From contig CAJWNC010000010.1 of the NCBI GenBank assembly GCA_913044205.1, positions 1,768 through 65,767 of the forward strand: a DNA stretch of 64,000 nt, given 5' to 3'. Within the stretch, counting starts at the first letter, position 1. Every line of letters starts with the position of its first letter. The DNA comes from an uncultured Salinicola sp. (GTDB lineage Bacteria > Pseudomonadota > Gammaproteobacteria > Pseudomonadales > Halomonadaceae). The notes beneath the pieces were generated by a model that was not told the DNA's origin, made no database searches, and saw nothing but the letters and a program-made list of their open reading frames with translations. Both the position numbers and the translations under genes were made by a program. Below, one piece after another: positions 1 to 64,000 of this stretch.

Positions 1-266
1 TTCGATACAGCGCATTACTACCCGCTTTTCGCCCGCCTTCCCGGCTGGCCACCGAGTTCATCAAGGCGGTAGAAGGGCCCTAGTGCGCCAGTTGGAGGGG
101 GCAAAGCCTTGAATCGCCAACAGCCATAACATTAATGAATAGCCGGCATTTAAAACGGCATTGGGCCTGATGGAAAAACGACGATAGCTTGCAGGACAGC
201 CGCTTCAACTAGCGAGCTGATCCGTTCACGACTCATAACGACGCATAAAAACAACGGAGTTAGAGT

Positions 267-1301
267 ATGAAACGCAAGCTAATGGTCTGTGCCGTCATGG
301 CACTCTCCACCGCTGCCACCGTGCAGGCGCAGGACAAGCCGACGCTCTATCTGGGGGCTTATGGCGGGTCCTTCGAAGGTATCTTCCGCGATTCCATCAT
401 TCCCGCGTTCGAGAAGGCTCACAACGTCGACATCGTCTACGTTCCGGGCAATTCCACCGACACCCTGGCCAAGTTGCAGGCCCAGCGCAACGATCAGCAG
501 ATGGACGTCGCCATCATGGACGACGGCCCCACCTATCAGGCGATCAACTACGGGCTGTGTCAGTCCCAGGATCAGGATTCCAGCCTCGACGCACTCTACG
601 ATTTCGCGCGTTTCCCCGACGACAAGGCGGCGGGCATCGGCATCATTGCCGGCGGTCTGGCCTATAACAAGGCGATCTTCGACGAGGAGGGCTGGGCGGC
701 GCCCGACTCCTGGGACGACCTTCGCGACGAGCGCTTCGCCGGCGCCATCAACGTCCCCTCCATCAGTAACAGTTATGGGCTTTATGCGCTGGTGATGATG
801 GCACGCATGAATGGAGGCGGCGAGAGCGATATCGAGCCGGGTTTCAAGGTCTTCGAGCGTGACATCTCGCCCAACGTGCTCTCTTTCACGCCGTCCCCCG
901 GCAAGACGTCCGAACTCTACCAGAACCACGAGATCGTAATGTCGGTCTGGGGAAGCGGTCGCGTGCAGTCGCTGGCCGATACCGGTTTCCCCATCGAGTT
1001 CGTCTACCCCAAGGAGGGGGCAGTCGCCCTGGTCCAGGGCGCCTGTCTGGTCGAAGGGTCTAGCCATGCCGACCTGGCCCAGGCATTCATCGACTACCTA
1101 CTGACGCCTGACGTGCAGATCTTGTTGGCGCGCGAGCGCGGTAACGGTCCCACCAACAAGCAGGTCGAACTGCCCGAGGCGCTGGCAGCCAAGGTTCCCT
1201 ACGGCGACCGCGTCGCCAATCTCGTGACGCTCGACTGGGATACGGTCAACGAGAACCGTCAGGCCTGGACCAATCTCTGGAATCGACGCATCGAGCGCTG
1301 A
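267..1301 (+). CDS. ABC transporter periplasmic substrate-binding protein (PotD/PotF-like, polyamine/opine type)
   Basis: 344-aa ORF with signal peptide MKRKLMVCAVMALSTAATVQA; family-1 solute-binding-protein-like sequence; followed by an ATPase and two permeases. Confidence 0.8.
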   Translation: MKRKLMVCAVMALSTAATVQAQDKPTLYLGAYGGSFEGIFRDSIIPAFEKAHNVDIVYVPGNSTDTLAKLQAQRNDQQMDVAIMDDGPTYQAINYGLCQSQDQDSSLDALYDFARFPDDKAAGIGIIAGGLAYNKAIFDEEGWAAPDSWDDLRDERFAGAINVPSISNSYGLYALVMMARMNGGGESDIEPGFKVFERDISPNVLSFTPSPGKTSELYQNHEIVMSVWGSGRVQSLADTGFPIEFVYPKEGAVALVQGACLVEGSSHADLAQAFIDYLLTPDVQILLARERGNGPTNKQVELPEALAAKVPYGDRVANLVTLDWDTVNENRQAWTNLWNRRIER

Positions 1302-1391
1302 TTCGGTGCCGTCTCAAGATCATTGTCAACGGTAAACCCATCAGCGGGTGGCGCTGCCGCCATGGACGGCGCCGCCCGGGAGTGACTGAGC

Positions 1392-2480
1392 ATGAGCTTC
1401 CTGACTCTCGATTCCTTGACCAAGCGCTATGGCGATACGACCGCGGTAGACACGCTCGATCTCTCCATCGAGCGCGGCGAGTTCGTCTCGCTACTGGGCC
1501 CGTCGGGCTGCGGCAAGACCACGACACTCCAGATGATCGCCGGTTTCGCGCTGCCAAGCGCGGGACGCATCGTCATGGATGGCAGGGACATGACAGATCT
1601 GGCGCCCAATGCCCGCGGTTTCGGCATCGTGTTCCAAAGTTATGCGCTGTTTCCGCACATGACCGTCACCGAAAACGTCGGTTTCGGTCTTGAGATGCGC
1701 AAGATCACGGCGCCAGAGCGACGTCGACGCATCCGTCAGGCATTGGGGCTGGTTCGCCTGGATCATCTCGATGATCGCTACCCGCGAGAACTCTCCGGCG
1801 GCCAGCGCCAGCGCGTGGCACTGGCGCGAGCGCTGGTGATCGAGCCGCCACTGCTGCTGCTTGACGAGCCGCTCTCCAACCTCGATGCCAAGCTGCGCGA
1901 GGAAATGCAACTGGAGCTGCGCAACATCCAGCGCAACGTCGGAACGACCACGCTGATGGTGACGCACGATCAGGGTGAGGCACTGTCGATGAGCGATCGG
2001 GTGGTGGTGATGGATCAGGGCAGGGCGATGCAGATCGCTGAGCCATTCCGTGCCTACGAAGAGCCCGCCGACATCTTCGTTTCGACGTTCGTCGGCAAGA
2101 CCAATCTGCTCGAAGGCCAGGTGGCCGCTGGCACCAACGGGCAGCCCTGCGTGGACCTTGGGGGGCAGCGCCTGGACCTGTTCGGTGCGGGCATGGTGGG
2201 GGACGGACCCGTGCGGGTGTCGATCCGGCCCGAGAGGCTAGAAATGACGGCCTGTCGTCAGGGGCTGGTCGACGGCAGGGTCCAGACGCGCCAGTTCGCC
2301 GGCGACCACTGGCTCTATCAGATCGACACGCCGGTCGGTCTACTGCTGGCGACCTGCCCCAACTGTGGTCCGGCCAGCTTCGATGTCGGCGACGAGGTCG
2401 GCGTGCGCTGGACACCGGACTCGATGCGCCTGTTGAAGGACCGGCCGAAAACGACGCTGTCGCTTGGAGGCATGTCATGA
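1392..2480 (+). CDS. ABC transporter ATP-binding protein (PotA-like)
   Basis: Walker A GPSGCGKTT, ABC signature LSGGQRQRV, Walker B LLLLDEP; C-terminal TOBE-like tail. Confidence 0.9.
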   Translation: MSFLTLDSLTKRYGDTTAVDTLDLSIERGEFVSLLGPSGCGKTTTLQMIAGFALPSAGRIVMDGRDMTDLAPNARGFGIVFQSYALFPHMTVTENVGFGLEMRKITAPERRRRIRQALGLVRLDHLDDRYPRELSGGQRQRVALARALVIEPPLLLLDEPLSNLDAKLREEMQLELRNIQRNVGTTTLMVTHDQGEALSMSDRVVVMDQGRAMQIAEPFRAYEEPADIFVSTFVGKTNLLEGQVAAGTNGQPCVDLGGQRLDLFGAGMVGDGPVRVSIRPERLEMTACRQGLVDGRVQTRQFAGDHWLYQIDTPVGLLLATCPNCGPASFDVGDEVGVRWTPDSMRLLKDRPKTTLSLGGMS

Positions 2481-3394
2481 CCGAAACGGTAATGGAGACA
2501 ATGCGGCCGAGGTCGCCGAACCGCGCCAGGCACCTGGAGCGTTGGTTGCCGCTGTGGCTCACCGGGCCCGCCGCCGTGTTCTTCCTGGTGCTGCTGGGCA
2601 TGCCGCTGCTGATGACGCTGGCGCTATCGTTCTACACCTTCGATTATACCGCCGGGATCGATAAGACACTGACCTTCGCCAACTACGCTGAAGTGCTTTT
2701 CGACGGCTATTTCCACGAGATTTTCCTGCGAACCTACGCCATCAGCCTCGTCACCACGGTGCTCTGTGTGCTGCTGGGCGCGCCCGAGGCCTACATCCTC
2801 TATCGCATGCGTAGCCCCTGGCGATCGATCTTCCTGCTGGTGACGCTAGGGCCGCTGTTGATTTCGGTGGTCGTGCGAACCCTGGGCTGGGTGCTGCTGA
2901 TCGGCGGCAATGGCCTGCTCAGTCAGCTGTTGCAGGGGCTGGGGTTGGCCGGTTCGCGCGGCGTGAGTCTCATGTACACCCATACCGGGGTGGTGATCGC
3001 CATGGTTCACGTGCTGGTGCCGTTCATGGTGATTTCGGTCTGGGCGTCGTTGCGCAAGGTCGATCTGAGTACCGGAGATGCCGCACTTTCGCTCGGCGCC
3101 AAGCCGTTCACCGTGATGCGCCGGGTGATCTTTCCGCAGGTCCTGCCGGGCGTGCTGTCGGGCAGTCTGATCGTGTTCGCGCTGACAGCGAGCTATTTCG
3201 CCACGCCCTCGATCATCGGCGGCCGGCGCCTCAAGGTCGTCGCCACCAGCGTCTACGACGAGTACCTCAGCACCATGAACTGGCCGCTGGGTGCATCGAT
3301 CTCGATCGTGCTGCTGCTGCTCAACGTGATCATCGTCATGAGTTACAGCAGATGGGTAGAGAGGCGTTTTCGCCGCACCCTGGGGGAGGGCTGA
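2477..3394 (+). CDS. ABC transporter permease (PotB-like)
   Basis: Multi-pass hydrophobic protein; ATGA start/stop overlap with the ATPase gene at 2477-2480. Confidence 0.85.
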   Translation: MTETVMETMRPRSPNRARHLERWLPLWLTGPAAVFFLVLLGMPLLMTLALSFYTFDYTAGIDKTLTFANYAEVLFDGYFHEIFLRTYAISLVTTVLCVLLGAPEAYILYRMRSPWRSIFLLVTLGPLLISVVVRTLGWVLLIGGNGLLSQLLQGLGLAGSRGVSLMYTHTGVVIAMVHVLVPFMVISVWASLRKVDLSTGDAALSLGAKPFTVMRRVIFPQVLPGVLSGSLIVFALTASYFATPSIIGGRRLKVVATSVYDEYLSTMNWPLGASISIVLLLLNVIIVMSYSRWVERRFRRTLGEG

Positions 3395-3396
3395 GC

Positions 3397-4203
3397 ATGA
3401 GTGTCGACAGCCGTCGCAACGGGCGCCTGGCGCTCGCTTTTCATACCCTGTTCGTGATCTTCCTGCTGGCGCCACTGGTGGTGATAATCCTGGTGGCCTT
3501 CACGCCCAAGGGCTACCTTTCGTATCCTACCGCCGGCTTCTCGCTGCGCTGGTTTCGCGAGATTCTGGAACGGCCCGACTTCATCGACGCCTTCTACCAT
3601 AGCCTCAACCTGGGCATAGTCTCGGCAACGCTGGCGACACTGTTGTCGATCCCGGCGGCGTTGGCGCTGGCGCGTTTCCGTTTCGCGGGGCGCGAGTTTC
3701 TCAATGGCCTGTTCCTCTCCCCGTTGATGATCCCGCACATCGTGCTCGGGGTGGCATTCCTGCGCTTCTTTTCCGAGATCGGTATCGGCGGCACCTTCGC
3801 CTCGCTGGTATTAGCCCACGTCATCATCGTCATGCCCTACACGCTCCGCCTGGTGCTGGCGGCGGTGATGGGGCTCGATCGCGAGACGGAGCGCGCCGCC
3901 GTTTCGCTGGGGGCGAACCCGTTCACCAGCTTTCGTCGGATCACCTTGCCGCAGATGCTGCCCGGCGTCGCAGGTGGCTGGATGCTGGCCTTCATCACCA
4001 GCTTCGACGAACTCACCATGACCGTGTTCGTCGCCTCGCCGAGCAACACCACACTGCCGGTCAAGATGTACAACTACATCGAGCAGACCATCGATCCGCT
4101 GCTGGCCTCGGTATCGACCGTGATCATCGTGCTGACCGTGGCGTTCATGCTGGTGCTGGATCGCTTCTATGGCCTGGATCGGGTGCTGAGCGGCAAGGGT
4201 TAG
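3397..4203 (+). CDS. ABC transporter permease (PotC-like)
   Basis: Start moved to the ATG at 3397 (MSVDSRRNG...), just after the upstream stop; the tracked ORF start at 3352 would overlap the previous permease; multi-pass hydrophobic protein. Confidence 0.8.
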   Translation: MSVDSRRNGRLALAFHTLFVIFLLAPLVVIILVAFTPKGYLSYPTAGFSLRWFREILERPDFIDAFYHSLNLGIVSATLATLLSIPAALALARFRFAGREFLNGLFLSPLMIPHIVLGVAFLRFFSEIGIGGTFASLVLAHVIIVMPYTLRLVLAAVMGLDRETERAAVSLGANPFTSFRRITLPQMLPGVAGGWMLAFITSFDELTMTVFVASPSNTTLPVKMYNYIEQTIDPLLASVSTVIIVLTVAFMLVLDRFYGLDRVLSGKG

Positions 4204-4298
4204 AGCAGGGGTTCGGCGTTCGCGCGTCGAGCCGGGGCGACCGCCGTTCATGGCGGTGCAATCGAATCGGTGACAGCCGTCAGGGCTTGGGATGGGTT

Positions 4299-5417
4299 AT
4301 GGCGAATTACGATTTTGCGGTGGTCGGTGGCGGTCTGGTCGGTAGCGCCATCGCCTACGGATTGTGCGGCGAGGGACATCGGGTCGTCGTGATGGACGAG
4401 GGCGACGTCGCCTATCGCGCGTCGCGGGGCAACTTCGGCCTGGTGTGGATCCAGAGCAAGGGGTTGGGCATGCCCAACTATTCGGACTGGAGCCAGAGTT
4501 CGTCACGACTGTGGCTCGAACTGGCGCCTGAGCTCAAGGAGTTGACCGGCATCGATGTCCAGCACCAGCGCAGCGGTGGCGTGCATATCTGCCACACCGA
4601 ACGGGAGTGGCTGCAGCGCCGCGAGACGATGGATCGGCTATCGCGCGAGACCGAAGGGCGGTTTCATTTCGAGATGCTCGATCACCGGGCGCTGGCGTCG
4701 CTGGTGCCCGCGATCGGGGGTGATGTCTTCGGCGCCTCGTGGACGCCAATGGATGGCCACGCCAACCCACTCTACCTGTTGCGTGCGCTGCATGCCGGAA
4801 TTCACCAGCGGGACGGTGAATATCGCCGTGGGGGCCCGGTGCGTCGTATCGCGCGGGACGGTGGGGCGTTCCGGCTCGAACGGGATGGCGAGAGTGTCCA
4901 CTGCCAACGGGTGGTGCTGGCCGCCGGTCTGGGCAACAGAGGGCTGGCGGAGCAGGTTGGACTCGAGGCACCGCTGCTGCCCAACCGCGGCGAGGTGATG
5001 ATCACCGAGCGCGTCGCACCGCTGCTGGACATCCCCACGACCTACCTGCGCCAGACTGGCGAGGGTTCACTGCAGATCGGCGACTCCCACGAGGATGTCG
5101 GCATGAACGACGGCACCCGCACCGAAGTCCTGGCGGATATCGCGCAGCGGGCGTTACGGGCCTTTCCTCGCCTGCGCGATGTGCGCATCGTCCGGAGCTG
5201 GGGAGCGTTGCGGGTGATGACGCCGGACGGCTGTCCGATCTACCAGGCCTCCGTCACTCATCCGGGAGCCTACCTGGCTTGCTGCCACAGCGGCGTGACG
5301 CTGGCGGCGGCACATGCCAAACGTCTCGCCCCCTGGATCGGCGGCGGCGAATACCCCGAGGAGATCGTCCCACTCACCGCGGAGAGATTCCATGTTCGCG
5401 TATCTGAAACGGCCTGA
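4299..5417 (+). CDS. FAD-dependent oxidoreductase (OoxB / sarcosine-oxidase-beta / HcnC-like)
   Basis: N-terminal dinucleotide fold DFAVVGGGLVGSAIAYGL directly after the ATG at 4299. Confidence 0.8.
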   Translation: MANYDFAVVGGGLVGSAIAYGLCGEGHRVVVMDEGDVAYRASRGNFGLVWIQSKGLGMPNYSDWSQSSSRLWLELAPELKELTGIDVQHQRSGGVHICHTEREWLQRRETMDRLSRETEGRFHFEMLDHRALASLVPAIGGDVFGASWTPMDGHANPLYLLRALHAGIHQRDGEYRRGGPVRRIARDGGAFRLERDGESVHCQRVVLAAGLGNRGLAEQVGLEAPLLPNRGEVMITERVAPLLDIPTTYLRQTGEGSLQIGDSHEDVGMNDGTRTEVLADIAQRALRAFPRLRDVRIVRSWGALRVMTPDGCPIYQASVTHPGAYLACCHSGVTLAAAHAKRLAPWIGGGEYPEEIVPLTAERFHVRVSETA

Positions 5418-5691
5418 AGAGGGCCGTACCGTCACCATCGAGTATGAGGGTCGAAAGCTGATCGCCAGGGCCGGAGACACGGTTGCGGCGGCACTCCTCG
5501 CGTCCGGTATCGATCGCTTCCGGTCCACGCCGGTCAGCCAGTCGCCGCGAGGCCCGTGGTGCATGATGGGCGCCTGTTTCGATTGCCTGCTGGAGATCGA
5601 TGGTGTGCCCAACCGCCAGGGATGTCAGGTTACGGTGGTCGAGGGCATGACGGTGAGAAGCCAGCAAGGCGCACGGAGGGTCTCGCCATGA
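5392..5691 (+). CDS. (2Fe-2S)-binding small subunit (HcnA / sarcosine-oxidase-alpha N-terminal-like)
   Basis: About 99 aa from MFAYLKRPEEG; Cys cluster WCMMGACFDCLLEIDG...QGCQ; start inferred from homology-like boundary; overlaps the upstream gene end by 26 nt. Confidence 0.7.
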   Translation: MFAYLKRPEEGRTVTIEYEGRKLIARAGDTVAAALLASGIDRFRSTPVSQSPRGPWCMMGACFDCLLEIDGVPNRQGCQVTVVEGMTVRSQQGARRVSP

Positions 5692-7118
5692 AGACGATTC
5701 CACTGGCGATTATCGGTGCCGGCCCGGCTGGGATTGCGGCGGCGCTAACCGCAGCACGCCATGGGCTGAAGCCGGTCGTTTTCGATGAGCAGCCCGCACC
5801 CGGCGGACAGATCTACCGGGCACTGGAATCGACGCCGCTGCGCGATCCCGAACTGCTGGGCCAGGATTACTGGCACGGACGATCGTTGATCGAGGCACTG
5901 CGACGCGAGTCGGTCGACTATCGCCCCGGCCATATGGTGTGGCAGTTGACCCGGGATGGTGAGATCGGCGTGCTCGCAGGTGACACCGCAGCGTTGATCC
6001 GGGCCGAGCGCATCGTTCTCGCCACCGGTGCCCAGGAACGGCCATTTCCCGTCCCCGGCTGGACGCTGCCCGGCGTCATGGGCGCCGGCGCCGCTCAGGT
6101 ACTGCTCAAGACCTCCGGTGTCGTCGCCCAGGCTCCCATGGTCCTGGCCGGTAGCGGGCCTCTGCTCTATCTGGTGGCGGTGCAGTACCTGCGTGCCGGG
6201 GCGAAAGTTGCCGCCATTCTCGAGACGACATCGAAGGAGAACCGGCGACTGGCCCTGGCGCATATCGGCGGGGCCATCAGAGGCTGGCGCTACCTGAAGA
6301 AAGGGGCGGAGCTACTGCGCGAACTGAAGCGCGCCGGGGTCCGTCACGAGCGTCACGTCGTCGCGTTGCGCGCCGAGGGTGATGAGACGCTGACCGGCGT
6401 GGGTTGGCGGACGGCCGACCGACCCGACGACTGGCAGCACTGCGAGGCGACCACGCTGCTGCTCCATCACGGCGTGGTGCCCAACGTCCAGATGACCAGA
6501 GCGCTTGGCGGCGCGCACGACTGGTCCGAACAGCAGCTCTGCTGGCGGCCGCGGCGGGATGCGTTCGGCCGCAGCGACATCGAGAACTTCTTCATCGCTG
6601 GTGACGGTGGCGGGATCGGAGGAGCACGCGCGGCCCAACTTCAGGGCGAGCTAGCGGCGTTGGCGGCGCTCGAATCGCTGGGCCATATCGATGGCCCCAC
6701 GCTGGCACGCGAGGCTGCGCCAGCACGCAGGAAACTCGACGCAGAGCTCGTCGTTCGTCCCTTCCTGGATGCCCTCTATCGGCCAGGCGACAGCTGGCGA
6801 CGGCCGGACGACGACGTCGTGGTCTGCCGTTGCGAGGAGATCTCCGCCGGCGAGATCCGCCGCGTCGCCAAGCTCGGCTGTGCGGGCCCCAATCAGATGA
6901 AGTCTTTCACCCGCTGCGGCATGGGGCCCTGTCAGGGACGCTTGTGTGGTCTGACGGTGAGCGAGATCCTCGCTGCGGAAAACGACCAGAGTCTGGAGCA
7001 GACCGGCTACTACCGCCTGCGTCCGCCTTTCAAGCCCATCACTTTGGGGCAACTGGCCAGCGCGGCGGGGGGTGCCCCGGAAGCGCCGGCGCGGAACGAG
7101 ACCGAGACCGCTTCGTGA
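5688..7118 (+). CDS. FAD/NAD(P)-binding oxidoreductase, OoxA/HcnB-like, with C-terminal BFD-like [2Fe-2S] motif
   Basis: Start at MKTIPLAIIGAGPAGIAAAL (ATGA overlap with the upstream stop at 5688-5691); C-terminal VVCRCEEISAGEI...CGMGPCQGRLCG. Confidence 0.8.
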   Translation: MKTIPLAIIGAGPAGIAAALTAARHGLKPVVFDEQPAPGGQIYRALESTPLRDPELLGQDYWHGRSLIEALRRESVDYRPGHMVWQLTRDGEIGVLAGDTAALIRAERIVLATGAQERPFPVPGWTLPGVMGAGAAQVLLKTSGVVAQAPMVLAGSGPLLYLVAVQYLRAGAKVAAILETTSKENRRLALAHIGGAIRGWRYLKKGAELLRELKRAGVRHERHVVALRAEGDETLTGVGWRTADRPDDWQHCEATTLLLHHGVVPNVQMTRALGGAHDWSEQQLCWRPRRDAFGRSDIENFFIAGDGGGIGGARAAQLQGELAALAALESLGHIDGPTLAREAAPARRKLDAELVVRPFLDALYRPGDSWRRPDDDVVVCRCEEISAGEIRRVAKLGCAGPNQMKSFTRCGMGPCQGRLCGLTVSEILAAENDQSLEQTGYYRLRPPFKPITLGQLASAAGGAPEAPARNETETAS

Positions 7119-8266
7119 AGCCCACGGCGCTAGTCATCGGGGGCGGTCTACATGGCGCGAGCGCGGCGACGCAACTGGCGCGTAGCGGCTTCCGGGTGAC
7201 CGTGGTCGAGAAGAACTACGCCGGTCGGCACGCCTCCGGCGTCAATGCCGGGGGCGTGAGGCGGCTGGGCCGGCATCCCGCCGAAATCCCGCTGGCGGTC
7301 GCTGCCCTCGCGCGCTGGCAGCGACTCGAAACGCTGATCGGCGACGATGGCGGATTCCATCCCTGCGGCCAGATCAAGGTGGCCGAGAACGACGAGGACA
7401 TGGCCAGGTTGGTGTCGCGTGCGGCCGAGGTCCGCGAGCTCGGCTTCGATCATGAAATCATCCTCTCCCGGGAAGAGCTGCGCCGACGCGTGCCGGCAGT
7501 GGCACCGCACTGCGTGGGCGCGCTGGCCTGCGATGGCGATGGTGCGGCCAATCCCTACCGCACGCTGACCGCTTGGCGTCGACAGTCACAGCGCGAAGGT
7601 GCGATATGGCGGGAAGGCGTGCAGGTGACCCGCGTGGACCGGGTCCCCGGTGGCGGCTGGCGACTCTCCACCGATCATCCCGATCTGCCCGGCCTGGATG
7701 CCGATTGGCTGATCAACTGCGCCGGCGGCTGGGCGGGTGGGTTGTGTGGGGCACTCGACGAGTGCGTGGCGATGCAGCCCCAGGCGTTGATGCTGACGAT
7801 CACCGAGCGCGTGACGCCGTTTCTCGGCCCGGTGATCGGCAGCGCATCGCGCGCGCTGTCATTCAAGCAGATGGACAACGGCAGCGTGATGATCGGCGGC
7901 GGCATCGCGGGATGCATCGATACCGGCGGCGAGCATGCAGACGTGCGCCTGGCGGGCCTGGCCCAGAACGTGCAGACCGCGCTTGGGCTGTTCCCGTTCA
8001 TGCGCGACGTTCGCGTGGTGCGCACCTGGGCGGGTATCGAGGGGGTGACCGGGGATGGCATTCCCGTGCTGGGCCTGAGCTGGCGACATCCGAGGCTGAT
8101 CCACTCCTTCGGCTACTCGGCCCACGGCTTCCAGTTGTCGGCCATTACCGGCGAAATCGTCCGGGACCTCGCGCTGGAGCGGGAACCCGCGTTGCCGATC
8201 GCGCCGTTCGACATACGACGTTTCGATTCGTCCTCCGCGGCTGCGCGGGCGAGTCATACACACTGA
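7115..8266 (+). CDS. FAD-dependent oxidoreductase (second OoxB/HcnC-like subunit)
   Basis: GTG at 7115 forms a GTGA overlap with the upstream stop; VKPTALVIGGGLHGASAATQLA dinucleotide fold follows immediately. The tracked ORF start at 6830 lies inside the previous gene. Confidence 0.75.
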   Translation: MKPTALVIGGGLHGASAATQLARSGFRVTVVEKNYAGRHASGVNAGGVRRLGRHPAEIPLAVAALARWQRLETLIGDDGGFHPCGQIKVAENDEDMARLVSRAAEVRELGFDHEIILSREELRRRVPAVAPHCVGALACDGDGAANPYRTLTAWRRQSQREGAIWREGVQVTRVDRVPGGGWRLSTDHPDLPGLDADWLINCAGGWAGGLCGALDECVAMQPQALMLTITERVTPFLGPVIGSASRALSFKQMDNGSVMIGGGIAGCIDTGGEHADVRLAGLAQNVQTALGLFPFMRDVRVVRTWAGIEGVTGDGIPVLGLSWRHPRLIHSFGYSAHGFQLSAITGEIVRDLALEREPALPIAPFDIRRFDSSSAAARASHTH

Positions 8267-8314
8267 CGGCATCGGCCGTCGACTTTTCGACAGCGATCGA
8301 CAGGAGCGTTCTTC

Positions 8315-8665
8315 ATGAGCGATATCAAGCGTCATATTCCGACACCCATCATGCACCGTGTGGTCGAGGCCAACGGTTTTCTGTTCCTGGGAGGAATCGT
8401 GGCCGAGGACCGGTCTCAGGACATGGCAGGGCAGACTCGCCAGATTCTGGACAAGATCGATGCCTACCTCGCCGAGGCGGGTTCCGACAAGCACAAGATC
8501 GTCGCGGCGACGCTCTATGCGACCGACCTAGGGCAGAAGGATGCCATGAACGATGTCTGGAAGGTCTGGCTGGATCCGGCGCCATTGCCGGCGCGGGCAA
8601 CCCTGGGCGTGAGCGATCTGGCTCCGGGTGCGCTACTGGAGGTGGTCGTCACTGCGGTCAAGTGA
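8315..8665 (+). CDS. RidA/YjgF family reactive-intermediate (enamine/imine) deaminase
   Basis: 116-aa protein with typical RidA length and C-terminal motif PARATLGVSDLAPGALLEVVVTA. Confidence 0.8.
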   Translation: MSDIKRHIPTPIMHRVVEANGFLFLGGIVAEDRSQDMAGQTRQILDKIDAYLAEAGSDKHKIVAATLYATDLGQKDAMNDVWKVWLDPAPLPARATLGVSDLAPGALLEVVVTAVK

Positions 8666-9424
8666 TCGGCCGTCATCCCCGGGGCTTTGCATCGGGGTGG
8701 CAGCCCCCGTTCGGGCCGCATCCACCAGCGCCCGGATCAACCGTTGTTGCGAGCGGCTGAAGAGCAGGAACTCCGGATGCCACTGCACGCCAATGAGAAA
8801 GGGGTGGCGGTCGCTCTCGATCGCCTGCACCAGGTCGTCGCGGTCATGGGCGACCACCTTCAGCCCGTCCCCCGGCCGATCCACCGCTTGGTGGTGAAGG
8901 CTGTTCACGTGGCAGTAGCGGCGGTTGAGAATGTCGGCCAGCTGGCTGAATGGCTCGATCTCGATGCGCTTGCGCGGCAGCACCATGCGCCGGTTCCTAA
9001 TGTGGCGATAGGTCGTCTGGATGTCCTCGATCAGGCTGCCACCGCAGTGGATGTTGATGATCTGGGCGCCGCGACAGATGCCCAGGATCGGTATCCGCTC
9101 CGGTAGATAGCGGGCCAGCAGTTCGAGTTCGAGCTCGTCGCGGGCGGGGTCGATGCGAACGTCGAGTTGCATCTCGCCGCCGTAGCGCTGGGCACCGATA
9201 TCGTCGCCCCCGCCGATGATCAGGCCGTCCACCGGCCGTCGCAGCGGACGCGCGGGCGAGATCCGCAGCGGCCTGCCTCCGGCGCGCCAGACCGAGATCC
9301 AGTCGCACCACCAGGCCAGGAAGCTCTTGTGATCCGAGGTGGTGATACCGATCAGCGGCCGGCTCGTCCTGCGTGTCGATCCGGATCGCCGTTTACGTTC
9401 GGATTGGGCTTGCGTCGAATCCAT
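8633..9424 (-). CDS. Class I glutamine amidotransferase-like / peptidase C26 (gamma-glutamyl hydrolase, PuuD-like)
   Basis: Nucleophile elbow ILGICRGAQ and GVQWHPE His-Glu motif; start at MDSTQ (ATG 9424) forms an ATGA overlap with the stop of the upstream amidoligase gene. Confidence 0.8.
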   Translation of the reverse strand: MDSTQAQSERKRRSGSTRRTSRPLIGITTSDHKSFLAWWCDWISVWRAGGRPLRISPARPLRRPVDGLIIGGGDDIGAQRYGGEMQLDVRIDPARDELELELLARYLPERIPILGICRGAQIINIHCGGSLIEDIQTTYRHIRNRRMVLPRKRIEIEPFSQLADILNRRYCHVNSLHHQAVDRPGDGLKVVAHDRDDLVQAIESDRHPFLIGVQWHPEFLLFSRSQQRLIRALVDAARTGAATPMQSPGDDGRSLDRSDDHLQ

Positions 9425-10428
9425 CAGTGGCGCATCCAGTGGCGCAGGGAGTCGAGCCAGCGGCTCAGGGTCGGCTGGGTGAGGTGCGCGCGGTAGGCGG
9501 CGCTGCGTTCCGCCAGGCGGTCCGGATCGGCGGCCAGGCGTTCGACTTCGGCCCAGCGATTCCATTCGACGCTCACGCCCCACTCCGGGTCCGAGAGCGC
9601 GGCGTTGGGGAGGCGGTAATGATAGGTCGGCCGGGGCTTGACCAGCGTCTCCCGGAGCAGCGCGTTGGGGTGGTCCGGCATCAGCCAGGCGAACAGCGGC
9701 AGCAGATCCAGCTCACGGTTGCGGGTCGGGTTGGCAACCAGGTAGTCGTCGATCAGCGCCTGCAGCGTGGGAGCGTAGTCCGGCGCCAGTATCCGGCGGG
9801 TGTAGTCGCTGTGGAACGGGCGTGTATGGGGCAGCATGTCCCGCGTCACGTCGACGACGATCTCGTCGCGCAGCCAGTCGGCGAGTATCAGATAGGCTCG
9901 CAGGTAGGCCACCACGCTCTCGACGTCGGGAGAGGGGATTTCCGGGTTGAGGTGGAGACCGAAGCCGTACAGCAGGCTGGCATCGGTACCCTCCGCCCCG
10001 TGCCGGCGCAGCGCCGCGAACAGCTCGTCCAGGCGCTCCAGTTCATGCCAGGGAATCGGCGGGCAGACGATCTCCGTCGGCACCAGGCCCGCCACCATGT
10101 CGCCCAGCCACTCCCGGGTGCGGCTGTGCAGGCTGGCACGCAGATGCTCGCCGATGCCCGGCGGCTGGCCGTCGATGGCGCGGGCACGGTCGAGCAAGCG
10201 CTCGTCCGGATGGACGTACTTGCTGTCCAGTTCGACATGGAAGACGCCCCATGGCGTCCCGGTCACCTGAAGGCGATGCGCGCTATGCTGCTGGACGCGA
10301 CCGCCGAACGTCATCTCGACCAGGCGTGCCGCCTGAATGGGGCCGATGCCGGCGAACTCGATCTCGACACCGACCCGGCGCGGCTGGTCGTCGGCGTTGG
10401 TGGTGTACGTTGGCGCGGTGAGAGACAC
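9424..10428 (-). CDS. Amidoligase_2 family protein (glutamine-synthetase/GCS2-like ATP-dependent amide ligase, unknown substrate)
   Basis: N-terminal RRVGVEIEF motif and overall resemblance to the putative amidoligase family as I remember it. Start set at GTG 10428, preceded by AAGGAG with a 6-nt spacer; the tracked start 10488 is also a GTG but has no SD. Confidence 0.6.
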   Translation of the reverse strand: MSLTAPTYTTNADDQPRRVGVEIEFAGIGPIQAARLVEMTFGGRVQQHSAHRLQVTGTPWGVFHVELDSKYVHPDERLLDRARAIDGQPPGIGEHLRASLHSRTREWLGDMVAGLVPTEIVCPPIPWHELERLDELFAALRRHGAEGTDASLLYGFGLHLNPEIPSPDVESVVAYLRAYLILADWLRDEIVVDVTRDMLPHTRPFHSDYTRRILAPDYAPTLQALIDDYLVANPTRNRELDLLPLFAWLMPDHPNALLRETLVKPRPTYHYRLPNAALSDPEWGVSVEWNRWAEVERLAADPDRLAERSAAYRAHLTQPTLSRWLDSLRHWMRH

Positions 10429-10554
10429 GATGGGCTCCTTGCCGATTGCTGTCGCCTGGATGAGCGTCGAATGGGCGCCGGAAGACACGGCAACGGCGTT
10501 GGCAGAGCGGTGATTCGCTCCGCTAAGCCTAGCAGTCCTGGCAGGGGATGACAG

Positions 10555-11397
10555 TCAGCCCCAGTGGGTCAGGATGACGCCGCCGAGAATCAGTCCGCCG
10601 GCGAGCAGCCGCTCGCGGCGCAACGGCTCCTTCAACCAGATCACGCCGATGGCGATGGCGAACAGCACGCTGGTCTCGCGCAAGGCCGCGACCAGCGCGA
10701 TCGGCGCCTGGGTCATGGCCCAGATGGTGATGCCGTAGGCGCCGAGGGAGAGCGCGCCGCCGATCAGACCGACCCGCCAGTGGCGGGTCAACTCGGGCAG
10801 CGTCCGAGCGCCGCGCATGGCCACCAGCGCCAGCAGCATGCCGAAGCCGTCGAGCAGGAACAGCCAGATCACGTAGCCGATCGCATCGCCGTTGGCGCGT
10901 GCGCCGCTGCCGTCGGCCAGGGTGTAGCCGGCGATGAAGGCGGAGGTCGTCAGGGCATTGACCAGCGAGGCGCGTTCCAGGCGCGGCCCCTTGCCGCCCC
11001 GGAAGGCCATGCACAGGATGCCGAGGACCAGCACCGCGATCCCCGCATAGCCGATCCACGAGGGGTGCTCGCTGAGTGCGAAGACGCCGATCAGCGTCAC
11101 CAGCAGCGGTGCGCAACCCCGGGCGATGGGGTAGATCTGGCCGAGGTCGCCGACCCGGTAGGCCCGGGCCAGGAACACGTTGTAGCCGATATGCAGAACC
11201 GCCGATACCGCCAGCCACGGCCAGGCTTCCGCCCGCGGCAGCGGCACGAAGGCGACCCCGGCGAGGGCGATCACAGCGCAGGCGGCCTGAATCAGCGAGA
11301 TGCTCAGCAACCGGTCCAGGCCCACCTTGACCAGCGCATTCCAGCTGGCGTGCATCAGGGCACCGGCCAGCACGGCGAGGAAGACGGGCGTCGTCAA
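10555..11397 (-). CDS. EamA/DMT family transporter
   Basis: 280 aa, about ten hydrophobic segments, two-EamA-repeat style sequence; 126 bp upstream of the proposed amidoligase start (66 bp from the tracked ORF start), same strand. Confidence 0.8.
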   Translation of the reverse strand: MTTPVFLAVLAGALMHASWNALVKVGLDRLLSISLIQAACAVIALAGVAFVPLPRAEAWPWLAVSAVLHIGYNVFLARAYRVGDLGQIYPIARGCAPLLVTLIGVFALSEHPSWIGYAGIAVLVLGILCMAFRGGKGPRLERASLVNALTTSAFIAGYTLADGSGARANGDAIGYVIWLFLLDGFGMLLALVAMRGARTLPELTRHWRVGLIGGALSLGAYGITIWAMTQAPIALVAALRETSVLFAIAIGVIWLKEPLRRERLLAGGLILGGVILTHWG

Positions 11398-11568
11398 CGC
11401 AAATCCTTTTCACTGCGGGTATTCGAGGGCAATGACGCTACGGCTGTCATTCAATTGTCATATCTTGCCACAGGCTTCGGGTGATCGTCGCCCTGCGCCA
11501 CGGTAGGATGGCACGACCATGATCGGTGCCTCATCGATCCCCGTCGCCCCGTGAATCCCGGAGAACGG

Positions 11569-14500
11569 ATGTTCAGCGTCCTGCATGCCAATCATCTTGA
11601 AGATCTGCACGACCTGGCATTGGCGCTGATCAAGCGCCATCGACTGCCGCCACTGACCCCGGAGACTTTCCTGGTGCAGTCCAACGGCATGGCCCAGTGG
11701 CTGCGCCTGTCGCTGGCCGAAGCCGACGGGATCGCCGCCTCGGTGGATTTCCCGCTGCCCTCGAGCTTCGTCTGGCGTGCCTACCGCGCGGTGCTCGAAC
11801 AGGCCGGAGGGGAGGACGAGGGGCAGTCGATTCCGCTGCACTCGCCGTTCGACAAGCGGCCGCTGGCGTGGCGTATCTTTCGGCTGCTGGAGAGCGCGGT
11901 CGCCGCGGAACCGGTCGTATTCGCGCCGCTCGCCCACTATCTGGGCGCCGGGCCGGCTGGCGCGATGCCAGACGCTGCGGGGGGCGAGTCCGGTGGCGAG
12001 GTCCCTGCGATGACTGGCGTGCAGCGCAGGGCGGCCGAGCAGGCGGAGCGCAAGCGCTGGCAACTGGCGGTCCGCCTGGCGGATCTGTTCGACCAGTATC
12101 TCAACTATCGCCCGGACTGGCTGGCAGCGTGGGAGGCGGGGGAGGAGTCGCCTCGGGACCTGCCCGTCGACCAGCGCTGGCAGCCGGCGCTATGGCGGGC
12201 GCTGATCGATGACGCCGGGCCCGACGAGCGGGCGTTTCACCGCGCCAACCTGCATGGTCGTTTCCTGCACGCCGCCAGGCGACTGCAGAGCTGCCCCAGG
12301 GGGTTGCCGCCGAGGCTCTTCGTCTTCGGCATCTCGGCGCTGCCGTCGCAGACGCTGGAGGCGCTGCATGCGCTCTCCGGGGTCATCGATGTGTTTCTGA
12401 TGATCACCAACCCCTGCCGCCACTACTGGGGCGACATCGTCTCCGACCGCGAGGCGATCAAGCGCGCCGGTCGGCTCTCCGCCGAGGCGGTGGCACGCCA
12501 GCAGGCCCGCCACCCCGAAGCGCCCTGGCTCGAAACGCTGGACGAGGAGGCGCTGCACCTTCAGGCCAACCCGCTGTTGGCCGCCTGGGGCGCCCAGGGC
12601 CGCGACTTCATCGTCGGTCTCTACGAGTTCGAGAGCCAGGATGGCGGTTTCGACGTCGAGACCGATCTCTTTCGCGACCCGGCGGCGGACGCTGAATCGG
12701 CTGCCGAACGAGCGCCCCTGCTCAACCAGTTGCAGCAGGACATCCTCGATCTCAGGCATCCGGGGGAGCGCACCCGGGAGAGCGGTAAACGCAAGATCGC
12801 GGCGGACGACGCCTCGCTGTCGCTGTTCAGCGTGCATTCGCCGCTGCGCGAAGTGGAAGTGCTGCACGACCGGCTGCTGGCGGCCTTCGAGGAGGCCAGT
12901 GCCGAGGGGGCGCCGCTGCGGCCGCGTGACATCCTGGTGATGGTGCCGGAGATCGACGTCTACGCCCCCTATATCGAAGCGGTTTTCGGCCGGCTGCCCA
13001 CGGACGATCCGCGCCATATCCCCTTCACCATCGCCGACCAGGTTGCCAGTGAAGCGCATCCGATGATGGTGCTGATCCTGTCGCTACTGGAACTGCCCGA
13101 GCGGCGGCTGGGGGTGAGCGAACTGCTCGATGCGCTCGATGTGCCGGCGTTTCGGGCCCGTTTCGCCATCGACGAAGCCGAACTGCCGCGCCTGCGGCGG
13201 TGGCTGGCGGACAGCGGCGTGCGCTGGGGACTCTCGGGCGCGCATCGCCAGGCGCTCGGGTTTCCGGCGCTGCACGAGAACAGCTGGGCGTTCGGGCTCG
13301 AACGCATGCTGCTGGGGTATTCCACCGGCGCTTTGCCCTCCACCGGCCCGATGCCGTCGGGGCGATCCTCTGGGGCCGTCCACCGGCCCGATGCCGCCGG
13401 GCCGCAAGTACCGAACGGGACGTCTGCCGACAGCGCGTGGCAGTTCGACGCCATCGTGCCCTACGACGAGGTGGGCGGGTTGGAGGCGGATCTGGCGGGG
13501 CGGCTCGCCGAGCTGATGCAGGTGCTGGCCGCCCAGTGCGAGGCCCTGAGCGAAGCTGGCACGCCAGCGGGCTGGCTGATGCGACTGCGATCGCTGATGG
13601 AGGCGCTGTTCGCGCCGACGGCACTGGACGAGCACGATGTGCTGGCGCGGGTGGACCAGGCGCTGGGCCGCTGGCAGGAGAGCTGCGAGCTGGCCTCGTT
13701 CTCGCAGCCGATCGGCCTGGCGGTGGTGCGCGATGCGCTCAAGGCCGAGCTCGACGACGGCGGCCTGGCCCAGCGCTTCCTCGCCGGCAAGGTCAATTTC
13801 GCCACGTTGATGCCGATGCGTGCCATTCCGTTCCGGCAGGTCTACCTGCTGGGGATGAACGACGGCGCCTATCCCCGAACCCGCCAGCCCCAGGACTTCG
13901 ACCTGATGGCGCAGCGCCCGCGGCCGGGGGATCGCTCGCGCCGCGACGACGATCGCTACCTGCTGCTCGAGGCGCTGCTCTCCGCCCGCGAACGGTTGAC
14001 GCTGTCGTGGGTCGGCTTCGACCAGCGCGACAACACGCCGCGACCGCCCTCGGTGCTGATCGGCGAACTGCTCGATACCCTCGAGCAGGGCTGGCGTCCG
14101 GCCGGCCCTCCGGGGGATGGCCCGGCGGTGGACGACGAGACGGCGCTGGCGGCACGGCTGATCGAGACCCACCCGCTGCAACCGTTTTCGCGTCGCTACT
14201 TCCAGGCCGACGATCCACGCTACACCTTCGATGCCAGTTGGGCGCCATTGCACGACACCCGCGACGATGCCGAACGGGACACCGGGCAGAACGTCGCCGA
14301 GCCGGCCCCGCCCCCGTCGCCGGACGAAGCGCTGGCGCTGGCCGACCTGCAGCGGCTGCTGCGCCGCCCCTGGAGCGTCTACCTCGGCCGCCTGGGAGTG
14401 CGTTTCCAGGAGGCCGAAGTTCCCGACGAGGATAGCGAGCCTTTCGTCCTCGATGCGCTGGAGGACCACACCGTCAAGCGCGAACTGCTGGACGCCGGGC

Positions 14501-15333
14501 GCCGCGGCGAACCGCTGGTGCAGATGGCGGACCGGCTGCGTCTGGCGGGGCGCCTGCCGGCTGCCGGTTTCGGCCTGGCCACCATCGAGCCGACGCTGAA
14601 ACGGCTGGAGACGCAACTGGAGACCTGGCGACGATTGACCGCGACCGCCAGCGAGCGGGAGCCGCCACTGCTGCGTTTCGAGGCAGCGGCTGCCGACGAC
14701 GTGCCGTCGCTGGCGCTGGAGGCGCGCGTCGACGGACTGTTCACGGACGAGCAGGGCGGCTGCCGATTGATGACGCTGGAAACCAGCCATTTCGGTCACT
14801 TCAAGCCCGAGGGCGACGGCCCGTGGAAGAAGCTCGGCAAGCCGCATCGACTCCATGCCGGCTATCTGCGCTGGCTGCTGGTCAATGCGGCTGGCGAGGC
14901 GTCGTGTCACTGGACGGCGATCTTCGAGGATCGCTGTCTCGATTTCCCGCCGCTGGAACGGCTCGAGGCGAGGCGGCGACTGACAGCGTGGTTGGCGAGC
15001 TGGTGGCGGGCCTGGTGCAAGCCGCTGCCGGCCTCGGGGGAGCTGGTCCGCACGCTGTGGGGCCAGTGCCGTGCCGAGACGCTGCAAGCCCTGGCCGCGG
15101 GAGAGGCGCCCGAACCGGCGTTGCGGGAGCGGCTTGCCGCGGACTACGAGGCCGGCAACTACCAAGTCGCGGCGCTGGTCCAGCGAGAGGGCGGCCTGGG
15201 CCAGCTCTGGCGTGACTTCGAGGCGTTCGAGGCGGCCGGTGGCGTGGCCGAGAGCGTCCGCCACTACCAGCCGCTGCTGGAGGCGATGCGCCAGGCGTCG
15301 CAGCGCATTCATCTTCCGAGGGGCGACTCATGA
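11569..15333 (+). CDS. recC: Exodeoxyribonuclease V gamma subunit RecC
   Basis: N-terminus MFSVLHANHLEDL...LVQSNGMAQWLRLSLAE...DFPLPSSFVW parallels E. coli RecC; ATG 11569 is preceded by GGAGAA; stop overlaps the recB start. Confidence 0.93.
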   Translation: MFSVLHANHLEDLHDLALALIKRHRLPPLTPETFLVQSNGMAQWLRLSLAEADGIAASVDFPLPSSFVWRAYRAVLEQAGGEDEGQSIPLHSPFDKRPLAWRIFRLLESAVAAEPVVFAPLAHYLGAGPAGAMPDAAGGESGGEVPAMTGVQRRAAEQAERKRWQLAVRLADLFDQYLNYRPDWLAAWEAGEESPRDLPVDQRWQPALWRALIDDAGPDERAFHRANLHGRFLHAARRLQSCPRGLPPRLFVFGISALPSQTLEALHALSGVIDVFLMITNPCRHYWGDIVSDREAIKRAGRLSAEAVARQQARHPEAPWLETLDEEALHLQANPLLAAWGAQGRDFIVGLYEFESQDGGFDVETDLFRDPAADAESAAERAPLLNQLQQDILDLRHPGERTRESGKRKIAADDASLSLFSVHSPLREVEVLHDRLLAAFEEASAEGAPLRPRDILVMVPEIDVYAPYIEAVFGRLPTDDPRHIPFTIADQVASEAHPMMVLILSLLELPERRLGVSELLDALDVPAFRARFAIDEAELPRLRRWLADSGVRWGLSGAHRQALGFPALHENSWAFGLERMLLGYSTGALPSTGPMPSGRSSGAVHRPDAAGPQVPNGTSADSAWQFDAIVPYDEVGGLEADLAGRLAELMQVLAAQCEALSEAGTPAGWLMRLRSLMEALFAPTALDEHDVLARVDQALGRWQESCELASFSQPIGLAVVRDALKAELDDGGLAQRFLAGKVNFATLMPMRAIPFRQVYLLGMNDGAYPRTRQPQDFDLMAQRPRPGDRSRRDDDRYLLLEALLSARERLTLSWVGFDQRDNTPRPPSVLIGELLDTLEQGWRPAGPPGDGPAVDDETALAARLIETHPLQPFSRRYFQADDPRYTFDASWAPLHDTRDDAERDTGQNVAEPAPPPSPDEALALADLQRLLRRPWSVYLGRLGVRFQEAEVPDEDSEPFVLDALEDHTVKRELLDAGRRGEPLVQMADRLRLAGRLPAAGFGLATIEPTLKRLETQLETWRRLTATASEREPPLLRFEAAAADDVPSLALEARVDGLFTDEQGGCRLMTLETSHFGHFKPEGDGPWKKLGKPHRLHAGYLRWLLVNAAGEASCHWTAIFEDRCLDFPPLERLEARRRLTAWLASWWRAWCKPLPASGELVRTLWGQCRAETLQALAAGEAPEPALRERLAADYEAGNYQVAALVQREGGLGQLWRDFEAFEAAGGVAESVRHYQPLLEAMRQASQRIHLPRGDS

Positions 15334-18300
15334 CCGACAGCCGCGACCGTGCCGATGCCGCGATGGACGAGGAGGTCGTCCCGCTGGCGCTCGACGGCCT
15401 GCCGTTGACCGGACGGCATCTGATCGAGGCCAGTGCCGGCACCGGCAAGACCTTCACCCTGGCGGCACTCTACGTTCGCCTGGTGCTGGGGCCGCTACCC
15501 GGGCGCGAGGCGGTGGATTTCCCGCGTCCGTTGACGCCGCCGGAGATTCTGGTGGTGACCTTCACCGAGGCCGCCACCGCCGAGCTTCGCGGGCGTATCC
15601 GCGCGCGCCTCAAGCAGGCGCGTGACTGGCTGCTGGCCCGCCCCGAGGACCGCGCCGACCCGGTGCTGGCGACCCTGCTGGCACCGCTTGCGGCTACCGG
15701 AGAGACCGCCTGCCGCGGCGGGGCCAAGCGGCTGGACCAGGCCGCGCGACTGATGGACGAGGCGGCGATCTTCACCATTCACGGCTTCTGCCAGCGGATG
15801 CTGACCCGCCACGCCTTCGACGCCGGAGCGCGGTTCTCCGCCGAACTGCTGCAGGATGGACAGACGCTGCTGGCCCGGACGGTGGAGGATTACTGGCGGT
15901 GCGAGTTCTATCCGCTCGACGAGCGCTGGCAGCGCCAGATCCGCTCGCGCTGGAGCGGGCCGGAGGCCCTGACCACCGCGTTGCGGCCGTTGCTGAAGGA
16001 TGGCGAGCCACAGCCGCTGTGGGTGGATGGCGTGGCGGTGACTGCGCCCACATCGCTGGCGGCGTTGCTCGGCGGTTTCGAGCGTGAAATGGAGAAACGC
16101 CAGGAGATCGAGTCCGCCCTGCGCGGGCACTGGGATGGGGAGGCGATCCGCCAGACGCTGCAGGGGGCGTTCGACGCCGACGCGCTGAAGAAGAACAGCT
16201 ACAAGCCGGAAGAGCTCGAAACCCGTCTCGCCGCCTTCCAGAGCTGGCTCGAGCAGGGCAGTTTCGACAAGGCGGAGGATGTCACCGACAGCAGCGGCCG
16301 TTTCTGGCTCAGCCAGGAGAAGCTGGCGGGCGCGACGAAGAAGAATGCGGCGGTGCCCGAGCATCCGTTCTTCGGCTGGCTGGATCGGCTCGCCGAGGCC
16401 GGCACGCCATTCGATGCGATTGCCTCTCAGGTGCTGGTGCACGCCCGTGACCGGATCGCGATAGCGTTCGCGGAGGAGAAGCGGCGCCGCGGGCTGTGGG
16501 AGTTCTCGGATCTGCTCAACGATCTCGATGCCGCCCTGGCGCCGGGCCGGAACGGCGGCGATGCCGCGCTGCGGCTGGCGGCGCGTATCCGCCAGGAACT
16601 GCCGGTGGCGCTGATCGACGAGTTCCAGGATACCGATCCGGTCCAGTACCGGATCTTCTCGCAGGTCTATCGGGCCCCGGAGAGCGACCCCACCGCCACC
16701 GCGCTGCTGATGATCGGCGATCCCAAGCAGGCGATCTACGCCTTTCGCGGTGCCGACATCCACACCTACCTGCGCGCGCGTCGGGCCACGCCGAGCCGCT
16801 TCACGCTGATGCGCAACTTCCGTTCGACACAGACCATGGTCGAGGCCACCAACGCGCTGTTCCAGCGTCACCCCCAGCCGTTCGGCAGCGCCGAGATACC
16901 GTTCGTGGCGATCGACTCCCAGCCCAAGCCGACGCGGCTGGTCGACCGAGACGGTGGGCCGGTGTCCGCGCTGGGAGTGTGGTGGCCGGACACCGAGCGC
17001 TACAGCCAGGGCGATTATCAGGCGACGATGGCGTCGGCGACCCGGGCCGAGGTCCAGCGGTTGCTGGAGGGCGAGTGGCGCTTCGCCGGCGCCACCGGCG
17101 AGCGTGCGGTCCAGCCGGCCGATATCGCCATCCTGGTACGTAACGGGCCGGAGGCACTCAAGGTGCGACGGGCGCTCGCCGACGGCGGGATCCGTAGCGT
17201 CTACCTCAGCGAGAAGTCGAGCGTGTTCGACACCCCGCAGGCGTTCGAGCTGTTGCAGCTGTTCGAGGCGGTGGCCCAGCCGCGCCAGGATGCCCGGCTC
17301 AAGGCGGCACTGGCGACCCAGTTGCTCAACGATTCGCCGCGGGCCCTGGAAGCGCTGCTGGCCGACGAGCTGGCGTGGGAGCGCGAAGTCGAGCGCTTCG
17401 GCGACTACCATCGCCAGTGGCAACGGCGCGGCGTACTGCCCATGTTGCGCAGGGTGATGCAGGATTTCCGCGTCGCCGAACGGCTGGCCCAGCGCGTCGA
17501 CGGCGAGCGGGCGTTGACCGATCTGCTCCATCTCGGTGAACTGGCCCAGAACGCCCAGCAGCGGCTCGATGGCGAACAGGCGCTGCTGCGCTGGTGGCAC
17601 CGGGCGCTGCAGGAGGGCGTCGCGACGTTGGACAGCCAGGCGCTCAGCCAGCGTCTCGAGAGCGACGAGGATCTGGTCCGGGTGGTCACCGTGCACAAGT
17701 CCAAGGGACTCGAGTATCCCATCGTGTTGCTGCCGTTCGTCTGCTCGCATCGGCCGGCGGAGCCGGATCGCCGGACCGGACTGCTGGCGGTGAGGCCTCC
17801 CGGCGACGAAGGCAGCGTGCTGGTGGCCTCGCCTGACGACGATCACCAGCGCGAGGCCGATCTGGCGCGACTCGACGAGGATGTCCGTCTGCTCTACGTC
17901 GCGCTGACCCGTGCCGCCTACGCTTGTCGACTGGGTGTCGCCCATGTCGGTCGCGGGCGGGGCCAGGGCGGCTGCCTGCACGAGACCGCGCTGGGCCGGT
18001 TGCTGGGCAGCGCGCAGACGGACGATGGTGCGGCGCTGCTGGATCGGCTGCGGCAGGGCCAGCGCGACGGCTGGCTGGCGGTCGAGCCGCTGCCCGAACC
18101 GCCGGATCACCGGCTGCGAGCGGCGATGGCCGCCCCGGAGACCAAACCGGCGCGGATCTTCGACGGCGAGATCGACGATGACTGGTGGATCGCCTCCTAC
18201 ACCTCGCTGATAGCGGATGCCCGTCGCACCGTGGGCGAGGAGGAGGAGGCGTGGAACGGCGACGACACCGGCGATGGTGGGGGCGAGGATGCGGTCGCGG

Positions 18301-19262
18301 CCAGCGAGGACCTGCCGGCGACGCTGGACATCGAGGTCAGCCGCGAGCGGGATCCGGTACCGCGGCCCAGTATCCGTGCGCTGTTCGATTTCCCGCGGGG
18401 GCCACGCCCGGGAACCTTCCTGCACGGCTTGCTGGAAACGCTCGACTTCGATCGCCTGGACGAGCCCGGCTATGCCGTGGCGCTGCGCCGGGAGATCGAC
18501 CGCCGTCTGGCGACCAGCGGATTCGATGCCGAGTGGGCGCCGCTGTTGCAGGCGCTGCTGCTGGAGCGGCTGCGCTCGCCGTTGATGGCCGTCGACGGCC
18601 ACTCGGTGCGCCTCGATCGCCTCGAGTCATGGCGGCCCGAGCTCGAGTTCTGGCTGCCGGCATCGGCAGCCTGGAGCGAGCCGCTGGATCGTCTCGTCTC
18701 ACGGCTCGAGCCGCTGCCAGGCCGACGACCCCGGCTGACGCCGCGCAAGCTCAACGGCATGCTCAAGGGCTATATCGATCTGGTCTTCGAATCGGGAGGG
18801 CGCTGGTACGTGCTCGACTGGAAATCCAATCATCTGGGCGATACGCCGGACGACTACCAGGGCGAGCGCCTGGCCGCGGCGATGGTGGATCACCGCTACG
18901 ACCTGCAGTACGTGCTCTACGTGCTGGCGCTACACCGCCTGCTCGCGTCGCGGCTGGAGGATTACGATTACGACCGGCACATGGGCGGCGCCTGCTACGT
19001 CTTCCTGCGGGGACTTTCCGAGGCGCCGCTGTCCATGGCGCCCAAAGCCGCGCCTGAGTCTGCCAAGGCGCCCAAAGACGCGCCTGAGTCTGCCATGGCG
19101 GCCCAGGGCGCGTTCGAGCCTGGCATGGCGTCCGAAGTCGCCCCCGGGGTGTTCCACCGGCGCCCGTCGCGGGCGTTGATCGAGGCGCTGGATGCGTGGC
19201 TCGAGGGTGACGCCGGGCCGGCGGGCGCGTTGCTGCGACAACCCACGGAGATACCGACATGA
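15330..19262 (+). CDS. recB: Exodeoxyribonuclease V beta subunit RecB (helicase-nuclease)
   Basis: UvrD-type helicase motifs (EASAGTGKTFTL, DEFQDTD, TVHKSKGLEYPIV) and C-terminal PD-(D/E)xK nuclease region (GYIDLVFE...); ATGA overlaps at both ends. Confidence 0.93.
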   Translation: MTDSRDRADAAMDEEVVPLALDGLPLTGRHLIEASAGTGKTFTLAALYVRLVLGPLPGREAVDFPRPLTPPEILVVTFTEAATAELRGRIRARLKQARDWLLARPEDRADPVLATLLAPLAATGETACRGGAKRLDQAARLMDEAAIFTIHGFCQRMLTRHAFDAGARFSAELLQDGQTLLARTVEDYWRCEFYPLDERWQRQIRSRWSGPEALTTALRPLLKDGEPQPLWVDGVAVTAPTSLAALLGGFEREMEKRQEIESALRGHWDGEAIRQTLQGAFDADALKKNSYKPEELETRLAAFQSWLEQGSFDKAEDVTDSSGRFWLSQEKLAGATKKNAAVPEHPFFGWLDRLAEAGTPFDAIASQVLVHARDRIAIAFAEEKRRRGLWEFSDLLNDLDAALAPGRNGGDAALRLAARIRQELPVALIDEFQDTDPVQYRIFSQVYRAPESDPTATALLMIGDPKQAIYAFRGADIHTYLRARRATPSRFTLMRNFRSTQTMVEATNALFQRHPQPFGSAEIPFVAIDSQPKPTRLVDRDGGPVSALGVWWPDTERYSQGDYQATMASATRAEVQRLLEGEWRFAGATGERAVQPADIAILVRNGPEALKVRRALADGGIRSVYLSEKSSVFDTPQAFELLQLFEAVAQPRQDARLKAALATQLLNDSPRALEALLADELAWEREVERFGDYHRQWQRRGVLPMLRRVMQDFRVAERLAQRVDGERALTDLLHLGELAQNAQQRLDGEQALLRWWHRALQEGVATLDSQALSQRLESDEDLVRVVTVHKSKGLEYPIVLLPFVCSHRPAEPDRRTGLLAVRPPGDEGSVLVASPDDDHQREADLARLDEDVRLLYVALTRAAYACRLGVAHVGRGRGQGGCLHETALGRLLGSAQTDDGAALLDRLRQGQRDGWLAVEPLPEPPDHRLRAAMAAPETKPARIFDGEIDDDWWIASYTSLIADARRTVGEEEEAWNGDDTGDGGGEDAVAASEDLPATLDIEVSRERDPVPRPSIRALFDFPRGPRPGTFLHGLLETLDFDRLDEPGYAVALRREIDRRLATSGFDAEWAPLLQALLLERLRSPLMAVDGHSVRLDRLESWRPELEFWLPASAAWSEPLDRLVSRLEPLPGRRPRLTPRKLNGMLKGYIDLVFESGGRWYVLDWKSNHLGDTPDDYQGERLAAAMVDHRYDLQYVLYVLALHRLLASRLEDYDYDRHMGGACYVFLRGLSEAPLSMAPKAAPESAKAPKDAPESAMAAQGAFEPGMASEVAPGVFHRRPSRALIEALDAWLEGDAGPAGALLRQPTEIPT

Positions 19263-21352
19263 GTTGCCGACCGTCGACAACGCAGCCGAATCGTGGGGCG
19301 AGCCCCGGCTCGCAGGGCGCGGACCAGTTCTCGCTGGCCCTGGATGGCGACGACGCCCCCATGTCGCCGACCGCGGCCGAGGCCGGCGCGCTCAGCCGTG
19401 ACACCCTGCTGGCGGCGCTGTCGCTATGGGTGGCGCTGGGCTGGCTGCGCCAGTTGGACCGCCACTTCGCGCTCTTTCTGCTCGAACGCGATCCCGCCGC
19501 CGATCCGCTGGTCGGCCTGGCTGCAGCGCTGGTCAGCCATCAGGTGGGCCGGGGCCATGTCTGCCTGTCGCTCTCCCGGGTGCTGGACGCACCACGCTCC
19601 GCGCTGTCGTTGCCGCCCCTGGAGAACGAGGGCGAGAACGAATCGGCGGAGGCGGTGGTGCTGCCGGAATCCCTGCTCGACCCGGTCACGCCGGCGCGAT
19701 GGTTCGCCGCGCTGATCGGCTCCACCACCGTTGCCGAGGCGACGGCGGCCGAGGGGCTCGCCACACCGCTGGTCGTGGACGGCGACCGGGTCTACCTGCG
19801 CCGGTACTGGCAGGCCGAGAGCGCGGTGGCGGCACGACTGCGCCAGCGTCTGGGGCCGCCGTTGGCGGTTGACGAGGGGCTGTCCACGCGACTGCAGGCT
19901 CTGTTCGCCGGCAATCGGCGCGAGCAGGGCGAACCTGACTGGCAGCGCGTGGCGTGCGCCCTGGCGCTGCGGCAGCGGCTGACGATCATCTCCGGCGGGC
20001 CGGGAACCGGCAAGACCACCACCGTGACTCGCCTGCTGGCGCTGCTGCAGGAGCAGTCGCTGTCGGGCGAGGGCGAGCCGCTGCGGATACGGCTGGCCGC
20101 GCCCACCGGCAAGGCGGCCGCCAGGCTATCGGAGTCGATCGCGGGAGCGGTCGGCCGGCTGGAGGTCTCCGACGCCGTGCGCGCCGCCATACCCCAGGAG
20201 GCGCAGACGCTCCACCGGCTGCTGGGGGCGCGCCCGGACACGCGCCACTTCCGCCATCATGCCGAGGCGCCGCTGAGCCTCGACCTGCTGGTGGTGGACG
20301 AGGCCTCGATGGTCGATCTCGAGATGATGGCGGCGCTGCTCGATGCCATGCCGGCGGAGGCGCGCCTGATCCTGCTTGGCGACAAGGATCAACTGGCCTC
20401 GGTGGAGGCGGGCTCGGTGCTGGGCGATCTGTGTGCGGGGGCCGGCGACGCCGGATACTCCGAGGCGACTCGCGACTATCTCCAGGCGATCGCGGGCGAG
20501 CCGTTGCCCGTTGCCGCCGAGACCAATCCGCTGGCCGATCACGTGGCGATGCTGCGCCGGAGTTTCCGCTTCCGGTCGGACAGCGGCATCGGGGCTCTCG
20601 CCAGGGCCGCCAACGCCGGCGATGGCCGCGACTTCACGCGGCTGTTGAAATCGGGTTTCCAGGATGTGGAGACGCTAGACATCGACGCGGCGGCATTCGA
20701 GCGGGCCGTGGTGACAGGCTACCGGCCGCTGTTCGAGGCGCTACGTGGCGGGGCGGACGTGGCATCGATTCTTGCCCTGCAGGGCCGCTTCCAGGTGCTG
20801 TGCGCCCTGCGCCGCGGGCCCTGGGGCGTCGAGGGGCTGAACGATCGCATCGCCCGGGCGCTGTGGCAGCAGGGCTGGATCTCGCGCACCGATGGCTGGT
20901 TCGCCGGCCGCCCGGTGATGGTGACCCACAACGACCCCCAACTGGGGCTCTACAACGGCGACCTGGGGCTGACGTTGGCCGATGACGCCGGCCGGCTGCG
21001 GGTCTGTTTCCCGCAGGGTGACGGTATCCGCCAGGTACTGCCGTCGCGGCTCGATGCCGCGGCGACGGCATTCGCGATGACCGTGCACAAATCCCAGGGA
21101 TCGGAGTTCGATCACGTCCTGTTCGCACTGCCGGCGCGGGCCAATCCCATCGTCACCCGGGAGCTGATCTACACTGGCATCACGCGAGCCCGCTCGCGGC
21201 TGACGCTGGCGCTGGCACAGGGTGGCAACGACGAGCGGACGTTACGCGAGGCCATCGCCCGGCAGGTGGTCAGGGACAGCGCGATCGCGGAGCGGCTGCT
21301 GGGTCTGCCAGGATCATCCGTGCCAAGGGATTCGTCAGGGAGTGAAACATGA
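19259..21352 (+). CDS. recD: Exodeoxyribonuclease V alpha subunit RecD
   Basis: SF1 helicase motifs GGPGTGKTTTV, VVDEASMVD, TVHKSQGSEF; follows recB with an ATGA overlap. Confidence 0.9.
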   Translation: MSCRPSTTQPNRGASPGSQGADQFSLALDGDDAPMSPTAAEAGALSRDTLLAALSLWVALGWLRQLDRHFALFLLERDPAADPLVGLAAALVSHQVGRGHVCLSLSRVLDAPRSALSLPPLENEGENESAEAVVLPESLLDPVTPARWFAALIGSTTVAEATAAEGLATPLVVDGDRVYLRRYWQAESAVAARLRQRLGPPLAVDEGLSTRLQALFAGNRREQGEPDWQRVACALALRQRLTIISGGPGTGKTTTVTRLLALLQEQSLSGEGEPLRIRLAAPTGKAAARLSESIAGAVGRLEVSDAVRAAIPQEAQTLHRLLGARPDTRHFRHHAEAPLSLDLLVVDEASMVDLEMMAALLDAMPAEARLILLGDKDQLASVEAGSVLGDLCAGAGDAGYSEATRDYLQAIAGEPLPVAAETNPLADHVAMLRRSFRFRSDSGIGALARAANAGDGRDFTRLLKSGFQDVETLDIDAAAFERAVVTGYRPLFEALRGGADVASILALQGRFQVLCALRRGPWGVEGLNDRIARALWQQGWISRTDGWFAGRPVMVTHNDPQLGLYNGDLGLTLADDAGRLRVCFPQGDGIRQVLPSRLDAAATAFAMTVHKSQGSEFDHVLFALPARANPIVTRELIYTGITRARSRLTLALAQGGNDERTLREAIARQVVRDSAIAERLLGLPGSSVPRDSSGSET

Positions 21353-22137
21353 GTGTCCACGAGTGGCAGGAACTGACCACGACGGAAATGGCCGGACTGG
21401 TCGACGCGGGGACGGTGGCCGTGCTGCCGCTGGCGGCGATCGAGCAGCACGGCGCGCATCTGCCGCTTTCCACCGATCTGGACATCGGACTGGGCCTGCT
21501 CGAGGCGGCGGCGACAAGACTCGCACCGGACCGGAACGTGATCCTGCTGCCGCCGCTGGCGCTGGGCTCGAGTCTGGAACACGCCGATTTCACGGGGACG
21601 TTGAGCCTGCTGCCGGAAACGGCGATCGCGGTCATCGAGGCGCTGGGCGAGGCGGTGAGCCGCGCCGGTATTCGCCGTCTGGTGCTGTTCAACAGCCACG
21701 GCGGCAACAAGGCGGTCATTGACCTGGCCGCGCTCAAGCTGCGGGCGAGGCACGCCATGCTGGTGGTCAAGGCCAACTACTTCCGCTTCACGCCGCCGGC
21801 GCAGACGCTGCCCGCCGAGGAACTCCGCCATGGCCTGCACGGCGGCGCGCTGGAAACGTCGATGATGCTACATCTCGCCCCGGACAAGGTTCGGGTTGCC
21901 CGGCTGGCCGATGCGGTCTCCGAAGGGCGAATCCGCGAGCAGGCCGGATCGACCCTGGGCCCGGAGGGGGATGCCGGCTACGCCTGGATGGCGCAGGATC
22001 TGCACGCCAGCGGGGTGACTGGCAACGCGACCCTGGCCGACGCCGAGACCGGGCGTCGGCTTGTCGATCATTTCGGCGCCCGGCTGGCGCAGGTGATCGA
22101 GGAGGCGGGAGCGTTCGATCTCGACACCCTGCGTTGA
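21349..22137 (+). CDS. Creatininase (creatinine amidohydrolase) family metal-dependent amidohydrolase
   Basis: LPLAAIEQHGAHLPLSTD and NSHGGN motifs typical of the family; ATG overlaps the recD stop (ATGA at 21349-21352). Confidence 0.8.
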   Translation: MSVHEWQELTTTEMAGLVDAGTVAVLPLAAIEQHGAHLPLSTDLDIGLGLLEAAATRLAPDRNVILLPPLALGSSLEHADFTGTLSLLPETAIAVIEALGEAVSRAGIRRLVLFNSHGGNKAVIDLAALKLRARHAMLVVKANYFRFTPPAQTLPAEELRHGLHGGALETSMMLHLAPDKVRVARLADAVSEGRIREQAGSTLGPEGDAGYAWMAQDLHASGVTGNATLADAETGRRLVDHFGARLAQVIEEAGAFDLDTLR

Positions 22138-22208
22138 CGCCATCCGGCGTCGGGGTGACGGGGTGCGTCTCCCGAACGCCGATGGTTGCGGCGACGATTG
22201 GGTGAGGC

Positions 22209-23348
22209 TCAGCGCGCCACCGGACGCCGGAAAGGCGTGGCCGACTCCTTCTCGCCGTCTTCGAGAACCTCTTCCAGCCAGTGGCCGGCGCGCTTGGCCT
22301 TGGCGTCCAGGTAGCGTCGGTTCTGCTTGGTCAGCTTGCCGTAGACGCCGCGCCGGTTGACCACCTCGACGCCGCCCTGGTCCATGGCGGCGATCTTCTC
22401 GGGGTTGTTGGTCAACAGTTCGATCCGCGCGATCTCCAACTGCTCGAGCATCTCCAGCGCGACTTCGTAGGTTCGCTCGTCCTCCCCGAACCCGAGTACC
22501 TGGTCGGCGTCGACCGTGTCCAGGCCGCCATCCTGCAGGGTATAGGCACGCAGCTTGTTGGCCAGCCCGATACCCCGGCCTTCCTGGGCGAGATAGAGCA
22601 GCACGCCGCCGCCGCGTTCGTCGATGGTGCGCACGCTCTCGCGCAGCTGCTCGCCGCAGTCGCAGCGCAAGCTGCCGAACAGATCGCCGGTGAGGCAGGC
22701 CGAATGGAGACGCACCGGCACCGCATCGCTCCATTCGCGGCGATCGCCGATCACGATCGCGATGTGCTCGCGCATGCCGTCGGCCTCCCGGAACATGACG
22801 AATTTCGCGCGTTCGGCGTGGGACAGCGGGATCTCCGCGTCACTGGTGCGCTTGAGGAAGCGTGACCGGCTTTCGGAGTAGGCATCGATCTGCTCGGCGG
22901 CGACCGCCAGAACGGTGCCCTCCGCGACCAGCGCCTCGACCTGGGCGCGCTGGGCGTGGCTGACCTCGGCGACCACGGCCGCGGGGATCAGCAGGCCGAT
23001 TCGCATCAGATCCAGCGCCGCCTCGCTTGCCGGATCGGCGGCGACGGGCTGGCGATCCACGGGCAACCGCTGCGTTTCGTCACTGGCCCAGGCGACGATG
23101 GCGTGGGCGCCGTCGGCGGGGGCGACCGGCACCAGCCCCACGCGCGGGCCGAAGTCGATGCCCAGCCGCGCCAGGCGGTGGCGGGTCAGCGCCAGTGCGG
23201 CCGGGCCGCCGGCCAGCGCCGGCAGTGCCGCCAGCGCGTCGTCGTCGCAGCCCTCGAGCGGGTGGACCACCACGTCGCCGCTGGGGGCACGCACGAGAAC
23301 CGGGAGGCCGCGTCGCAGATCGAATATCGCGCGTTCTACCTGTCGCAT
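22209..23348 (-). CDS. GTP cyclohydrolase II with about 170-aa N-terminal domain of unclear function
   Basis: C-terminal half VRLHSACLTGDLFGSLRCDCGEQL...EGRGIGLANKLRAYTLQDGGLDTVDA matches RibA; AAGGAG lies 6 nt upstream of ATG 23348. Confidence 0.85.
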   Translation of the reverse strand: MRQVERAIFDLRRGLPVLVRAPSGDVVVHPLEGCDDDALAALPALAGGPAALALTRHRLARLGIDFGPRVGLVPVAPADGAHAIVAWASDETQRLPVDRQPVAADPASEAALDLMRIGLLIPAAVVAEVSHAQRAQVEALVAEGTVLAVAAEQIDAYSESRSRFLKRTSDAEIPLSHAERAKFVMFREADGMREHIAIVIGDRREWSDAVPVRLHSACLTGDLFGSLRCDCGEQLRESVRTIDERGGGVLLYLAQEGRGIGLANKLRAYTLQDGGLDTVDADQVLGFGEDERTYEVALEMLEQLEIARIELLTNNPEKIAAMDQGGVEVVNRRGVYGKLTKQNRRYLDAKAKRAGHWLEEVLEDGEKESATPFRRPVAR

Positions 23349-23505
23349 GATCGTCTCCTTATCCTGTCGTCCATGATCAGTCTCATCTGTGATCGCTATC
23401 CGTGATTGGCACCCATGACCGGCGTGAAAGAGCGGCGAGGTGAAACGGAATGACGGCGCTCACCGCCGAACGCTCTCCGCCAAGGGCGATCTTTGTTACG
23501 CTGTG

Positions 23506-24429
23506 ATGCCGTCTGGCCAAGGAATGACCGTGACTGCCTCGTCCGATAATCCCGCTCATGCCGTTACACCCACCGTGTCCGCGCCCCAGGCCTGGCGCTG
23601 GCTTCGCCAGGTGGCGGCCCTGACCCGTGACGACACCTTCGACGGTACCGTCGTCGATGGGCATCATCGCCTGGAAGTCGACGACGCCGGCGACTGGCGC
23701 TGCAGCCATCCGGTCGACGAGGAGGCCGCGCAGCTGCTGTCGATCTGGTTGCCGTGGTGCACCGCGGCGTTGCTCCGGGGGCCACGTGTCATCGCCCAGT
23801 TCGGCCAGAGCCTGGACGGTCGCATTGCGACGGTCACCGGTGCTTCCCACTACGTGACCGGACAGCAGAGCCTGGTCCACCTGCATCGGATGCGGGCGCT
23901 GGTCGACGCGGTCGTGGTCGGTGCCGGTACGGTCGATGCCGACGATCCGCAGCTGACGGTGCGCCATGTCGAGGGCGACAACCCGCTGCGGGTGGTGCTC
24001 GACCCGCGGGGCCGGGTGCCGGCCGACCGCAATGTCTTCCGCCAGCCGGCGGCGCCGACCTGGCACCTCGTCAACCAAGGTGTCGAAGGCCATGGGCTTG
24101 CGGCGCATGTCAGCGTCAAATCGCTGCCGCAGGGGGCGGCCGGCGTCGATCCCGCCAGCGTTCTCGCTGTGCTGGCCGAGCAAGGCCATCGTCGGATCCT
24201 GATCGAGGGTGGCGGGCTGACGATCTCCCGCTTTCTCGAGGCGGACTGTCTCGACCGATTGCACAGCGTGGTCGCACCCATGCTGATCGGGTCCGGCCGT
24301 CCGGCGCTGACGCTGCCGGAGATCGAGACGCTGGAGGTGGCGCTGCGACCGGCCTGTCGCCATTTCCGCCTCGGCCAGGACATGCTGTTCGATCTCGATC
24401 TGCGCGATAGAACTCCATCGGCCTCCTGA
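23506..24429 (+). CDS. RibD C-terminal-domain reductase (diaminohydroxyphosphoribosylaminopyrimidine reductase-like; no deaminase domain)
   Basis: FGQSLDGRIA...VVVGAGTVDADDPQLTVR...ILIEGGGLT motifs. Start ambiguous: ATG 23506, ATG 23524, or GTG 23530, which has AAGGA 6 nt upstream. Confidence 0.75.
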   Translation: MPSGQGMTVTASSDNPAHAVTPTVSAPQAWRWLRQVAALTRDDTFDGTVVDGHHRLEVDDAGDWRCSHPVDEEAAQLLSIWLPWCTAALLRGPRVIAQFGQSLDGRIATVTGASHYVTGQQSLVHLHRMRALVDAVVVGAGTVDADDPQLTVRHVEGDNPLRVVLDPRGRVPADRNVFRQPAAPTWHLVNQGVEGHGLAAHVSVKSLPQGAAGVDPASVLAVLAEQGHRRILIEGGGLTISRFLEADCLDRLHSVVAPMLIGSGRPALTLPEIETLEVALRPACRHFRLGQDMLFDLDLRDRTPSAS

Positions 24430-24431
24430 TC

Positions 24432-25421
24432 TCATCCGGGATGTCCCTCCGCTGCCATCTTGCGGCGAACCGAGGCTGCCCGGCTCGCACGCCGGTCCCA
24501 CAACAGCACTCCCAATCCCGGCAGGCTGGCGGCGAGCACGAGCAGGCCGTAGGCCACTGAGAGCGCGACTCCCTCCTGGGCCGGCAGGCCGGCCAGGGGC
24601 CAGATCACTGCGGCGGCCCCTTCCCTTAGCCCCCAACCGGCGACGGTCAGGGGGATCGCCATGGCCATCAGCAGGGGCGGGATCAGCGGCAGCAACTGCG
24701 GGATCGGCCGCTGGAGGCCGAGGGCCTGGGCGGCGCAGAGAAAGACGGCGACGTAGGTGGCGGTCACCAGCAGCGAGCTGAGCAGTTGGGCGGGCCACAC
24801 GGATGCCGTCAGCAACGCCCGCCTGATGTCCTGGCCGAAGGTCGCCAGGGCCGTCCAGCGCCACCGCCTCGATACGCCGATGACGATGCCGACCAGCAGC
24901 AGTGCCGCCAGCAGAAGCCACGTCAGGGTCGTCGCCTGGGCTTGCCACGCCCGGGCGATGCCGTGGCGTAGGTCCGGCGAGAGACAGATGGCGGCGACCG
25001 CCACGAGCAGCAGCGCCACCTGTCCGGAGGCGCGCTCGATGATCACGGCGCGAACCGCCGGCCCCGATGCCGGGGGGTGGCCGCCACCGGAGTGTGTCCG
25101 GGTATTGCCGTGGCGCCAGGCTCGGGCGGCGTCTCCCAGGACGCCGCCCGGCAGCACCTGGTTGAGGAAGGTGGCCAGATAGTATTCGCGGATGGCCACG
25201 GGCCACCGCAGCGCGATGCCGATCCGGTGCGCCGTCATCCGCCAGCGCCAGGCCGAGATCGCGACCTGGGGAATGCCGAGCAGGACCGCGACCGCGACCC
25301 AGGCCGGCGACAGCGCCATGAGCCGTTCCAGCAGCTGGCCGGTATCCAGTTTCCACGCCAGTAGGCCCAGCAGCGCCAGCGTCACGGCCAGCCGCAGCCA
25401 GGGCGACAGCCACCGGTTCAC
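24432..25421 (-). CDS. Flippase-like / lysylphosphatidylglycerol-synthase TM-region family membrane protein
   Basis: 329 aa, about 8 TM segments; N-terminus MNRWLSPWLRLAVTLALLGLLAWKLD resembles the UPF0104 family; GTGA overlap with the upstream methyltransferase stop. Confidence 0.55.
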   Translation of the reverse strand: MNRWLSPWLRLAVTLALLGLLAWKLDTGQLLERLMALSPAWVAVAVLLGIPQVAISAWRWRMTAHRIGIALRWPVAIREYYLATFLNQVLPGGVLGDAARAWRHGNTRTHSGGGHPPASGPAVRAVIIERASGQVALLLVAVAAICLSPDLRHGIARAWQAQATTLTWLLLAALLLVGIVIGVSRRWRWTALATFGQDIRRALLTASVWPAQLLSSLLVTATYVAVFLCAAQALGLQRPIPQLLPLIPPLLMAMAIPLTVAGWGLREGAAAVIWPLAGLPAQEGVALSVAYGLLVLAASLPGLGVLLWDRRASRAASVRRKMAAEGHPG

Positions 25422-26344
25422 GCTCGCGCTCCCGAGGGCGTTCCGCCGGTCGGGGTCGCCAGCAGATCGCGGTGACCCACGGTCAACGTCGCCCGCTCAC
25501 GCCGCAGATCGTCGAGACGGCGGGCATGCCAATGGTCGACACGGTCCCGCTGCTGCGGCAGTTGCTCGTGAAGCGCCTTGCGCCAGCCGGCCATCAGCGC
25601 CTCGGCGAGAGGCAGCGATTCCGGCCCGAGCCGCCAGGGGGACGCGGCTTCACGGATAAGGTAGCCGCGGCGGTGGAAGCTCTCGCGAAGCCGTCGGGGA
25701 GCCTCGCTGCCCACCGCCGGGCCGCCCCCCTTGTCGCGATGCTGGTGGGCCTGGAGCGCGGCGAGCATGAAGCGGTCGTCGTCGCCGTAAAGCGCGCTGC
25801 CGCCGGCATCGTGGAAACGGATCAGGCCATCGATACTGAGGGCGAACAGCACCGCACAGCCGCTACGCTGGCAGGCATCGGCCAATGCCTCGATATCGGC
25901 GGCCGTCAGCAGGTCGAACAGCGCCGAGGCGGTGACCAGGTCGGCGCCCTCCAGGCCGTGCTCCCAGGCCGCCGTCAGGCTCAGTTGGTCGGTCTCCAGG
26001 TGGATCGGCTGGCCGTCGGCACTCGACAGCGACTCGCAGCGAAGTCGGGCCTGGGCCAGCAGCCCGGCGTCGTGGTCGATGAGTCGCCAGGACTGGGCGC
26101 CCTGCAGCCGCGGTGCCAGATAGCGCAGATTGGAGCCGCTGCCGCAGCCCAGGTCGACCACGCTGCGTGGTGTCTCGAGCGACCGGGCCTCGCGCGGTGG
26201 GTGCGCCGCGGCGCGGCGCGTCAGCCACTGATCCACGGCGTGGGTGAGCTGGGCATCGCGCGCCCTGTGATCGGCGGGCTCCCTCAGCGTCAGCCATTGA
26301 TCGCTGAACAGCGCGTCGGTGGCGGGTAGCTGCGACATCGGCAT
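25418..26344 (-). CDS. Class I SAM-dependent methyltransferase
   Basis: Motif I VVDLGCGSGSNLRYL; start at ATG 26344 (MPMSQLP...) forms an ATGA overlap with the glycosyltransferase stop. The tracked ORF extends 182 aa further upstream inside the GT gene and that extension is rejected. Confidence 0.75.
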   Translation of the reverse strand: MPMSQLPATDALFSDQWLTLREPADHRARDAQLTHAVDQWLTRRAAAHPPREARSLETPRSVVDLGCGSGSNLRYLAPRLQGAQSWRLIDHDAGLLAQARLRCESLSSADGQPIHLETDQLSLTAAWEHGLEGADLVTASALFDLLTAADIEALADACQRSGCAVLFALSIDGLIRFHDAGGSALYGDDDRFMLAALQAHQHRDKGGGPAVGSEAPRRLRESFHRRGYLIREAASPWRLGPESLPLAEALMAGWRKALHEQLPQQRDRVDHWHARRLDDLRRERATLTVGHRDLLATPTGGTPSGARA

Positions 26345-27408
26345 CAGCGCGTTGCCTCTGTCATCTTCGAGCGTGTCAGGGCCTGGCCGAAGGCGGCGGC
26401 GGCGGTGTGCCAGTCCGTCAGGGTCTCGCGGCACGTTCTGGCCCCTGTCCGGTAGCGCTGGTAGCGCTCCGAATCCTCCAGCATGCGTTCGAGTGCATGG
26501 CGTAGCGCCGCGACATCGCCCGGCGGCACCTTGATGCCGGCGGTGTCTGGCAGCGTATGGGCCAGGGCGCCTCCCGTCGTGGTCACTACCGGCAGGCCAT
26601 GGGCGAGCGCTTCGGTGACGACCATGCCGTAGCCCTCGTAGTGGGAAGGCAGCACGAAGAGATCGGCTTGACGATAATGCTCGGCCAGGCGCTCGGCGGG
26701 TTGGGAGCCCAGCAGTCGCACGCGTTCGCCCAGCTGGTGTTCGTCGATGGCCTCGCGCACCTTGGCGACGTAGGCGTCGGCCCGATCCAGCGCGCCGATC
26801 AGATCGCATCGCCACGGCAGCGCGGTCAGACCCGCCAGCGCCTCGACCAGCAGATCCTGGCCCTTGCGCGGTGTCACCGTCGCAATGCACAGCAGGCGAG
26901 GGGTGCCACTGCCGTCGCCGCTCGCCAGTGGGCCGGTCTGGACGCCGGGCTCGATGACGGCGATCTTGTCGGCCGGCACATCGAAGTCGCGAAGCCGACG
27001 GGCGGTATAGACGCTGGTGACGATGACGCTCGCGGCTGCCGCCAGGGCGCGGGTCTCGCTGACGCGGAAGCGCTGCTGTTCCGGGGCGCCCAGGCCGGTC
27101 TCGTCGGCGAGTGGATGGTGCACCAGTGCGGTGATCGATAGCCGCGACGCGTGACGCTCGACGATGGCCGGCAGCCCGCCCATGGCGAGCCCGTCGATCA
27201 CGGCCCGGCTGCCGTCCGCCAGGGCGGTCAAGGCGCAGTCCAGGGCGTGGGAGGCGACGGCATCCGGCTCGGGAAAGCGTCCCTCGAGCCCGATGACGTC
27301 GATGCTCCAGCCTGCCGCGCGCAACGCTTCGACGATTCGCGCATCGTAGACGTAGCCGCCGGTCAGTTGGTCGGGGTTTCCGGCGACGATGAGGGTGAAG
27401 TCGCTCAT
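26344..27408 (-). CDS. Glycosyltransferase, GT-B fold (family 4/GT1-like)
   Basis: C-terminal donor-binding region [28 protein letters not shown] (E-x7-E type); ATGA overlap with the upstream PTPS-like gene. Confidence 0.8.
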
Positions 27409-27803
27409 AGTCCCCCTTCGTAGCTTGCCCAGGCCACGTGGGACTCGTGCAGGGTCACGGTCAAGGCGGTGAGGTGGCGGCCGCCGTCACCCAGTTCACC
27501 CTCGCGAATGGCGTGGGAGAGCCGGTCGAAGACGACCTTGGCCATGAATTCGGTGGTGGTGTTGCGGCCCTTGAACTCGTCGACATCGTCAAGGTTGCCC
27601 AGGGTGAATTCACCGAGCACGCGTTTCAGTGTCTCGCTGGCCAGACCGATATCGACGACGAGATCGTCCTGGTCGAGCTCGGGGCGCTTGAAGGTGGCGT
27701 CGACCACGTAGGTCGCACCGTGCAGCTTCTGCGCCGGTCCGAAAGTCTCGCTGTTGAAGCTGTGGGCGATCATCATGTGATCGCGAACGGTCAAGCTGAA
27801 CAT
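27405..27803 (-). CDS. 6-pyruvoyl-tetrahydropterin synthase (PTPS/QueD) fold protein, non-canonical active site
   Basis: 132 aa from [16 protein letters not shown]...[10 protein letters not shown], a PTPS-like layout; AAGGAG lies 8 nt upstream of ATG 27803. Confidence 0.7.
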
Positions 27804-27927
27804 GTCTCTCGCTCCTTGATGAGTCGGCCTGGTGGGCGGCCGGTGCCGAACTTGCGTCCTGCTGTCCCTGGCGAATCCCCCCGGTGGCGAGCGCGACACC
27901 GGGGCGGTGTGATGAGATTACGTGGCG

Positions 27928-28899
27928 TCAGCCGTAACGGATGCGCTGGCAGAGCGTGTCGTCGTCACGCTGGCTCAGTCGCTTGAGGGTCTCGGGCAGA
28001 TCCCGGAAATGGCTCTCCCCGCTGATCAGCACGTCCAGGCAGTCGTGATCGAGCAGCGCCAGCGCCAGGGTGAGTCGCCGCTTGTGATTCCAGCGCGGAC
28101 GATGCCCGGGCGACACGCTGCCGACCTGGCTCGATCGCAGCGTCAGGCGACGGGCGTGAAACGCCTCGCCGAGCGGCAGATTGACCTCGCGGCTGCCGTA
28201 CCAGCTCATCTCGAGCACGGTGGCCTCGAACCCTGCCAGTGAAAGCGCGCTTTGCAAGCCGGCATCCGATGCGCTGGCATGCACCACCAGATCCTGTTCG
28301 GCCTCGGCGGTCTCGGGGGTGTGGAAATCCACCCCCAGCGCCTCGCCGAGAAAGCGCTTGCGCTCGTCGATATCGATCAGTTGGACGTGGGTCCCGGGCA
28401 GTCGGGCGCAGAGCCAGGCCACCAGGGCGCCGACCACGCCAGCGCCGACGACGCTGATCCGGTCGCCGATGCCTGGTGCCGCGTCCCACAAGGCGTTGAG
28501 CGCCGTTTCCATGTTGGCGCCGAGTATCGCGCGCTGCGGGGGTACGCCGGGCGGCAGCGGCACGACATCCCCGATGCCGACACGGTAGTGGGTCTGGTGA
28601 GGGTGCAGGCAGTAGACGTATCGCCCGTGCCAGTCGTGCGCTCCCTGTTCGACGACGCCGACATTGGAGTAGCCGTATTTGACCGGGCCGGGAAACTCGC
28701 CGCTTTGAAAGGGGGCCCGCATTCGCTGGTATTCGCTCGCCGGTACCTGGCCGTTGAAGACCAGGGTCTCGCTGCCCCGACTGATGGCGGAGTAACAGGT
28801 GCGGATCATCAAGTCGCCGCTGACACTCAGCTCGGCCTGGCGAATTTCGCCGTTACCGTTGCCGAGAGACCAGAAGGCATGAGCGTAAGGCGTCGTCAT
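27928..28899 (-). CDS. Medium-chain (zinc-type) alcohol dehydrogenase-like oxidoreductase
   Basis: 323 aa from MTTPYAHAFW; Rossmann motif VVGAGVVGALVAWL mid-protein; MDR-like architecture; first gene of the minus-strand operon. Confidence 0.65.
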   Translation of the reverse strand: MTTPYAHAFWSLGNGNGEIRQAELSVSGDLMIRTCYSAISRGSETLVFNGQVPASEYQRMRAPFQSGEFPGPVKYGYSNVGVVEQGAHDWHGRYVYCLHPHQTHYRVGIGDVVPLPPGVPPQRAILGANMETALNALWDAAPGIGDRISVVGAGVVGALVAWLCARLPGTHVQLIDIDERKRFLGEALGVDFHTPETAEAEQDLVVHASASDAGLQSALSLAGFEATVLEMSWYGSREVNLPLGEAFHARRLTLRSSQVGSVSPGHRPRWNHKRRLTLALALLDHDCLDVLISGESHFRDLPETLKRLSQRDDDTLCQRIRYG

Positions 28900-29254
28900 T
28901 GCGATATCCGTTCCTTGATGACAGATCGGGATGGCGGTTCGTCGTCCTGCTGAGAGTATGGCAGAGTGTGACGAATTAGCATTGTACAAATGGTGTACAA
29001 GAAGAGATCTAAAAACAAGATTACTTCGAACCGATGGCGGTGCCGGCCATTCGCCGGCCCCTGACGAGCGATGGAGAGATCGGCCAATTACCGGCGTTGC
29101 TCGCCCCGCCGATCGCCGCAATGACCGGCAATTCTCGCAAATCGGTCAAACTGCATCCAAACTTGTACGGGCAGCGTATCGGTTGGAGGGCCTCGTTACG
29201 ATCTGGCGTCACGGCTGGTCGAGGAGCGAGCCATCATTAGGGAGGAAGTCGCCG

Positions 29255-30016
29255 ATGCGACACTCATCGACACGTATCTCGGCAGCGGCTCTCCGCCGGG
29301 TCGGATCCCTGCGCGGCTGGGTCGATATGGCGGCGGGCCTCGCGCTGGTCGCCCTGCTGACCGAGTGGGTGCACTGGGCATTCTCGGCGCCTTCGGGCCT
29401 GCGTTTCACGGCCGGCGGCATCTACGTGGCGATCGCCACGGCAGTGCTCTGGGCCTGGCCAGCCTCGCGGCAGGGCCTCGGCTGGGCCAACCGTGTCACG
29501 CTGCTGCGCGCAGCGCTGATCGCGATCGTTGCCGGCGTCGTGGTATATCCAGACTTCATCCAGCGCCATGCCGAGGGCATCGCGGCGCTATCGCTACTGG
29601 CGCTGGCACTCGATGGCATCGATGGTTGGGTGGCGCGGCGAACCGGGTCGTCCAGCGCCTTCGGGGCGCGGTTCGACATGGAGCTGGATGCGTTCTTCAT
29701 CGTCGTGCTGTGCATGGCGTTGATCGCCCTGGACAAGGTGGGTGCCTGGATCCTGCTCATCGGGCTGGCGCGGTATGCCTTCCTGGTAGCTGGCGTCTAC
29801 TCGCCGTGGCTCAATCGCTCCCTGCCCGAGAGCTATTTTCGCAAGACGGTCTGCGTCTGGCAGGTGTCGACGCTGATGGTCTGCCTGCTTCCCTTCGTCG
29901 AACCCTCATGGGCTACCGCTTTCACGCTCGTGGCGGCGGCGCTGCTGGTCCTCTCCTTTGGCCGGGACATCGTCTGGCTCTGGCGCCATCGACCCGTTGG
30001 CGACATCGAGCTCTGA
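29255..30016 (+). CDS. CDP-alcohol phosphatidyltransferase family membrane protein
   Basis: Full signature D-G-x2-A-R-x8-G-x3-D-x3-D present as DGWVARRTGSSSAFGARFDMELD; GGAGGAAG SD upstream of ATG 29255. Confidence 0.78.
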   Translation: MRHSSTRISAAALRRVGSLRGWVDMAAGLALVALLTEWVHWAFSAPSGLRFTAGGIYVAIATAVLWAWPASRQGLGWANRVTLLRAALIAIVAGVVVYPDFIQRHAEGIAALSLLALALDGIDGWVARRTGSSSAFGARFDMELDAFFIVVLCMALIALDKVGAWILLIGLARYAFLVAGVYSPWLNRSLPESYFRKTVCVWQVSTLMVCLLPFVEPSWATAFTLVAAALLVLSFGRDIVWLWRHRPVGDIEL

Positions 30017-30074
30017 GCGGCGTCGCTGTCTCTCCCGACCCCTGTTGGGTCGATTTTCCCGCAAGGAGGCTGTC

Positions 30075-30683
30075 ATGAGATCCGCCCGGTTGAACATCCT
30101 TCCCGCTCTGGTGCTGCTGGCGCTGGCATCGTCGCCGGCAAGTGCCGAGCCGCAGCGCTTCGAGATCGATCCCGAACACTTCTCCATCGCCTTCATGGTG
30201 GATCATCTGGGCTACGAAAACCTGCTCGGACAGTTCCTGGAGGGCGAGGGTACCTTCGTCTACGACCGTGAGACGCAAACGTTGGTCTCGGCGGAGGTCA
30301 CGATCCGGTCCGACAGCGTCTTCACCAACCTCGACGCTCGCGATGAACACCTGCGGGGGCGCGACTTTCTGGACGCGGACGAGCATCCGCGGATACATTT
30401 CGTTGCCACGGATTTCGAGCCGTCGTCTCCGACGACCGGTACGCTGAATGGCGAGCTCACGCTGCTGGGCCGTACCGAGCCGGTCACGCTGGACGTCACG
30501 TTGAACCAGGATGCGGTATATCCGCTCGGGCACGGGCAGCCCACGCTGGGACTGTCCATCCGGGGCGCTCTCGATCGCAGTGACTGGGGGATGGATTACG
30601 GCGTCGACAACGGGATGGTCGGCGACCATGTGACCCTGATCTTCGAATTGGAAGCGGTACAGCGGGAGACCCTTTCCAGATGA
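30075..30683 (+). CDS. YceI family periplasmic polyisoprenoid-binding protein
   Basis: Signal peptide MRSARLNILPALVLLALASSPASA, then FEIDPEHFSIAF...HLRG.DFLD typical of YceI; AAGGAGG SD. Confidence 0.85.
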   Translation: MRSARLNILPALVLLALASSPASAEPQRFEIDPEHFSIAFMVDHLGYENLLGQFLEGEGTFVYDRETQTLVSAEVTIRSDSVFTNLDARDEHLRGRDFLDADEHPRIHFVATDFEPSSPTTGTLNGELTLLGRTEPVTLDVTLNQDAVYPLGHGQPTLGLSIRGALDRSDWGMDYGVDNGMVGDHVTLIFELEAVQRETLSR

Positions 30684-30743
30684 GATGGCGGCTTCACGAG
30701 CACGAGCTCTTCATTACCGACCCAACCATTGTCAAGGATCGTC

Positions 30744-31766
30744 ATGGCGCAGGAAGCCTTCACCCTCGTTGGCGAGCGAATCGAACCCGGCACCCGCCGG
30801 CAGGTCGACGTTCCGGTGGCCAAGCTCTATACCCACGCGCCGATGCACATTCCGGTGGAGGTGGTGCACGGTCGCCAGCCTGGTCCGGTGTTGCTGGTCT
30901 GCGGCGCGATTCACGGCGACGAGCTCAATGGCGTCGAGATCGTCCGCCGGCTGCTGAGGTTGCCGAACCTGTCGCGACTGCGCGGGACGCTGATTGCCGT
31001 GCCCGTCGTCAATGTCTTCGGCTTCGTCCAGCAGTCGCGCTACCTGCCGGACCGGCGCGATCTCAATCGCTGCTTTCCGGGGAGTGAAGGCGGGTCGCTG
31101 GGCTCTCGCATCGCCGCACTGATGCGGGAAGAGATGGTCGACCGGGCCACCCACATCATCGACTTGCACACCGGCGCCATTCACCGCACCAATCTGCCCC
31201 AGATTCGCTCCCAACTGCGCCAGAACCGCGAGACCCAGGCCATGGCCGAGGCGTTCGGCGTGCCGGTGATCCTCAACGCGGAGCTGCGCGAGGGGAGCCT
31301 GCGCGAGTACGCGCAGAATCGTGGCGTTCCCGTGCTCACCTACGAGGCCGGCGAAGCGCTGCGCTTCGACGAGTGGGCGATCGCGCCGGGCGTGAGGGGA
31401 ATTCGGCGCGTGATGCGCCTGATCGGCATGCTGCCGGCCGACAACCGCCGGCGCATGCCGCCTCCCGCCGAAGTGGCCAACGGTTCGAGCTGGGCCAGGG
31501 CGCCGATCGATGGCATTCTGCGGCCGCGTGTCAGGCTGGGGGCGCGGGTCGCCAAGCATCAGTCGCTGGGGGTGGTGGCCGATCCCTTCGGCAACGACGA
31601 GGCGCCGGTGGTCGCCAGCGCCGATGGCATCGTCATCGGCATGAGCAACCTGCCGCTGGTCAACGAGGGCGAGGCGCTGTTCCACGTCGCCCGTTATCAG
31701 GAGATCGACGATGTCGAGAACGCGGTGGAGAGCTTCCAGTCGCGTTACGAGACGACCGGCTTCTAG
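30744..31766 (+). CDS. Succinylglutamate desuccinylase/aspartoacylase (AstE/AspA, M14-like) family protein
   Basis: LLVCGAIHGDELNGVEIV zinc-site motif and DLHTG; ATG 30744 preceded by AAGGA. Confidence 0.75.
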   Translation: MAQEAFTLVGERIEPGTRRQVDVPVAKLYTHAPMHIPVEVVHGRQPGPVLLVCGAIHGDELNGVEIVRRLLRLPNLSRLRGTLIAVPVVNVFGFVQQSRYLPDRRDLNRCFPGSEGGSLGSRIAALMREEMVDRATHIIDLHTGAIHRTNLPQIRSQLRQNRETQAMAEAFGVPVILNAELREGSLREYAQNRGVPVLTYEAGEALRFDEWAIAPGVRGIRRVMRLIGMLPADNRRRMPPPAEVANGSSWARAPIDGILRPRVRLGARVAKHQSLGVVADPFGNDEAPVVASADGIVIGMSNLPLVNEGEALFHVARYQEIDDVENAVESFQSRYETTGF

Positions 31767-32824
31767 ACGCGCTCTCGGACCGGTCCGGCCAGCCGGCTCT
31801 CGTCGACCAGGCCGATGGCGTCATCGTAGACGCTGATACCGGCGCCCTCCTTGTGGGCGCTTTCCGAGAGGTAGCGTCGGAAACGCCTGCCCCCGGCGCA
31901 GCCCTGGAACAGTCCCAGCAGATGCCGGGTGATGTGGTTGAGCTTGGCGCCCTCGGCCAGCCGTTCGATCACATAGGGACGAAACGCACGCGCGACGTCG
32001 TGGCGGCTAGCGGCAGGCGAGGGCTCGCCGTAAAGTGCACGATCGACATCGGCCAGCAGCCACGGGTTCTGGTAGGCCTCGCGACCGATCATCACGCTAT
32101 CCACGCCAGCATCGAGATGCGTCCTGCAGGCGTCCAGCGTGGTGATACCACCGTTGATACCGATATGCAGCTCGGGATGCTGCGTCTTGAGCCGGTAGAC
32201 GCGGGGATAGTTGAGCGGCGGGACGTCGCGATTCTCCTTGGGCGAGAGCCCCTGGAGCCAGGCCTTGCGGGCATGCACGATGAAGGTCTCGCAGCCGGCG
32301 CCGGCGACCCGATCGATGAAGCGTTCGAGATCGGCATCCTCGTCCTGGTCGTCGATACCGATGCGACATTTCACCGTGACGGGAATCGATACCGCGCGGC
32401 GCATGGCGGCGACGGCGTCGGCCACCTTGTCGGGGTGACCCATCAGGCAGGCGCCGATCAGGTTGTTCTGCACCCGATCGCTCGGGCAGCCCACGTTCAG
32501 GTTGACCTCATCGTAGCCCCACGCCTCGGCGATGGCCGCGCACTCCGCCAGTTCCCCGGGATCGCTGCCGCCCAATTGCAGTGCCAGCGGGTGTTCCATG
32601 GCGCCGTAGCCCAGAAAACGCTCCCGCGGCGAGCCATGCAGGATCGCGCCGGTGGTGACCATCTCGGTATACAGCAGTGCGCGGCGAGTCAGGCAGCGGG
32701 CGAAGGCCCGGTAGTCCCGGGTGGTCCAATCCATCATCGGGGCCACCGAAAATCGGCGGGCTCGATCTGCTGGGCTTTGTGTCGGTATATCAGTTAGTTG
32801 CGTCATGGCCTGCGGTGTAAACAT
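31763..32824 (-). CDS. dusA: tRNA-dihydrouridine(20/20a) synthase DusA
   Basis: RFSVAPMMDWTTRDYRAF..., NLNVGCP, TVKCRIGID motifs parallel E. coli DusA. Confidence 0.9.
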   Translation of the reverse strand: MFTPQAMTQLTDIPTQSPADRARRFSVAPMMDWTTRDYRAFARCLTRRALLYTEMVTTGAILHGSPRERFLGYGAMEHPLALQLGGSDPGELAECAAIAEAWGYDEVNLNVGCPSDRVQNNLIGACLMGHPDKVADAVAAMRRAVSIPVTVKCRIGIDDQDEDADLERFIDRVAGAGCETFIVHARKAWLQGLSPKENRDVPPLNYPRVYRLKTQHPELHIGINGGITTLDACRTHLDAGVDSVMIGREAYQNPWLLADVDRALYGEPSPAASRHDVARAFRPYVIERLAEGAKLNHITRHLLGLFQGCAGGRRFRRYLSESAHKEGAGISVYDDAIGLVDESRLAGPVRERV

Positions 32825-32927
32825 ACACTGGTTGATACCATCGAGTCCTGCCGATGACCCGGCTCACTGCACCGTGGTGTACCAGTTGGCCGGTCGAGCC
32901 TATTTCTCCTGGAAGAGGTGGTACACC

Positions 32928-33029
32928 ATGGCGACTTTTCGGCGGCGTGGCACGAGGTGGCGCGCCATTGTACGGAAGAAAGGGGATCCGTCACAGAGCC
33001 GTCCTCCTCGATGGCGTGCGTCGACATAG
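32928..33029 (+). pseudogene. Tyrosine-recombinase (phage integrase) N-terminal stub
   Basis: MATFRRRGTRWRAIVRKKGDPSQS matches the stereotyped integrase N-terminus (MA.IRKRG..W.A.VR.KG); the similarity ends after about 25 residues, with a stop at residue 33 and no continuation in other frames. Confidence 0.45.
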
Positions 33030-33224
33030 GTGAATTGGGCTCAAGGCTGTAGTCAAGCGAGACGCGGTGTTCAGGGAGCGTGGGTGTCGTCGTTCATCCC
33101 GGTGCCCGCCGAATCCTCCGCGTTCGAAGGATCCCCTGAGCGGAAGTTCATCGGATCATCACGGGCTTGACCTCAAGTTAAGTCGAGGAATTACGCTGCG
33201 CTCGTCTTCCAGAGGAGCTCCATC

Positions 33225-34097
33225 ATGTCAGCTATCGTTTCACTCTCTGACCGGCAGATGGCCTGCGTCGATCTAGCAGCCTATCTGAAGCGCATCGGGC
33301 TCTCGGGCGCCTTGCCCCCTACGCAGGAAACGCTGCGCTCCATCATTTCTCATCACATGGCCTCCATTCCATTCGAGGCCATCGATGTGCTGCTGGGGCG
33401 GGATATCTCGCTCGACCCGAAAGCCGTCGATGACAAGATGCTCCATCGCCAACGTGGAGGCTACTGTTTCGAACACACCAGCCTGCTGCAGCGTGTGTTG
33501 CAAGCCCTGGGATTCTCGGTTGAAACCCACTTGGCCCGGGTGTGGGTCGGCCACATGCCGGAAGGTCCCGCCCCGGCCGCTACGCATGCGTCCTTGAAGG
33601 TGGTGGTGGACGATGCCCTGTGGCTGGTGGACGTCGGCTTCGGCAGTTTCATGCCCAATGAGCCGCTCGCCTGGCAGCCGGATCTTCCTCAGCAACATGC
33701 CTACGGCGATTATCGGCTGCGTAAAACGATGAGCGGCTTCATGGTCGAGTCATACCATGATCACGCTTGGCAAGCCCTGTACGAAATTCTCGATTTCCCC
33801 TGCGAACCCATCGATTACCAGGTGGCCAACCACTACGTCTCCCGCTATCCGGACTCGCACTTTCGCAGTCGGTTGATGGTGGCTGTGACCACACCGGAGG
33901 CGCGTTACACGTTGGCGAGCAATCGTTTGAAGATCGCACGGGTAGAGGGCGGTATCGAAGAGCACCGCCTCACGGTCGAGGAGATGATCGATACCCTGGG
34001 CGGACGGTTCGGGTTGAACGTCGAGTCCTGCTGGATCCCCGTGCTGGAGCGCATCGTTGCTTCAGCGCAAGCCCAGGAAGAAGCCGCATCCTCGTGA
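33225..34097 (+). CDS. Arylamine N-acetyltransferase (NAT)
   Basis: Catalytic Cys motif RGGYCFEH, N-terminal LAAYLKRIGL, typical 290-aa length. Confidence 0.85.
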   Translation: MSAIVSLSDRQMACVDLAAYLKRIGLSGALPPTQETLRSIISHHMASIPFEAIDVLLGRDISLDPKAVDDKMLHRQRGGYCFEHTSLLQRVLQALGFSVETHLARVWVGHMPEGPAPAATHASLKVVVDDALWLVDVGFGSFMPNEPLAWQPDLPQQHAYGDYRLRKTMSGFMVESYHDHAWQALYEILDFPCEPIDYQVANHYVSRYPDSHFRSRLMVAVTTPEARYTLASNRLKIARVEGGIEEHRLTVEEMIDTLGGRFGLNVESCWIPVLERIVASAQAQEEAASS

Positions 34098-34332
34098 GCG
34101 GGGGGAAGAGTGCCTGCGACAGGAGTCGCCTCTGAACAGGCCATGACGCCGACAGCACAAGAGGTCACCGCCGGTATATCCGGCTGTCATGGCTTCATCT
34201 ATTGATCTCGACGATAGTCGCTTTCGAGGCTTTCGATTCGCATGCTAACTGTCTCGTTGCCATAATGACATCAACGGTCAAGGCCAAGAGGCCAACCGAA
34301 CAAACGAAAAATATGTCATTGGAGAACGAATC

Positions 34333-34701
34333 ATGAAAACCCGTATCCTTGCCGCCATCGCACTCGCCATCGCTCTGCCCGCTGCTGCTCAGGCCAACAG
34401 CGCCCAGGCCGAAGAGGCTTTTGCCAGCCAGCAGCAGGCGCTGAACGTACAGCAGACTTCCGAATTTCAGGCGCTGCCAACTCAATACCGTATCGATCCG
34501 GTCAATGGTGGCCACAGCGATGCGGCCGATCAGGCTCTGACTTATGTCTCAGCCAGCACCATGCGCGCCACCAGCATCTCGGCTGGTGACAGCAGCCTGA
34601 TTGGTGAAGGGCAGAGCGTGGCAGCTGCCCAGGCGTTGCAGAACGCTGGCCAGCCGTCCGGTCATGGCAATGTCGAAATGACTTTCGCCAGCATTGACTG
34701 A
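34333..34701 (+). CDS. Small secreted hypothetical protein
   Basis: Signal peptide MKTRILAAIALAIALPAAAQA; Q/A/S-rich 122-aa product; lower-GC context; GGAGAA SD; followed by a strong terminator. Confidence 0.5.
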   Translation: MKTRILAAIALAIALPAAAQANSAQAEEAFASQQQALNVQQTSEFQALPTQYRIDPVNGGHSDAADQALTYVSASTMRATSISAGDSSLIGEGQSVAAAQALQNAGQPSGHGNVEMTFASID

Positions 34702-34791
34702 GCTGGAAGCAAGATCGCAGTTATAGAATCTTCTGCCTTGCGCCTCGAGAGTCTGGGGCGCTTTTGAGAGACCTCCAGTCGTCTCCAACTT

Positions 34792-34822
34792 CCCCGGCCA
34801 CTCCCCCTGGCCGGGGTTTTTT
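34792..34822 (+). terminator. Rho-independent terminator
   Basis: CCCCGGCCA-ctccccc-TGGCCGGGG perfect 9-bp stem followed by TTTTTT. Confidence 0.7.
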
Positions 34823-35353
34823 ATGCGCCGCCGATCTATTGTCAATGAGTCATCGAGCTGTTTCGCGGCAGGTCCAATAGAGGGAACTGGGTTTCGATGG
34901 CCTGCGGGCGAAGGGCGAGCTACGGATCGGGACCTTGAGGCCGGTGCGACGCTTTCAGGCGTACGCCCGGGGAGTTCGGGCATCGAGCTCAAGTCATTGG
35001 GGGCGGTTGCCGATAGAAGAGGCACCAGACGGTCTGGGGCGAGGGTTCAGCGCCGGTAGCCGGGCGGATTTCGACGTCGATCGGGATCCGCTATCGCTTT
35101 GTGTCGCTTCCCTGCGACGACTTCGACCCGGTACATGTGGGGTTTCTCACCTTGTGCCACCGGGTCGCTTTTTCTCCGACACTCTATCCTGTCACGCCGA
35201 CCAGAAAGCGTTCGGCAGGCTCGTTGTCGTGATAGTGGTTCCGGCAGCCCACTGTGTCGCCTGGAGTGGCGACCCGGGGCGTCGTTCTGCAAAGTCGCAG
35301 CATGGCGAGCGGAGAGGAACGGCTACCTGCCATTGATAGAGTCTCGGAGATGA

Positions 35354-35440
35354 TGGTGCCCGGAGCCGGGCTCGAACCGGCACGGTGTCGCCACCGAGGG
35401 ATTTTAAGTCCCTTGCGTCTACCAATTTCGCCATCCGGGC
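35354..35440 (-). tRNA. leuZ: tRNA-Leu (anticodon TAA)
   Basis: Reverse complement folds as GCCCGGA acceptor, anticodon arm AGGGA-CTTAAAA-TCCCT, long variable arm, GGTTCGAGCC T-arm, CCA encoded. Confidence 0.92.
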
Positions 35441-35539
35441 CGGACGCATTCGGTCAGTTTTCCGGGGGGCCTGTTCGCAGGACAGGGCGCCGGTGACCAG
35501 GAGAGCGACGAATCATGAAGACTCGACGCCGAGAAGAAG

Positions 35540-35613
35540 TGGAGGCTGGAGTCGGAATCGAACCGGCGTACACGGAGTTGCAGTCCGCTGCATAACCACT
35601 CTGCCATCCAGCC
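35540..35613 (-). tRNA. cysT: tRNA-Cys (anticodon GCA)
   Basis: Reverse complement GGCTGGA...GCGGA-CTGCAAC-TCCGT...GGTTCGATTCC...TCCAGCC-T-CCA; one C:A mismatch in the T-stem. Confidence 0.85.
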
Positions 35614-35698
35614 TTTCATCGATTCACTGCAGATATGTCTCCCGAACTGTCATTACCATGACAATTCGCGTCGAATCGGCAGGATCGAGATTCGTGTC

Positions 35699-35765
35699 TG
35701 GAGCGGGAAAGGAGATCGATGGGGCGGCCATCCGTCGGGCTGGCGTTCCAGCTCCCGACCCTCGC
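35699..35765 (-). pseudogene. Disrupted tRNA-Gly copy (3-prime acceptor/T-arm fragment, about 35-nt unrelated insert, 14-nt internal fragment)
   Basis: 35694-35716 is identical to 35786-35808 (GTGTC flank plus TGGAGCGGGAAAGGAGAT); CTCCCGACCCTCGC at 35752-35765 equals 35814-35827 of the intact gene. Confidence 0.6.
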
Positions 35766-35790
35766 TTACCGTTTCCTTGCACTGTGTGTC

Positions 35791-35865
35791 TGGAGCGGGA
35801 AAGGAGATTCGAACTCCCGACCCTCGCCTTGGCAAGGCGATGCTCTACCACTGAGCTATTCCCGC
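35791..35865 (-). tRNA. glyW: tRNA-Gly (anticodon GCC)
   Basis: Reverse complement GCGGGAATAGCTCAGTGGTAGAGC-A-TCGCC-TTGCCAA-GGCGA...GGGAGTTCGAATCTCCT-TTCCCGC-T-CCA. Confidence 0.93.
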
Positions 35866-35928
35866 TGAACACGCCGTCGCATTATAAGGATAAGTGCGTA
35901 CCTGTCAAACGCTTATGCCACTTTTCGC

Positions 35929-36477
35929 TCACAGCGAGCGGGTGAGTTCCGGCCAGGCCGCCCTGAGATACTGGATCATCGACCACAGTGTCAGACAGGC
36001 CGCTGCATAGAGTAGCACGATGCCGATGTTGGCAATCGGGGAGAGCGGCGGAAAGCCCAGGAGCAGCAGTAGGGAGACCATCTGCAAGGTGGTCTTCGAC
36101 TTGCCGATCCAGGAGACCGCGACTTGCTTTCGCTGCCCGATTTCCGCCATCCATTCGCGCAGCGCGGAGATCACGATCTCGCGGCCGATGATGACCAGCG
36201 CCGGCAGCGTCAGCCAGAACGCCTCGTAACGTTCGACCAGTAGCGCCAGCGCGACGGCGACCATGACCTTGTCCGCGACGGGATCCAGAAACGCGCCGAA
36301 TGGCGTGCTCTGGTCCCAGCGCCTGGCCAGGTAGCCGTCCAGCCAGTCGGTGACGGCCGCCAGCCCGAACAGGGCGGCCGTCACCAACAGGCTCCAGGCG
36401 TAGGGCAAGTAGAACAGCACCACCAGGAGCGGGATGAACACGATTCTTGCCAGGGTGAGCATATTGGGAATGTTCAT
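35929..36477 (-). CDS. pgsA: CDP-diacylglycerol--glycerol-3-phosphate 3-phosphatidyltransferase
   Basis: [12 protein letters not shown]..., [27 protein letters not shown] signature; conserved uvrC-pgsA-tRNA synteny. Confidence 0.92.
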
Positions 36478-36538
36478 CGTGCCGCTAGCGTCCTTACTGG
36501 GAGATGAGAGTCGGGCATTTTACGCCTGCTGCGTGCGC

Positions 36539-38380
36539 TCATCCATGGAGCGCCTGATGTATGGTAGCCGCCATCTGTTCGTTGATCCCCGGAACGCGGG
36601 AAAGATCGTCCCGGGTTGCCTTGCGCACGCCCTGCAGGCCGCCGAAGAAGCGTAACAGCTCCCGGCGACGTTTCGGTCCGATCCCGGGAATATCTTGCAG
36701 CGAAGAGGTGCGGCGCTGCTTGTCGCGACGCTGGCGGTGACCGGTGATGGCGAAGCGGTGGGCCTCGTCGCGTATATGCTGGATCAGGTGCAGCGCCGGT
36801 GAGCTGGTGTCCAGATTGAGGGTGCGGTCCACCGTTTCGATGAACAGGGTCTCCAGGCCAGCCTTTCGGGTAGTCCCCTTGGCGACGCCGATCAGGGCGA
36901 CATCGACGACTTCCAGTTCGACCAGAACCTCCCGGGCCATGTTCAACTGGCCCTTGCCTCCATCGACGATCAGGATGTCCGGCAGCTTGCCTTCGCCTTT
37001 CTGCAGGCGCTTGAAGCGTCGGGTCAGGGCCTGGCGCATCGCCGCGTAGTCGTCACCCGCTGCCACCCCCTCGATATTGAAGCGACGGTAGTCGGATTTG
37101 GCCGGGCCATTCTGATCGAATACGACGCAGGAGGCCACGGTCGCCTCGCCGTGGCTGTGGCTGATATCGAAGCACTCGAGCCTGGCGGGTGAGATCGGCA
37201 TGTCCAGAGCCTGGCGCAGCGACTCGAAACGCTTGCCCAACTGGCTGCGGTTGGCGAGTTGGGTCGCCAGGTGCTGCTCGGCATTGGTGATGGCCAGTCG
37301 GCGCCACTGGGCGCGGTGACCCCGCACCTGAGACGCGACGCGAATGCGTCGGCCGGCATGTTCGCTCAATGCCGATTGCAGCAACTCGCTATCCGTCAGC
37401 GGGTGCGAGGCGATGATTTCGAGCGGGATCTCCTTGGACTGACCGAGGTAGAACTGGCTGACGAACTCGCTGAGCAGCTCCTCGGCGCCAAGATCCAGGC
37501 CGTTGTCGGGTTGATGATGGCGCGCACCCATCATGCGGCCCTGGCGAATCGACAGTACGCTGATGCAGAGTCCGCCGGGCTGCTCGGCCAGGGCAAAGAT
37601 GTCGGCATCGCCATCGGCGTTGTCGACGAACTGCTTCTCCTGCAATCGCCTCAATTGCTGGATCTGGTCGCGCAAGCGGGCCGCTTCCTCGAAGTCGAGC
37701 GCATCGCTGGCGCGCTCCATGCTGGCGGTGAGCTGCTGGGTCACCTGCTCGCTGCGCCCCTCGAGGCACATCACGGCGTGCTCGATGTCCTGGCGGTAGT
37801 CGGCTTCACTGATGTAGTCGACACAGGGCGCGCTGCAGCGTTTGATCTGGTACTGCAGGCAGGGCCGGTGCCGATGCGCGAACACGCTGTCTTCACAGTT
37901 GCGGATGCGAAATATCTTCTGCATCAGCGAAAGGCTCTCCCGAACCGCGGTCGAGCTCGGGTAGGGGCCGAGGTAGCGGCCGTCGCGCCGCTTCTGGCGA
38001 ACGCGCTTGAACTCGAGGGCGGGGTAGGGATGTCGATCGGTGACGAAGACGTAGGGGTAGGACTTGTCGTCGCGCAGCAGGATGTTGTAGGGCGGCCGCA
38101 GCTCCTTGATCAAGGTCTGCTCCAGCAGCAGGGCCTCGGTCTCGCTGCGTGTGACCGTGATCTGGATGTCCTGGATGCGCGCCACCAGCGCCTGGGTCTT
38201 GGCGTTCAAGGCGCCTCTGAAGTAGCTGGCAAGTCGCGGTTTCAGACGTTTGGCCTTGCCGACGTAAAGGACGTTGGCCTGCTCGTCGAGCATGCGATAG
38301 ACGCCGGGCGATTCTGAGACCGACTTCAGGAAGTGCTTGGCATCGAAGCGCAATGGGGTATCGATCGAGGATTCACTCAT
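36539..38380 (-). CDS. uvrC: Excinuclease ABC subunit C
   Basis: GIY-YIG N-terminus PGVYRMLDEQANVLYVGKAKRLK, UVR domain, C-terminal (HhH)2 IPGIGPKRRRELL. Confidence 0.95.
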   Translation of the reverse strand: MSESSIDTPLRFDAKHFLKSVSESPGVYRMLDEQANVLYVGKAKRLKPRLASYFRGALNAKTQALVARIQDIQITVTRSETEALLLEQTLIKELRPPYNILLRDDKSYPYVFVTDRHPYPALEFKRVRQKRRDGRYLGPYPSSTAVRESLSLMQKIFRIRNCEDSVFAHRHRPCLQYQIKRCSAPCVDYISEADYRQDIEHAVMCLEGRSEQVTQQLTASMERASDALDFEEAARLRDQIQQLRRLQEKQFVDNADGDADIFALAEQPGGLCISVLSIRQGRMMGARHHQPDNGLDLGAEELLSEFVSQFYLGQSKEIPLEIIASHPLTDSELLQSALSEHAGRRIRVASQVRGHRAQWRRLAITNAEQHLATQLANRSQLGKRFESLRQALDMPISPARLECFDISHSHGEATVASCVVFDQNGPAKSDYRRFNIEGVAAGDDYAAMRQALTRRFKRLQKGEGKLPDILIVDGGKGQLNMAREVLVELEVVDVALIGVAKGTTRKAGLETLFIETVDRTLNLDTSSPALHLIQHIRDEAHRFAITGHRQRRDKQRRTSSLQDIPGIGPKRRRELLRFFGGLQGVRKATRDDLSRVPGINEQMAATIHQALHG

Positions 38381-38449
38381 GCCCCGAGTATATCAAAGTC
38401 CCGTACGAGCACGGTGGGCTCCCTGCATTTCCATTGCGTTCGACTGTCG

Positions 38450-39097
38450 TCACGATCGGGGCTCGAATTCGTCCAGCAGCCCGTGCCGCAGGCCAAGATG
38501 GGTCAGCTCCACGTCGGACTGCACTTTCAGCTTGTCGAAGATTCGGTAGCGGTAGGTATTCACGGTCTTGGGGCTCAGGCAGAGCTGCTCGGAGATGCGA
38601 CTGACCTTGTGACAGTGAATGATCATCGTCGCGATCTGCAGCTCGCGATGCGAAAGCTGGTCGAACGGACTCTGGCGACCCTCGCTGCGGGCCAACACCA
38701 CGCGTTGGGCGATGTCCGGGCTGATGAAGCGCTCGCCTTCCGCGACCCGACGCACGGCCTCGATCATCAGATCCAGTTCAGTGCCCTTGCTGATGAAGCC
38801 GGTCACGCCGGAATCGATCAGACGCTGTGCCGTGCTCTCCTCGACCTGTCCCGTCAGCACGATGATCCGCGTATCGGGCTGAGTCTTGAGGAGTTTCAGA
38901 ATGGTTTCCAGACCGCCGATTCCCGGCATGCGTATGTCGATCATCGCAATATCCGGCAGGTGTTCCCGGCAGCTCTGTAACGCACTCTCTCCACTGTCGG
39001 CTTCGGCGACGACCTCGATATCGGGTTCGCTGTCCAAGACGCGCGCGATACTCGTGCGCACCAAGTGATGATCGTCGGCTACTAATACCCTGATCAA
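38450..39097 (-). CDS. uvrY: Two-component response regulator UvrY/GacA (NarL/FixJ family)
   Basis: Receiver domain MIRVLVADDHHLVR...DIAMIDIRMPG plus LuxR-type HTH LSHRELQI...SPKTVNTYRYRIF; located upstream of uvrC as in enterics and pseudomonads. Confidence 0.92.
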   Translation of the reverse strand: MIRVLVADDHHLVRTSIARVLDSEPDIEVVAEADSGESALQSCREHLPDIAMIDIRMPGIGGLETILKLLKTQPDTRIIVLTGQVEESTAQRLIDSGVTGFISKGTELDLMIEAVRRVAEGERFISPDIAQRVVLARSEGRQSPFDQLSHRELQIATMIIHCHKVSRISEQLCLSPKTVNTYRYRIFDKLKVQSDVELTHLGLRHGLLDEFEPRS

Positions 39098-39436
39098 GAT
39101 GACTCCTGGATTCCCGCTGCCCCTGAAGACCCTGCCGTTGGTTGCCGTACCAGCAACCGGCGGGCCTTGTTTATGATTGGTCGTGCGCTGTCGTTCAGCG
39201 ATCCGGCGAAAGCTCGCGCATCGCCAACAGCGTCATCATTGGAACTTGCAAGTTTAAGTATGGAAGTTCCATCTCCGCTCTGTTAATTCATCTCCGTTCT
39301 GTTAAGTAGTGTGACACGTTCTCGGACCAAATACTCCATGTTTGGCGGGGAATTTGCGACCCGCAAAGCGCGGCGATGCGAGGCTTCGAGGTCGATGGTC
39401 GTGACCTCGATGTCGGCGAGTCCGGGCAAGCGGGGC

Positions 39437-39465
39437 TTGACCTGGGGGAAGGGGGCTTTTATAGT
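39437..39465 (+). promoter_or_regulatory. Sigma-70 promoter for tRNA-Ala
   Basis: TTGACC, 17-nt spacer, TATAGT, then the GC-rich discriminator GCGTCGCG; about 30 nt upstream of the mature tRNA 5-prime end. Confidence 0.6.
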
Positions 39466-39496
39466 GCGTCGCGTCCATCAGGGCAGCGCGTTTTTT

Positions 39497-39572
39497 GGGG
39501 CCTTAGCTCAGCTGGGAGAGCGCAACACTGGCAGTGTTGAGGTCAGCGGTTCGATCCCGCTAGGCTCCACCA
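39497..39572 (+). tRNA. tRNA-Ala (anticodon GGC)
   Basis: GGGGCCTTAGCTCAGCTGGGAGAGCG-CAACA-CTGGCAG-TGTTG-AGGTCAGCGGTTCGATCCCGCTAGGCTCCACCA; includes the G3:U70 identity pair. Confidence 0.93.
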
Positions 39573-39852
39573 GATCTTCATGAACAAGCCGTTTGTCACG
39601 CTCCGTGCAAGCGGCTTTTTCATGCCTGAAATTCCAGCAGCCTCGCCCGGTTTCCGGGCAGCCGCCCGCCTTCACCGACCATCGGGTTGCGACCGCCGTC
39701 GTCGCCATTCGGTGAACGGGTTCGGGAATGAATTGGCCCGCTTGAAGATGGATCTTCACCCATTCGATCCGCCGTGCCTCTCGCACAATAGGAGCGGTCG
39801 CAGCGCAGTGCCGGCGACCGTTTCCCATTGGCCTTGGGGTTCCGAGGGGCGT

Positions 39853-40209
39853 ATGCCAGAGTTCATTTTCGACGTCGTCATCAGGCCGGCAGTGCCGCCG
39901 CGGCAGCGCTGGGAGGCACTGGTGCCTGCCTTGCCCGGTCTGGTGGCGGAGGCGTCTTCCGACATGGAAGCCTTCGAAGGACTCCAGACATTGATCGTTC
40001 CTTTTCTGGCCGAGCGGCTCGCGCGGGGCGAGGGCGTACCAAGGCAGTCCCGAGCCGGCCACTACATGGATCGCTACGGCCTGGTCTTCTGGCAGTTCCT
40101 GCGGGTCAGGCTTGGTCCCCGGCGGGCCGACCAACGGGTAGTCGAACCCATCTTCCCCGACATCGACGACTTGTTGACGGATCTCGAGGGAGGGGGCCGC
40201 GAGGAGTAG
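39853..40209 (+). CDS. Hypothetical protein, HicB/DUF1902-like antitoxin fold (tentative)
   Basis: MPEFIFDVVIRP...WEALVPALPGLVAEASSDMEAFEGLQTLIVPFL resembles the HicB N-terminal pattern (..A.VP.LPG....G.t.eEa); no HicA partner seen; the upstream part of the tracked ORF (39580-39852) looks non-coding. Confidence 0.35.
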   Translation: MPEFIFDVVIRPAVPPRQRWEALVPALPGLVAEASSDMEAFEGLQTLIVPFLAERLARGEGVPRQSRAGHYMDRYGLVFWQFLRVRLGPRRADQRVVEPIFPDIDDLLTDLEGGGREE

Positions 40210-40329
40210 TCATGTCTCCGGGCGCGAACCACGCCTCCGGATGACGCGGGAGAGGTGGCGGCGCCCCCGGCCGCGACGCCCGTCTGGCGGCGTTGACAGT
40301 GATCGGCGCTCCACGGCACTATACCGCTC

Positions 40330-40380
40330 ATGAACATGATTCCGACGCTCAGACCGAACCAGTGGTGGTGGCGCCTTTGA
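40330..40380 (+). CDS. trp leader peptide (MNMIPTLRPNQWWWRL)
   Basis: 16-codon ORF with three consecutive TGG codons at 40363-40371; immediately followed by alternative hairpins and a terminator upstream of trpG; no clear SD. Confidence 0.6.
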   Translation: MNMIPTLRPNQWWWRL

Positions 40381-40411
40381 TCCAAGGGCGGCATGCCGAC
40401 GTCTGTAGAAA

Positions 40412-40437
40412 ATGCCGTCCCTCGGGGCGGCATTTTT
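40412..40437 (+). terminator. trp attenuator terminator (3:4 hairpin plus U-tract)
   Basis: ATGCCGTCCC-TC-GGGGCGGCAT stem followed by TTTTT. Upstream segment AGGGCGGCAT (40384-40393) is near-identical to the 3-prime arm, so it can pair with 40412-40421 as an antiterminator. Confidence 0.65.
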
Positions 40438-40555
40438 CGTTTGTCTGCTGCGCTTCGTGGGGTTTGGCATAGGTGGAATGATCGACTTGGGTAATCACCT
40501 GGGTAAGCAATCACGGCCTTTACTCGATCTAGTATGAATATCAGGAGCTTGCACC

Positions 40556-41143
40556 ATGTCAGTCCTCATGATCGACAATTACGACAGCTTTACCTTCAAC
40601 ATCGTCCAGTACCTGGGGGAGTTGGGGGCGGATGTGGTGACCGTGCGCAACGACGAGACGGACATCGCCGGTCTCGAGCAGCACGAACCGACCCATCTGG
40701 TGGTGTCGCCTGGCCCGTGCACGCCCAATGAAGCCGGGATAGCGATGGAGGCGATCCGCCACTTTGCCGGCAGGATTCCGATACTGGGGGTCTGTCTGGG
40801 GCACCAGGCCATCGGCCAGGTCTACGGGGGCGATGTGGTGCGTGCGCCGCAGGTGATGCATGGCAAGACGTCCCGCATTCGTCACCGCGGCGAAGGCGTT
40901 TTCGCCGGCCTCGAGGACCCCCTCGAGGTGACCCGTTATCATTCGCTGGTGGTGGATGCCGGGACCTTGCCCGACTGCCTCGAAGTCACGGCCTGGGTCG
41001 GCGACGACGATCCGACGCCGGGACTGATCATGGGCCTGAAACACAAGACGCTGGATATCGAAGGGGTACAGTTTCACCCTGAATCGATTCTGTCTCGCCA
41101 AGGTCACGAGCTGCTGGCGAATTTCCTCAAACGGCGCGGCTAA
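40556..41143 (+). CDS. trpG: Anthranilate synthase component II (glutamine amidotransferase)
   Basis: [28 protein letters not shown] triad motifs; AGGAG SD. Confidence 0.92.
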
Positions 41144-41165
41144 CTGGAACAGGCGAGGAGCCAAC

Positions 41166-42185
41166 ATGCAAATGCGGGATGCCATTGGCGCGATCATGCG
41201 CCGCCAGGACCTCAGCTACGAGGATACCCACGCCGTCATGCAGGCGATCATGACGGGGGAGGCCACCGAAGCGCAGATCGGCGGTTTCCTGATCGGGCTG
41301 GCCATGAAAGGCGAGACCGCCGACGAGATCACGGCGGCAGCGCAGGTCATGCGCGAGCTGATGCAGCCGGTATCGATCGACTGCGACAACGTCGTCGATA
41401 TCGTCGGCACCGGCGGCGACGGCGCCAACCTTTTCAACGTCTCCACCGCATCGAGTTTCGTCGTCGCGGCTGCCGGCGGCCATGTCGCCAAGCACGGCAA
41501 CCGCGGCGTCTCGTCCTCAGCCGGCAGTGCGGATCTGTTCGACGTCGCGGGTATCTATCTCGATCTCGACGCCGCGACCATCGCGCGCTGTATCGAGCAG
41601 GTCGGCGTCGGCTTCATGTTCGCGCCGCGTCACCATCAGGCGATGCGTCACGCCATCGGCCCGCGCAGAGAGATGGGGGTGCGCACGGTCTTCAATATCC
41701 TCGGGCCGTTGACCAATCCGGCGGGCGCCCCCAACCAGCTGCTGGGTGTCTATGCGCCCCATCTCGTGCCGCTGGTGGCGGAATCGCTGCGCAAGCTGGG
41801 TAGCCGGCACGTACTGGTCGTGCATGCCGAGGACGGTCTGGACGAAATCTCGGTGGCGGCGCCGACGCGGGTGGCCGAACTCCGCGATGGCGAGATCCAC
41901 GACTACACGATCACCCCCGAGTCGCTGGGCATCGAGCGTCAATCGCTCGAACCGCTGAAGGTCGTTACCGCCGAGGACAGCCTCAAGCTGGTCAAGGAGG
42001 CGCTGGTGGGCAAGGGCGTGGCCGGCGATATCGTCGCGCTCAACGCGGGGGCGGCGCTGTTTGCCGCCGGTATCGCCGATTCGCTGAAAGAGGGCGTGTT
42101 GATGGCCCAGGACGCCCAGGCTTCCAAACTTCCGCTGGAAAAGCTCAAGGAGCTTTCCGATTTCACGCGTATCTTCGCCGAGTGA
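41166..42185 (+). CDS. trpD: Anthranilate phosphoribosyltransferase
   Basis: [18 protein letters not shown] and [16 protein letters not shown] motifs. Confidence 0.93.
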
Positions 42186-42219
42186 GTTCTCGCCGAACAA
42201 GCCCAACAGGAACCGCTAC

Positions 42220-43032
42220 ATGACCGATGTCGCCGATAGTGAACTGCCGACCATCCTGGCCAAGATACTGACGCGCAAGCGCGAGGAGATTGCCGAGCGT
42301 CGCCCTGTCGTCAGCGAGCAGGCGTGGCTCGAGCGGGCGAAGTCCCAGGCCGCGCCCAGAGGTTTCGTGGCCGCGCTCGACGCCTGTATCGAGGGCGGCG
42401 ACCCCGCCGTCATCGCCGAGATCAAGAAGGCCTCCCCCTCCAAGGGCGTCATCCGTGAAGACTTTCGACCCGCGGAGATCGCGGCCGACTACGCGGCGGC
42501 GGGCGCGAGCTGTCTTTCCGTGCTGACGGACGCCGACTATTTTCAGGGCCACGAGGATGACTTGATTGCCGCGCGCGGTGCCTGCGAGCTGCCGGTGATC
42601 CGCAAGGATTTCATCATCGACGGCTATCAGATCGCCGAAGCCCGGGGAATCGGTGCCGACTGCATCCTGCTGATCGTGGCGGCGCTGAGCGATGCGCAGC
42701 TCAAGGATCTCCACCAGCAGGCAACGGCCCTGGGCATGGACGTGCTGGTGGAGGTACACGACATCTTCGAGCTCGAGCGGGCCCTGATGCTGGATCTACC
42801 GCTGGTGGGCATCAACAACCGCGACCTGCGCACGTTCGAGACCTCGCTGAATACCACCTTCGAACTGCTGAAGCGGATCCCCCAGGGCATCACGGTCGTC
42901 ACCGAGTCCGGCATCCACAGTCGTGACGATGTCGAGCGGATGCGGGAGTTCGACGTCAACGCCTTCCTGGTGGGCGAGGCGTTCATGCGCGAGGAAGAGC
43001 CCGGTAGCGCGCTGCGTCGGATGTTTTTCTAG
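42220..43032 (+). CDS. trpC: Indole-3-glycerol phosphate synthase
   Basis: [33 protein letters not shown] motifs. Confidence 0.93.
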
Positions 43033-43143
43033 CCGCAGGCGGCGACATCGCCGGCGTTCGAGCGCCGCTCTCCATGAAAGGGGGCGGCGCTTCACGTTGG
43101 CGGGGAGAAAGGGCCGCTTCCAGGCATCGCCGGGCTGGGGCGG

Positions 43144-44943
43144 TCAGAATTCGGGCGAGTCGGGGAAGATCAGGCTGATCAGCGTGTCGCCGGCTTTGGG
43201 GTTGAGCGGCCTGGCCGAGGTGGCGATGCGGATGCGGCCGCTGGCGGAGAGCGTGAACAGCGTCAGCAGTCGGTCCTGATGGATGCGGCGGTAATCCTCG
43301 ATGTCGAAGTTGTCGCTGATCCTGGCGTGGCGCATCACCGCGCCCTGGCCGATCAGGCTGGAGAGGCGGGTGAAGGTGGTGTGACCGTCGAACAGCAGCG
43401 GCAGGTGGGCCAGCGCCTGTTGATGGTGGCGACGGGCGTTGCGGGAGGATTCCACCGCCAGTCGAAAGACCTTGCCGTGACCGAGAATGTGTTCGAAGTG
43501 CAGCGCGGCGAGATTGTTGAGCTCGCGGTAGGGCGACAGCGGCAGCAGATGGCCGATGCCCGTCAGCCCCAGATGCTGGGCGGCATGCTCCGACAGCGGG
43601 TTGCCGTAGTAGATCGGGAGGCTGGCCATCCGCGCCTCCTGGATCGCATCCCAGTTGTGATCGCACAGTCGCACCGCGAAGCCGGCTTCCTGCAGGGCGC
43701 TACCGAAGGCCCGTGCCACCGGGTTGGCGCCGATGATCAGAAAGCCCGACGCCGTCGGCGCGTCCACCTTCAGAAACCGGGCCAGCGGACGCGAGAACAG
43801 GCTCTGTACCACGACGGTGCTGATGATCACCAGGAAGGTGATCGGGACCAGCAGCTCCGCACCCGGCACCTCCAGCGCCTCGAGCCGGATCGCGAACAGC
43901 GAGGCCACCGCCGCGGCGACGATACCGCGGGGAGAGAGCCAGGCCAGCAGCGCCTTCTCCCGCCAGTTGAGCGAACTGCCCCAGGTACAGACCCACACCG
44001 CCAGCGGTCGCGCCACCCACACCAGGACCGCCAGGAACGCCCACGCCTCCCACGACAGCAGCCCCAGCTGCTCGAGACTCAAGCGCGCCGCCAGCAGAAT
44101 GAACAGCCCCGAAATCAGCAGGATCGACAGCGTCTCCTTGAACTCCAGAATCGGCTGGGTCGGCACGCCCCGCATGTTGGCCATCCACACCCCCATGACG
44201 GTGACGGTCAGCAGGCCGGACTCGTGGAACAGCAGGTTCGAGGCGGTGAACAGCGTCAGCATGATCATCAGGGTGCCGAAGCTGTGCAGGCGTTGCGGCA
44301 GCCAGTAGTGACGCAGCACGCTGCCCCACAGATAGCCGCCCGCCGTCCCCAGGCCGAAGCCGATCACCGCAGTCTGGGCAAAGCTCACTAACGTATGGGC
44401 CGCTGCGCCGTTGGAGAGTCCCAGGGCGACGAACTCATAGACGAGGACCGCGCCGATGGCGCCGATCGGATCGATCAGGATGCCTTCCCAGCGCAGGATC
44501 TGGCTGACGTGCTCGCGGGCCCGCAGCGACTGCAGCAGCGGCAGGACCACCGTCGGTCCGGTCACGACCAGCAGCGCGCCCAGCACGCTGGCCATCTCCC
44601 AGGAGAGCCCGAGGATCAGGTGCGCGGCCACGATGGCCAGCAGCGCGGTGATCAATGCGCCCCAGGTCACCAGTCGGCTGACGGTGCGGCCGTGACCCCG
44701 CAGCTCCCGGAAATCGAGGGTCAAGGCGCCCTCGAACAGGATCACCGCGACCGCCAGGGAGACCAGCGGGAACAGCAGATCGCCGAGCACCGCATCCGGA
44801 TCGAGCACCCCGGTGATCGGCCCGGCGGCGATACCGGCGATCAGCAGCGGCAGGATGGCCGGCACCCGGATCTGCCAGGCGAGCCATTGGCAGCCCAGCG
44901 CCAGCAGGCCGATGCCGGTCAGGGCAAGGGCGGCGTTTTCCAT
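43144..44943 (-). CDS. Cation:proton (Na+/H+) antiporter, CPA1-type with C-terminal soluble domain
   Basis: Start at MENAALALTGIGLLALG (ATG 44943); about 12 TM segments then a cytoplasmic tail. The tracked ORF has a 109-aa Arg/Pro-rich extension judged non-coding. Confidence 0.8.
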   Translation of the reverse strand: MENAALALTGIGLLALGCQWLAWQIRVPAILPLLIAGIAAGPITGVLDPDAVLGDLLFPLVSLAVAVILFEGALTLDFRELRGHGRTVSRLVTWGALITALLAIVAAHLILGLSWEMASVLGALLVVTGPTVVLPLLQSLRAREHVSQILRWEGILIDPIGAIGAVLVYEFVALGLSNGAAAHTLVSFAQTAVIGFGLGTAGGYLWGSVLRHYWLPQRLHSFGTLMIMLTLFTASNLLFHESGLLTVTVMGVWMANMRGVPTQPILEFKETLSILLISGLFILLAARLSLEQLGLLSWEAWAFLAVLVWVARPLAVWVCTWGSSLNWREKALLAWLSPRGIVAAAVASLFAIRLEALEVPGAELLVPITFLVIISTVVVQSLFSRPLARFLKVDAPTASGFLIIGANPVARAFGSALQEAGFAVRLCDHNWDAIQEARMASLPIYYGNPLSEHAAQHLGLTGIGHLLPLSPYRELNNLAALHFEHILGHGKVFRLAVESSRNARRHHQQALAHLPLLFDGHTTFTRLSSLIGQGAVMRHARISDNFDIEDYRRIHQDRLLTLFTLSASGRIRIATSARPLNPKAGDTLISLIFPDSPEF

Positions 44944-45029
44944 GCGGTCTCTCCGGTGCGTGGCAAAAGGCGCGCAGACTAGCGGCGGCACCGCATGGAT
45001 GCAATGCCGAATCGTGAGGCGGACAGATT

Positions 45030-45473
45030 TCAGGGTGTGGCGAGTTGTCGCCGAGTCCAGGCGACGATGTCCGACTGCCCCATGGCGCCGGCCTGGCGCG
45101 CGATCTCGCGGCCGCCGCGGAACAGGATCAGCGTCGGAATGCTGCGGATGCCGAAGCGCGACGCGATATCGGTGGCCGCTTCGGTATCCAGCTTGGCCAG
45201 GCGGAGGTGGGGTTCGAGCTCGCCCGCGGCCTTGGCGAATCCCGGCGCCATCGCCTTGCAGGGGCCGCACCAGTCGGCCCAGAAATCGACCAGCAGCGGA
45301 AGATCGCTGCGCGTCAGGTGACGGTCGAAGTTGGCGGAGTCCAGTGCCAGCGGTTCGCCGGTGAACAGCAGGTTGTGACAGCGACCGCAGTTCGGGGCAT
45401 CCCCCAGGCGCGTACTGGCAACCCGGTTGACCGCGTGGCAGTGGGGGCAGACGAGGTGAAGCGTGTCGGACAT
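45030..45473 (-). CDS. trxC: Thioredoxin 2 (zinc-finger thioredoxin)
   Basis: N-terminal CPHC...CGRC zinc finger and WCGPC active site, parallel to E. coli TrxC. Confidence 0.9.
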   Translation of the reverse strand: MSDTLHLVCPHCHAVNRVASTRLGDAPNCGRCHNLLFTGEPLALDSANFDRHLTRSDLPLLVDFWADWCGPCKAMAPGFAKAAGELEPHLRLAKLDTEAATDIASRFGIRSIPTLILFRGGREIARQAGAMGQSDIVAWTRRQLATP

Positions 45474-45606
45474 GAGACGGGCTCCTGGTAAAGGATTGCC
45501 GCCGAGCATAGATGAATCAGAGCGCAGTTGCTCGAATGACAGACGGCCGTTGAGTCACGCGGTTTTGGGGACCGCTCCAGATGTGTCGCGTTCGCGTGTC
45601 GCGACT

Positions 45607-46230
45607 TCAGCGCAGCGTGATCAGTCGGCCGCCGTAACCCATGAACACGGCGCCGGCGCAACATTCGATCCAGTGTCGCGTGCGCCGATACAGGACGCGC
45701 AGTCGCGGCGTGGTGGAGACAAGTGCGATCAGGCTGTACCAGCCCACGGAGACCGCCAGCATTGCGGCGATGCAGACGACGCCCATCCACATCGGTGCAT
45801 GGGCCGGCAGCGTCGAGGCGAACAGGCTGCTAACGAACAGCGCCGTCTTCGGATTCGAGGCACCGGTGAGCAAGCCCCGACGATAGATCTGACCACCGGA
45901 GAGCCCGGGAGGCGTGTGGACCGCCTCGTCGCCTGCGCCGCGGAAGCTGTGCAGAATCAGTCGTCCGCCGAGAAACAGTAGATAGACACCGCCGACCAGT
46001 TTGAGCGTGAGGTAGAGCCACGGCGCCAGCGCAAACAGCAGTGCAATGCCGAAGTAGCCAAACAGCCCCCAGGCGAATGTGCCCGTGGCGAGCCCGGCGA
46101 CGGCAGTCATCGCCGCCCGGCGCCCGTGTACGATCCCCGTCTGCAGCGTCAGGAAGAAGTTAGGTCCCGGGGTGACGGCAGCTACCGTCCAGATGGCGAT
46201 GAAATTGACCAGAATCCAGCTGCTCGACAT
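45607..46230 (-). CDS. LysE/RhtB family amino-acid exporter
   Basis: 207 aa, six hydrophobic segments, N-terminal ...VTPGPNFF.. motif. Confidence 0.85.
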   Translation of the reverse strand: MSSSWILVNFIAIWTVAAVTPGPNFFLTLQTGIVHGRRAAMTAVAGLATGTFAWGLFGYFGIALLFALAPWLYLTLKLVGGVYLLFLGGRLILHSFRGAGDEAVHTPPGLSGGQIYRRGLLTGASNPKTALFVSSLFASTLPAHAPMWMGVVCIAAMLAVSVGWYSLIALVSTTPRLRVLYRRTRHWIECCAGAVFMGYGGRLITLR

Positions 46231-46358
46231 GAAGGGCGCTCCTATCTACAACGTGAGGCGACAGGCCAGAACGTAAAGCGACAGGCCATGAGTCGGCAAA
46301 GTATGGCACGAGATCGACGGTTGCTGACGTTCGCCGGTGGTCTAGCCCTATCTCATCG

Positions 46359-49300
46359 TCAAGACATGGCGCCGGCGACCTTGACGTGCTTCAAAAGCGC
46401 CTGCAGCGGGTGCGGCAGCGCCTGATCGGAGAGCCGCTTGACCTGGCTGCGGCAGGAGTAGCCGGTGGCCAGCAGCCGGCCCGCGTTGGCCTGATCCTCC
46501 ACCGGCTCGCGCCAGGAGAGGTCGTAGATCGTCTCCGAGGTCCGGCGGTGGCGCGCCTCGTGGCCATAGGTGCCGGACATGCCGCAGCAGCCGGTGTCGA
46601 CCAGGCCCAGCGAGAGGCCGAAGCGCTCGAACAGCTGCTGCCAGCCCCTGGGGCTGCCCGGCGCGTTGGTCCTCTCGGTGCAGTGGCTCAGCAGGCGATA
46701 GCCCGGGTCGGGCTGCTCGATGCGCCCGCTGTTCCAGCCCTGGGGCAGTATCGACGGTCCCAGCGACAGCAGCCACTCCTGCAGCAACAGTACCTCCGGC
46801 ACCGCCTGCGGCCCCAGCGTCTTGACGTACTCCTGGCGGTAGGTGAGCGTCATCGCCGGATCGATGCCCACCAGCGGCACGTCGAAACGCGACAGCGCCT
46901 GGAGCCGGGCGGCCTGCTTCTCCGCGACCCGCCCGAAGCGGCCGAGAAATCCCTGCACGTGCAGCGGCTTGCCGTTGGGCTGGAAGGGGGCGACGAAGAC
47001 CCGGATATCGAGCCGCGACAGCAGCTCGACCACGTCCATCACCAGCCGCGATTCGAAATGGCTGGTGAAGGCGTCCTGCACCAGCACCACGCTGCGGCTT
47101 TTCTGGGCGTCGGTCAGCCTGCCCAGCGTCAGCGGCGTGGCCTCGGCAACGCCCCAGGCGTCGAGCACCTTCCCGAGGCTGGCGCGTGACAGTCTCGGAC
47201 TGTCGACGATGCCCAGGCGTTGCGCCAGGAAGCGATCGATCAGGCGATTGTCGAGCAGCGCGTTGTAGAGCGGCGCCACCGGCTGCAGGTGCGGCACCAC
47301 GAACTCCAGCCCGCCGATCAGATAGTCGCGCAGCGGCCGCGCGTAGCGGCTGTGGTAGCTCTCCAAAAAGCGCGAGCGAAAGTCCGGCACGTCGACCTTG
47401 ATCGGACACTGGCCGGCGCAGGACTTGCACGCCAGGCAGCCGGCCATGGCGTCGTAGACCTCGTGGGAGAAGTCCTCTTCACCGCGGCGTTTCGCCAGCG
47501 AGCGCTTGAACTTGCCGGGCAGGGCAGTGAGCCAGTGACTGAAGCCGGCCTGACGCTGCTCCCGCGCCACCTCGAGCACGTCGACGCCGGCGTTGCCCTG
47601 GCGGCGTAGCCACTCGCGCATCAGGCTGGCGCGGCCCTTGGGCGAGTGCACCCGCTCGCGGGTCGCCTTCCAGGAGGGGCACATGGCATCGGCGGGGTCG
47701 TAGTTGTAGCAGGCGCCGTTGCCGTTGCAGTGGACCGCGCTGGCGTTCTCCTGCCACACCCGCTCGTCGATCTGGCGATCCAGCTCGCCCCGGGTGGTGA
47801 CGCCGTCGATCGCCAGCAGCCCGGGATCGTGGCCGTCGACGATACCGATCTCGCCTGACCTCTCTCCCGGCGCTGCGGAGTGCGTGATGGTATCTTCCGC
47901 CTTGCCCGCGGCTTCGGGCGGGCTGGGAAAAGACGTCTTTCCCGCATCATCGGGGGGGATAACAAGCGGTGTCGCGATCTTGCCCGGATTGAACTGGTTG
48001 AACGGATCGAAGGCCGCCTTGACCCGCTGCAGCGCGGGGTAGAGCTCGCCGAAGAAGCGCGGCGAGTACTCGGAGCGGACGCCCTTGCCGTGTTCGCCCC
48101 ACAGCAGCCCGCCGTAGCGCTGGGTGAGTGCCGCGACCTGATCGGAGATCTCGCGGATCAGCCGCGCCTGGTTTGGGTCCTTCATGTCGATGGCCGGGCG
48201 CACATGCAGCACGCCGGCATCGACGTGGCCGAACATGCCGTATTCCAGGCCGCGGGCATCCAGCAGCTGGCGGAACTCGGCGATATAGTCGGCCAGGCTT
48301 TCCGGCGGCACCGCCGTGTCCTCCACGAACGGGATCGGGCGCTTCTCGCCACTGGCATTGCCGAGCAGCCCCACCGCGCGTTTACGCATGGCGTAGACCC
48401 GGCCGATCTGCGGGCGGCCCTCGGCCAGGGTGTAACCGAGCCGCTCGACGCTGGCGTCCGAGCCCAGGTGATCGGTGAAGGCCCGCACCCTATCGGCCAG
48501 TCGAGCCGGATCGTCGTCGTTGAACTCGACCAGGTTGATCCCGCGAATCGGCGTCCCGCGCTCGCCGTCTGCATCGATGGCGGCGGGGAAGAACGCCGCC
48601 ACGCTGTCCCAGACGAAATCCTCCATGGCCAGCGCCAGCACGCGGTCGTCGATCGTCTCGATCGAGGTCGGACGGCTCACGGCCATCAGCGCCTTGGCGT
48701 CGCGCAGCGCCTCCATGAAACCGGCGTAGCGCACGTTGACCAGGGTCGAATGCCGGGGCAGCGGCAGCACGTTGAGCGTGGCCTCGTTGAGCAGCGCCAG
48801 CGAGCCCTCCGAACCGCACAGGACGCTATTGAGATCGAAGCGCCCCTGGTCGTCGGTGAGATGGGCCAGGTCGTAGCCGGTCAGGCAGCGATTGAGCGGC
48901 GGGAAGATGGCATCGATTCGCTCGCGCTCGGCCTCGGCGATGCCGCTGACCGCGCGATGGATCTCGCCGACCCGATCATCGCGCTGGCACATGGCGGTCA
49001 AGGCCGCGTCGTCCAGCGGTTGGCTCTCGAGTCGCTCGCCGCCGGGCAGCACCACATCCAGCGCCAGCACGTGGTTGCGCGTCTTGCCGTACTCGCAGCT
49101 GCCCTGGCCGCTGGCGTCGGTGGAGATCATGCCGCCGATCGTGGCGCGGTTGGAGGTGGAGAGCTCCGGCGCGAAGAACAGCCCGTGGGGCCGGAGCGCA
49201 GCATTCAACTGATCCTTGACCACGCCGGCCTGGACGCGCACGCGGCGGTTCTCGACGTCGATCTCGACGATCCGGTTCATGTAGCGGGAGACGTCCACCA

Positions 49301-49613
49301 CCAGGCCGTCGGTCAGCGACTGGCCGTTGGTGCCGGTGCCGCCGCCCCGGGGCGCGAGCACGACGTCGCGATACGCTGCCTGCGCCATGAGCCGGGCGAT
49401 CCGCTGGAGATCGGCGGCGTCGCGGGGATAAAGAACGGCCGCTGGCTGGCGCTGGTAGATCGAGTTGTCGGTGGCCAGTACGATGCGGTTGGCCGCGTCA
49501 TCGGCGATATCGCCACGAAAGCCGGCCGCGGCCAGCTCGGCGAGGAAGCGGCGATAGCGCTCGGGCAGCGTCAGCTCGGCGCTGGTCGGGTCAAGGCGTG
49601 TCATCATTGTCAT
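46359..49613 (-). CDS. FAD-binding oxidase fused to (Fe-S)/CCG-domain oxidoreductase (YdiJ-like, 2-hydroxyacid dehydrogenase type)
   Basis: 1084 aa; N-terminal FAD-PCMH domain (PRGGGTGTNGQS), central CxxCxxC ferredoxin-like motif (CLACKSCAGQCP), C-terminal Cys-rich repeats (GCCGMSG). Confidence 0.85.
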   Translation of the reverse strand: MTMMTRLDPTSAELTLPERYRRFLAELAAAGFRGDIADDAANRIVLATDNSIYQRQPAAVLYPRDAADLQRIARLMAQAAYRDVVLAPRGGGTGTNGQSLTDGLVVDVSRYMNRIVEIDVENRRVRVQAGVVKDQLNAALRPHGLFFAPELSTSNRATIGGMISTDASGQGSCEYGKTRNHVLALDVVLPGGERLESQPLDDAALTAMCQRDDRVGEIHRAVSGIAEAERERIDAIFPPLNRCLTGYDLAHLTDDQGRFDLNSVLCGSEGSLALLNEATLNVLPLPRHSTLVNVRYAGFMEALRDAKALMAVSRPTSIETIDDRVLALAMEDFVWDSVAAFFPAAIDADGERGTPIRGINLVEFNDDDPARLADRVRAFTDHLGSDASVERLGYTLAEGRPQIGRVYAMRKRAVGLLGNASGEKRPIPFVEDTAVPPESLADYIAEFRQLLDARGLEYGMFGHVDAGVLHVRPAIDMKDPNQARLIREISDQVAALTQRYGGLLWGEHGKGVRSEYSPRFFGELYPALQRVKAAFDPFNQFNPGKIATPLVIPPDDAGKTSFPSPPEAAGKAEDTITHSAAPGERSGEIGIVDGHDPGLLAIDGVTTRGELDRQIDERVWQENASAVHCNGNGACYNYDPADAMCPSWKATRERVHSPKGRASLMREWLRRQGNAGVDVLEVAREQRQAGFSHWLTALPGKFKRSLAKRRGEEDFSHEVYDAMAGCLACKSCAGQCPIKVDVPDFRSRFLESYHSRYARPLRDYLIGGLEFVVPHLQPVAPLYNALLDNRLIDRFLAQRLGIVDSPRLSRASLGKVLDAWGVAEATPLTLGRLTDAQKSRSVVLVQDAFTSHFESRLVMDVVELLSRLDIRVFVAPFQPNGKPLHVQGFLGRFGRVAEKQAARLQALSRFDVPLVGIDPAMTLTYRQEYVKTLGPQAVPEVLLLQEWLLSLGPSILPQGWNSGRIEQPDPGYRLLSHCTERTNAPGSPRGWQQLFERFGLSLGLVDTGCCGMSGTYGHEARHRRTSETIYDLSWREPVEDQANAGRLLATGYSCRSQVKRLSDQALPHPLQALLKHVKVAGAMS

Positions 49614-49840
49614 GCATCAAGCCATCGCGTCGGGCCGGTCAGGCGGCCTTCATCGGATGGGGACCCATCCGACAGATTGTCGATTCCCGGCGCCGCGGGG
49701 ATGGCGGGAACCGGTCCGTGGCGCCATGGGCACCGGGGTGGAACAGTTTAGCGTGCCAGGCGGAGATGTGACACGAATCCCCGGTAGCGCATGGTGCCGG
49801 GGTGGGGTTTTCCCTACAATATTCCCCTCGCAAAGAATGA

Positions 49841-51202
<1,362 letters not shown>

Positions 51203-51211
51203 GCTCGACGC

Positions 51212-51248
51212 GCCCCGTCGCCGATGGGCGGCGAGGGTGCGTTTGGTT
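51212..51248 (+). terminator. Possible serS terminator (weak)
   Basis: Imperfect GC hairpin CCCGTCGCC-GATG-GGCGGCGAGGG followed by GTTTGGTT; poor U-tract. Confidence 0.25.
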
Positions 51249-51361
51249 ATAACGCTAAAAAAAAGCGTTCCTTCGTTCGTCGGCGTCGTGGTCTTACAAT
51301 TTCGCTATAAGCATTGCGTTCTTTTCGGCTTTTCGATCTAAGGCCGGCTCCTCCCATTCCA

Positions 51362-52582
51362 ATGACGGCTCGATTCGTGACCGACTCCCTGACTCTGCAG
51401 TACGACCCGTCGCAGCTCGACGTGCACCTGATCGGTGGCGGCAGCGAGGCGCTGGCGCTGGCGCAGCGCGTCGCCGGGCTGATGCCGCGGGTGACAGTGC
51501 ACGCCGGCTCGACGATGCCGGCGCTGGCGGCGCTTTGCCAGGGCCAGGGCTGGGCGGTACGCAGCGACGAGCCGGAACCGGGGATCGGCCAGCTATGGCT
51601 CGTGGCCAGTGGCGACGCCGCGCGCGATCGCCAGGTGGCCACGCGGGCGCGGGAGGCCGGCGTGGCGGTTTTCGTACCGCCGCATCCGGCACTGTGCAGC
51701 GTGCGCCTGCCGCCACGGGTGACGACCCGGGACGCGGCCGAGAACGCGGCAGGGCTGGTGCCGGGCAGCTGGCGGCGCGGCCACGTCTCGCTGGTCGGGG
51801 CCGGTCCGGGGGATCCGGACCTGCTGACGCTGAAAGCCCTGAGGCAGCTGCAGCAGGCGGATATCGTCATCCACGACCGGTTGGTCAGCCAGGAAATCCT
51901 GGCACTGGCCAGGCCCGACGCCAGGCGCTTCTACGTCGGCAAGGCGCGCTCCCGGCACAGCGTGCCGCAGGAGGGCATCAACCAGGCACTGGTCGATTGG
52001 GCCAGGGCGGGTAATCGGGTGGTTCGGCTGAAGGGCGGCGATCCGTTCATCTTCGGGCGCGGCGGGGAAGAGCTCGAGGCGCTGGTCGCCGCCGGGATCG
52101 AATTCGATGTCGTTCCGGGGATTACCGCCGCTTCCGGCTGCGCGGCCTATGCCGGCCTGCCGCTGACCCATCGCGACCATGCCCAGTCGGTGCGTTTCGT
52201 CACCGGTCATCTCAAGAACGGCAGCTGCGACCTCGACTGGCCGGCGCTGGCACGGGGCGGCCAGACCCTGGTCTTCTACATGGGCCTGGGTGCGCTGGAG
52301 CTGATTCGCGAACGGCTGGTGGCACACGGGCTGGACGCGGCCACGCCGCTGGCGCTGATCGAGCAGGGCACGACGGCCAACCAGCGGGTGCATCTGGGTA
52401 CGCTGGCACGACTCCCCGGGAGTCTTGCCGATCATCAACCTCGACCGCCGACGCTGATCGTCATCGGCAGCGTGGTCGAGTTGGCCTCGCGTCTCGACTG
52501 GTTCAAGCCGACCGATAGCGGCAGCCTGGGCTGGGTCGAGGGCAAGCATCCCACACCGCTCTCCCGGGCCGACAGCGCCTGA
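51362..52582 (+). CDS. Uroporphyrinogen-III C-methyltransferase with truncated CysG-N-like Rossmann domain
   Basis: C-terminal 260 aa parallel E. coli CysG ([42 protein letters not shown]). The N-terminal 145 aa retain a GGG dinucleotide-fold remnant only. Confidence 0.85.
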
Positions 52583-52773
52583 GGCAGTCCGCCGCTGGCG
52601 AGCGCTGATCCTGGCACCCGGGCCTGGTGGGTGGGCGGGATGGCCGGCGTCATCTTCCTACCGGTCGACACCCTCGACGTTTCCATCGATAGATCAACCG
52701 GATAGCGGCCAAGTCGTCGTTGACGCCATCTTCCGGCGCTTCGACAATGAGAACTCGCGACGGGGAGAGGCGC

Positions 52774-54747
52774 ATGAACGTTGAGCAGTTGGATATCCGT
52801 GGCCACATGGCGCAGTTCGCGCCGTTCGACGATCTTCCCGATGCGCTGCTCGACCGTATCGCCGGCGAGGTCGAGATCCGCTATTTCCAGGCCGGCAGCG
52901 AACTGCTGGTCAAGGACCAGCCGGTCGAATCGCTGTGGTACATCCGCAGCGGGGCGGTGGAGATGTACCAGCGCAGCGGCCGGCTTTTCAACCGCCTGAG
53001 CGAAGGCGACATCTTCGGCTACTCGGACCTGCTGCGCAGCAACCGCCGGGTGCGCTATCCGGTCAGCGCCATCGAGGACACGCTGATCTATTTCATCCCC
53101 GGCGATGTCTTCGAGACGATCTGCGACGAGGACGACGACTTCGCCGAGTTCGTGGAGACCGGTGGCCAGCGCCTCAAGGTGACGGTGGAACAGCAGCGCG
53201 ACGACAGCGGCCTGATGACGACCCGGGTGCGCAAGCTGATCAGCCGGCAGCCGCAGATGGTCGAAGCCGCCACCTCCCTGCAGCAGGCGGCCCGGCAGAT
53301 GCGCGACGCCAACGTCACCTGCGTGCTGGTGGTCGATGTGACCGAGACCCAGTCCGCCTATACCTTCACCGGCCCCGACGGCCGGCACTGGCAGCTCAAC
53401 GGCATTCTGACCGATCGCGATTTCTGCACCCGCGTACTGGCGGAGGGCAAGTCGGCCCAGACCCCGGTGGGCGAGGTCATGTCGCGGAAAGTCATCGTCA
53501 TCCAGTCCGACGAATCGGTCTATGAAGCGATGCTGTGCATGTTGCGCAATCAGGTTCACCATCTGCCGGTACTGCACCGGCGCCAGCCGGTCGGCGTGCT
53601 CCACCTCTCCGATATCGTTCGCCACGAGACCCACAGCAGCCTGTTTTTGGTCAACAACATCTTCGTCCAGAACACGCCCGAGCAGCTGGCACGGCTGGCG
53701 CCGGAGGTGGGCACGGGGTTCGTGCGCATGGTCGCCGACGGCGCCAACTCCGAGATGGTCTGCCGGGCGCTGGCGACGATCGGGCGGGCGTTCACGCAGC
53801 GCCTGATCGAGCTGGCGGAGGCCGAGCTGGGCCCGGCGCCGATACCCTACTGCTTCATGGTACTGGGGTCGATGGCGCGGGAGGAGCCCACCATCAATGC
53901 CGACCAGGACAACGCGCTGGTTCTCCATGACGACTACGATCCCGAGCGGCACGGCGAGTATTTCGAGGCGCTGGCCAGGTTCGTCTGCGACGGCCTCGAC
54001 GCCTGCGGCTATCCGTACTGCAAGGGCGACGTGATGGCGACCAATCCGCGCTGGCGCCAGCCGTTGCAGGTCTGGAAGGAGTATTTCACCGAGTGGATGG
54101 ACGAGCCCAACGGCGAACGGCTGCTGCACAGCTCCATCTTCTTCGATCTGGCGCCAGTGCATGGCGAGACGCCCATGGTCGAAGCGTTGCAGGACCTGAT
54201 CGCCGAACTGGCACCGCAGCGGCCGGTCTTTCTGGCGGCGTTGGCACGCAACGCCAAGAATCGCACGCCGCCGCTGGGCTTCTTCCGTCAGTTCGTCATG
54301 GAGCAGGACGGCGAACATCGCAAGTCGATCAACCTCAAGCGCCGGGGAACCGCGCCGCTGACCGACCTGGTTCGCGTGCATGCGCTGGCCTGCGGCTCCA
54401 AGGCGCAGAACAGCTTTGCCCGCCTCGATGACATCGCCCAGACCAAACTGCTGGCCGATGGCGTCACCGAGCGTCTGCGCTACGCCTTCGAGTTCATGTC
54501 GATGGTCCGCATTCGCCATCAGGCCGATGCGATCGAGCGGGGCGCCGAGCCCGACAACAGCGTCGATCCCGAGAACATCGGCAGCCGGGAACGCCACCAT
54601 CTGAAGGATGCCTTCGAAGCGATCAGCAACGCCCAGAAGTTCCTCTCCTTCCGCTACAGCATGCCGTCCAAGTCGGGTTCCTCCAAGACCCACACCTCCT
54701 CCTCGGCAGGCTCCGCCAGCCAGGCTTCGCAGCGGAGCCGCCGATGA
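52774..54747 (+). CDS. cNMP-binding / tandem CBS / DUF294 putative nucleotidyltransferase protein
   Basis: N-terminal cyclic-nucleotide-binding-like fold, two CBS repeats (VMSRKVIVIQSDESVYEAMLCM), GlnD-like NTase motif LGSMAREEPTINADQDNAL, DUF294-C-like tail; GGGGAGAGG SD before ATG 52774. Confidence 0.8.
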   Translation: MNVEQLDIRGHMAQFAPFDDLPDALLDRIAGEVEIRYFQAGSELLVKDQPVESLWYIRSGAVEMYQRSGRLFNRLSEGDIFGYSDLLRSNRRVRYPVSAIEDTLIYFIPGDVFETICDEDDDFAEFVETGGQRLKVTVEQQRDDSGLMTTRVRKLISRQPQMVEAATSLQQAARQMRDANVTCVLVVDVTETQSAYTFTGPDGRHWQLNGILTDRDFCTRVLAEGKSAQTPVGEVMSRKVIVIQSDESVYEAMLCMLRNQVHHLPVLHRRQPVGVLHLSDIVRHETHSSLFLVNNIFVQNTPEQLARLAPEVGTGFVRMVADGANSEMVCRALATIGRAFTQRLIELAEAELGPAPIPYCFMVLGSMAREEPTINADQDNALVLHDDYDPERHGEYFEALARFVCDGLDACGYPYCKGDVMATNPRWRQPLQVWKEYFTEWMDEPNGERLLHSSIFFDLAPVHGETPMVEALQDLIAELAPQRPVFLAALARNAKNRTPPLGFFRQFVMEQDGEHRKSINLKRRGTAPLTDLVRVHALACGSKAQNSFARLDDIAQTKLLADGVTERLRYAFEFMSMVRIRHQADAIERGAEPDNSVDPENIGSRERHHLKDAFEAISNAQKFLSFRYSMPSKSGSSKTHTSSSAGSASQASQRSRR

Positions 54748-55469
54748 CCTTGCGTCGCGCCGCGAGAGGGCAGAGCACGCCGACCTGGCCGGACTACATG
54801 GCCTCGCGCGCGCAGCGGGTTCGCGAGCCCCGATTGGCCAGCTTCTTCGCCGGAGGAACGCTGGACCCCGAGACACCCATCGGCGAGGCGCCGCTGGTCG
54901 CGATGGACTTCGAGACCACCGGCCTGGATAGCAGCCGTCACGACATCGTCAGTGTCGGGGTGATGCCTTTCACCCTGTCCCGGATCCGGCCGGCCGACGG
55001 CCGCTACTGGGTGTTGTCACCGCGCCGCAAGCTGAGCGGCGAATCGGTCGCTTTCCACCACATCACCCACGCCGAGGTGGCGGACGCCCCCGACTTCACC
55101 GCTATCATCGATGAGCTGTTGGCCATGCTCGCGGGCCGCCTGGTCGTCGTGCACTACCGACAGTTGGAAAGAACGTTCCTCGACGCCGCGATACGAGAAC
55201 GGCTGGGCGATGGCCTGCTGATGCCGATGATCGACACCATGTCGCTGGAGGCGCGGATCCACCGGCAGTCCTGGTGGGCGAGACTGCGTCGCTGGGCGGG
55301 GCGACCGATGGCGTCGATTCGCCTGCACGAGAGCCGCCAGCGCTATCACCTTCCGGCCTATACCGGACACCACGCACTGATCGATTCGCTGGCGACGGCG
55401 GAGCTGCTGCAGGCGCAGATTCTCTACCACTACGATTGGGAGACGCCGGTCGGCGCGCTGTGGCGTTGA
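54744..55469 (+). CDS. DEDDh 3-prime-5-prime exonuclease (DNA polymerase III epsilon-like)
   Basis: Exo I VAMDFETTGL, Exo III HHALIDSLATAELL; ATGA overlap with the upstream gene. Confidence 0.85.
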   Translation: MTLRRAARGQSTPTWPDYMASRAQRVREPRLASFFAGGTLDPETPIGEAPLVAMDFETTGLDSSRHDIVSVGVMPFTLSRIRPADGRYWVLSPRRKLSGESVAFHHITHAEVADAPDFTAIIDELLAMLAGRLVVVHYRQLERTFLDAAIRERLGDGLLMPMIDTMSLEARIHRQSWWARLRRWAGRPMASIRLHESRQRYHLPAYTGHHALIDSLATAELLQAQILYHYDWETPVGALWR

Positions 55470-55514
55470 GCCGGCTACCGGCGGGGCGCGACGAGCCCGC
55501 CGACGAAAGAAAAA

Positions 55515-55542
55515 GCGGGCGGCTCCAGGAGCCGCCCGCTTT
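55515..55542. terminator. Bidirectional rho-independent terminator (stronger for the minus-strand BCCT gene)
   Basis: GCGGGCGGCTCC-a-GGAGCCGCCCGC perfect inverted repeat flanked by GAAAAA on the left and TTTC on the right. Confidence 0.75.
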
Positions 55543-55568
55543 CATGATGCTCGTCTGCAACGAGGTCG

Positions 55569-57200
55569 TCAGCCACGAGGCTCGGATCGCAACCCCTGGA
55601 TGATCGCGTAGCACGCGGCCAGCAGCACGATGGTAAATGGCAAGCCGGTGGCGATGACCGCCGCCTGCAGAGCCGTCAGGCCTCCGCCCAGCAGCAGGGC
55701 GATGGCGATGGCGCCTTCGATCAGGGCCCAGAAGACACGTTGCGGCGTCGGCGCATCGACCTTGCCGCCGGCGGTGATCGAGTCGATGACCAGCGAACCG
55801 GAGTCCGAAGAGGTGATGAAGAACACCATGACCAGGATGATGCCGACGAACGAGGTGATTGATGTCCACGGCAGTTGGCCCAGCATGGCGAACAGCTGCA
55901 ACTCCAGCGCTGCGTTCTTGACGCCGTCGAAGCCCTGATTGACGAGCTGATCGATGGCGGTGTCGCCGAAAGCGGTCATCCACAGCACGGAAACGAGGGT
56001 CGGTACCAGCAGCACCGCGATCAGGAATTCACGTACCGTGCGGCCGCGGCTGACGCGCGCGATGAACATGCCGACAAACGGTGACCAGGAGATCCACCAC
56101 GCCCAGTAGAAGGCGGTCCAGCCATGCATGAAGTCGGTGTCTTCGCGGCCGAACGGGTTGGACAGTGCCGGAAGATTCTTGAGGTAGGAGCCCATGTTCT
56201 CGACGAAGCCGGTCGCGATCAGCAGGGTCGGGCCAACGACGATCACGAACAGCAGCAGCAGGAACGCGAGAGCCATGTTGATCTGCGACAGGCGCTGCAC
56301 GCCCTTGTCCACGCCCAGCATGACCGATGTCAACGCGATCAGCGTGATGCCGATGATCAGCAGCACCATGGTGACGTTGGTGTTGGGGATGCCGAACAGA
56401 TAGTTGAGCCCGGCCGATGCCTGCGAGGCGCCGAGACCCAATGATGTCGCCAGGCCGAACAGCGTCGCGAATACCGCCAGGATGTCGATGACGTGGCCAG
56501 GCCAACCCCAGATGCGCTCACCCAGAATCGGGTAGAAGATCGAGCGCATGGTCAGTGGCAGGCCCTTGTTGAAGGAGAACAGTGCCAGCGACAGCGCGAC
56601 GATCGCGTAGATACCCCAGGGATGCAGGCCCCAGTGAAAGATCGTGGCCGCCATGGCCAGCGATTGTGCCTCTGCCGGGTTGCCTTCGGCGCCGCCCAGC
56701 GGTGCCCAGGAATCACCGGACATGGAGGTGCCGAAATGGGTGATCGGCTCGGAGACGCCGTAGAACATCAACCCGATGCCCATGCCCGCCGCGAACAGCA
56801 TGGCGAACCAGCCCGCGTAGCTGAAGTCCGGCTTGGCGTGGAGGCCGCCGATTCTCACCCTGCCCAGCGGCGTGAAGATCAGCACGACGGAGAGCAGCAC
56901 GAAGATGTTGGCGGCGAATAGGAACAGCCAGCTCAAGTTGTCGGTCAGGAAGCTCTTCGCCCCGTTGAAGATCGGCCCCATCTGATCCGGCAACGCCAGC
57001 GTGATGATGACGAAGAACAGGATCAGCAGTGACGAGATCGAGAAGACCTTGCCGTGCAGATCGACGTTGAAACCAAATCTATTGGTCTGGATATTGTCCT
57101 GGCCAATCACATAATCGGTATCGATGAGATTGGCGGGACCCTCTGGTGCCGGTATGCCTTCCTGCGGCGCATCCGGCTGATTGTTGGCGTCTTGAGCCAC
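55569..57200 (-). CDS. BCCT family (betaine/carnitine/choline-type) transporter
   Basis: 543 aa, 12 TM; signature-like GWTAFYWAWWISWSPFVGMFIARVSRGRTVREF. Confidence 0.9.
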   Translation of the reverse strand: MAQDANNQPDAPQEGIPAPEGPANLIDTDYVIGQDNIQTNRFGFNVDLHGKVFSISSLLILFFVIITLALPDQMGPIFNGAKSFLTDNLSWLFLFAANIFVLLSVVLIFTPLGRVRIGGLHAKPDFSYAGWFAMLFAAGMGIGLMFYGVSEPITHFGTSMSGDSWAPLGGAEGNPAEAQSLAMAATIFHWGLHPWGIYAIVALSLALFSFNKGLPLTMRSIFYPILGERIWGWPGHVIDILAVFATLFGLATSLGLGASQASAGLNYLFGIPNTNVTMVLLIIGITLIALTSVMLGVDKGVQRLSQINMALAFLLLLFVIVVGPTLLIATGFVENMGSYLKNLPALSNPFGREDTDFMHGWTAFYWAWWISWSPFVGMFIARVSRGRTVREFLIAVLLVPTLVSVLWMTAFGDTAIDQLVNQGFDGVKNAALELQLFAMLGQLPWTSITSFVGIILVMVFFITSSDSGSLVIDSITAGGKVDAPTPQRVFWALIEGAIAIALLLGGGLTALQAAVIATGLPFTIVLLAACYAIIQGLRSEPRG

Positions 57201-57586
57201 TAGCCGTCTCCATTGTTTGATGAGTCAGTTCGAGGCCGCCCTCGCGCGGCGACGATTCCCTTGCGCTCCCTTGCGTCGTCCGGGGGGCATGCCAGTGCGT
57301 GCCCACCCGGTCCAGGCAGAGCACACAGTCTGGCGTATCCGCCGGAACACGCAAGTTTCCCAATTATCCTGAATCAAGTCGGTGCTTCCAACCGTCTTGG
57401 CGAGAAACCCGAAGTTTCCCCGCCGCTGATCGCGACCGATAGCGCGATGATAGCGGCTTTCGACTCTCGATCCTGTTCTGGCGACGACGCGAGGAGTAGA
57501 CCAAGGTCAGAGTGAAACGCGCTGGGGTTGTCGCCTATAGTCCCAGCTGTATTTAAACGAATGTTTGAATCTCCGGGAGAGTTCGA

Positions 57587-59386
57587 ATGGCAGACTATCG
57601 CGCGCCGCTCGTGGACATGCGGTTCGTCCGTGAAGAGGTGTTTCAGGCCGAGCAGGAGTGGCAGGCCATGCCGGCGACCGCCGATTTCAACGCCGAGCTG
57701 GCCGATGCCGTCCTCGAGGAAGCCGCTCGCCTGGCCGAAGCGGAGCTGTTTCCGCTCAATCAGCGTGGAGACGCCGAGGGGTGCGTGATATTGGACGGCG
57801 CGGTGGCCACGCCGGGCGGGTTTCGCCAAGCCTTTCAGGAGATGGCGCGGGGCGGGTGGTGCGGCCTCGGCGGCAACCCTGCCTACGGTGGGCAGGGCCT
57901 GCCGAAACTGTTGACCCAGGCCTTCGACGAACTGCTCTACGCCAGCAACACCGGCTTCGCCCTCTATCTGACACTCAACAACGGTGCCGGGCTGCTGCTC
58001 GACGCTTACGCCGACGACGCGGTCAAGGCCCGCTATCTGCCGCGGCTCTACGCCGGCGACTGGTTGGGCACCATGTGTCTGACCGAACCGCACTGCGGCA
58101 CCGATCTTGGGCTGATCAGGACTCGGGCGGTGCCCATCGATGGCGGCCGCTACGCGGTCACCGGCAGCAAGATCTGGATCACCGGCGGGGAGCATGACCT
58201 GACCGAGAACATCGTCCACCTGGTGCTGGCCAAGCTGCCGGATGCGCCCCCGGGCGCCAAGGGGATCTCGCTGTTCCTGGTACCGAAACGCCGGGTGCTG
58301 GACGACGGTTCGCTGGGGGAGGCGAACGGGGTGGTCTGTGGCGGGCTCGAGCACAAGATGGGTATCAACGGCAGCGCCACCTGCGTGATGCATTTCGAGG
58401 GCGCAGAGGGGATCCTGATTGGCGCGCCCCATCAGGGCCTGGCGACGATGTTCACGATGATGAACTACGAGCGGCTCTCGATCGGCATCCAGGGGCTCGG
58501 ATTGGGCGACGTCGCCTATCAGAGCGCCATCGCCTTTGCCCATGAGCGTCGCCAGAGCCGTGCACCGGGTGCTGCTGCCGAGCCCGATCAGGCCGCCGAT
58601 CCGATTCTGGTCCATCCGGACGTGCGGCGCATGGCGCTCAACGCTCGTGCCTGGAACGAAGGCGGTCGACTGTTTGCCGCCTTCGTTGCCCGTGAACTCG
58701 ATCGCGCCAAATATCATCCCGATGACCAGGTGCGCGAGGAGGCCGGGGAGCTGGTCGCGCTGCTCACCCCGGTGGCCAAGGCGTTTCTGACCGACCGCGG
58801 CTTCGAGACCACGGTGGAGGCCCAGCAGCTCTACGGTGGCAGCGGCTATTGTGTCGAATGGGGCGCCGAGCAGTTCGTGCGCGATGCGCGAATCGCGATG
58901 ATCTACGAGGGCACCAACGGCATTCAGGCCATGGATCTGATCGGCCGCAAGCTGACGCGCAACCGGGGAGCTTACGTCGAGCGCCTTGCCGGGCGGATCA
59001 GGGCGGATCTCGACGGTGACGCTATCGGGTCCCCCGAATTGCGGCCGTTCCGGGAGGCGCTCGAAACCGAGCTGAGCCGGCTCGAGCGAGTCAGCGACGC
59101 CGTGATCGAGGCGGCCGGAGCGGATGCGGCAGCGGCGGGCGCGGCAGCCCATGATTACCTGCATCTGGTGGGCTATGCGGTTTACACCTGGATGTGGTGG
59201 AAGGCGGCTCGCGCAGCGCAGCGAGGCCTGGCCCACCAGGGTCCATCCGGGGCCGATTTCTATCGCGCGAAGTTGATCGTGGGGCAGCACTTCCTGAGCC
59301 GTCAGTTACCGCAGGCCGAAGCGCTGGAGCGCCAGATCGCGGCGGGACCGTCAGGGCTGATGGCGCTCGAGGCGTCGTATTTCTGA
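57587..59386 (+). CDS. Long acyl-CoA dehydrogenase with extra C-terminal domain (FadE/DmdC-like)
   Basis: 599 aa; ACAD N, middle and C-terminal domains (CLTEPHCGTDLG, YGGSGY) plus a C-terminal extension. Confidence 0.85.
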   Translation: MADYRAPLVDMRFVREEVFQAEQEWQAMPATADFNAELADAVLEEAARLAEAELFPLNQRGDAEGCVILDGAVATPGGFRQAFQEMARGGWCGLGGNPAYGGQGLPKLLTQAFDELLYASNTGFALYLTLNNGAGLLLDAYADDAVKARYLPRLYAGDWLGTMCLTEPHCGTDLGLIRTRAVPIDGGRYAVTGSKIWITGGEHDLTENIVHLVLAKLPDAPPGAKGISLFLVPKRRVLDDGSLGEANGVVCGGLEHKMGINGSATCVMHFEGAEGILIGAPHQGLATMFTMMNYERLSIGIQGLGLGDVAYQSAIAFAHERRQSRAPGAAAEPDQAADPILVHPDVRRMALNARAWNEGGRLFAAFVARELDRAKYHPDDQVREEAGELVALLTPVAKAFLTDRGFETTVEAQQLYGGSGYCVEWGAEQFVRDARIAMIYEGTNGIQAMDLIGRKLTRNRGAYVERLAGRIRADLDGDAIGSPELRPFREALETELSRLERVSDAVIEAAGADAAAAGAAAHDYLHLVGYAVYTWMWWKAARAAQRGLAHQGPSGADFYRAKLIVGQHFLSRQLPQAEALERQIAAGPSGLMALEASYF

Positions 59387-59632
59387 GGCCTCGGAGGCGG
59401 TCTCGGCGGATCGCCTCAAACATCCGTGCACCTCCATGGCGCATTCGCATTCCGTGACGGCGTTTTCGTACCCATTGCGGTGCAGAGGTCGGCCGGCGGG
59501 ACCCCCGGTTGCACCAGCAAAGCGAGGAGGCGTGCGATAGACGCTTCCTGCGTGCACCAATAACGGCCATTTTGTCGAATTTTGGCTGTCTTTCCCGGTT
59601 TTTGTATACAAGATTCTCGCGATCAGTCATCA

Positions 59633-59648
59633 AGGCACGAAAAATGCA
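59633..59648 (+). promoter_or_regulatory. Candidate sigma-54 promoter for urtA
   Basis: AGGCACG-AAAA-ATGCA: GG at 59634-35 and GC at 59646-47 have the canonical 10-nt separation; 85 nt upstream of the urtA ATG; TGCACC/GGTGCA half-sites upstream. Confidence 0.45.
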
Positions 59649-59732
59649 TCGGGTTGTCCAGTCGAGATCCACGCCCGTGGCCGGGTCTGGATCATCAGGC
59701 CGATCACCAAGGGTCATGACCAGGAGAATCCG

Positions 59733-61052
59733 ATGACAACAACCTCCCTTCGCAAGTGGATTGCCGGTTCCAGCATCGTGCTGGGGCTGGCCGGTTTCGG
59801 TAGTACCGCCCTCGCCCAGGAAGCGGCGCAGGACCAGGGCCCGATCCGGGTCGGAATCCTGCACTCGCTCTCCGGCACCATGGCGATCAGCGAGTCGACG
59901 CTGAAAGACGAGATGCTGATGCTGATCGACAAGCAGAACGAGGCCGGCGGCCTGCTCGGTCGCCAACTGGAGCCGGTGGTGATGGATCCGGCCTCGGACT
60001 GGTCGCTCTACGCCGAACAGGCCCGTGACATGCTGACCGGCGACGACCGTGTCGACGTCATCTTCGGCAACTGGACGTCGGCCTCGCGCAAGGCGGTGCT
60101 GCCGGTGGTCGAAGAGCTCGATGGGCTGCTGTTCTACCCGGTGCAGTATGAAGGCGAGGAGTCCTCCGAGAACATCTTCTACACCGGCGCAGCCCCCAAC
60201 CAGCAGGCGATTCCGGCGGTCGACTACCTGATGAGCCAGGGCGTGGAACGCTGGGCGCTGCTGGGCACCGACTACGTCTATCCGCGCACTACCAACAAGA
60301 TTCTGGAGGCCTATCTCAAGGCGAATGGCGTTGCCGACGACGACATCATGGTCAACTACACGCCGTTCGGTTTCAGCGACTGGCAGTCGATCGTCTCCCA
60401 GGTCAAGGATTTCGGCAGCCAGGGGCGGAAGACGGCGGTGGTCTCGACCATCAACGGCGACGCCAACGTGCCGTTCTACAACGAGCTAGCCAACCAGGGC
60501 ATCTCGGCGGGCGATATCCCCGTGGTGGCGTTCTCGGTGGGCGAGCAGGAGCTGACCGGGATCGATACCGCGCCGCTGGTCGGCCACATGGCGGCCTGGA
60601 ACTACTTCATGAGCGTCGACAGCGATGCCAACTACGACTTCATCGACGACTGGGTCGCCTACACCGGCAATGACGAGGCGGTGACCAACGATCCGATGGA
60701 GGCGCACTACATCGGCTTCAACATGTGGACCCAGGCGGTCGAGAAGGCCGGGACCACCGATGTCGACGCGGTCAAGGATTCGATCATCGGCGTGACCGTA
60801 CCCAATCTGTCCGGTGGCGCTTCCACCATGATGCCCAACCACCACATCACCAAGCCGGTGATGATCGGCGAGATCCAGGACGACGGGCAGTTCAGCGTGG
60901 TCTGGCAGACGCCGACGACCGTCGCCGGTGACGCCTGGTCGGATTACCTGCCGGAGTCGAAGAATCTGATCAGCGACTGGAGAGCCCCGCTGCGCTGCGG
61001 CAAGCTCGACGTTGAGTCGATGACCTGCGAAGACGGCCCGGGCGCCGACTGA
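59733..61052 (+). CDS. urtA: Urea ABC transporter substrate-binding protein
   Basis: Signal peptide, then GPIRVGILHSLSGTMAISE...FYPVQYEGEE typical of UrtA. Confidence 0.9.
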   Translation: MTTTSLRKWIAGSSIVLGLAGFGSTALAQEAAQDQGPIRVGILHSLSGTMAISESTLKDEMLMLIDKQNEAGGLLGRQLEPVVMDPASDWSLYAEQARDMLTGDDRVDVIFGNWTSASRKAVLPVVEELDGLLFYPVQYEGEESSENIFYTGAAPNQQAIPAVDYLMSQGVERWALLGTDYVYPRTTNKILEAYLKANGVADDDIMVNYTPFGFSDWQSIVSQVKDFGSQGRKTAVVSTINGDANVPFYNELANQGISAGDIPVVAFSVGEQELTGIDTAPLVGHMAAWNYFMSVDSDANYDFIDDWVAYTGNDEAVTNDPMEAHYIGFNMWTQAVEKAGTTDVDAVKDSIIGVTVPNLSGGASTMMPNHHITKPVMIGEIQDDGQFSVVWQTPTTVAGDAWSDYLPESKNLISDWRAPLRCGKLDVESMTCEDGPGAD

Positions 61053-61137
61053 GCCGGTTCTGCCGACACCGATGCCCGCCCGGGGCGTCGGTGTCGCTGT
61101 TTGGAGCTGATGGCAGACCGTGTTCGAGGGCGACATC

Positions 61138-62817
61138 ATGAGCTTTACCACAGGATGGAAAGGCCCGGCGCCGAGGCGCAGGCTCACGATTCCCATGCTG
61201 CTGTGCCTGTTGATGGCCTGCGGTCTGGGTATCGGTTCAGAGGCTTCGGCCGCCTCCGGCGAATCGCAGGTGCAAGCGTCGAAGGGCGAGCCCCAGGCGC
61301 AGGCGAAAGGAGAGCCACGGGCGCTGCTGGGGGCGCTCGATACCGGCAGTTTTCAGGCCAAGGGCGACGCCGCCCAGGCGATCGCCGAGAGTGGCGCCGA
61401 GCAGAAGACGCGCTGGTTGCAGGCGCTGCTCGACGGCCGCCTGGGCAAGGAGCGTCGTGGCGATCGTTTCTATATCGTCACCGACGACAGTGGCCGCGAA
61501 TGGCCGATCATCGATGCCATCACCTTCGAGGATGCCGGTACCGGCACCCGGCGCACCGTGGACATCTTCAAGATCAACAACGAGCTGCGCACGCGGATCG
61601 AGGGGCTGCTCGCTTCATTGTCGCTGAGCGCTGGCAATGAAGCCTCTCGGCTGTCGGCAGCGCAGCGCCTGGTCGGCGAAGTCACGGCCGACAACGCCGA
61701 TCGCGTGCGCGGGATGCGCGACGACGAAGAGAGCGATGCCGTCCGCGGCCAGCTCGATGTGGCGCTGGCGCTCTACGATCTCCAGCAAGGCGATGCCGAG
61801 GCGCTGGACGCGCTGCGGGGCAACCTCGACACCCGCGTGCGCAACGCGTTGACCCCGATCGCCGCCGGTGATTCCGCGCTCGCCGCCGAGGCGCAGTCGG
61901 TACTCGACGGCATCGAGAGCAAGCGCGCCTGGTACGATCGCGTACAGACCCTGTTCTTCGGCCTGAGCGCCGGTTCGATTCTGGTGCTCGCCGCCATCGG
62001 CCTGGCCATCACCTTCGGCGTGATGGGCGTGATCAACATGGCCCATGGCGAGCTGATCATGATCGGCGCCTACACCACCTGGCTGATCCAGCAGGCGCTC
62101 CCCGGTCAGCCGGGCCTGGCGCTGGCCTTGGCGATTCCCGGCGGATTCCTGGTCGCCGGCGGGTTCGGCGTCGTCATCGAGCGCACCGTGATCCGCTTCC
62201 TCAAGGGGCGCCCGCTGGAGACGCTGCTGGCCACGTTCGGCCTCAGCCTCGTGCTGCAGCAACTGGTGCGCACGGTGTTCTCGCCGCTCAACCGTCGGGT
62301 GACCTCGCCGGAGTGGCTGCAGGGGGCGTGGCAGATCAACGAGGCGCTGTCGCTGACCCTCAACCGTCTTGGCGTGCTGCTGTTCTGCCTGGCGGTCTTC
62401 GCCGCGCTCTGGGCGCTGATGCGCTACACCCGGCTGGGACTGGAAGTGCGCGCGGTGACCCAGAACCGGGCGATGGCGCGCGCCATGGGCGTGCGCGCCA
62501 CCCGGGTCGACATGCTCACGTTCGGCCTCGGTGCGGGCGTGGCCGGTCTCGCCGGCGTCGCCCTGTCGCAGTTGACCAACGTCGGGCCCAATCTGGGGCA
62601 GGGCTACATCGTCGACTCCTTTCTGGTCGTGGTCTTCGGTGGCGTGGGCAATCTATGGGGAACGCTGGTGGCCGGCATGTCGCTCGGTGTCATCAATCAG
62701 GTGCTGCAGCCGTGGGTCGGTGCCGTGCTGGCCAAGATCATCGTGCTGGTCGGCGTGATCCTGTTCATCCAGAAGCGCCCGCAGGGCATCTTCGCACCCA
62801 AGGGGCGGACCTCATGA
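61138..62817 (+). CDS. urtB: Urea ABC transporter permease UrtB with long N-terminal periplasmic extension
   Basis: C-terminal 300 aa are a LivH-type permease (INMAHGELIMIGAY); N-terminal about 250 aa form a soluble extension after a signal/anchor; the alternative GTG start is at 61120. Confidence 0.85.
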   Translation: MSFTTGWKGPAPRRRLTIPMLLCLLMACGLGIGSEASAASGESQVQASKGEPQAQAKGEPRALLGALDTGSFQAKGDAAQAIAESGAEQKTRWLQALLDGRLGKERRGDRFYIVTDDSGREWPIIDAITFEDAGTGTRRTVDIFKINNELRTRIEGLLASLSLSAGNEASRLSAAQRLVGEVTADNADRVRGMRDDEESDAVRGQLDVALALYDLQQGDAEALDALRGNLDTRVRNALTPIAAGDSALAAEAQSVLDGIESKRAWYDRVQTLFFGLSAGSILVLAAIGLAITFGVMGVINMAHGELIMIGAYTTWLIQQALPGQPGLALALAIPGGFLVAGGFGVVIERTVIRFLKGRPLETLLATFGLSLVLQQLVRTVFSPLNRRVTSPEWLQGAWQINEALSLTLNRLGVLLFCLAVFAALWALMRYTRLGLEVRAVTQNRAMARAMGVRATRVDMLTFGLGAGVAGLAGVALSQLTNVGPNLGQGYIVDSFLVVVFGGVGNLWGTLVAGMSLGVINQVLQPWVGAVLAKIIVLVGVILFIQKRPQGIFAPKGRTS

Positions 62818-63905
62818 CGATCCAGGCTGTACCGCAGGAACGCGATCGATCCCGGCAGGCGTTCCTGTCCCGCTCGACGCTGGTGACCACTTTCGCGCTG
62901 ATCGTCGGCATGCTGGCGGTGCTGATCCTCAACGCGCTGCCGGCGTCGAGCGCGCTGCACGTCAGCGGGGCGACCGTCGCGCTGCTGGGCAAGTACTTCA
63001 CCTACATGCTGCTGGCCCTGGCGGTGGATCTGATCTGGGGCTATCTCGGCATCCTGAGTCTGGGGCATGGCGCCTTCTTTGCCCTGGGCGGCTACGCCAT
63101 GGGGCTCTACCTCAACGCCCAGACCTCGCCGCTGCCCGGCTGGCAGTCGATCATGACCTACTTTCCGGTGGCGGCACTGGCGATCCTGCTGGCACCGGGA
63201 TTGCTGGCGCTGGCGTTCGGCTGGCTGGCGTTTCGTTCGCGGGTCACCGGCGTCTACTTCTCGATCATCACTCAGGCGCTGACCTTCGCGCTGATGCTGG
63301 CGTTCAACCGCAACGAGATGGGCATGGGCGGCAGCACGGGGCTGACACGCTTCTACGAACTGCTGGGCTTCTCGCTGGCGAGCGAAAACATGACCGTGGC
63401 GCTGTTCGTGGCTTCCGGCATGGCGGTGCTGCTGGCGTTCTGGCTGTGCCGAGCGATCACCGTCTCGCGTCTCGGCCGGGTCAGCGTGGCGACCCGCGAT
63501 GCCGAGGCGCGGGTGCGCTTCATCGGCTACCGGGTCGATCACGTCAAACTCGCACTGTTCGTCGTCTCGGCGATGATCGCCGGCGTCGCCGGGGCGCTCT
63601 ACGTGCCGCAGGTGGGCATCATCAATCCCAGCACCTTCGCGCCGCTGTTCTCCATCGAAGTGGTGGTGTGGGTGGCGCTGGGCGGGCGCGCCACGCTCTA
63701 CGGTGCCTTGCTGGGCGCGCTGGTGGTCAACTATCTGAAAACGGTGCTGACGGGGGCGATGCCGGATGCCTGGCTGTTCATTCTCGGCGGCCTGTTCGTG
63801 CTGGTGACGATGTTGCTGCCGCGTGGCATCGCCGGGGTGATCTCGGCGTGGCGGGGCACGCGGTTCGGTCGCAGGACGGGAGAGCGTAAGGAGGTGAGTG
63901 CATGA
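62814..63905 (+). CDS. urtC: Urea ABC transporter permease UrtC
   Basis: LivM-type permease (GILSLGHGAFFALGGY); ATGA overlap with the urtB stop at 62814-62817. Confidence 0.88.
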   Translation: MTIQAVPQERDRSRQAFLSRSTLVTTFALIVGMLAVLILNALPASSALHVSGATVALLGKYFTYMLLALAVDLIWGYLGILSLGHGAFFALGGYAMGLYLNAQTSPLPGWQSIMTYFPVAALAILLAPGLLALAFGWLAFRSRVTGVYFSIITQALTFALMLAFNRNEMGMGGSTGLTRFYELLGFSLASENMTVALFVASGMAVLLAFWLCRAITVSRLGRVSVATRDAEARVRFIGYRVDHVKLALFVVSAMIAGVAGALYVPQVGIINPSTFAPLFSIEVVVWVALGGRATLYGALLGALVVNYLKTVLTGAMPDAWLFILGGLFVLVTMLLPRGIAGVISAWRGTRFGRRTGERKEVSA

Positions 63906-64000
63906 GCAGGACGGATGGCTCCCGTTTCGGCAAGCTGCGAGAGATCGCGCGGCCGGACCGCGTGTTCGATTTCATGGTGCCGGCCCAGTCGCCGGTGGAT
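63902..64000 (+). CDS. urtD: Urea ABC transporter ATP-binding protein UrtD (5-prime fragment, runs off the window)
   Basis: ATGA overlap with the urtC stop; assigned by gene order. Only 33 codons are visible and no Walker motif has appeared yet. Confidence 0.55.
   Translation, partial: MSRTDGSRFGKLREIARPDRVFDFMVPAQSPVD

What the first reader, a model, noticed from the sequence alone, without database searches (positions are those of the whole stretch)
8633..11397. EamA exporter / Amidoligase_2 / GATase-like thiol peptidase operon of unknown product
Three co-directional minus-strand genes are present: a DMT/EamA transporter, then an amidoligase-family protein 126 bp downstream at its proposed start (66 bp from the tracked ORF start; RRVGVEIEF motif), then a class I GATase/peptidase C26 (ICRGAQ, WHPE) whose ATG overlaps the amidoligase stop (ATGA at 9422-9426). 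From memory of comparative-genomics work on amidoligases, this family is found in proteobacteria next to a GATase-like thiol peptidase. It is predicted to make and trim a gamma-glutamyl-type amide or peptide conjugate, but no substrate has been established. The linked exporter suggests a secreted small amide metabolite.
Basis: partly seen in the sequence, partly recalled or inferred. Interest (0 to 1): 0.65.

Follow-up and report, generated by a model that had tools for sequence, protein, structure and literature searches.

The report
Orphan amide ligase–hydrolase gene pair
A Salinicola genome carries a widely conserved, translationally coupled pair of genes (an ATP-type amide ligase and a PuuD-like thiol hydrolase) whose substrate is still unknown. 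The neighbouring EamA transporter looks like a genus-specific neighbour, not a part of the system.

Summary
Three minus-strand genes are present: EamA (10555-11397), Amidoligase_2 (9424-10428, PF12224 E=2.6e-58) and Peptidase_C26/GATase (8633-9424, E=3e-46). One detail is corrected: the junction is TGATG (1-nt overlap), not ATGA.

The ligase and C26 genes form a real two-gene module.
- C26 lies directly downstream in 78 of 87 informative loci.
- Stop and start codons overlap in about 70% of pairs.
- The two proteins diverge in step (r=0.97).
- Natural ligase-C26 fusions exist.
- The Cys-His-Glu triad is invariant.

It is not the PuuD of a putrescine pathway. The PuuD model scores 70 bits against a cut-off of 266, and the window holds no PuuA/C/E/P/R.

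The "exporter operon" reading is weak.
- This EamA is adjacent only in Salinicola.
- Its 86%-identical Halomonas elongata orthologue sits among purine-catabolism-type genes.
- A conserved promoter-like element lies in the EamA-ligase spacer.

However, other lineages attach different membrane proteins to the pair: fused DedA/VTT twice, an EntS-like MFS, and a CPBP gene.

Most likely mechanism (inferred): the ligase makes a gamma-glutamyl-type amide and the hydrolase breaks it. A glutamine-dependent amidotransferase is the main rival. This is a known predicted system with no known substrate, so interest is moderate to low.

The parts
9424..10428 (-). Amidoligase_2 family protein (334 aa, GTG start). 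Predicted ATP-dependent carboxylate-amine ligase.
   Evidence: PF12224 E=2.6e-58. Sixteen invariant residues in a 48-sequence alignment reaching down to 33% identity: R17 G20 E22 E24 G61 D68 P117 E119 N161 R196 Y229 R236 D241 R266 H270 R272. AF2 model has pLDDT 81.6 and pTM 0.80. It matches predicted phage amidoligase structures at E about 3e-4. The weak top PDB matches are all GS/GCL-type ligases. The same gene call appears in public annotation.
8633..9424 (-). PuuD-like Peptidase_C26 / class I GATase-fold thiol hydrolase (263 aa). Triad: Cys117 (9076-9074), His216 (8779-8777), Glu218 (8773-8771).
   Evidence: PF07722 E=3e-46. Best PDB sequence matches are Lin1909 (3fij, 1.3e-28) and E. coli PuuD (6vtv, 6e-18). 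It is 30% identical to PuuD. C117 is invariant in all 76 distinct partner sequences; H216 and E218 are invariant in the 73 that cover those columns. The first 22 residues are not conserved in relatives.
9422..9426 (-). TGATG stop/start overlap (translational coupling of ligase and hydrolase).
   Evidence: Read directly from the sequence. Overlapping stop/start occurs in 53 of 75 distinct pairs: 35 with 4 nt, 14 with 1 nt, 4 with 8 nt (with the two mis-scored window-type pairs counted as 1-nt).
10435..10440 (-). AAGGAG ribosome-binding site, 6 nt before the GTG start of the ligase gene.
   Evidence: GGAG is invariant and the AAGGAG hexamer is kept in 9 of the 10 Salinicola species (CAGGAG in S. 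rhizosphaerae).
10526..10554 (-). Conserved promoter-like element directly after the EamA stop: CTGTCA (10554-10549), a 17-nt spacer with TG at 10534-10533, then TAGGCT (10531-10526). It has the shape of an extended -10 promoter.
   Evidence: The core GAnTGCTAnGnT is kept in all 10 Salinicola species although the flanking spacer diverges and carries indels. The motif is found at this position only in Salinicola loci. The generic promoter scan missed it because the -10 hexamer matches only 3 of 6. Function is inferred, not shown.
10555..11397 (-). EamA/DMT transporter (280 aa, TTG start). A genus-specific upstream neighbour, probably not part of the module.
   Evidence: PF00892 E=3e-18. The best NCBIfam model, phn_DUF6, scores 165 bits against a cut-off of 288. 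It is adjacent to the pair only in Salinicola. Orthologues of 86% and 58% identity lie in unrelated contexts.

Best explanation
The unit is a self-contained, two-gene cytoplasmic module: ligase plus hydrolase.

The Amidoligase_2 protein is taken to be an ATP-dependent carboxylate-amine ligase of the glutamine-synthetase / glutamate-cysteine-ligase type. I infer that it joins the gamma-carboxyl of glutamate to a small, still unidentified amine or amino acid. The PuuD-like C26 enzyme, with an intact Cys-His-Glu triad, then hydrolyses a gamma-glutamyl amide bond. Its substrate is either the same conjugate (turnover or homeostasis, as in glutathionylspermidine synthetase/amidase) or a derivative made by unlinked enzymes (a transient gamma-glutamyl handle, as in the Puu, Ipu, Atd and Egt pathways).

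The two proteins are made in fixed proportion through overlapping stop and start codons, and they probably act together.

In Salinicola the pair appears to have its own promoter in the spacer after EamA. EamA is a neighbouring gene with a separate role.

Shown here: family membership, conservation of the pair, coupling, fusions and the intact catalytic triad. Inferred: ATP use, glutamate as the acyl donor, the gamma-glutamyl nature of the bond and the make-then-break logic.
For: - Family matches are far above the cut-offs.
- C26 lies directly downstream and co-directional in 78 of 87 loci with at least 800 bp of downstream sequence. That count is 76 from ORF clustering plus L043 and L087 from tblastn. 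One further locus has it divergent. No third gene is conserved.
- Stop/start overlap occurs in 53 of 75 pairs. Identity of the two proteins to the window proteins correlates at r=0.97, n=86.
- Natural ligase-C26 fusions occur in two lineages less than 50% identical to each other. One of them is seen on four contigs from independent ENA and JGI samples.
- The triad is invariant in 76 partner sequences. The partner carries the PuuD-type 'CRG' motif in 65 of 76, and scores much better on Peptidase_C26 (158 bits) than on the generic GATase model (57 bits).
- The named enzymes among its closest matches in NCBIfam and the PDB are gamma-glutamyl amide hydrolases: PuuD and gamma-glutamyl-CDP-amidate hydrolase. 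The best PDB match, Lin1909, carries no functional name.
- The top four PDB fold matches of the ligase model, though weak, are GS type III, plant GCL, YbdK and the 1-naphthylamine gamma-glutamyl ligase. From established knowledge, all of these activate the glutamate gamma-carboxyl.
Against: - No biochemical datum exists for any member.
- The link of the ligase to the GS/GCL superfamily is not significant in my own tests: Foldseek E 0.1-0.3, hhalign against YbdK with probability 0.14%, and no secondary Pfam hit in 48 members.
- A ligase and a hydrolase acting on the same bond would form a futile cycle unless they are regulated.
- Fusion and tight coupling are just as typical of glutamine amidotransferases.
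- About 10% of loci lack C26. Several plasmid copies are solitary and one lineage has a GST in its place.
Confidence: 0.45

Rival explanations
1. The pair is a heteromeric, glutamine-dependent amidotransferase. The C26/GATase subunit hydrolyses glutamine. The ammonia passes to the ligase subunit, which has activated some carboxylate with ATP. The product is a carboxamide, for example an amide-type solute or an amidated envelope precursor, by analogy with MurT/GatD.
For: - The partner has the class I GATase fold with an intact triad.
- The strict one-to-one pairing, overlapping codons and natural fusions are the usual signature of synthetase/GATase pairs.
- Phage Amidoligase_2 genes sit beside a glutamine amidotransferase of a different fold, class II PF13522 (PMC3890496, PMC10580990). 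The property the two partner types share is hydrolysis of a glutamine or gamma-glutamyl amide.
- Solitary ligases could simply use free ammonia.
Against: - The partner belongs to the PuuD/C26 branch. It scores 158 bits on C26 against 57 bits on the generic GATase model, and has the CRG motif. The members of that branch that I know to be characterised are hydrolases, not ammonia donors (own knowledge).
- I know of no amidotransferase with a GS/GCL-like synthetase subunit.
- The GST that replaces C26 in one lineage does not fit this model.
Confidence: 0.2
2. One reading: EamA, ligase and peptidase form one operon that makes, trims and exports a secreted small amide metabolite.
For: - The three genes are co-directional and no terminator-like site lies between them.
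- EamA stays next to the pair in all 10 Salinicola species, even where the upstream flank differs (L008 and L010).
- One 250-nt contig from a run guessed to be RNA spans 10337-10586, across the spacer.
- An EntS-like efflux-type MFS lies 32 bp upstream of the pair in Qingshengfaniella.
Against: - This EamA is adjacent only within one genus.
- Its 86%-identical H. elongata orthologue and a 58% Metapseudomonas orthologue lie in unrelated contexts.
- A conserved promoter-like element lies in the spacer.
- In most Halomonadaceae loci examined (Chromohalobacter, Halomonas, Vreelandella, Litchfieldella) the pair has no co-directional transporter next to it.
- EamA/DMT proteins include both importers and exporters (own knowledge).
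- The RNA evidence is a single low-depth contig of uncertain library type.
Confidence: 0.1
3. The ligase modifies a peptide, a protein or a membrane/envelope component, for example by adding an amino acid to a side chain or a lipid head group. The C26 enzyme removes the modification.
For: - DedA/VTT membrane domains are fused to the ligase in two lineages. Each fusion is followed by C26 and was seen on independent contigs.
- In one of these lineages the neighbours are a YegS-like lipid kinase, a CDP-alcohol phosphatidyltransferase and an MscS channel.
- The solitary Azospirillum copy lies close to UppP and DedA.
- A CPBP/Rce1-like intramembrane protease gene overlaps the start of one ligase-C26 fusion.
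- A paper cites Iyer et al. 2009 as proposing cell-wall modification for the phage versions (PMC10580990).
Against: - No precursor-peptide gene or target gene is conserved next to the pair.
- Most copies have no membrane partner.
- The lipid-related neighbours come from single lineages.
Confidence: 0.1

Closest known systems
Amidoligase_2 (PF12224) with a GATase-like thiol peptidase: the association predicted by comparative genomics (Iyer, Abhiman, Burroughs & Aravind 2009, Mol Biosyst 5:1636; Pfam family text, recalled from memory)
   Same: The domain pair, the gene order and the proteobacterial distribution are the same. The window copy is a plain member.
   Different: Nothing essential differs. 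New here are the counts (78 of 87 loci), the fusions, the DedA/VTT and other membrane partners, and the result that the Salinicola EamA is not part of the module.
E. coli PuuA/PuuD putrescine utilisation. The Ipu (isopropylamine) and Atd/Npa (aniline, 1-naphthylamine) gamma-glutamylation pathways are analogous.
   Same: A GS-type ligase makes a gamma-glutamyl amine and a C26 hydrolase later removes the glutamyl group. The window C26 is 30% identical to PuuD with the same triad. The 1-naphthylamine GS (8wwu) is among the top fold matches of the ligase model.
   Different: The ligase is not a PuuA/GlnA-type protein; there is no Gln-synt hit. No oxidase, aldehyde dehydrogenase or regulator of such a pathway is linked. 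The PuuD equivalog cut-off is not reached.
EgtA/EgtC of mycobacterial ergothioneine synthesis (own knowledge)
   Same: A GCL-type ligase installs a gamma-glutamyl group and a GATase-type amidohydrolase encoded in the same operon removes it.
   Different: EgtC is a class II (Ntn) GATase and EgtA belongs to a different ligase family. The egtB, egtD and egtE genes are absent here.
Glutathionylspermidine synthetase/amidase Gss (own knowledge)
   Same: An ATP-dependent amide ligase and a thiol amidase for the same bond are fused in one protein. This shows that a make-and-break pair, even when fused, can be a regulated buffer and need not be a futile cycle.
   Different: The folds differ: ATP-grasp plus CHAP there, against Amidoligase_2 plus C26 here.
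MurT/GatD lipid II amidotransferase (own knowledge)
   Same: A carboxylate-activating ligase homologue is paired with a class I GATase. This is the model for the amidotransferase rival.
   Different: MurT has the Mur-ligase fold and GatD is a CobB/CobQ-type GATase. No cell-wall genes are linked here.
Phage Amidoligase_2 modules (LUZ24-like and OM43 phages)
   Same: The Pfam family is the same. The model matches predicted phage amidoligase structures at E about 3e-4. These phage genes also lie beside a glutamine amidotransferase.
   Different: The phage partner is a class II GATase (PF13522), accompanied by ATP-grasp and COOH-NH2_lig genes. Sequence identity is about 10-14%. No phage or viral contig encodes a relative of the window protein.

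Membership tests
Amidoligase_2 (PF12224) | Match to the family HMM above the gathering score | tested here: met
   198 bits against a cut-off of 22, covering profile positions 2-243 of 245.
Amidoligase_2 (PF12224) | Conserved acidic/basic core, including the N-terminal RxxGxExE strand | tested here: met
   R17 G20 E22 E24 E119 N161 R196 R236 D241 R266 H270 R272 are invariant in 48 sequences reaching down to 33% identity.
Amidoligase_2 (PF12224) | Neighbourhood with a GATase-like thiol peptidase in proteobacteria | tested here: met
   78 of 87 loci, plus fusions.
GS/GCL-like carboxylate-amine ligase superfamily | Shared fold or detectable homology with GS, GCL or YbdK | tested here: inconclusive
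   The top four Foldseek PDB matches are GS III, GCL, YbdK and naphthylamine GS, but only at E 0.1-0.3 and TM 0.17-0.32. hhalign against YbdK gives probability 0.14%. There is no PDB sequence hit.
GS/GCL-like carboxylate-amine ligase superfamily | ATP-dependent formation of an acyl-phosphate and an amide bond | not testable with these tools
   This needs an enzyme assay.
Peptidase_C26 / PuuD-like gamma-glutamyl hydrolases | HMM match and a Cys-His-Glu triad | tested here: met
   PF07722 at 158 bits. C117 is invariant in all 76 partners; H216 and E218 in the 73 that cover those columns.
PuuD (gamma-glutamyl-GABA hydrolase of the Puu pathway) | Reaches the NCBIfam equivalog cut-off, and puuA/B/C/E/P/R genes are present | tested here: not met
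   70.5 bits against 266. No PuuA, PuuC, PuuE, PuuP or PuuR homologue in the window. Only weak similarity (21-25% identity) of PuuB to the DAO-family oxidases of the neighbouring cluster.
Class I GATase subunit of an amidotransferase | Glutaminase activity coupled to a partner synthetase through ammonia transfer | not testable with these tools
   The triad, adjacency and fusions are compatible with this. Neither the activity nor a channel can be assessed here.
Three-gene operon EamA-ligase-C26 | EamA adjacency conserved beyond close relatives | tested here: not met
   Adjacent only in Salinicola. Orthologues lie elsewhere in H. elongata and Metapseudomonas.
Three-gene operon EamA-ligase-C26 | Co-transcription of the three genes | tested here: inconclusive
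   No terminator-like site and one spanning contig from a run of uncertain type speak for it. A conserved promoter-like element in the spacer speaks against it.
Anti-phage defence systems (PADLOC) | Match to any known defence protein model | tested here: not met
   No hit for any of the three proteins.

The most novel reading that the evidence does not exclude
The pair is a new type of glutamine-dependent amidotransferase. A GS/GCL-like Amidoligase_2 subunit activates a carboxylate, and a PuuD-like class I GATase subunit supplies ammonia. In marine and halophilic bacteria this would make a carboxamide solute or an amidated envelope component. In some lineages it would be tethered to the membrane through a fused DedA/VTT domain.
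Probability: 0.15. Interest if true: 0.7.

Novelty: new member of a known kind. Interest (0 to 1): 0.35.

Why it matters
PF12224 is an orphan enzyme family: no member has a known substrate or a solved structure. The subfamily found here comprises about 740 clusters at 50% identity. It is common across Halomonadaceae genera and occurs in marine Alphaproteobacteria.

Finding the substrate would assign a function to thousands of genes. It might also reveal a new gamma-glutamyl (or amide) metabolite cycle in halophiles that are used industrially for ectoine and PHA production.

This analysis narrows the experiment to two genes. It removes EamA from the core and names tractable hosts: Halomonas elongata, Chromohalobacter salexigens and Dinoroseobacter shibae. 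It also defines one clean biochemical test that separates the two leading mechanisms.

Tried and rejected
- PuuD of a putrescine pathway: rejected.
- Functional link to the adjacent opine/sarcosine-oxidase-like cluster with its ABC transporter and RidA (267-8665, plus strand): rejected. That cluster lies next to the pair only in the window, L001 and L008.
- Phage origin or defence system: no PHROG hit for the ligase, no PADLOC hit and no viral or phage relatives.
- Riboswitch or structured leader in the 126-bp spacer: no Rfam hit and fold z = -0.49. The one hairpin is not kept by compensatory changes.
- Generic promoter/terminator scan: nothing found. The conserved element emerged only from the ten-species alignment.
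- Sequence link to GCS2/YbdK: not significant.
- Profile search of the PDB: only chance-level hits to CntL.
- Literature: no paper deals with this pair. Iyer 2009 is not held. The 'putative amidoligases' of the argolaphos paper belong to other families.
- Salt-stress RNA-seq supplements for C. salexigens and H. elongata: the gene names do not occur in them, so no expression data could be extracted.
- ExaC next to the pair in Rhodobacteraceae SC52: it is part of a PQQ-ethanol oxidation cluster and is not a Puu-like step.
- Folding a ligase-C26 fusion to inspect the domain interface: not attempted. The tool returns no coordinates, so it could not separate the two mechanisms.


Full report
**What is there.** The window comes from a Salinicola (Halomonadaceae). 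The ligase is 97% identical to that of S. corii, and the identical contig is on record from a Tara Oceans metagenome assembly and a GenBank assembly. Three genes lie on the minus strand.
- An EamA/DMT transporter at 10555-11397.
- An Amidoligase_2 protein at 9424-10428.
- A Peptidase_C26/GATase protein at 8633-9424.

All three match their Pfam families far above the cut-offs.

The start at 10428 is supported in three ways.
- It has an AAGGAG ribosome-binding site.
- That codon is GTG or TTG in all ten Salinicola species.
- The stretch upstream carries indels that break the longer ORF.

One detail is corrected. The ligase stop and the C26 start form TGATG (9426-9422), a one-base overlap, not ATGA.

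**The real unit is the pair.** I collected 103 related loci from genomes and metagenomes.
- Of the 87 loci with at least 800 bp downstream of the ligase, 78 have the C26 gene directly downstream on the same strand. One more has it divergent.
- Clustering all neighbouring ORFs found no third conserved gene. This holds overall and among the 58 loci whose ligase is under 53% identical to the window's.
- Stop and start codons overlap in 53 of 75 distinct pairs.
- Identities of the two proteins to the window proteins correlate at r=0.97, so they are inherited as a unit.
- Natural ligase-C26 fusions exist in two divergent lineages. One was seen on four contigs from independent samples, which argues against a sequencing artefact.
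- The Cys117-His216-Glu218 triad is invariant in the 76 partner sequences.

The subfamily has about 740 clusters at 50% identity. It is common across Halomonadaceae genera. It also occurs on chromids or plasmids of marine and saline Alphaproteobacteria.

**Not a PuuD.**
- The C26 protein is 30% identical to E. coli PuuD, but it scores 70.5 bits against the equivalog cut-off of 266.
- The window has no PuuA, PuuC, PuuE, PuuP or PuuR homologue.
- The convergent neighbouring cluster is next to the pair in only three genomes. It holds a Pot-like ABC transporter, two DAO oxidases, Fer2_4, a Pyr_redox_2/SO_alpha_A3 protein and RidA.

**EamA.** The exporter link is the weakest part of the finding.
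- An EamA like this one is adjacent only in Salinicola.
- Its closest orthologue outside the genus, 86% identical in Halomonas elongata, sits among xanthine dehydrogenase, an amidohydrolase, adenosine deaminase and formate-tetrahydrofolate ligase genes.
- A 58% orthologue in Metapseudomonas resinovorans is also elsewhere.
- Aligning the EamA-ligase spacer across ten species shows a conserved element directly after the EamA stop. It reads CTGTCA, then 17 nt with a TG, then TAGGCT (10554-10526), which has the form of an extended -10 promoter. The rest of the spacer drifts and takes a large (roughly 200-bp) insertion in S. socius.
- I take this to mean that the pair has its own promoter.
- Read-through from EamA is not excluded. 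There is no terminator-like site. One 250-nt contig from a run of uncertain type spans the spacer.

**A membrane theme elsewhere.** Other lineages attach unrelated membrane proteins to the pair.
- DedA/VTT domains are fused to the N-terminus of the ligase in two lineages. Each fusion is followed by C26 and each was seen on independent contigs.
- An EntS-like MFS lies 32 bp upstream in Qingshengfaniella.
- A CPBP/Rce1-like gene overlaps the start of one ligase-C26 fusion.
- An MscK-like channel gene lies upstream on the opposite strand (divergent) in 26 loci, including the two Halomonas loci with public gene calls.

A connection with transport or the membrane is therefore plausible for the family. 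Its direction and meaning are unknown.

**Mechanism.** No member has been characterised or solved.
- The AF2 model is good: pLDDT 81.6 and pTM 0.80.
- It matches predicted phage amidoligase structures at E about 3e-4.
- It matches GS type III, plant GCL, YbdK and the 1-naphthylamine gamma-glutamyl ligase only weakly, at E 0.1-0.3.
- Sequence profiles do not reach YbdK.

The invariant ExE, E119, N161 and the several arginines fit a metal- and ATP-dependent ligase.

The partner belongs to the PuuD/C26 branch. The members of that branch that I know to be characterised hydrolyse gamma-glutamyl amides. The simplest reading is therefore this: the ligase makes a gamma-glutamyl-type amide and the hydrolase cleaves it or a derivative of it. 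The Puu, Ipu, Atd and Egt pathways work this way, and so does the fused synthetase/amidase Gss. I give this reading 0.45.

The main rival is a glutamine-dependent amidotransferase, at 0.2.
- For it: tight coupling and fusions are typical of such enzymes. Phage Amidoligase_2 genes pair with a class II GATase.
- Against it: the partner is of the PuuD type, and a GST replaces it in one lineage.

The exporter-operon model and a peptide, protein or envelope-modification model each get about 0.1.

**Verdict.** The pair is the association already predicted by comparative genomics and recorded in the Pfam family text. The window copy is an ordinary member of it.

What is new here:
- the quantified conservation of the pair;
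- the fusions;
- the variable membrane partners;
- the removal of EamA from the core;
- a clear biochemical test between the two leading mechanisms.

Interest is moderate to low: this is a real orphan enzyme pair, but not a surprise.

Noticed in passing
window 267-8665 (+): A catabolic cluster on the plus strand: a Pot-like ABC transporter (substrate-binding protein, ATPase with TOBE_2, two permeases), then DAO, Fer2_4, Pyr_redox_2/SO_alpha_A3, a second DAO and RidA. The architecture resembles opine oxidase, HCN synthase or heteromeric sarcosine oxidase. It is convergent with the pair and present beside it only in the window, S. corii and S. rhizosphaerae.
   Followed up: partly
window 8633-8665: The 3' ends of the convergent RidA gene (8315-8665, plus strand) and the C26 gene (8633-9424, minus strand) overlap by 33 bp. 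The public gene calls show the same overlap.
   Followed up: no
window 10484-10499 (-): A second conserved spacer block, CGCTCTGCCAACGCCG, lies in the presumed 5' leader of the ligase gene. It is kept as sequence, not as a hairpin (no compensatory changes). It may be a regulator binding site.
   Followed up: partly
L006 about 7700-7960 (S. socius): A large (roughly 200-bp), comparatively AT-rich insertion lies in the EamA-ligase spacer. It is absent from the other nine Salinicola species and may be a small mobile or repeat element.
   Followed up: no
window 10555-11397 (-) versus L122: The EamA protein is 86% identical to its Halomonas elongata orthologue, whereas the ligase next to it is only about 58% identical between the same genera. 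This suggests either horizontal transfer of the transporter or much stronger constraint on it.
   Followed up: partly
L115 7001-9450; L116 3956-6405; L120 7001-9225: DedA/VTT-Amidoligase_2 fusion proteins are followed by C26 in two lineages. In one of them (L115 and L116; a member of the same protein cluster is annotated as a Deltaproteobacteria MAG) the neighbours are a LysR regulator, a YegS-like lipid kinase, an MscS channel and a CDP-alcohol phosphatidyltransferase.
   Followed up: partly
L107 7040-11557 (Azospirillum argentinense Az39 plasmid p2): A solitary amidoligase with no C26 is followed by a response regulator and a HAMP histidine kinase, then an undecaprenyl-diphosphate phosphatase and a DedA protein. 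This recalls the DedA fusions.
   Followed up: no
L052, L069, L097, L101, L102: A subgroup without C26 has a conserved setting: a divergent class V aminotransferase or cysteine-desulfurase-like gene upstream, and a different (2A78-type) EamA transporter convergent downstream.
   Followed up: partly
L056 2052-2654; L058 11026-11628: In one lineage a glutathione S-transferase gene occupies the position directly downstream of the ligase, in place of C26.
   Followed up: partly
L106 2207-4351 (D. shibae plasmid pDSHI02): Here the pair is preceded, 63 bp upstream on the same strand, by a dihydroneopterin aldolase paralogue. A homocysteine S-methyltransferase gene is nearby. This is a single case of a folate or pterin context. 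It is worth noting because C26 also includes folyl-poly-gamma-glutamate hydrolase.
   Followed up: no
window 11551-21352 (+): recC, recB and recD lie divergent from EamA, followed by a creatininase-family gene (21349-22137). Further on are a GTP cyclohydrolase II gene, uvrC, a Na+/H+ exchanger and a large FAD-linked oxidase. This is an ordinary chromosomal context.
   Followed up: partly

Follow-up and report, generated by a model that had tools for sequence, protein, structure and literature searches.

What is made by a locus where enzymes predicted to open and reduce a GTP-derived ring lie beside a glycosyltransferase, a methyltransferase and membrane proteins linked to lipids? The genes stand in a 64-kb stretch of DNA from an uncultured Salinicola sp. 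(the whole of which is called the window here), and the original prediction described them as an uncharacterised, orphan cluster of eight genes, predicted to modify a GTP-derived head group and then either to attach it to a phospholipid or to export it. We argue below that the genes form one conserved unit and that a lipid is the best candidate for its product, a view that we hold tentatively.

Extent and organization of the locus

All of the genes, domain assignments and start/stop overlaps predicted earlier were found again by ORF calling, Pfam/NCBIfam searches and reading of the junctions. The unit is larger than had been proposed, since a creatininase-family gene on one side and a YceI gene on the other accompany it elsewhere as well. 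The ORF and domain reading of the window gives ten genes between 21349 and 30683:

21349 to 22137, plus strand: creatininase-family amidohydrolase, putative formamidase (Pfam Creatininase, E=2e-64)
22209 to 23348, minus strand: long-form GTP cyclohydrolase II, GCH II (Pfam GTP_cyclohydro2, residues 167-332, E=1e-56)
23440 to 24429, plus strand: RibD_C-only pyrimidine reductase (Pfam RibD_C, residues 115-303, E=4e-41)
24432 to 25421, minus strand: stand-alone MprF-type transmembrane ("flippase-like") protein (Pfam LPG_synthase_TM, E=3e-36; TIGR00374)
25418 to 26344, minus strand: class I SAM-dependent methyltransferase (Pfam Methyltransf_25 and Methyltransf_12)
26344 to 27408, minus strand: GT4 (GT-B, retaining) glycosyltransferase (Pfam Glycos_transf_1, E=5e-32)
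27405 to 27803, minus strand: PTPS-IV T-fold protein (Pfam PTPS, E=3e-23)
27928 to 28899, minus strand: MDR-fold NAD(P)-dependent oxidoreductase (AF2 model and Foldseek)
28900 to 29254, no strand: divergent intergenic (promoter) region between two operons, no RBS-preceded ORF start inside
29255 to 30016, plus strand: CDP-alcohol phosphatidyltransferase-family membrane protein (Pfam CDP-OH_P_transf, E=1e-15)
30075 to 30683, plus strand: YceI-family periplasmic lipid-binding protein with signal peptide (Pfam YceI, E=5e-38)

Read directly from the sequence, ATGA at 27405-27408 joins the PTPS stop to the glycosyltransferase start, TGATG at 26342-26346 the glycosyltransferase stop to the methyltransferase start, and GTGA at 25418-25421 the methyltransferase stop to the GTG start of the flippase-like gene; these four genes are translationally coupled. 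Upstream, 124 bp without overlap separate the oxidoreductase gene from the PTPS gene, whose start is preceded by an AAGGAG RBS. The stops of the RibD_C (24429) and flippase-like (24432) genes are 2 bp apart, and the ATG of the creatininase-family gene overlaps the recD stop as ATGA. The RibD_C gene may start at GTG 23440, ATG 23506 or ATG 23524, while for the CDP-alcohol transferase the most probable start is 29255 (RBS GGGAGG), and not 28931. Neither an Rfam match nor a sigma-70 consensus was found in the intergenic region 28900-29254.

Conservation across phyla

The main counts come from 71 long loci in at least five phyla, in which the gene set travels together. The dehydrogenase-like, PTPS and GT4 genes are present in all 71, the methyltransferase in 69, RibD_C in 63, the CDP-alcohol transferase in 60, the flippase-like gene in 55 and GCH II in 48, and YceI lies downstream of the CDP-alcohol transferase gene in 22, every one proteobacterial. 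Gene order and orientation are nearly constant in Gamma-, Beta- and Alphaproteobacteria, Actinomycetota, Gemmatimonadota and Acidobacteriota; in every one of 84 loci PTPS is directly preceded by the dehydrogenase gene, and in Agrobacterium, Methylosinus and Thiodictyon the cluster is found on plasmids. Such conservation excludes a chance neighbourhood and, together with the fusion of glycosyltransferase and methyltransferase in 17 of 79 loci, bears out the proposal of a single functional unit.

As every protein taken singly belongs to a common family, one might still see here two unrelated neighbours, namely housekeeping riboflavin genes (ribA and a ribD fragment) next to an ordinary operon for an envelope glycolipid or phospholipid. 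We regard this as scarcely credible, and the synteny data already contradict it: GCH II and RibD_C are operon-linked to PTPS-IV in the 48 and 63 long loci counted above, so they are not genes that lose their link to the operon in relatives, and a neighbourhood-network study of 2017 agrees. Moreover, the RibD_C protein is devoid of a deaminase domain in Pfam/NCBIfam searches, the GCH II belongs to a distinct long form and reaches neither the RibA nor the RibBA equivalog cutoff, and no FMN riboswitch was found. The same searches of the window proteins detected no lumazine synthase, riboflavin synthase or other deaminase, and no convincing DHBP synthase domain in the N-terminal part of GCH II (weak DHBP_synthase match, E=0.11); a riboflavin operon, which the original prediction had also discarded, is thus out. 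A defence system was likewise rejected as a reading of the locus.

A predicted GTP-derived head group

In the long-form GCH II, about 165 aa of degenerate N-terminal domain precede a catalytic domain with a Cys-x10-Cys-x-Cys zinc motif, and the protein scores 336 bits against NCBIfam PRK08815, below the cutoff of 464. It retains Tyr at the position of E. coli Tyr105 (LRAYTLQD), which predicts direct deformylation and, as a point against the pathway proposed below, would leave the creatininase without an obvious substrate. A creatininase-family gene nevertheless adjoins long-form GCH II in 26 of the 27 loci carrying one, its partners being precisely the long-form or Met/His-variant GCH II genes. 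AFRPP is the formylated product of GTP ring opening, and BrbF, from the same creatininase family, is a proven AFRPP formamidase (PMC9478397). The RibD_C protein scores 142 bits with TIGR00227 and 107 bits with the archaeal reductase model TIGR01508.

The PTPS protein of the window is about 67% identical to SCO6650 of Streptomyces coelicolor, matches its structure (PDB 3d7j) with E=5e-52 and bears the FGPAQ signature of PTPS-IV. The protein lacks the catalytic Cys as well as the third His of the zinc site; its Glu85 is invariant. By analogy with T-fold enzymes, Glu85 would be the anchoring residue, which binds the 2-amino-4-oxo-pyrimidine face of a substrate. The upstream oxidoreductase, labelled an MDR dehydrogenase in the original prediction, keeps the fold (AF2 pLDDT 88; Foldseek TM 0.7-0.8 to L-idonate, glucose and sorbitol dehydrogenases, and also AcuI/YhdH-type reductases), but no zinc ligands are conserved, Cys included, and an invariant Tyr77 takes the place of the His that zinc MDRs carry in GHE; this "dehydrogenase" may be a reductase.

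The orphan status of the cluster therefore holds in part. Parts of it have been noticed since 2006, PTPS-IV is an already described subfamily whose tie to GCH II and RibD_C was published in 2017, and the crystal structure of SCO6650 is available (PDB 3D7J), the protein itself being uncharacterised. As an SCO6650 orthologue of PTPS-IV type places it, our cluster is the proteobacterial form of a partly noticed one, and we found no report naming its product.

Zallot et al. (2016) claimed, as unpublished work, that PTPS-IV and its neighbours are linked to coenzyme F420 (deazaflavin) biosynthesis. GCH II followed by a non-deaminating RibD_C reductase would indeed match the archaeal-type early steps to the F420 pyrimidine precursor. 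That the locus supplies a step of F420 synthesis nonetheless seems very improbable to us, considering that among the recurrent neighbour families of 82 loci none resembles CofG/H/FbiC, CofC, CofD or CofE, that no deaminase would give the uracil precursor needed by FO synthase, and that the GT4, methyltransferase, CDP-alcohol transferase and flippase-like genes play no part in this route. Furthermore, Halomonadaceae, Marinobacter and Thauera, which are among the hosts, are not known for F420.

Predicted tailoring genes and membrane end

The closest solved relatives of the GT4 enzyme are sucrose-phosphate synthase, MshA, PimB' and BshA, and the methyltransferase (AF2 pLDDT 91.5) matches only generic methyltransferases in Foldseek. 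Three components in the window point to the envelope. The CDP-alcohol transferase has an intact DxxDGxxARx8GxxxDxxxD motif; the flippase-like protein consists of LPG_synthase_TM with no aminoacyl-PG synthase domain in Pfam/NCBIfam; and YceI (RBS AAGGAGG, N-terminus MRSARLNILPALVLLALASSPASA) has a signal peptide. The CDP-alcohol transferase falls under the cutoff of all equivalog models tested (PgsA, PssA, PIPS, Cls), and among solved proteins it comes closest to a cholinephosphotransferase, with only 24 bits; that it matches no characterised subfamily speaks against a lipid product.

Also against it, the CDP-alcohol transferase gene is missing from 11 and the flippase-like gene from 16 of the 71 long loci, while the core is nearly universal. 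Some loci hold only the dehydrogenase, PTPS, glycosyltransferase and methyltransferase genes (e.g., L039), and the Methylosinus locus L085 is likewise without lipid genes, so the core may yield a soluble product. In that case GCH II, RibD_C, PTPS-IV, the MDR protein, GT4 and the methyltransferase would make a glycosylated, methylated pterin or aminopyrimidine (cofactor, pigment or protectant), and the membrane proteins would serve export only or a separate, co-regulated purpose. The resemblance of GT4 to small-molecule enzymes such as MshA, BshA and sucrose-phosphate synthase, and weakly to tetrahydrobiopterin glucosyltransferase, fits, and a preprint reports that plant vicine, a pyrimidine glucoside, arises from GTP via GCH II. 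We consider this unlikely: CDP-alcohol transferases form phosphodiesters and are not exporters, in 60 of the 71 long loci, across phyla, their gene diverges from the core operon at a constant position, and the accessory genes of other genomes all encode membrane or periplasmic proteins.

Those accessory genes strengthen the membrane end of the proposed lipid pathway. Besides YceI, a TM-plus-sulfatase-family protein recurs across phyla, in about 36 loci. In Variovorax its gene immediately follows YceI and the CDP-alcohol transferase gene on the same strand, and in Micromonospora it immediately precedes the latter. The invariant Glu, Ser, His and Asp-His of the protein recall the metal and nucleophile set of LtaS/EptA, and it has no C/SxPxR sulfatase motif. 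Cytochrome b561 adjoins the cluster in Agrobacterium and Thiodictyon as well as in four loci of Gemmatimonadota. At least 10 loci have MdoH as a direct neighbour, oriented divergently to the operon in Methylosinus OB3b, and mdoH or mdoG borders the cluster in Marinobacter, Vreelandella, Gemmatimonadota, Defluviicoccus and Methylosinus. One could read from the first and last of these that the phospholipid is a mere carrier, whose phospho-head group is donated in the periplasm to an envelope polymer such as osmoregulated periplasmic glucans, the Salinicola transferase being encoded elsewhere in the genome. This strikes us as rather improbable: the window contains neither an LtaS/EptA-like nor an mdoH/mdoG gene, the TM-plus-sulfatase-family protein is a presumed transferase since no solved homologue is detectable, and Actinomycetota possess it, yet are not known to make periplasmic glucans. 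The absence of LtaS/EptA-like, MdoH and cytochrome b561 genes from the window also counts against a lipid product in general.

Proposed pathway and comparison with known systems

The lipid reading, our leading one at somewhat less than even confidence, is that a GTP-derived 2-amino-pyrimidine or pterin-like polyol is remodelled, glycosylated, methylated, phosphodiester-linked to diacylglycerol and displayed at the periplasmic face. The unity of the cluster and its membrane end support the lipid branch of the original prediction; we infer the chemistry, every tailoring step being drawn from family membership. By homology, GCH II would convert GTP into 2,5-diamino-6-ribosylamino-4(3H)-pyrimidinone 5'-phosphate, the creatininase-family enzyme would take off any leftover formyl group, and the RibD_C-only reductase would give the ribityl form without deamination, thereby keeping the 2-amino-4-oxo face. 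PTPS-IV, with its conserved Glu and with the zinc site and Cys/Asp/His triad lost, may then act with the zinc-less MDR oxidoreductase in side-chain remodelling or ring closure. Reduction of C1' by RibD_C followed by re-oxidation of the chain is unparsimonious, which tells against the scheme. GT4 would add a sugar before methylation, and the CDP-alcohol phosphatidyltransferase, presumably using CDP-diacylglycerol, would attach the resulting compound to diacylglycerol by a phosphodiester bond. The MprF-type protein might flip this lipid to the periplasmic leaflet, where YceI would handle it; an LtaS/EptA-like transferase or a cytochrome b561 would do so in genomes other than this one.

Several known systems offer parallels. 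A phospholipid carrier would have its counterparts in phosphatidylglycerol, the donor used by OpgB or LtaS, and in phosphatidylethanolamine, which serves EptA or OpgE; a soluble product would have them in cyanobacterial pteridine glycosides or plant vicine. For the lipid that we favour, the pairing of PTPS-IV with an MDR oxidoreductase would resemble that of PTPS and sepiapterin reductase in biopterin synthesis, and the succession of GT4 and methyltransferase would recall the synthesis of pteridine glycosides.

Gene content and layout

The PTPS-fold protein of the cluster shares 98% identity with its S. acroporae LMG 28587 counterpart and 92% with those of other Salinicola, and the DNA around the locus is GC-rich (0.65-0.71). 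All eight genes of the original prediction were recovered in the window with the domains assigned to them; the size given for the unit has to be revised, as the YceI and creatininase-family genes also belong to it.

Genes of the cluster (window coordinates; strand; assignment and basis)
21349-22137; plus strand; creatininase-family gene, flanking the GCH II gene
22209-23348; minus strand; GTP cyclohydrolase II (GCH II), domain search
23440-24429; plus strand; RibD_C-only reductase, domain search
24432-25421; minus strand; stand-alone LPG_synthase_TM protein (flippase-like), domain search
25418-26344; minus strand; class I SAM methyltransferase, domain search
26344-27408; minus strand; GT4 glycosyltransferase, domain search
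27405-27803; minus strand; PTPS-fold protein, domain search
27928-28899; minus strand; MDR-like oxidoreductase, domain search
start most likely at 29255; plus strand; CDP-alcohol phosphatidyltransferase (CDP-OH), complete DxxDGxxARx8GxxxDxxxD motif
30075-30683; plus strand; YceI gene, 58 bp after CDP-OH, behind a ribosome-binding site of its own; the product has a signal peptide

The start/stop overlaps claimed along the minus-strand genes were read directly (ATGA at 27405-27408, TGATG at 26342-26346 and GTGA at 25418-25421), as were the 2 bp between the stops of the converging RibD_C and flippase-like genes, while the 124-bp gap between the oxidoreductase and PTPS genes contains an AAGGAG ribosome-binding site. 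The CDP-OH start at 29255 is preceded by GGGAGG and is favoured over 28931, so that the divergent intergenic region (28900-29254) measures about 355 bp; Rfam, promoter and terminator scans found nothing in it that could be recognised as a sigma-70 promoter, a terminator or an Rfam element. At the other end, the ATG of the creatininase-family gene overlaps the recD stop codon (ATGA, 21349-21352), and the gene may thus be co-transcribed with recBCD in this genome, though it accompanies the long form of GCH II elsewhere. No paralogue of any cluster gene occurs elsewhere within the window. Mechanical ORF calls extend several true genes of the window too far 5', and the spurious or over-extended long ORFs typical of high-GC DNA are found at 23383-25413 (minus), in the upstream part of 25418-26890 (minus) and at 28931-29254 (plus); a 676-aa antisense ORF spans the RibD_C and flippase-like genes.

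Conservation across genomes

Scanning one genome per species with a profile built from a 10-sequence alignment yielded at least 591 loci encoding a relative of the PTPS protein, which belongs to the PTPS-IV subfamily. The best 80 of these loci, each of about 20 kb, were kept and searched with the ten window proteins, and genes were counted over the 71 loci with a length of 16 kb or more.

Occurrence of the cluster genes
oxidoreductase: 71/71 loci
PTPS: 71/71 loci
GT4: 71/71 loci
methyltransferase: 69/71 loci
RibD_C: 63/71 loci
CDP-OH transferase: 60/71 loci
flippase-like: 55/71 loci
GCH II: 48/71 loci
creatininase: 32/71 loci
YceI: 22/71 loci, Proteobacteria only

Offsets from the PTPS gene are almost constant in Gamma-, Beta- and Alphaproteobacteria, Actinomycetota, Gemmatimonadota and Acidobacteriota, and among the best 80 of the at least 591 loci the full gene set recurs in at least five phyla. 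Thauera has the order YceI, CDP-OH, oxidoreductase, PTPS, glycosyltransferase-methyltransferase, flippase-like, RibD_C, GCH II, creatininase, which Marinobacter shares as far as RibD_C; glycosyltransferase and methyltransferase form a single polypeptide in 17/79 loci. Copies are borne on plasmids in Agrobacterium tumefaciens, Methylosinus trichosporium OB3b, Thiodictyon, Rhizobium and Streptomyces. A linear plasmid of the last genus carries a lone PTPS-IV gene (L086:9001-9399) devoid of any of the usual neighbours. The neighbourhood is not due to chance. The original prediction had named, as an outcome that would speak against it, GCH II and RibD_C genes unlinked to the operon in related genomes; they proved to be linked in 48/71 and 63/71 loci, respectively, and a chance adjacency of housekeeping genes is most improbable.

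The GTP end of the proposed pathway

The GCH II of the window carries the zinc-binding cysteine triad, HSACLTGDLFGSLRCDCG, and the catalytic tyrosine in LRAYTLQD (equivalent to Cys54/65/67 and Tyr105 of E. coli; Pfam E=1e-56), and it scores under the cutoffs of the RibA and RibBA equivalog models. Three forms of the enzyme can be told apart by length and by the residue at the tyrosine position. The long form, in which Tyr is combined with a conserved stretch of about 165 aa added at the N-terminus, is found in Proteobacteria, Gemmatimonadota and Acidobacteriota and adjoins a creatininase-family gene in 26/26 loci, an Agrobacterium plasmid being the one exception. A short form with Tyr occurs in Micromonospora and relatives, where the creatininase gene is never present, and a short form with Met or His in Amycolatopsis, Actinophytocola, Actinomadura and Salinactinospora, where the creatininase gene is always present and RibD_C is absent. 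Halomonas halmophila has a long form (L010:14312-15382) with Ile (KLRAIGLQ) at the position that is Tyr in all other long forms. The exchange of Tyr for Met in SCO6655 (the Met120 switch) was reportedly found by Spoonamore and Bandarian in 2006/2008 to halt the reaction at the formylated product. The N-terminal extension was considered as a functional DHBP synthase and rejected (DHBP_synthase E=0.11 over 28 residues); it is at most a degenerate remnant of one.

Formamidases acting on AFRPP, the formylated ring-opening product of GTP, have been proven in the creatininase family, namely the archaeal ArfB and the BrbF of Sinorhizobium and Brucella (PMC9478397), and by analogy we infer that the cluster creatininase-family protein would be an AFRPP formamidase. 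The RibD_C domain was detected at residues 115-303 of the reductase and scores near genuine riboflavin reductases, whereas no deaminase domain was found in any cluster protein. Since the reductase has no deaminase partner, the 2-amino group is probably kept in the product, as judged from sequence, which would match the face that the T-fold pocket of the PTPS protein would recognise. The statement that this is not a riboflavin operon holds: deaminase, DHBP synthase, lumazine synthase and riboflavin synthase are absent from the cluster proteins. Nor was an FMN riboswitch, an element that is common in bacteria and not universal, found in 21000-31000, where a search of Rfam to E=1 gave a spurious miRNA and nothing else.

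The PTPS-IV protein and its tailoring partners

Where QueD and PTPS have Cys...HGH motifs, the window protein bears a nearly invariant FGPAQ signature; the full motif FGPAQxLHGA replaces the CxxxHGH, CxxxxxHGH or ExxHGH of other PTPS proteins. The literature gives FGPAQ as the signature of the PTPS-IV subfamily of COG0720 and describes for that subfamily a neighbourhood with PF00925 and PF01872 (PMC5445326), and one Thauera orthologue is annotated as 'PTPS-like type 4'. The motif of PTPS-I/II/III with its three zinc-binding histidines is not found: two of the three His positions are retained, the third is Ala and the Cys is absent. Among 32 diverse orthologues Gly22, Asp51, Leu71 and Glu85 are invariant, and His14, His28 and an ESH motif nearly so. 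We take Glu85, in TTTE, to be the glutamate by which T-fold proteins hold the 2-amino-4-oxo-pyrimidine face of pterins, and the Asp-His of the catalytic triad appears to be replaced, set against the PTPS and QueD motifs. The sole close solved structure is PDB 3D7J, 'uncharacterized protein SCO6650' of S. coelicolor (E=5e-52, about 67% identity over the full length). The absent zinc-site histidine and catalytic residues fit the structure paper on SCO6650, which is said to describe no zinc, no PTPS activity and a pterin-like pocket.

RefSeq names the PTPS-IV proteins '6-carboxytetrahydropterin synthase' and gives them a queuosine GO term despite the absent QueD catalytic motif, and the window protein reaches 38.6 bits against a cutoff of 89 in the TIGR03367 QueD model; the QueD/queuosine naming is probably wrong, an over-annotation. 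Some proteins of 375-855 aa contain three tandem PTPS-IV domains, and one sequence cluster has members from two haptophyte algae, Emiliania huxleyi and Gephyrocapsa oceanica, which extends the subfamily to eukaryotes (P0121, P0131, P0133, P0138 and P0154).

The oxidoreductase gene is always directly upstream of PTPS-IV, a pairing that recalls, by analogy, PTPS and sepiapterin reductase of biopterin synthesis. Its model (pLDDT 88) has an MDR fold with mixed structural matches, both to L-idonate, glucose and sorbitol dehydrogenases and to enoyl/acryloyl reductases of the AcuI/YhdH type. By motif inspection of 30 orthologues, the ligands of zinc-dependent MDR enzymes are not conserved, the Cys site being mostly Leu and an invariant Tyr77 standing at the His of GHE; the RefSeq label 'zinc-binding alcohol dehydrogenase' is thus probably wrong as to zinc. 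With such matches and ligands both chemistries are open to it, and the modelled enzyme may work on a polyol carbon in the oxidising direction or on a C=C or C=N bond in the reducing one. The methyltransferase model is confident, yet Foldseek gives only generic class I methyltransferases (TM 0.35-0.55), with no clue to the substrate. The nearest solved relatives of GT4 are MshA, BshA and sucrose-phosphate synthase, whose acceptors are small polyol phosphates or acids, and PimB', which acts on phosphatidylinositol; there is also a weak match to tetrahydrobiopterin glucosyltransferase (BGluT). A soluble pteridine- or vicine-like glycoside, to which the membrane genes would be secondary, agrees with the BGluT match and the small-molecule acceptors, while the presence of CDP-OH in 60/71 loci speaks against it, and we regard the soluble product as unlikely, though a serious alternative. 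A 'GT4-conflict' Pfam match led to anti-phage defence being considered and rejected, PADLOC yielding one generic methyltransferase match (E=1e-6).

The membrane end and accessory neighbours

The CDP-OH protein is a multi-pass membrane protein in which LDGIDGWVARRTGSSSAFGARFDMELD satisfies the family motif (Pfam E=1e-15). It lies below the specific synthase cutoffs (pgsA 32/109 bits, pssA 25/107, PIP synthase 21/170, ClsA 22/240) and, by equivalog models and solved relatives, fits no characterised subfamily. No cytidylyltransferase accompanies the cluster, and CDP-diacylglycerol is therefore the most economical candidate for the donor. The flippase-like protein, of 329 aa, consists of LPG_synthase_TM only, that is, the transmembrane module of MprF; the aminoacyl-PG synthase domain of bifunctional MprF is absent, and the MprF model gives 23.6 bits against a cutoff of 600.

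Further neighbours emerged when all ORFs of 82 loci were clustered de novo. One is a protein of 530-590 aa that joins transmembrane segments to a sulfatase-family domain, found in about 36 loci across phyla (e.g., L010:16188-17903 in H. halmophila, L031:6144-8495 and L087:3205-4791) and absent from the window. Its gene is directly upstream of CDP-OH in Micromonospora and directly downstream of YceI and CDP-OH, on the same strand, in Variovorax. The protein has no homologue of solved structure by sequence or profile, matches Pfam Sulfatase at 28 bits without a C/SxPxR motif, and has invariant E257, S303, H415, D490 and H491, which may correspond to the metal and nucleophile set of LtaS and EptA (Glu, Thr or Ser, and Asp-His). 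LtaS, EptA and OpgB move phospho-head groups from phospholipids to envelope polymers, and the sequence architecture of this protein, which is theirs, makes it a putative phospho-head-group transferase.

An FkbM-type methyltransferase is a neighbour in 19-22 loci. The periplasmic glucan genes mdoH/mdoG adjoin the cluster in at least 10 loci of several independent lineages (e.g., L085:6079-7881, L003:17197-20399 and L024:16963-18948), carried by the Methylosinus OB3b plasmid (L085), where mdoH is divergent from the core operon, and by Marinobacter, Vreelandella, Gemmatimonadota and Defluviicoccus. In Agrobacterium, Thiodictyon and four Gemmatimonadota loci the cluster includes or adjoins a cytochrome b561-like gene (e.g., L087:12011-12544, L088:11528-12085 and L036:16113-16622); in E. 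coli, cytochrome b561 shares an operon with YceI. The window contains none of the FkbM-type, mdoH/mdoG and cytochrome b561-like neighbours. For all the recurrent accessory neighbours the site of action is the membrane or the periplasm. A lipid that serves as donor only, decorating periplasmic glucans or other polymers, would accord with mdoH/mdoG and the putative transferase; both are missing from the window, and we consider such a role distinctly unlikely.

A proposed pathway

It is tempting to assemble these elements into one route. On strong homology, GTP would be converted to a ribityl-diaminopyrimidinone, which PTPS-IV and the oxidoreductase would remodel; the remodelled product would then be glycosylated and methylated, joined to diacylglycerol via a phosphodiester, and the resulting lipid flipped outward. 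Beyond the first step the basis is family membership and gene association, and as a whole we hold the mechanism to be quite possible, somewhat short of probable. More tentative still, and taken as a whole rather unlikely, is the fuller proposal that the cluster makes an undescribed class of phospholipid whose head group, a glycosylated and methylated GTP-derived pterin or ribityl-diaminopyrimidine, would be redox- or UV-active on the periplasmic leaflet, with YceI and cytochrome b561 serving it there and, in many lineages, the LtaS/EptA-like transferase handing it on to envelope glycans. The original interpretation along these lines was reasonable and has gained support at both ends of the pathway; what does not stand is the notion of an unnoticed orphan, as the cluster belongs among the 'known unknowns' and has been documented in part.

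Its documentation is scattered. The 2017 AGeNNT study found PF00925 (GCH II, mislabelled FolE2) and PF01872 (RibD_C) as neighbours of a 561-sequence PTPS-IV cluster, and a 2026 review ascribes 'a completely new function unrelated to flavin biosynthesis' to one of the three RibA paralogues of S. coelicolor. Zallot et al. 2016, citing unpublished work, placed PTPS-IV in F420 synthesis; no CofG/H, FbiC or CofC/D/E appears among the identified recurrent neighbour families of the 82 loci, the families inspected, and a role in F420 synthesis seems to us very improbable. In the literature we found no report that names the product of the cluster or mentions the lipid genes. PTPS-IV is a long-standing case, with a relative encoded in at least 591 species-level genomes and no product report found. 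The T-fold protein SCO6650 was reportedly crystallised in 2008, and PTPS-IV is said to have been named in 2012. What is added here is the steady tie of a GTP-derived core to head-group genes, namely CDP-OH, the MprF-type flippase-like gene, the LtaS/EptA-like gene, YceI or cytochrome b561, and mdoH, and this tie to membrane machinery turns an 'unknown pterin pathway' into a specific hypothesis. If it is true, a nucleotide-derived heterocycle would be added to the bacterial lipid head groups or envelope substituents; to our knowledge, a GTP-derived alcohol is without precedent among phospholipid head groups.

Comparison with known systems

The families are familiar and the cluster is related to the SCO6650-55/PTPS-IV locus, yet we found no characterised pathway with this gene combination and such a steady tie to the machinery of phospholipid head groups. 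With the PTPS/QueD family (COG0720) the window protein shares the T-fold, a Pfam PTPS match and one conserved glutamate (Glu85), and differs in that FGPAQxLHGA takes the place of the catalytic Cys motif. The early pyrimidine route to riboflavin and F420 of archaea and fungi has in common with the cluster GCH II chemistry, a creatininase-family protein like ArfB/BrbF and a non-deaminating reductase; the cluster genes, however, are embedded among tailoring and membrane genes and come without deaminase, DHBP synthase, lumazine synthase, riboflavin synthase or FMN riboswitch. Pteridine glycosides such as cyanopterin, with its O-methyl sugar, likewise call for a T-fold enzyme, a reductase, a GT-B glycosyltransferase and optional methylation, whereas the cluster begins with GCH II rather than GCH I, has an MDR in place of an SDR reductase and a PTPS without the catalytic residues, and adds genes for lipid coupling. 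The phospholipid head-group systems (PgsA/PIP synthase, PimA, MprF, OpgB/LtaS/EptA) offer the same set of roles as CDP-OH, GT4 and the MprF-type transmembrane protein and, in other genomes, the putative transmembrane sulfatase-family transferase, although no cluster protein reaches a characterised equivalog cutoff. A further close counterpart is SCO6650-SCO6655, in which SCO6650 is about 67% identical to the window PTPS-IV over its whole length and SCO6655 is a GCH II paralogue. In some versions from actinomycetes the GCH II tyrosine position is taken by Met or His and RibD_C is missing, and the proteobacterial version differs from SCO6650-SCO6655 in its long-form GCH II with Tyr, its creatininase gene and YceI; the actinomycete loci nevertheless show the same arrangement of oxidoreductase, PTPS, glycosyltransferase, methyltransferase, flippase-like and GCH II genes as the window.
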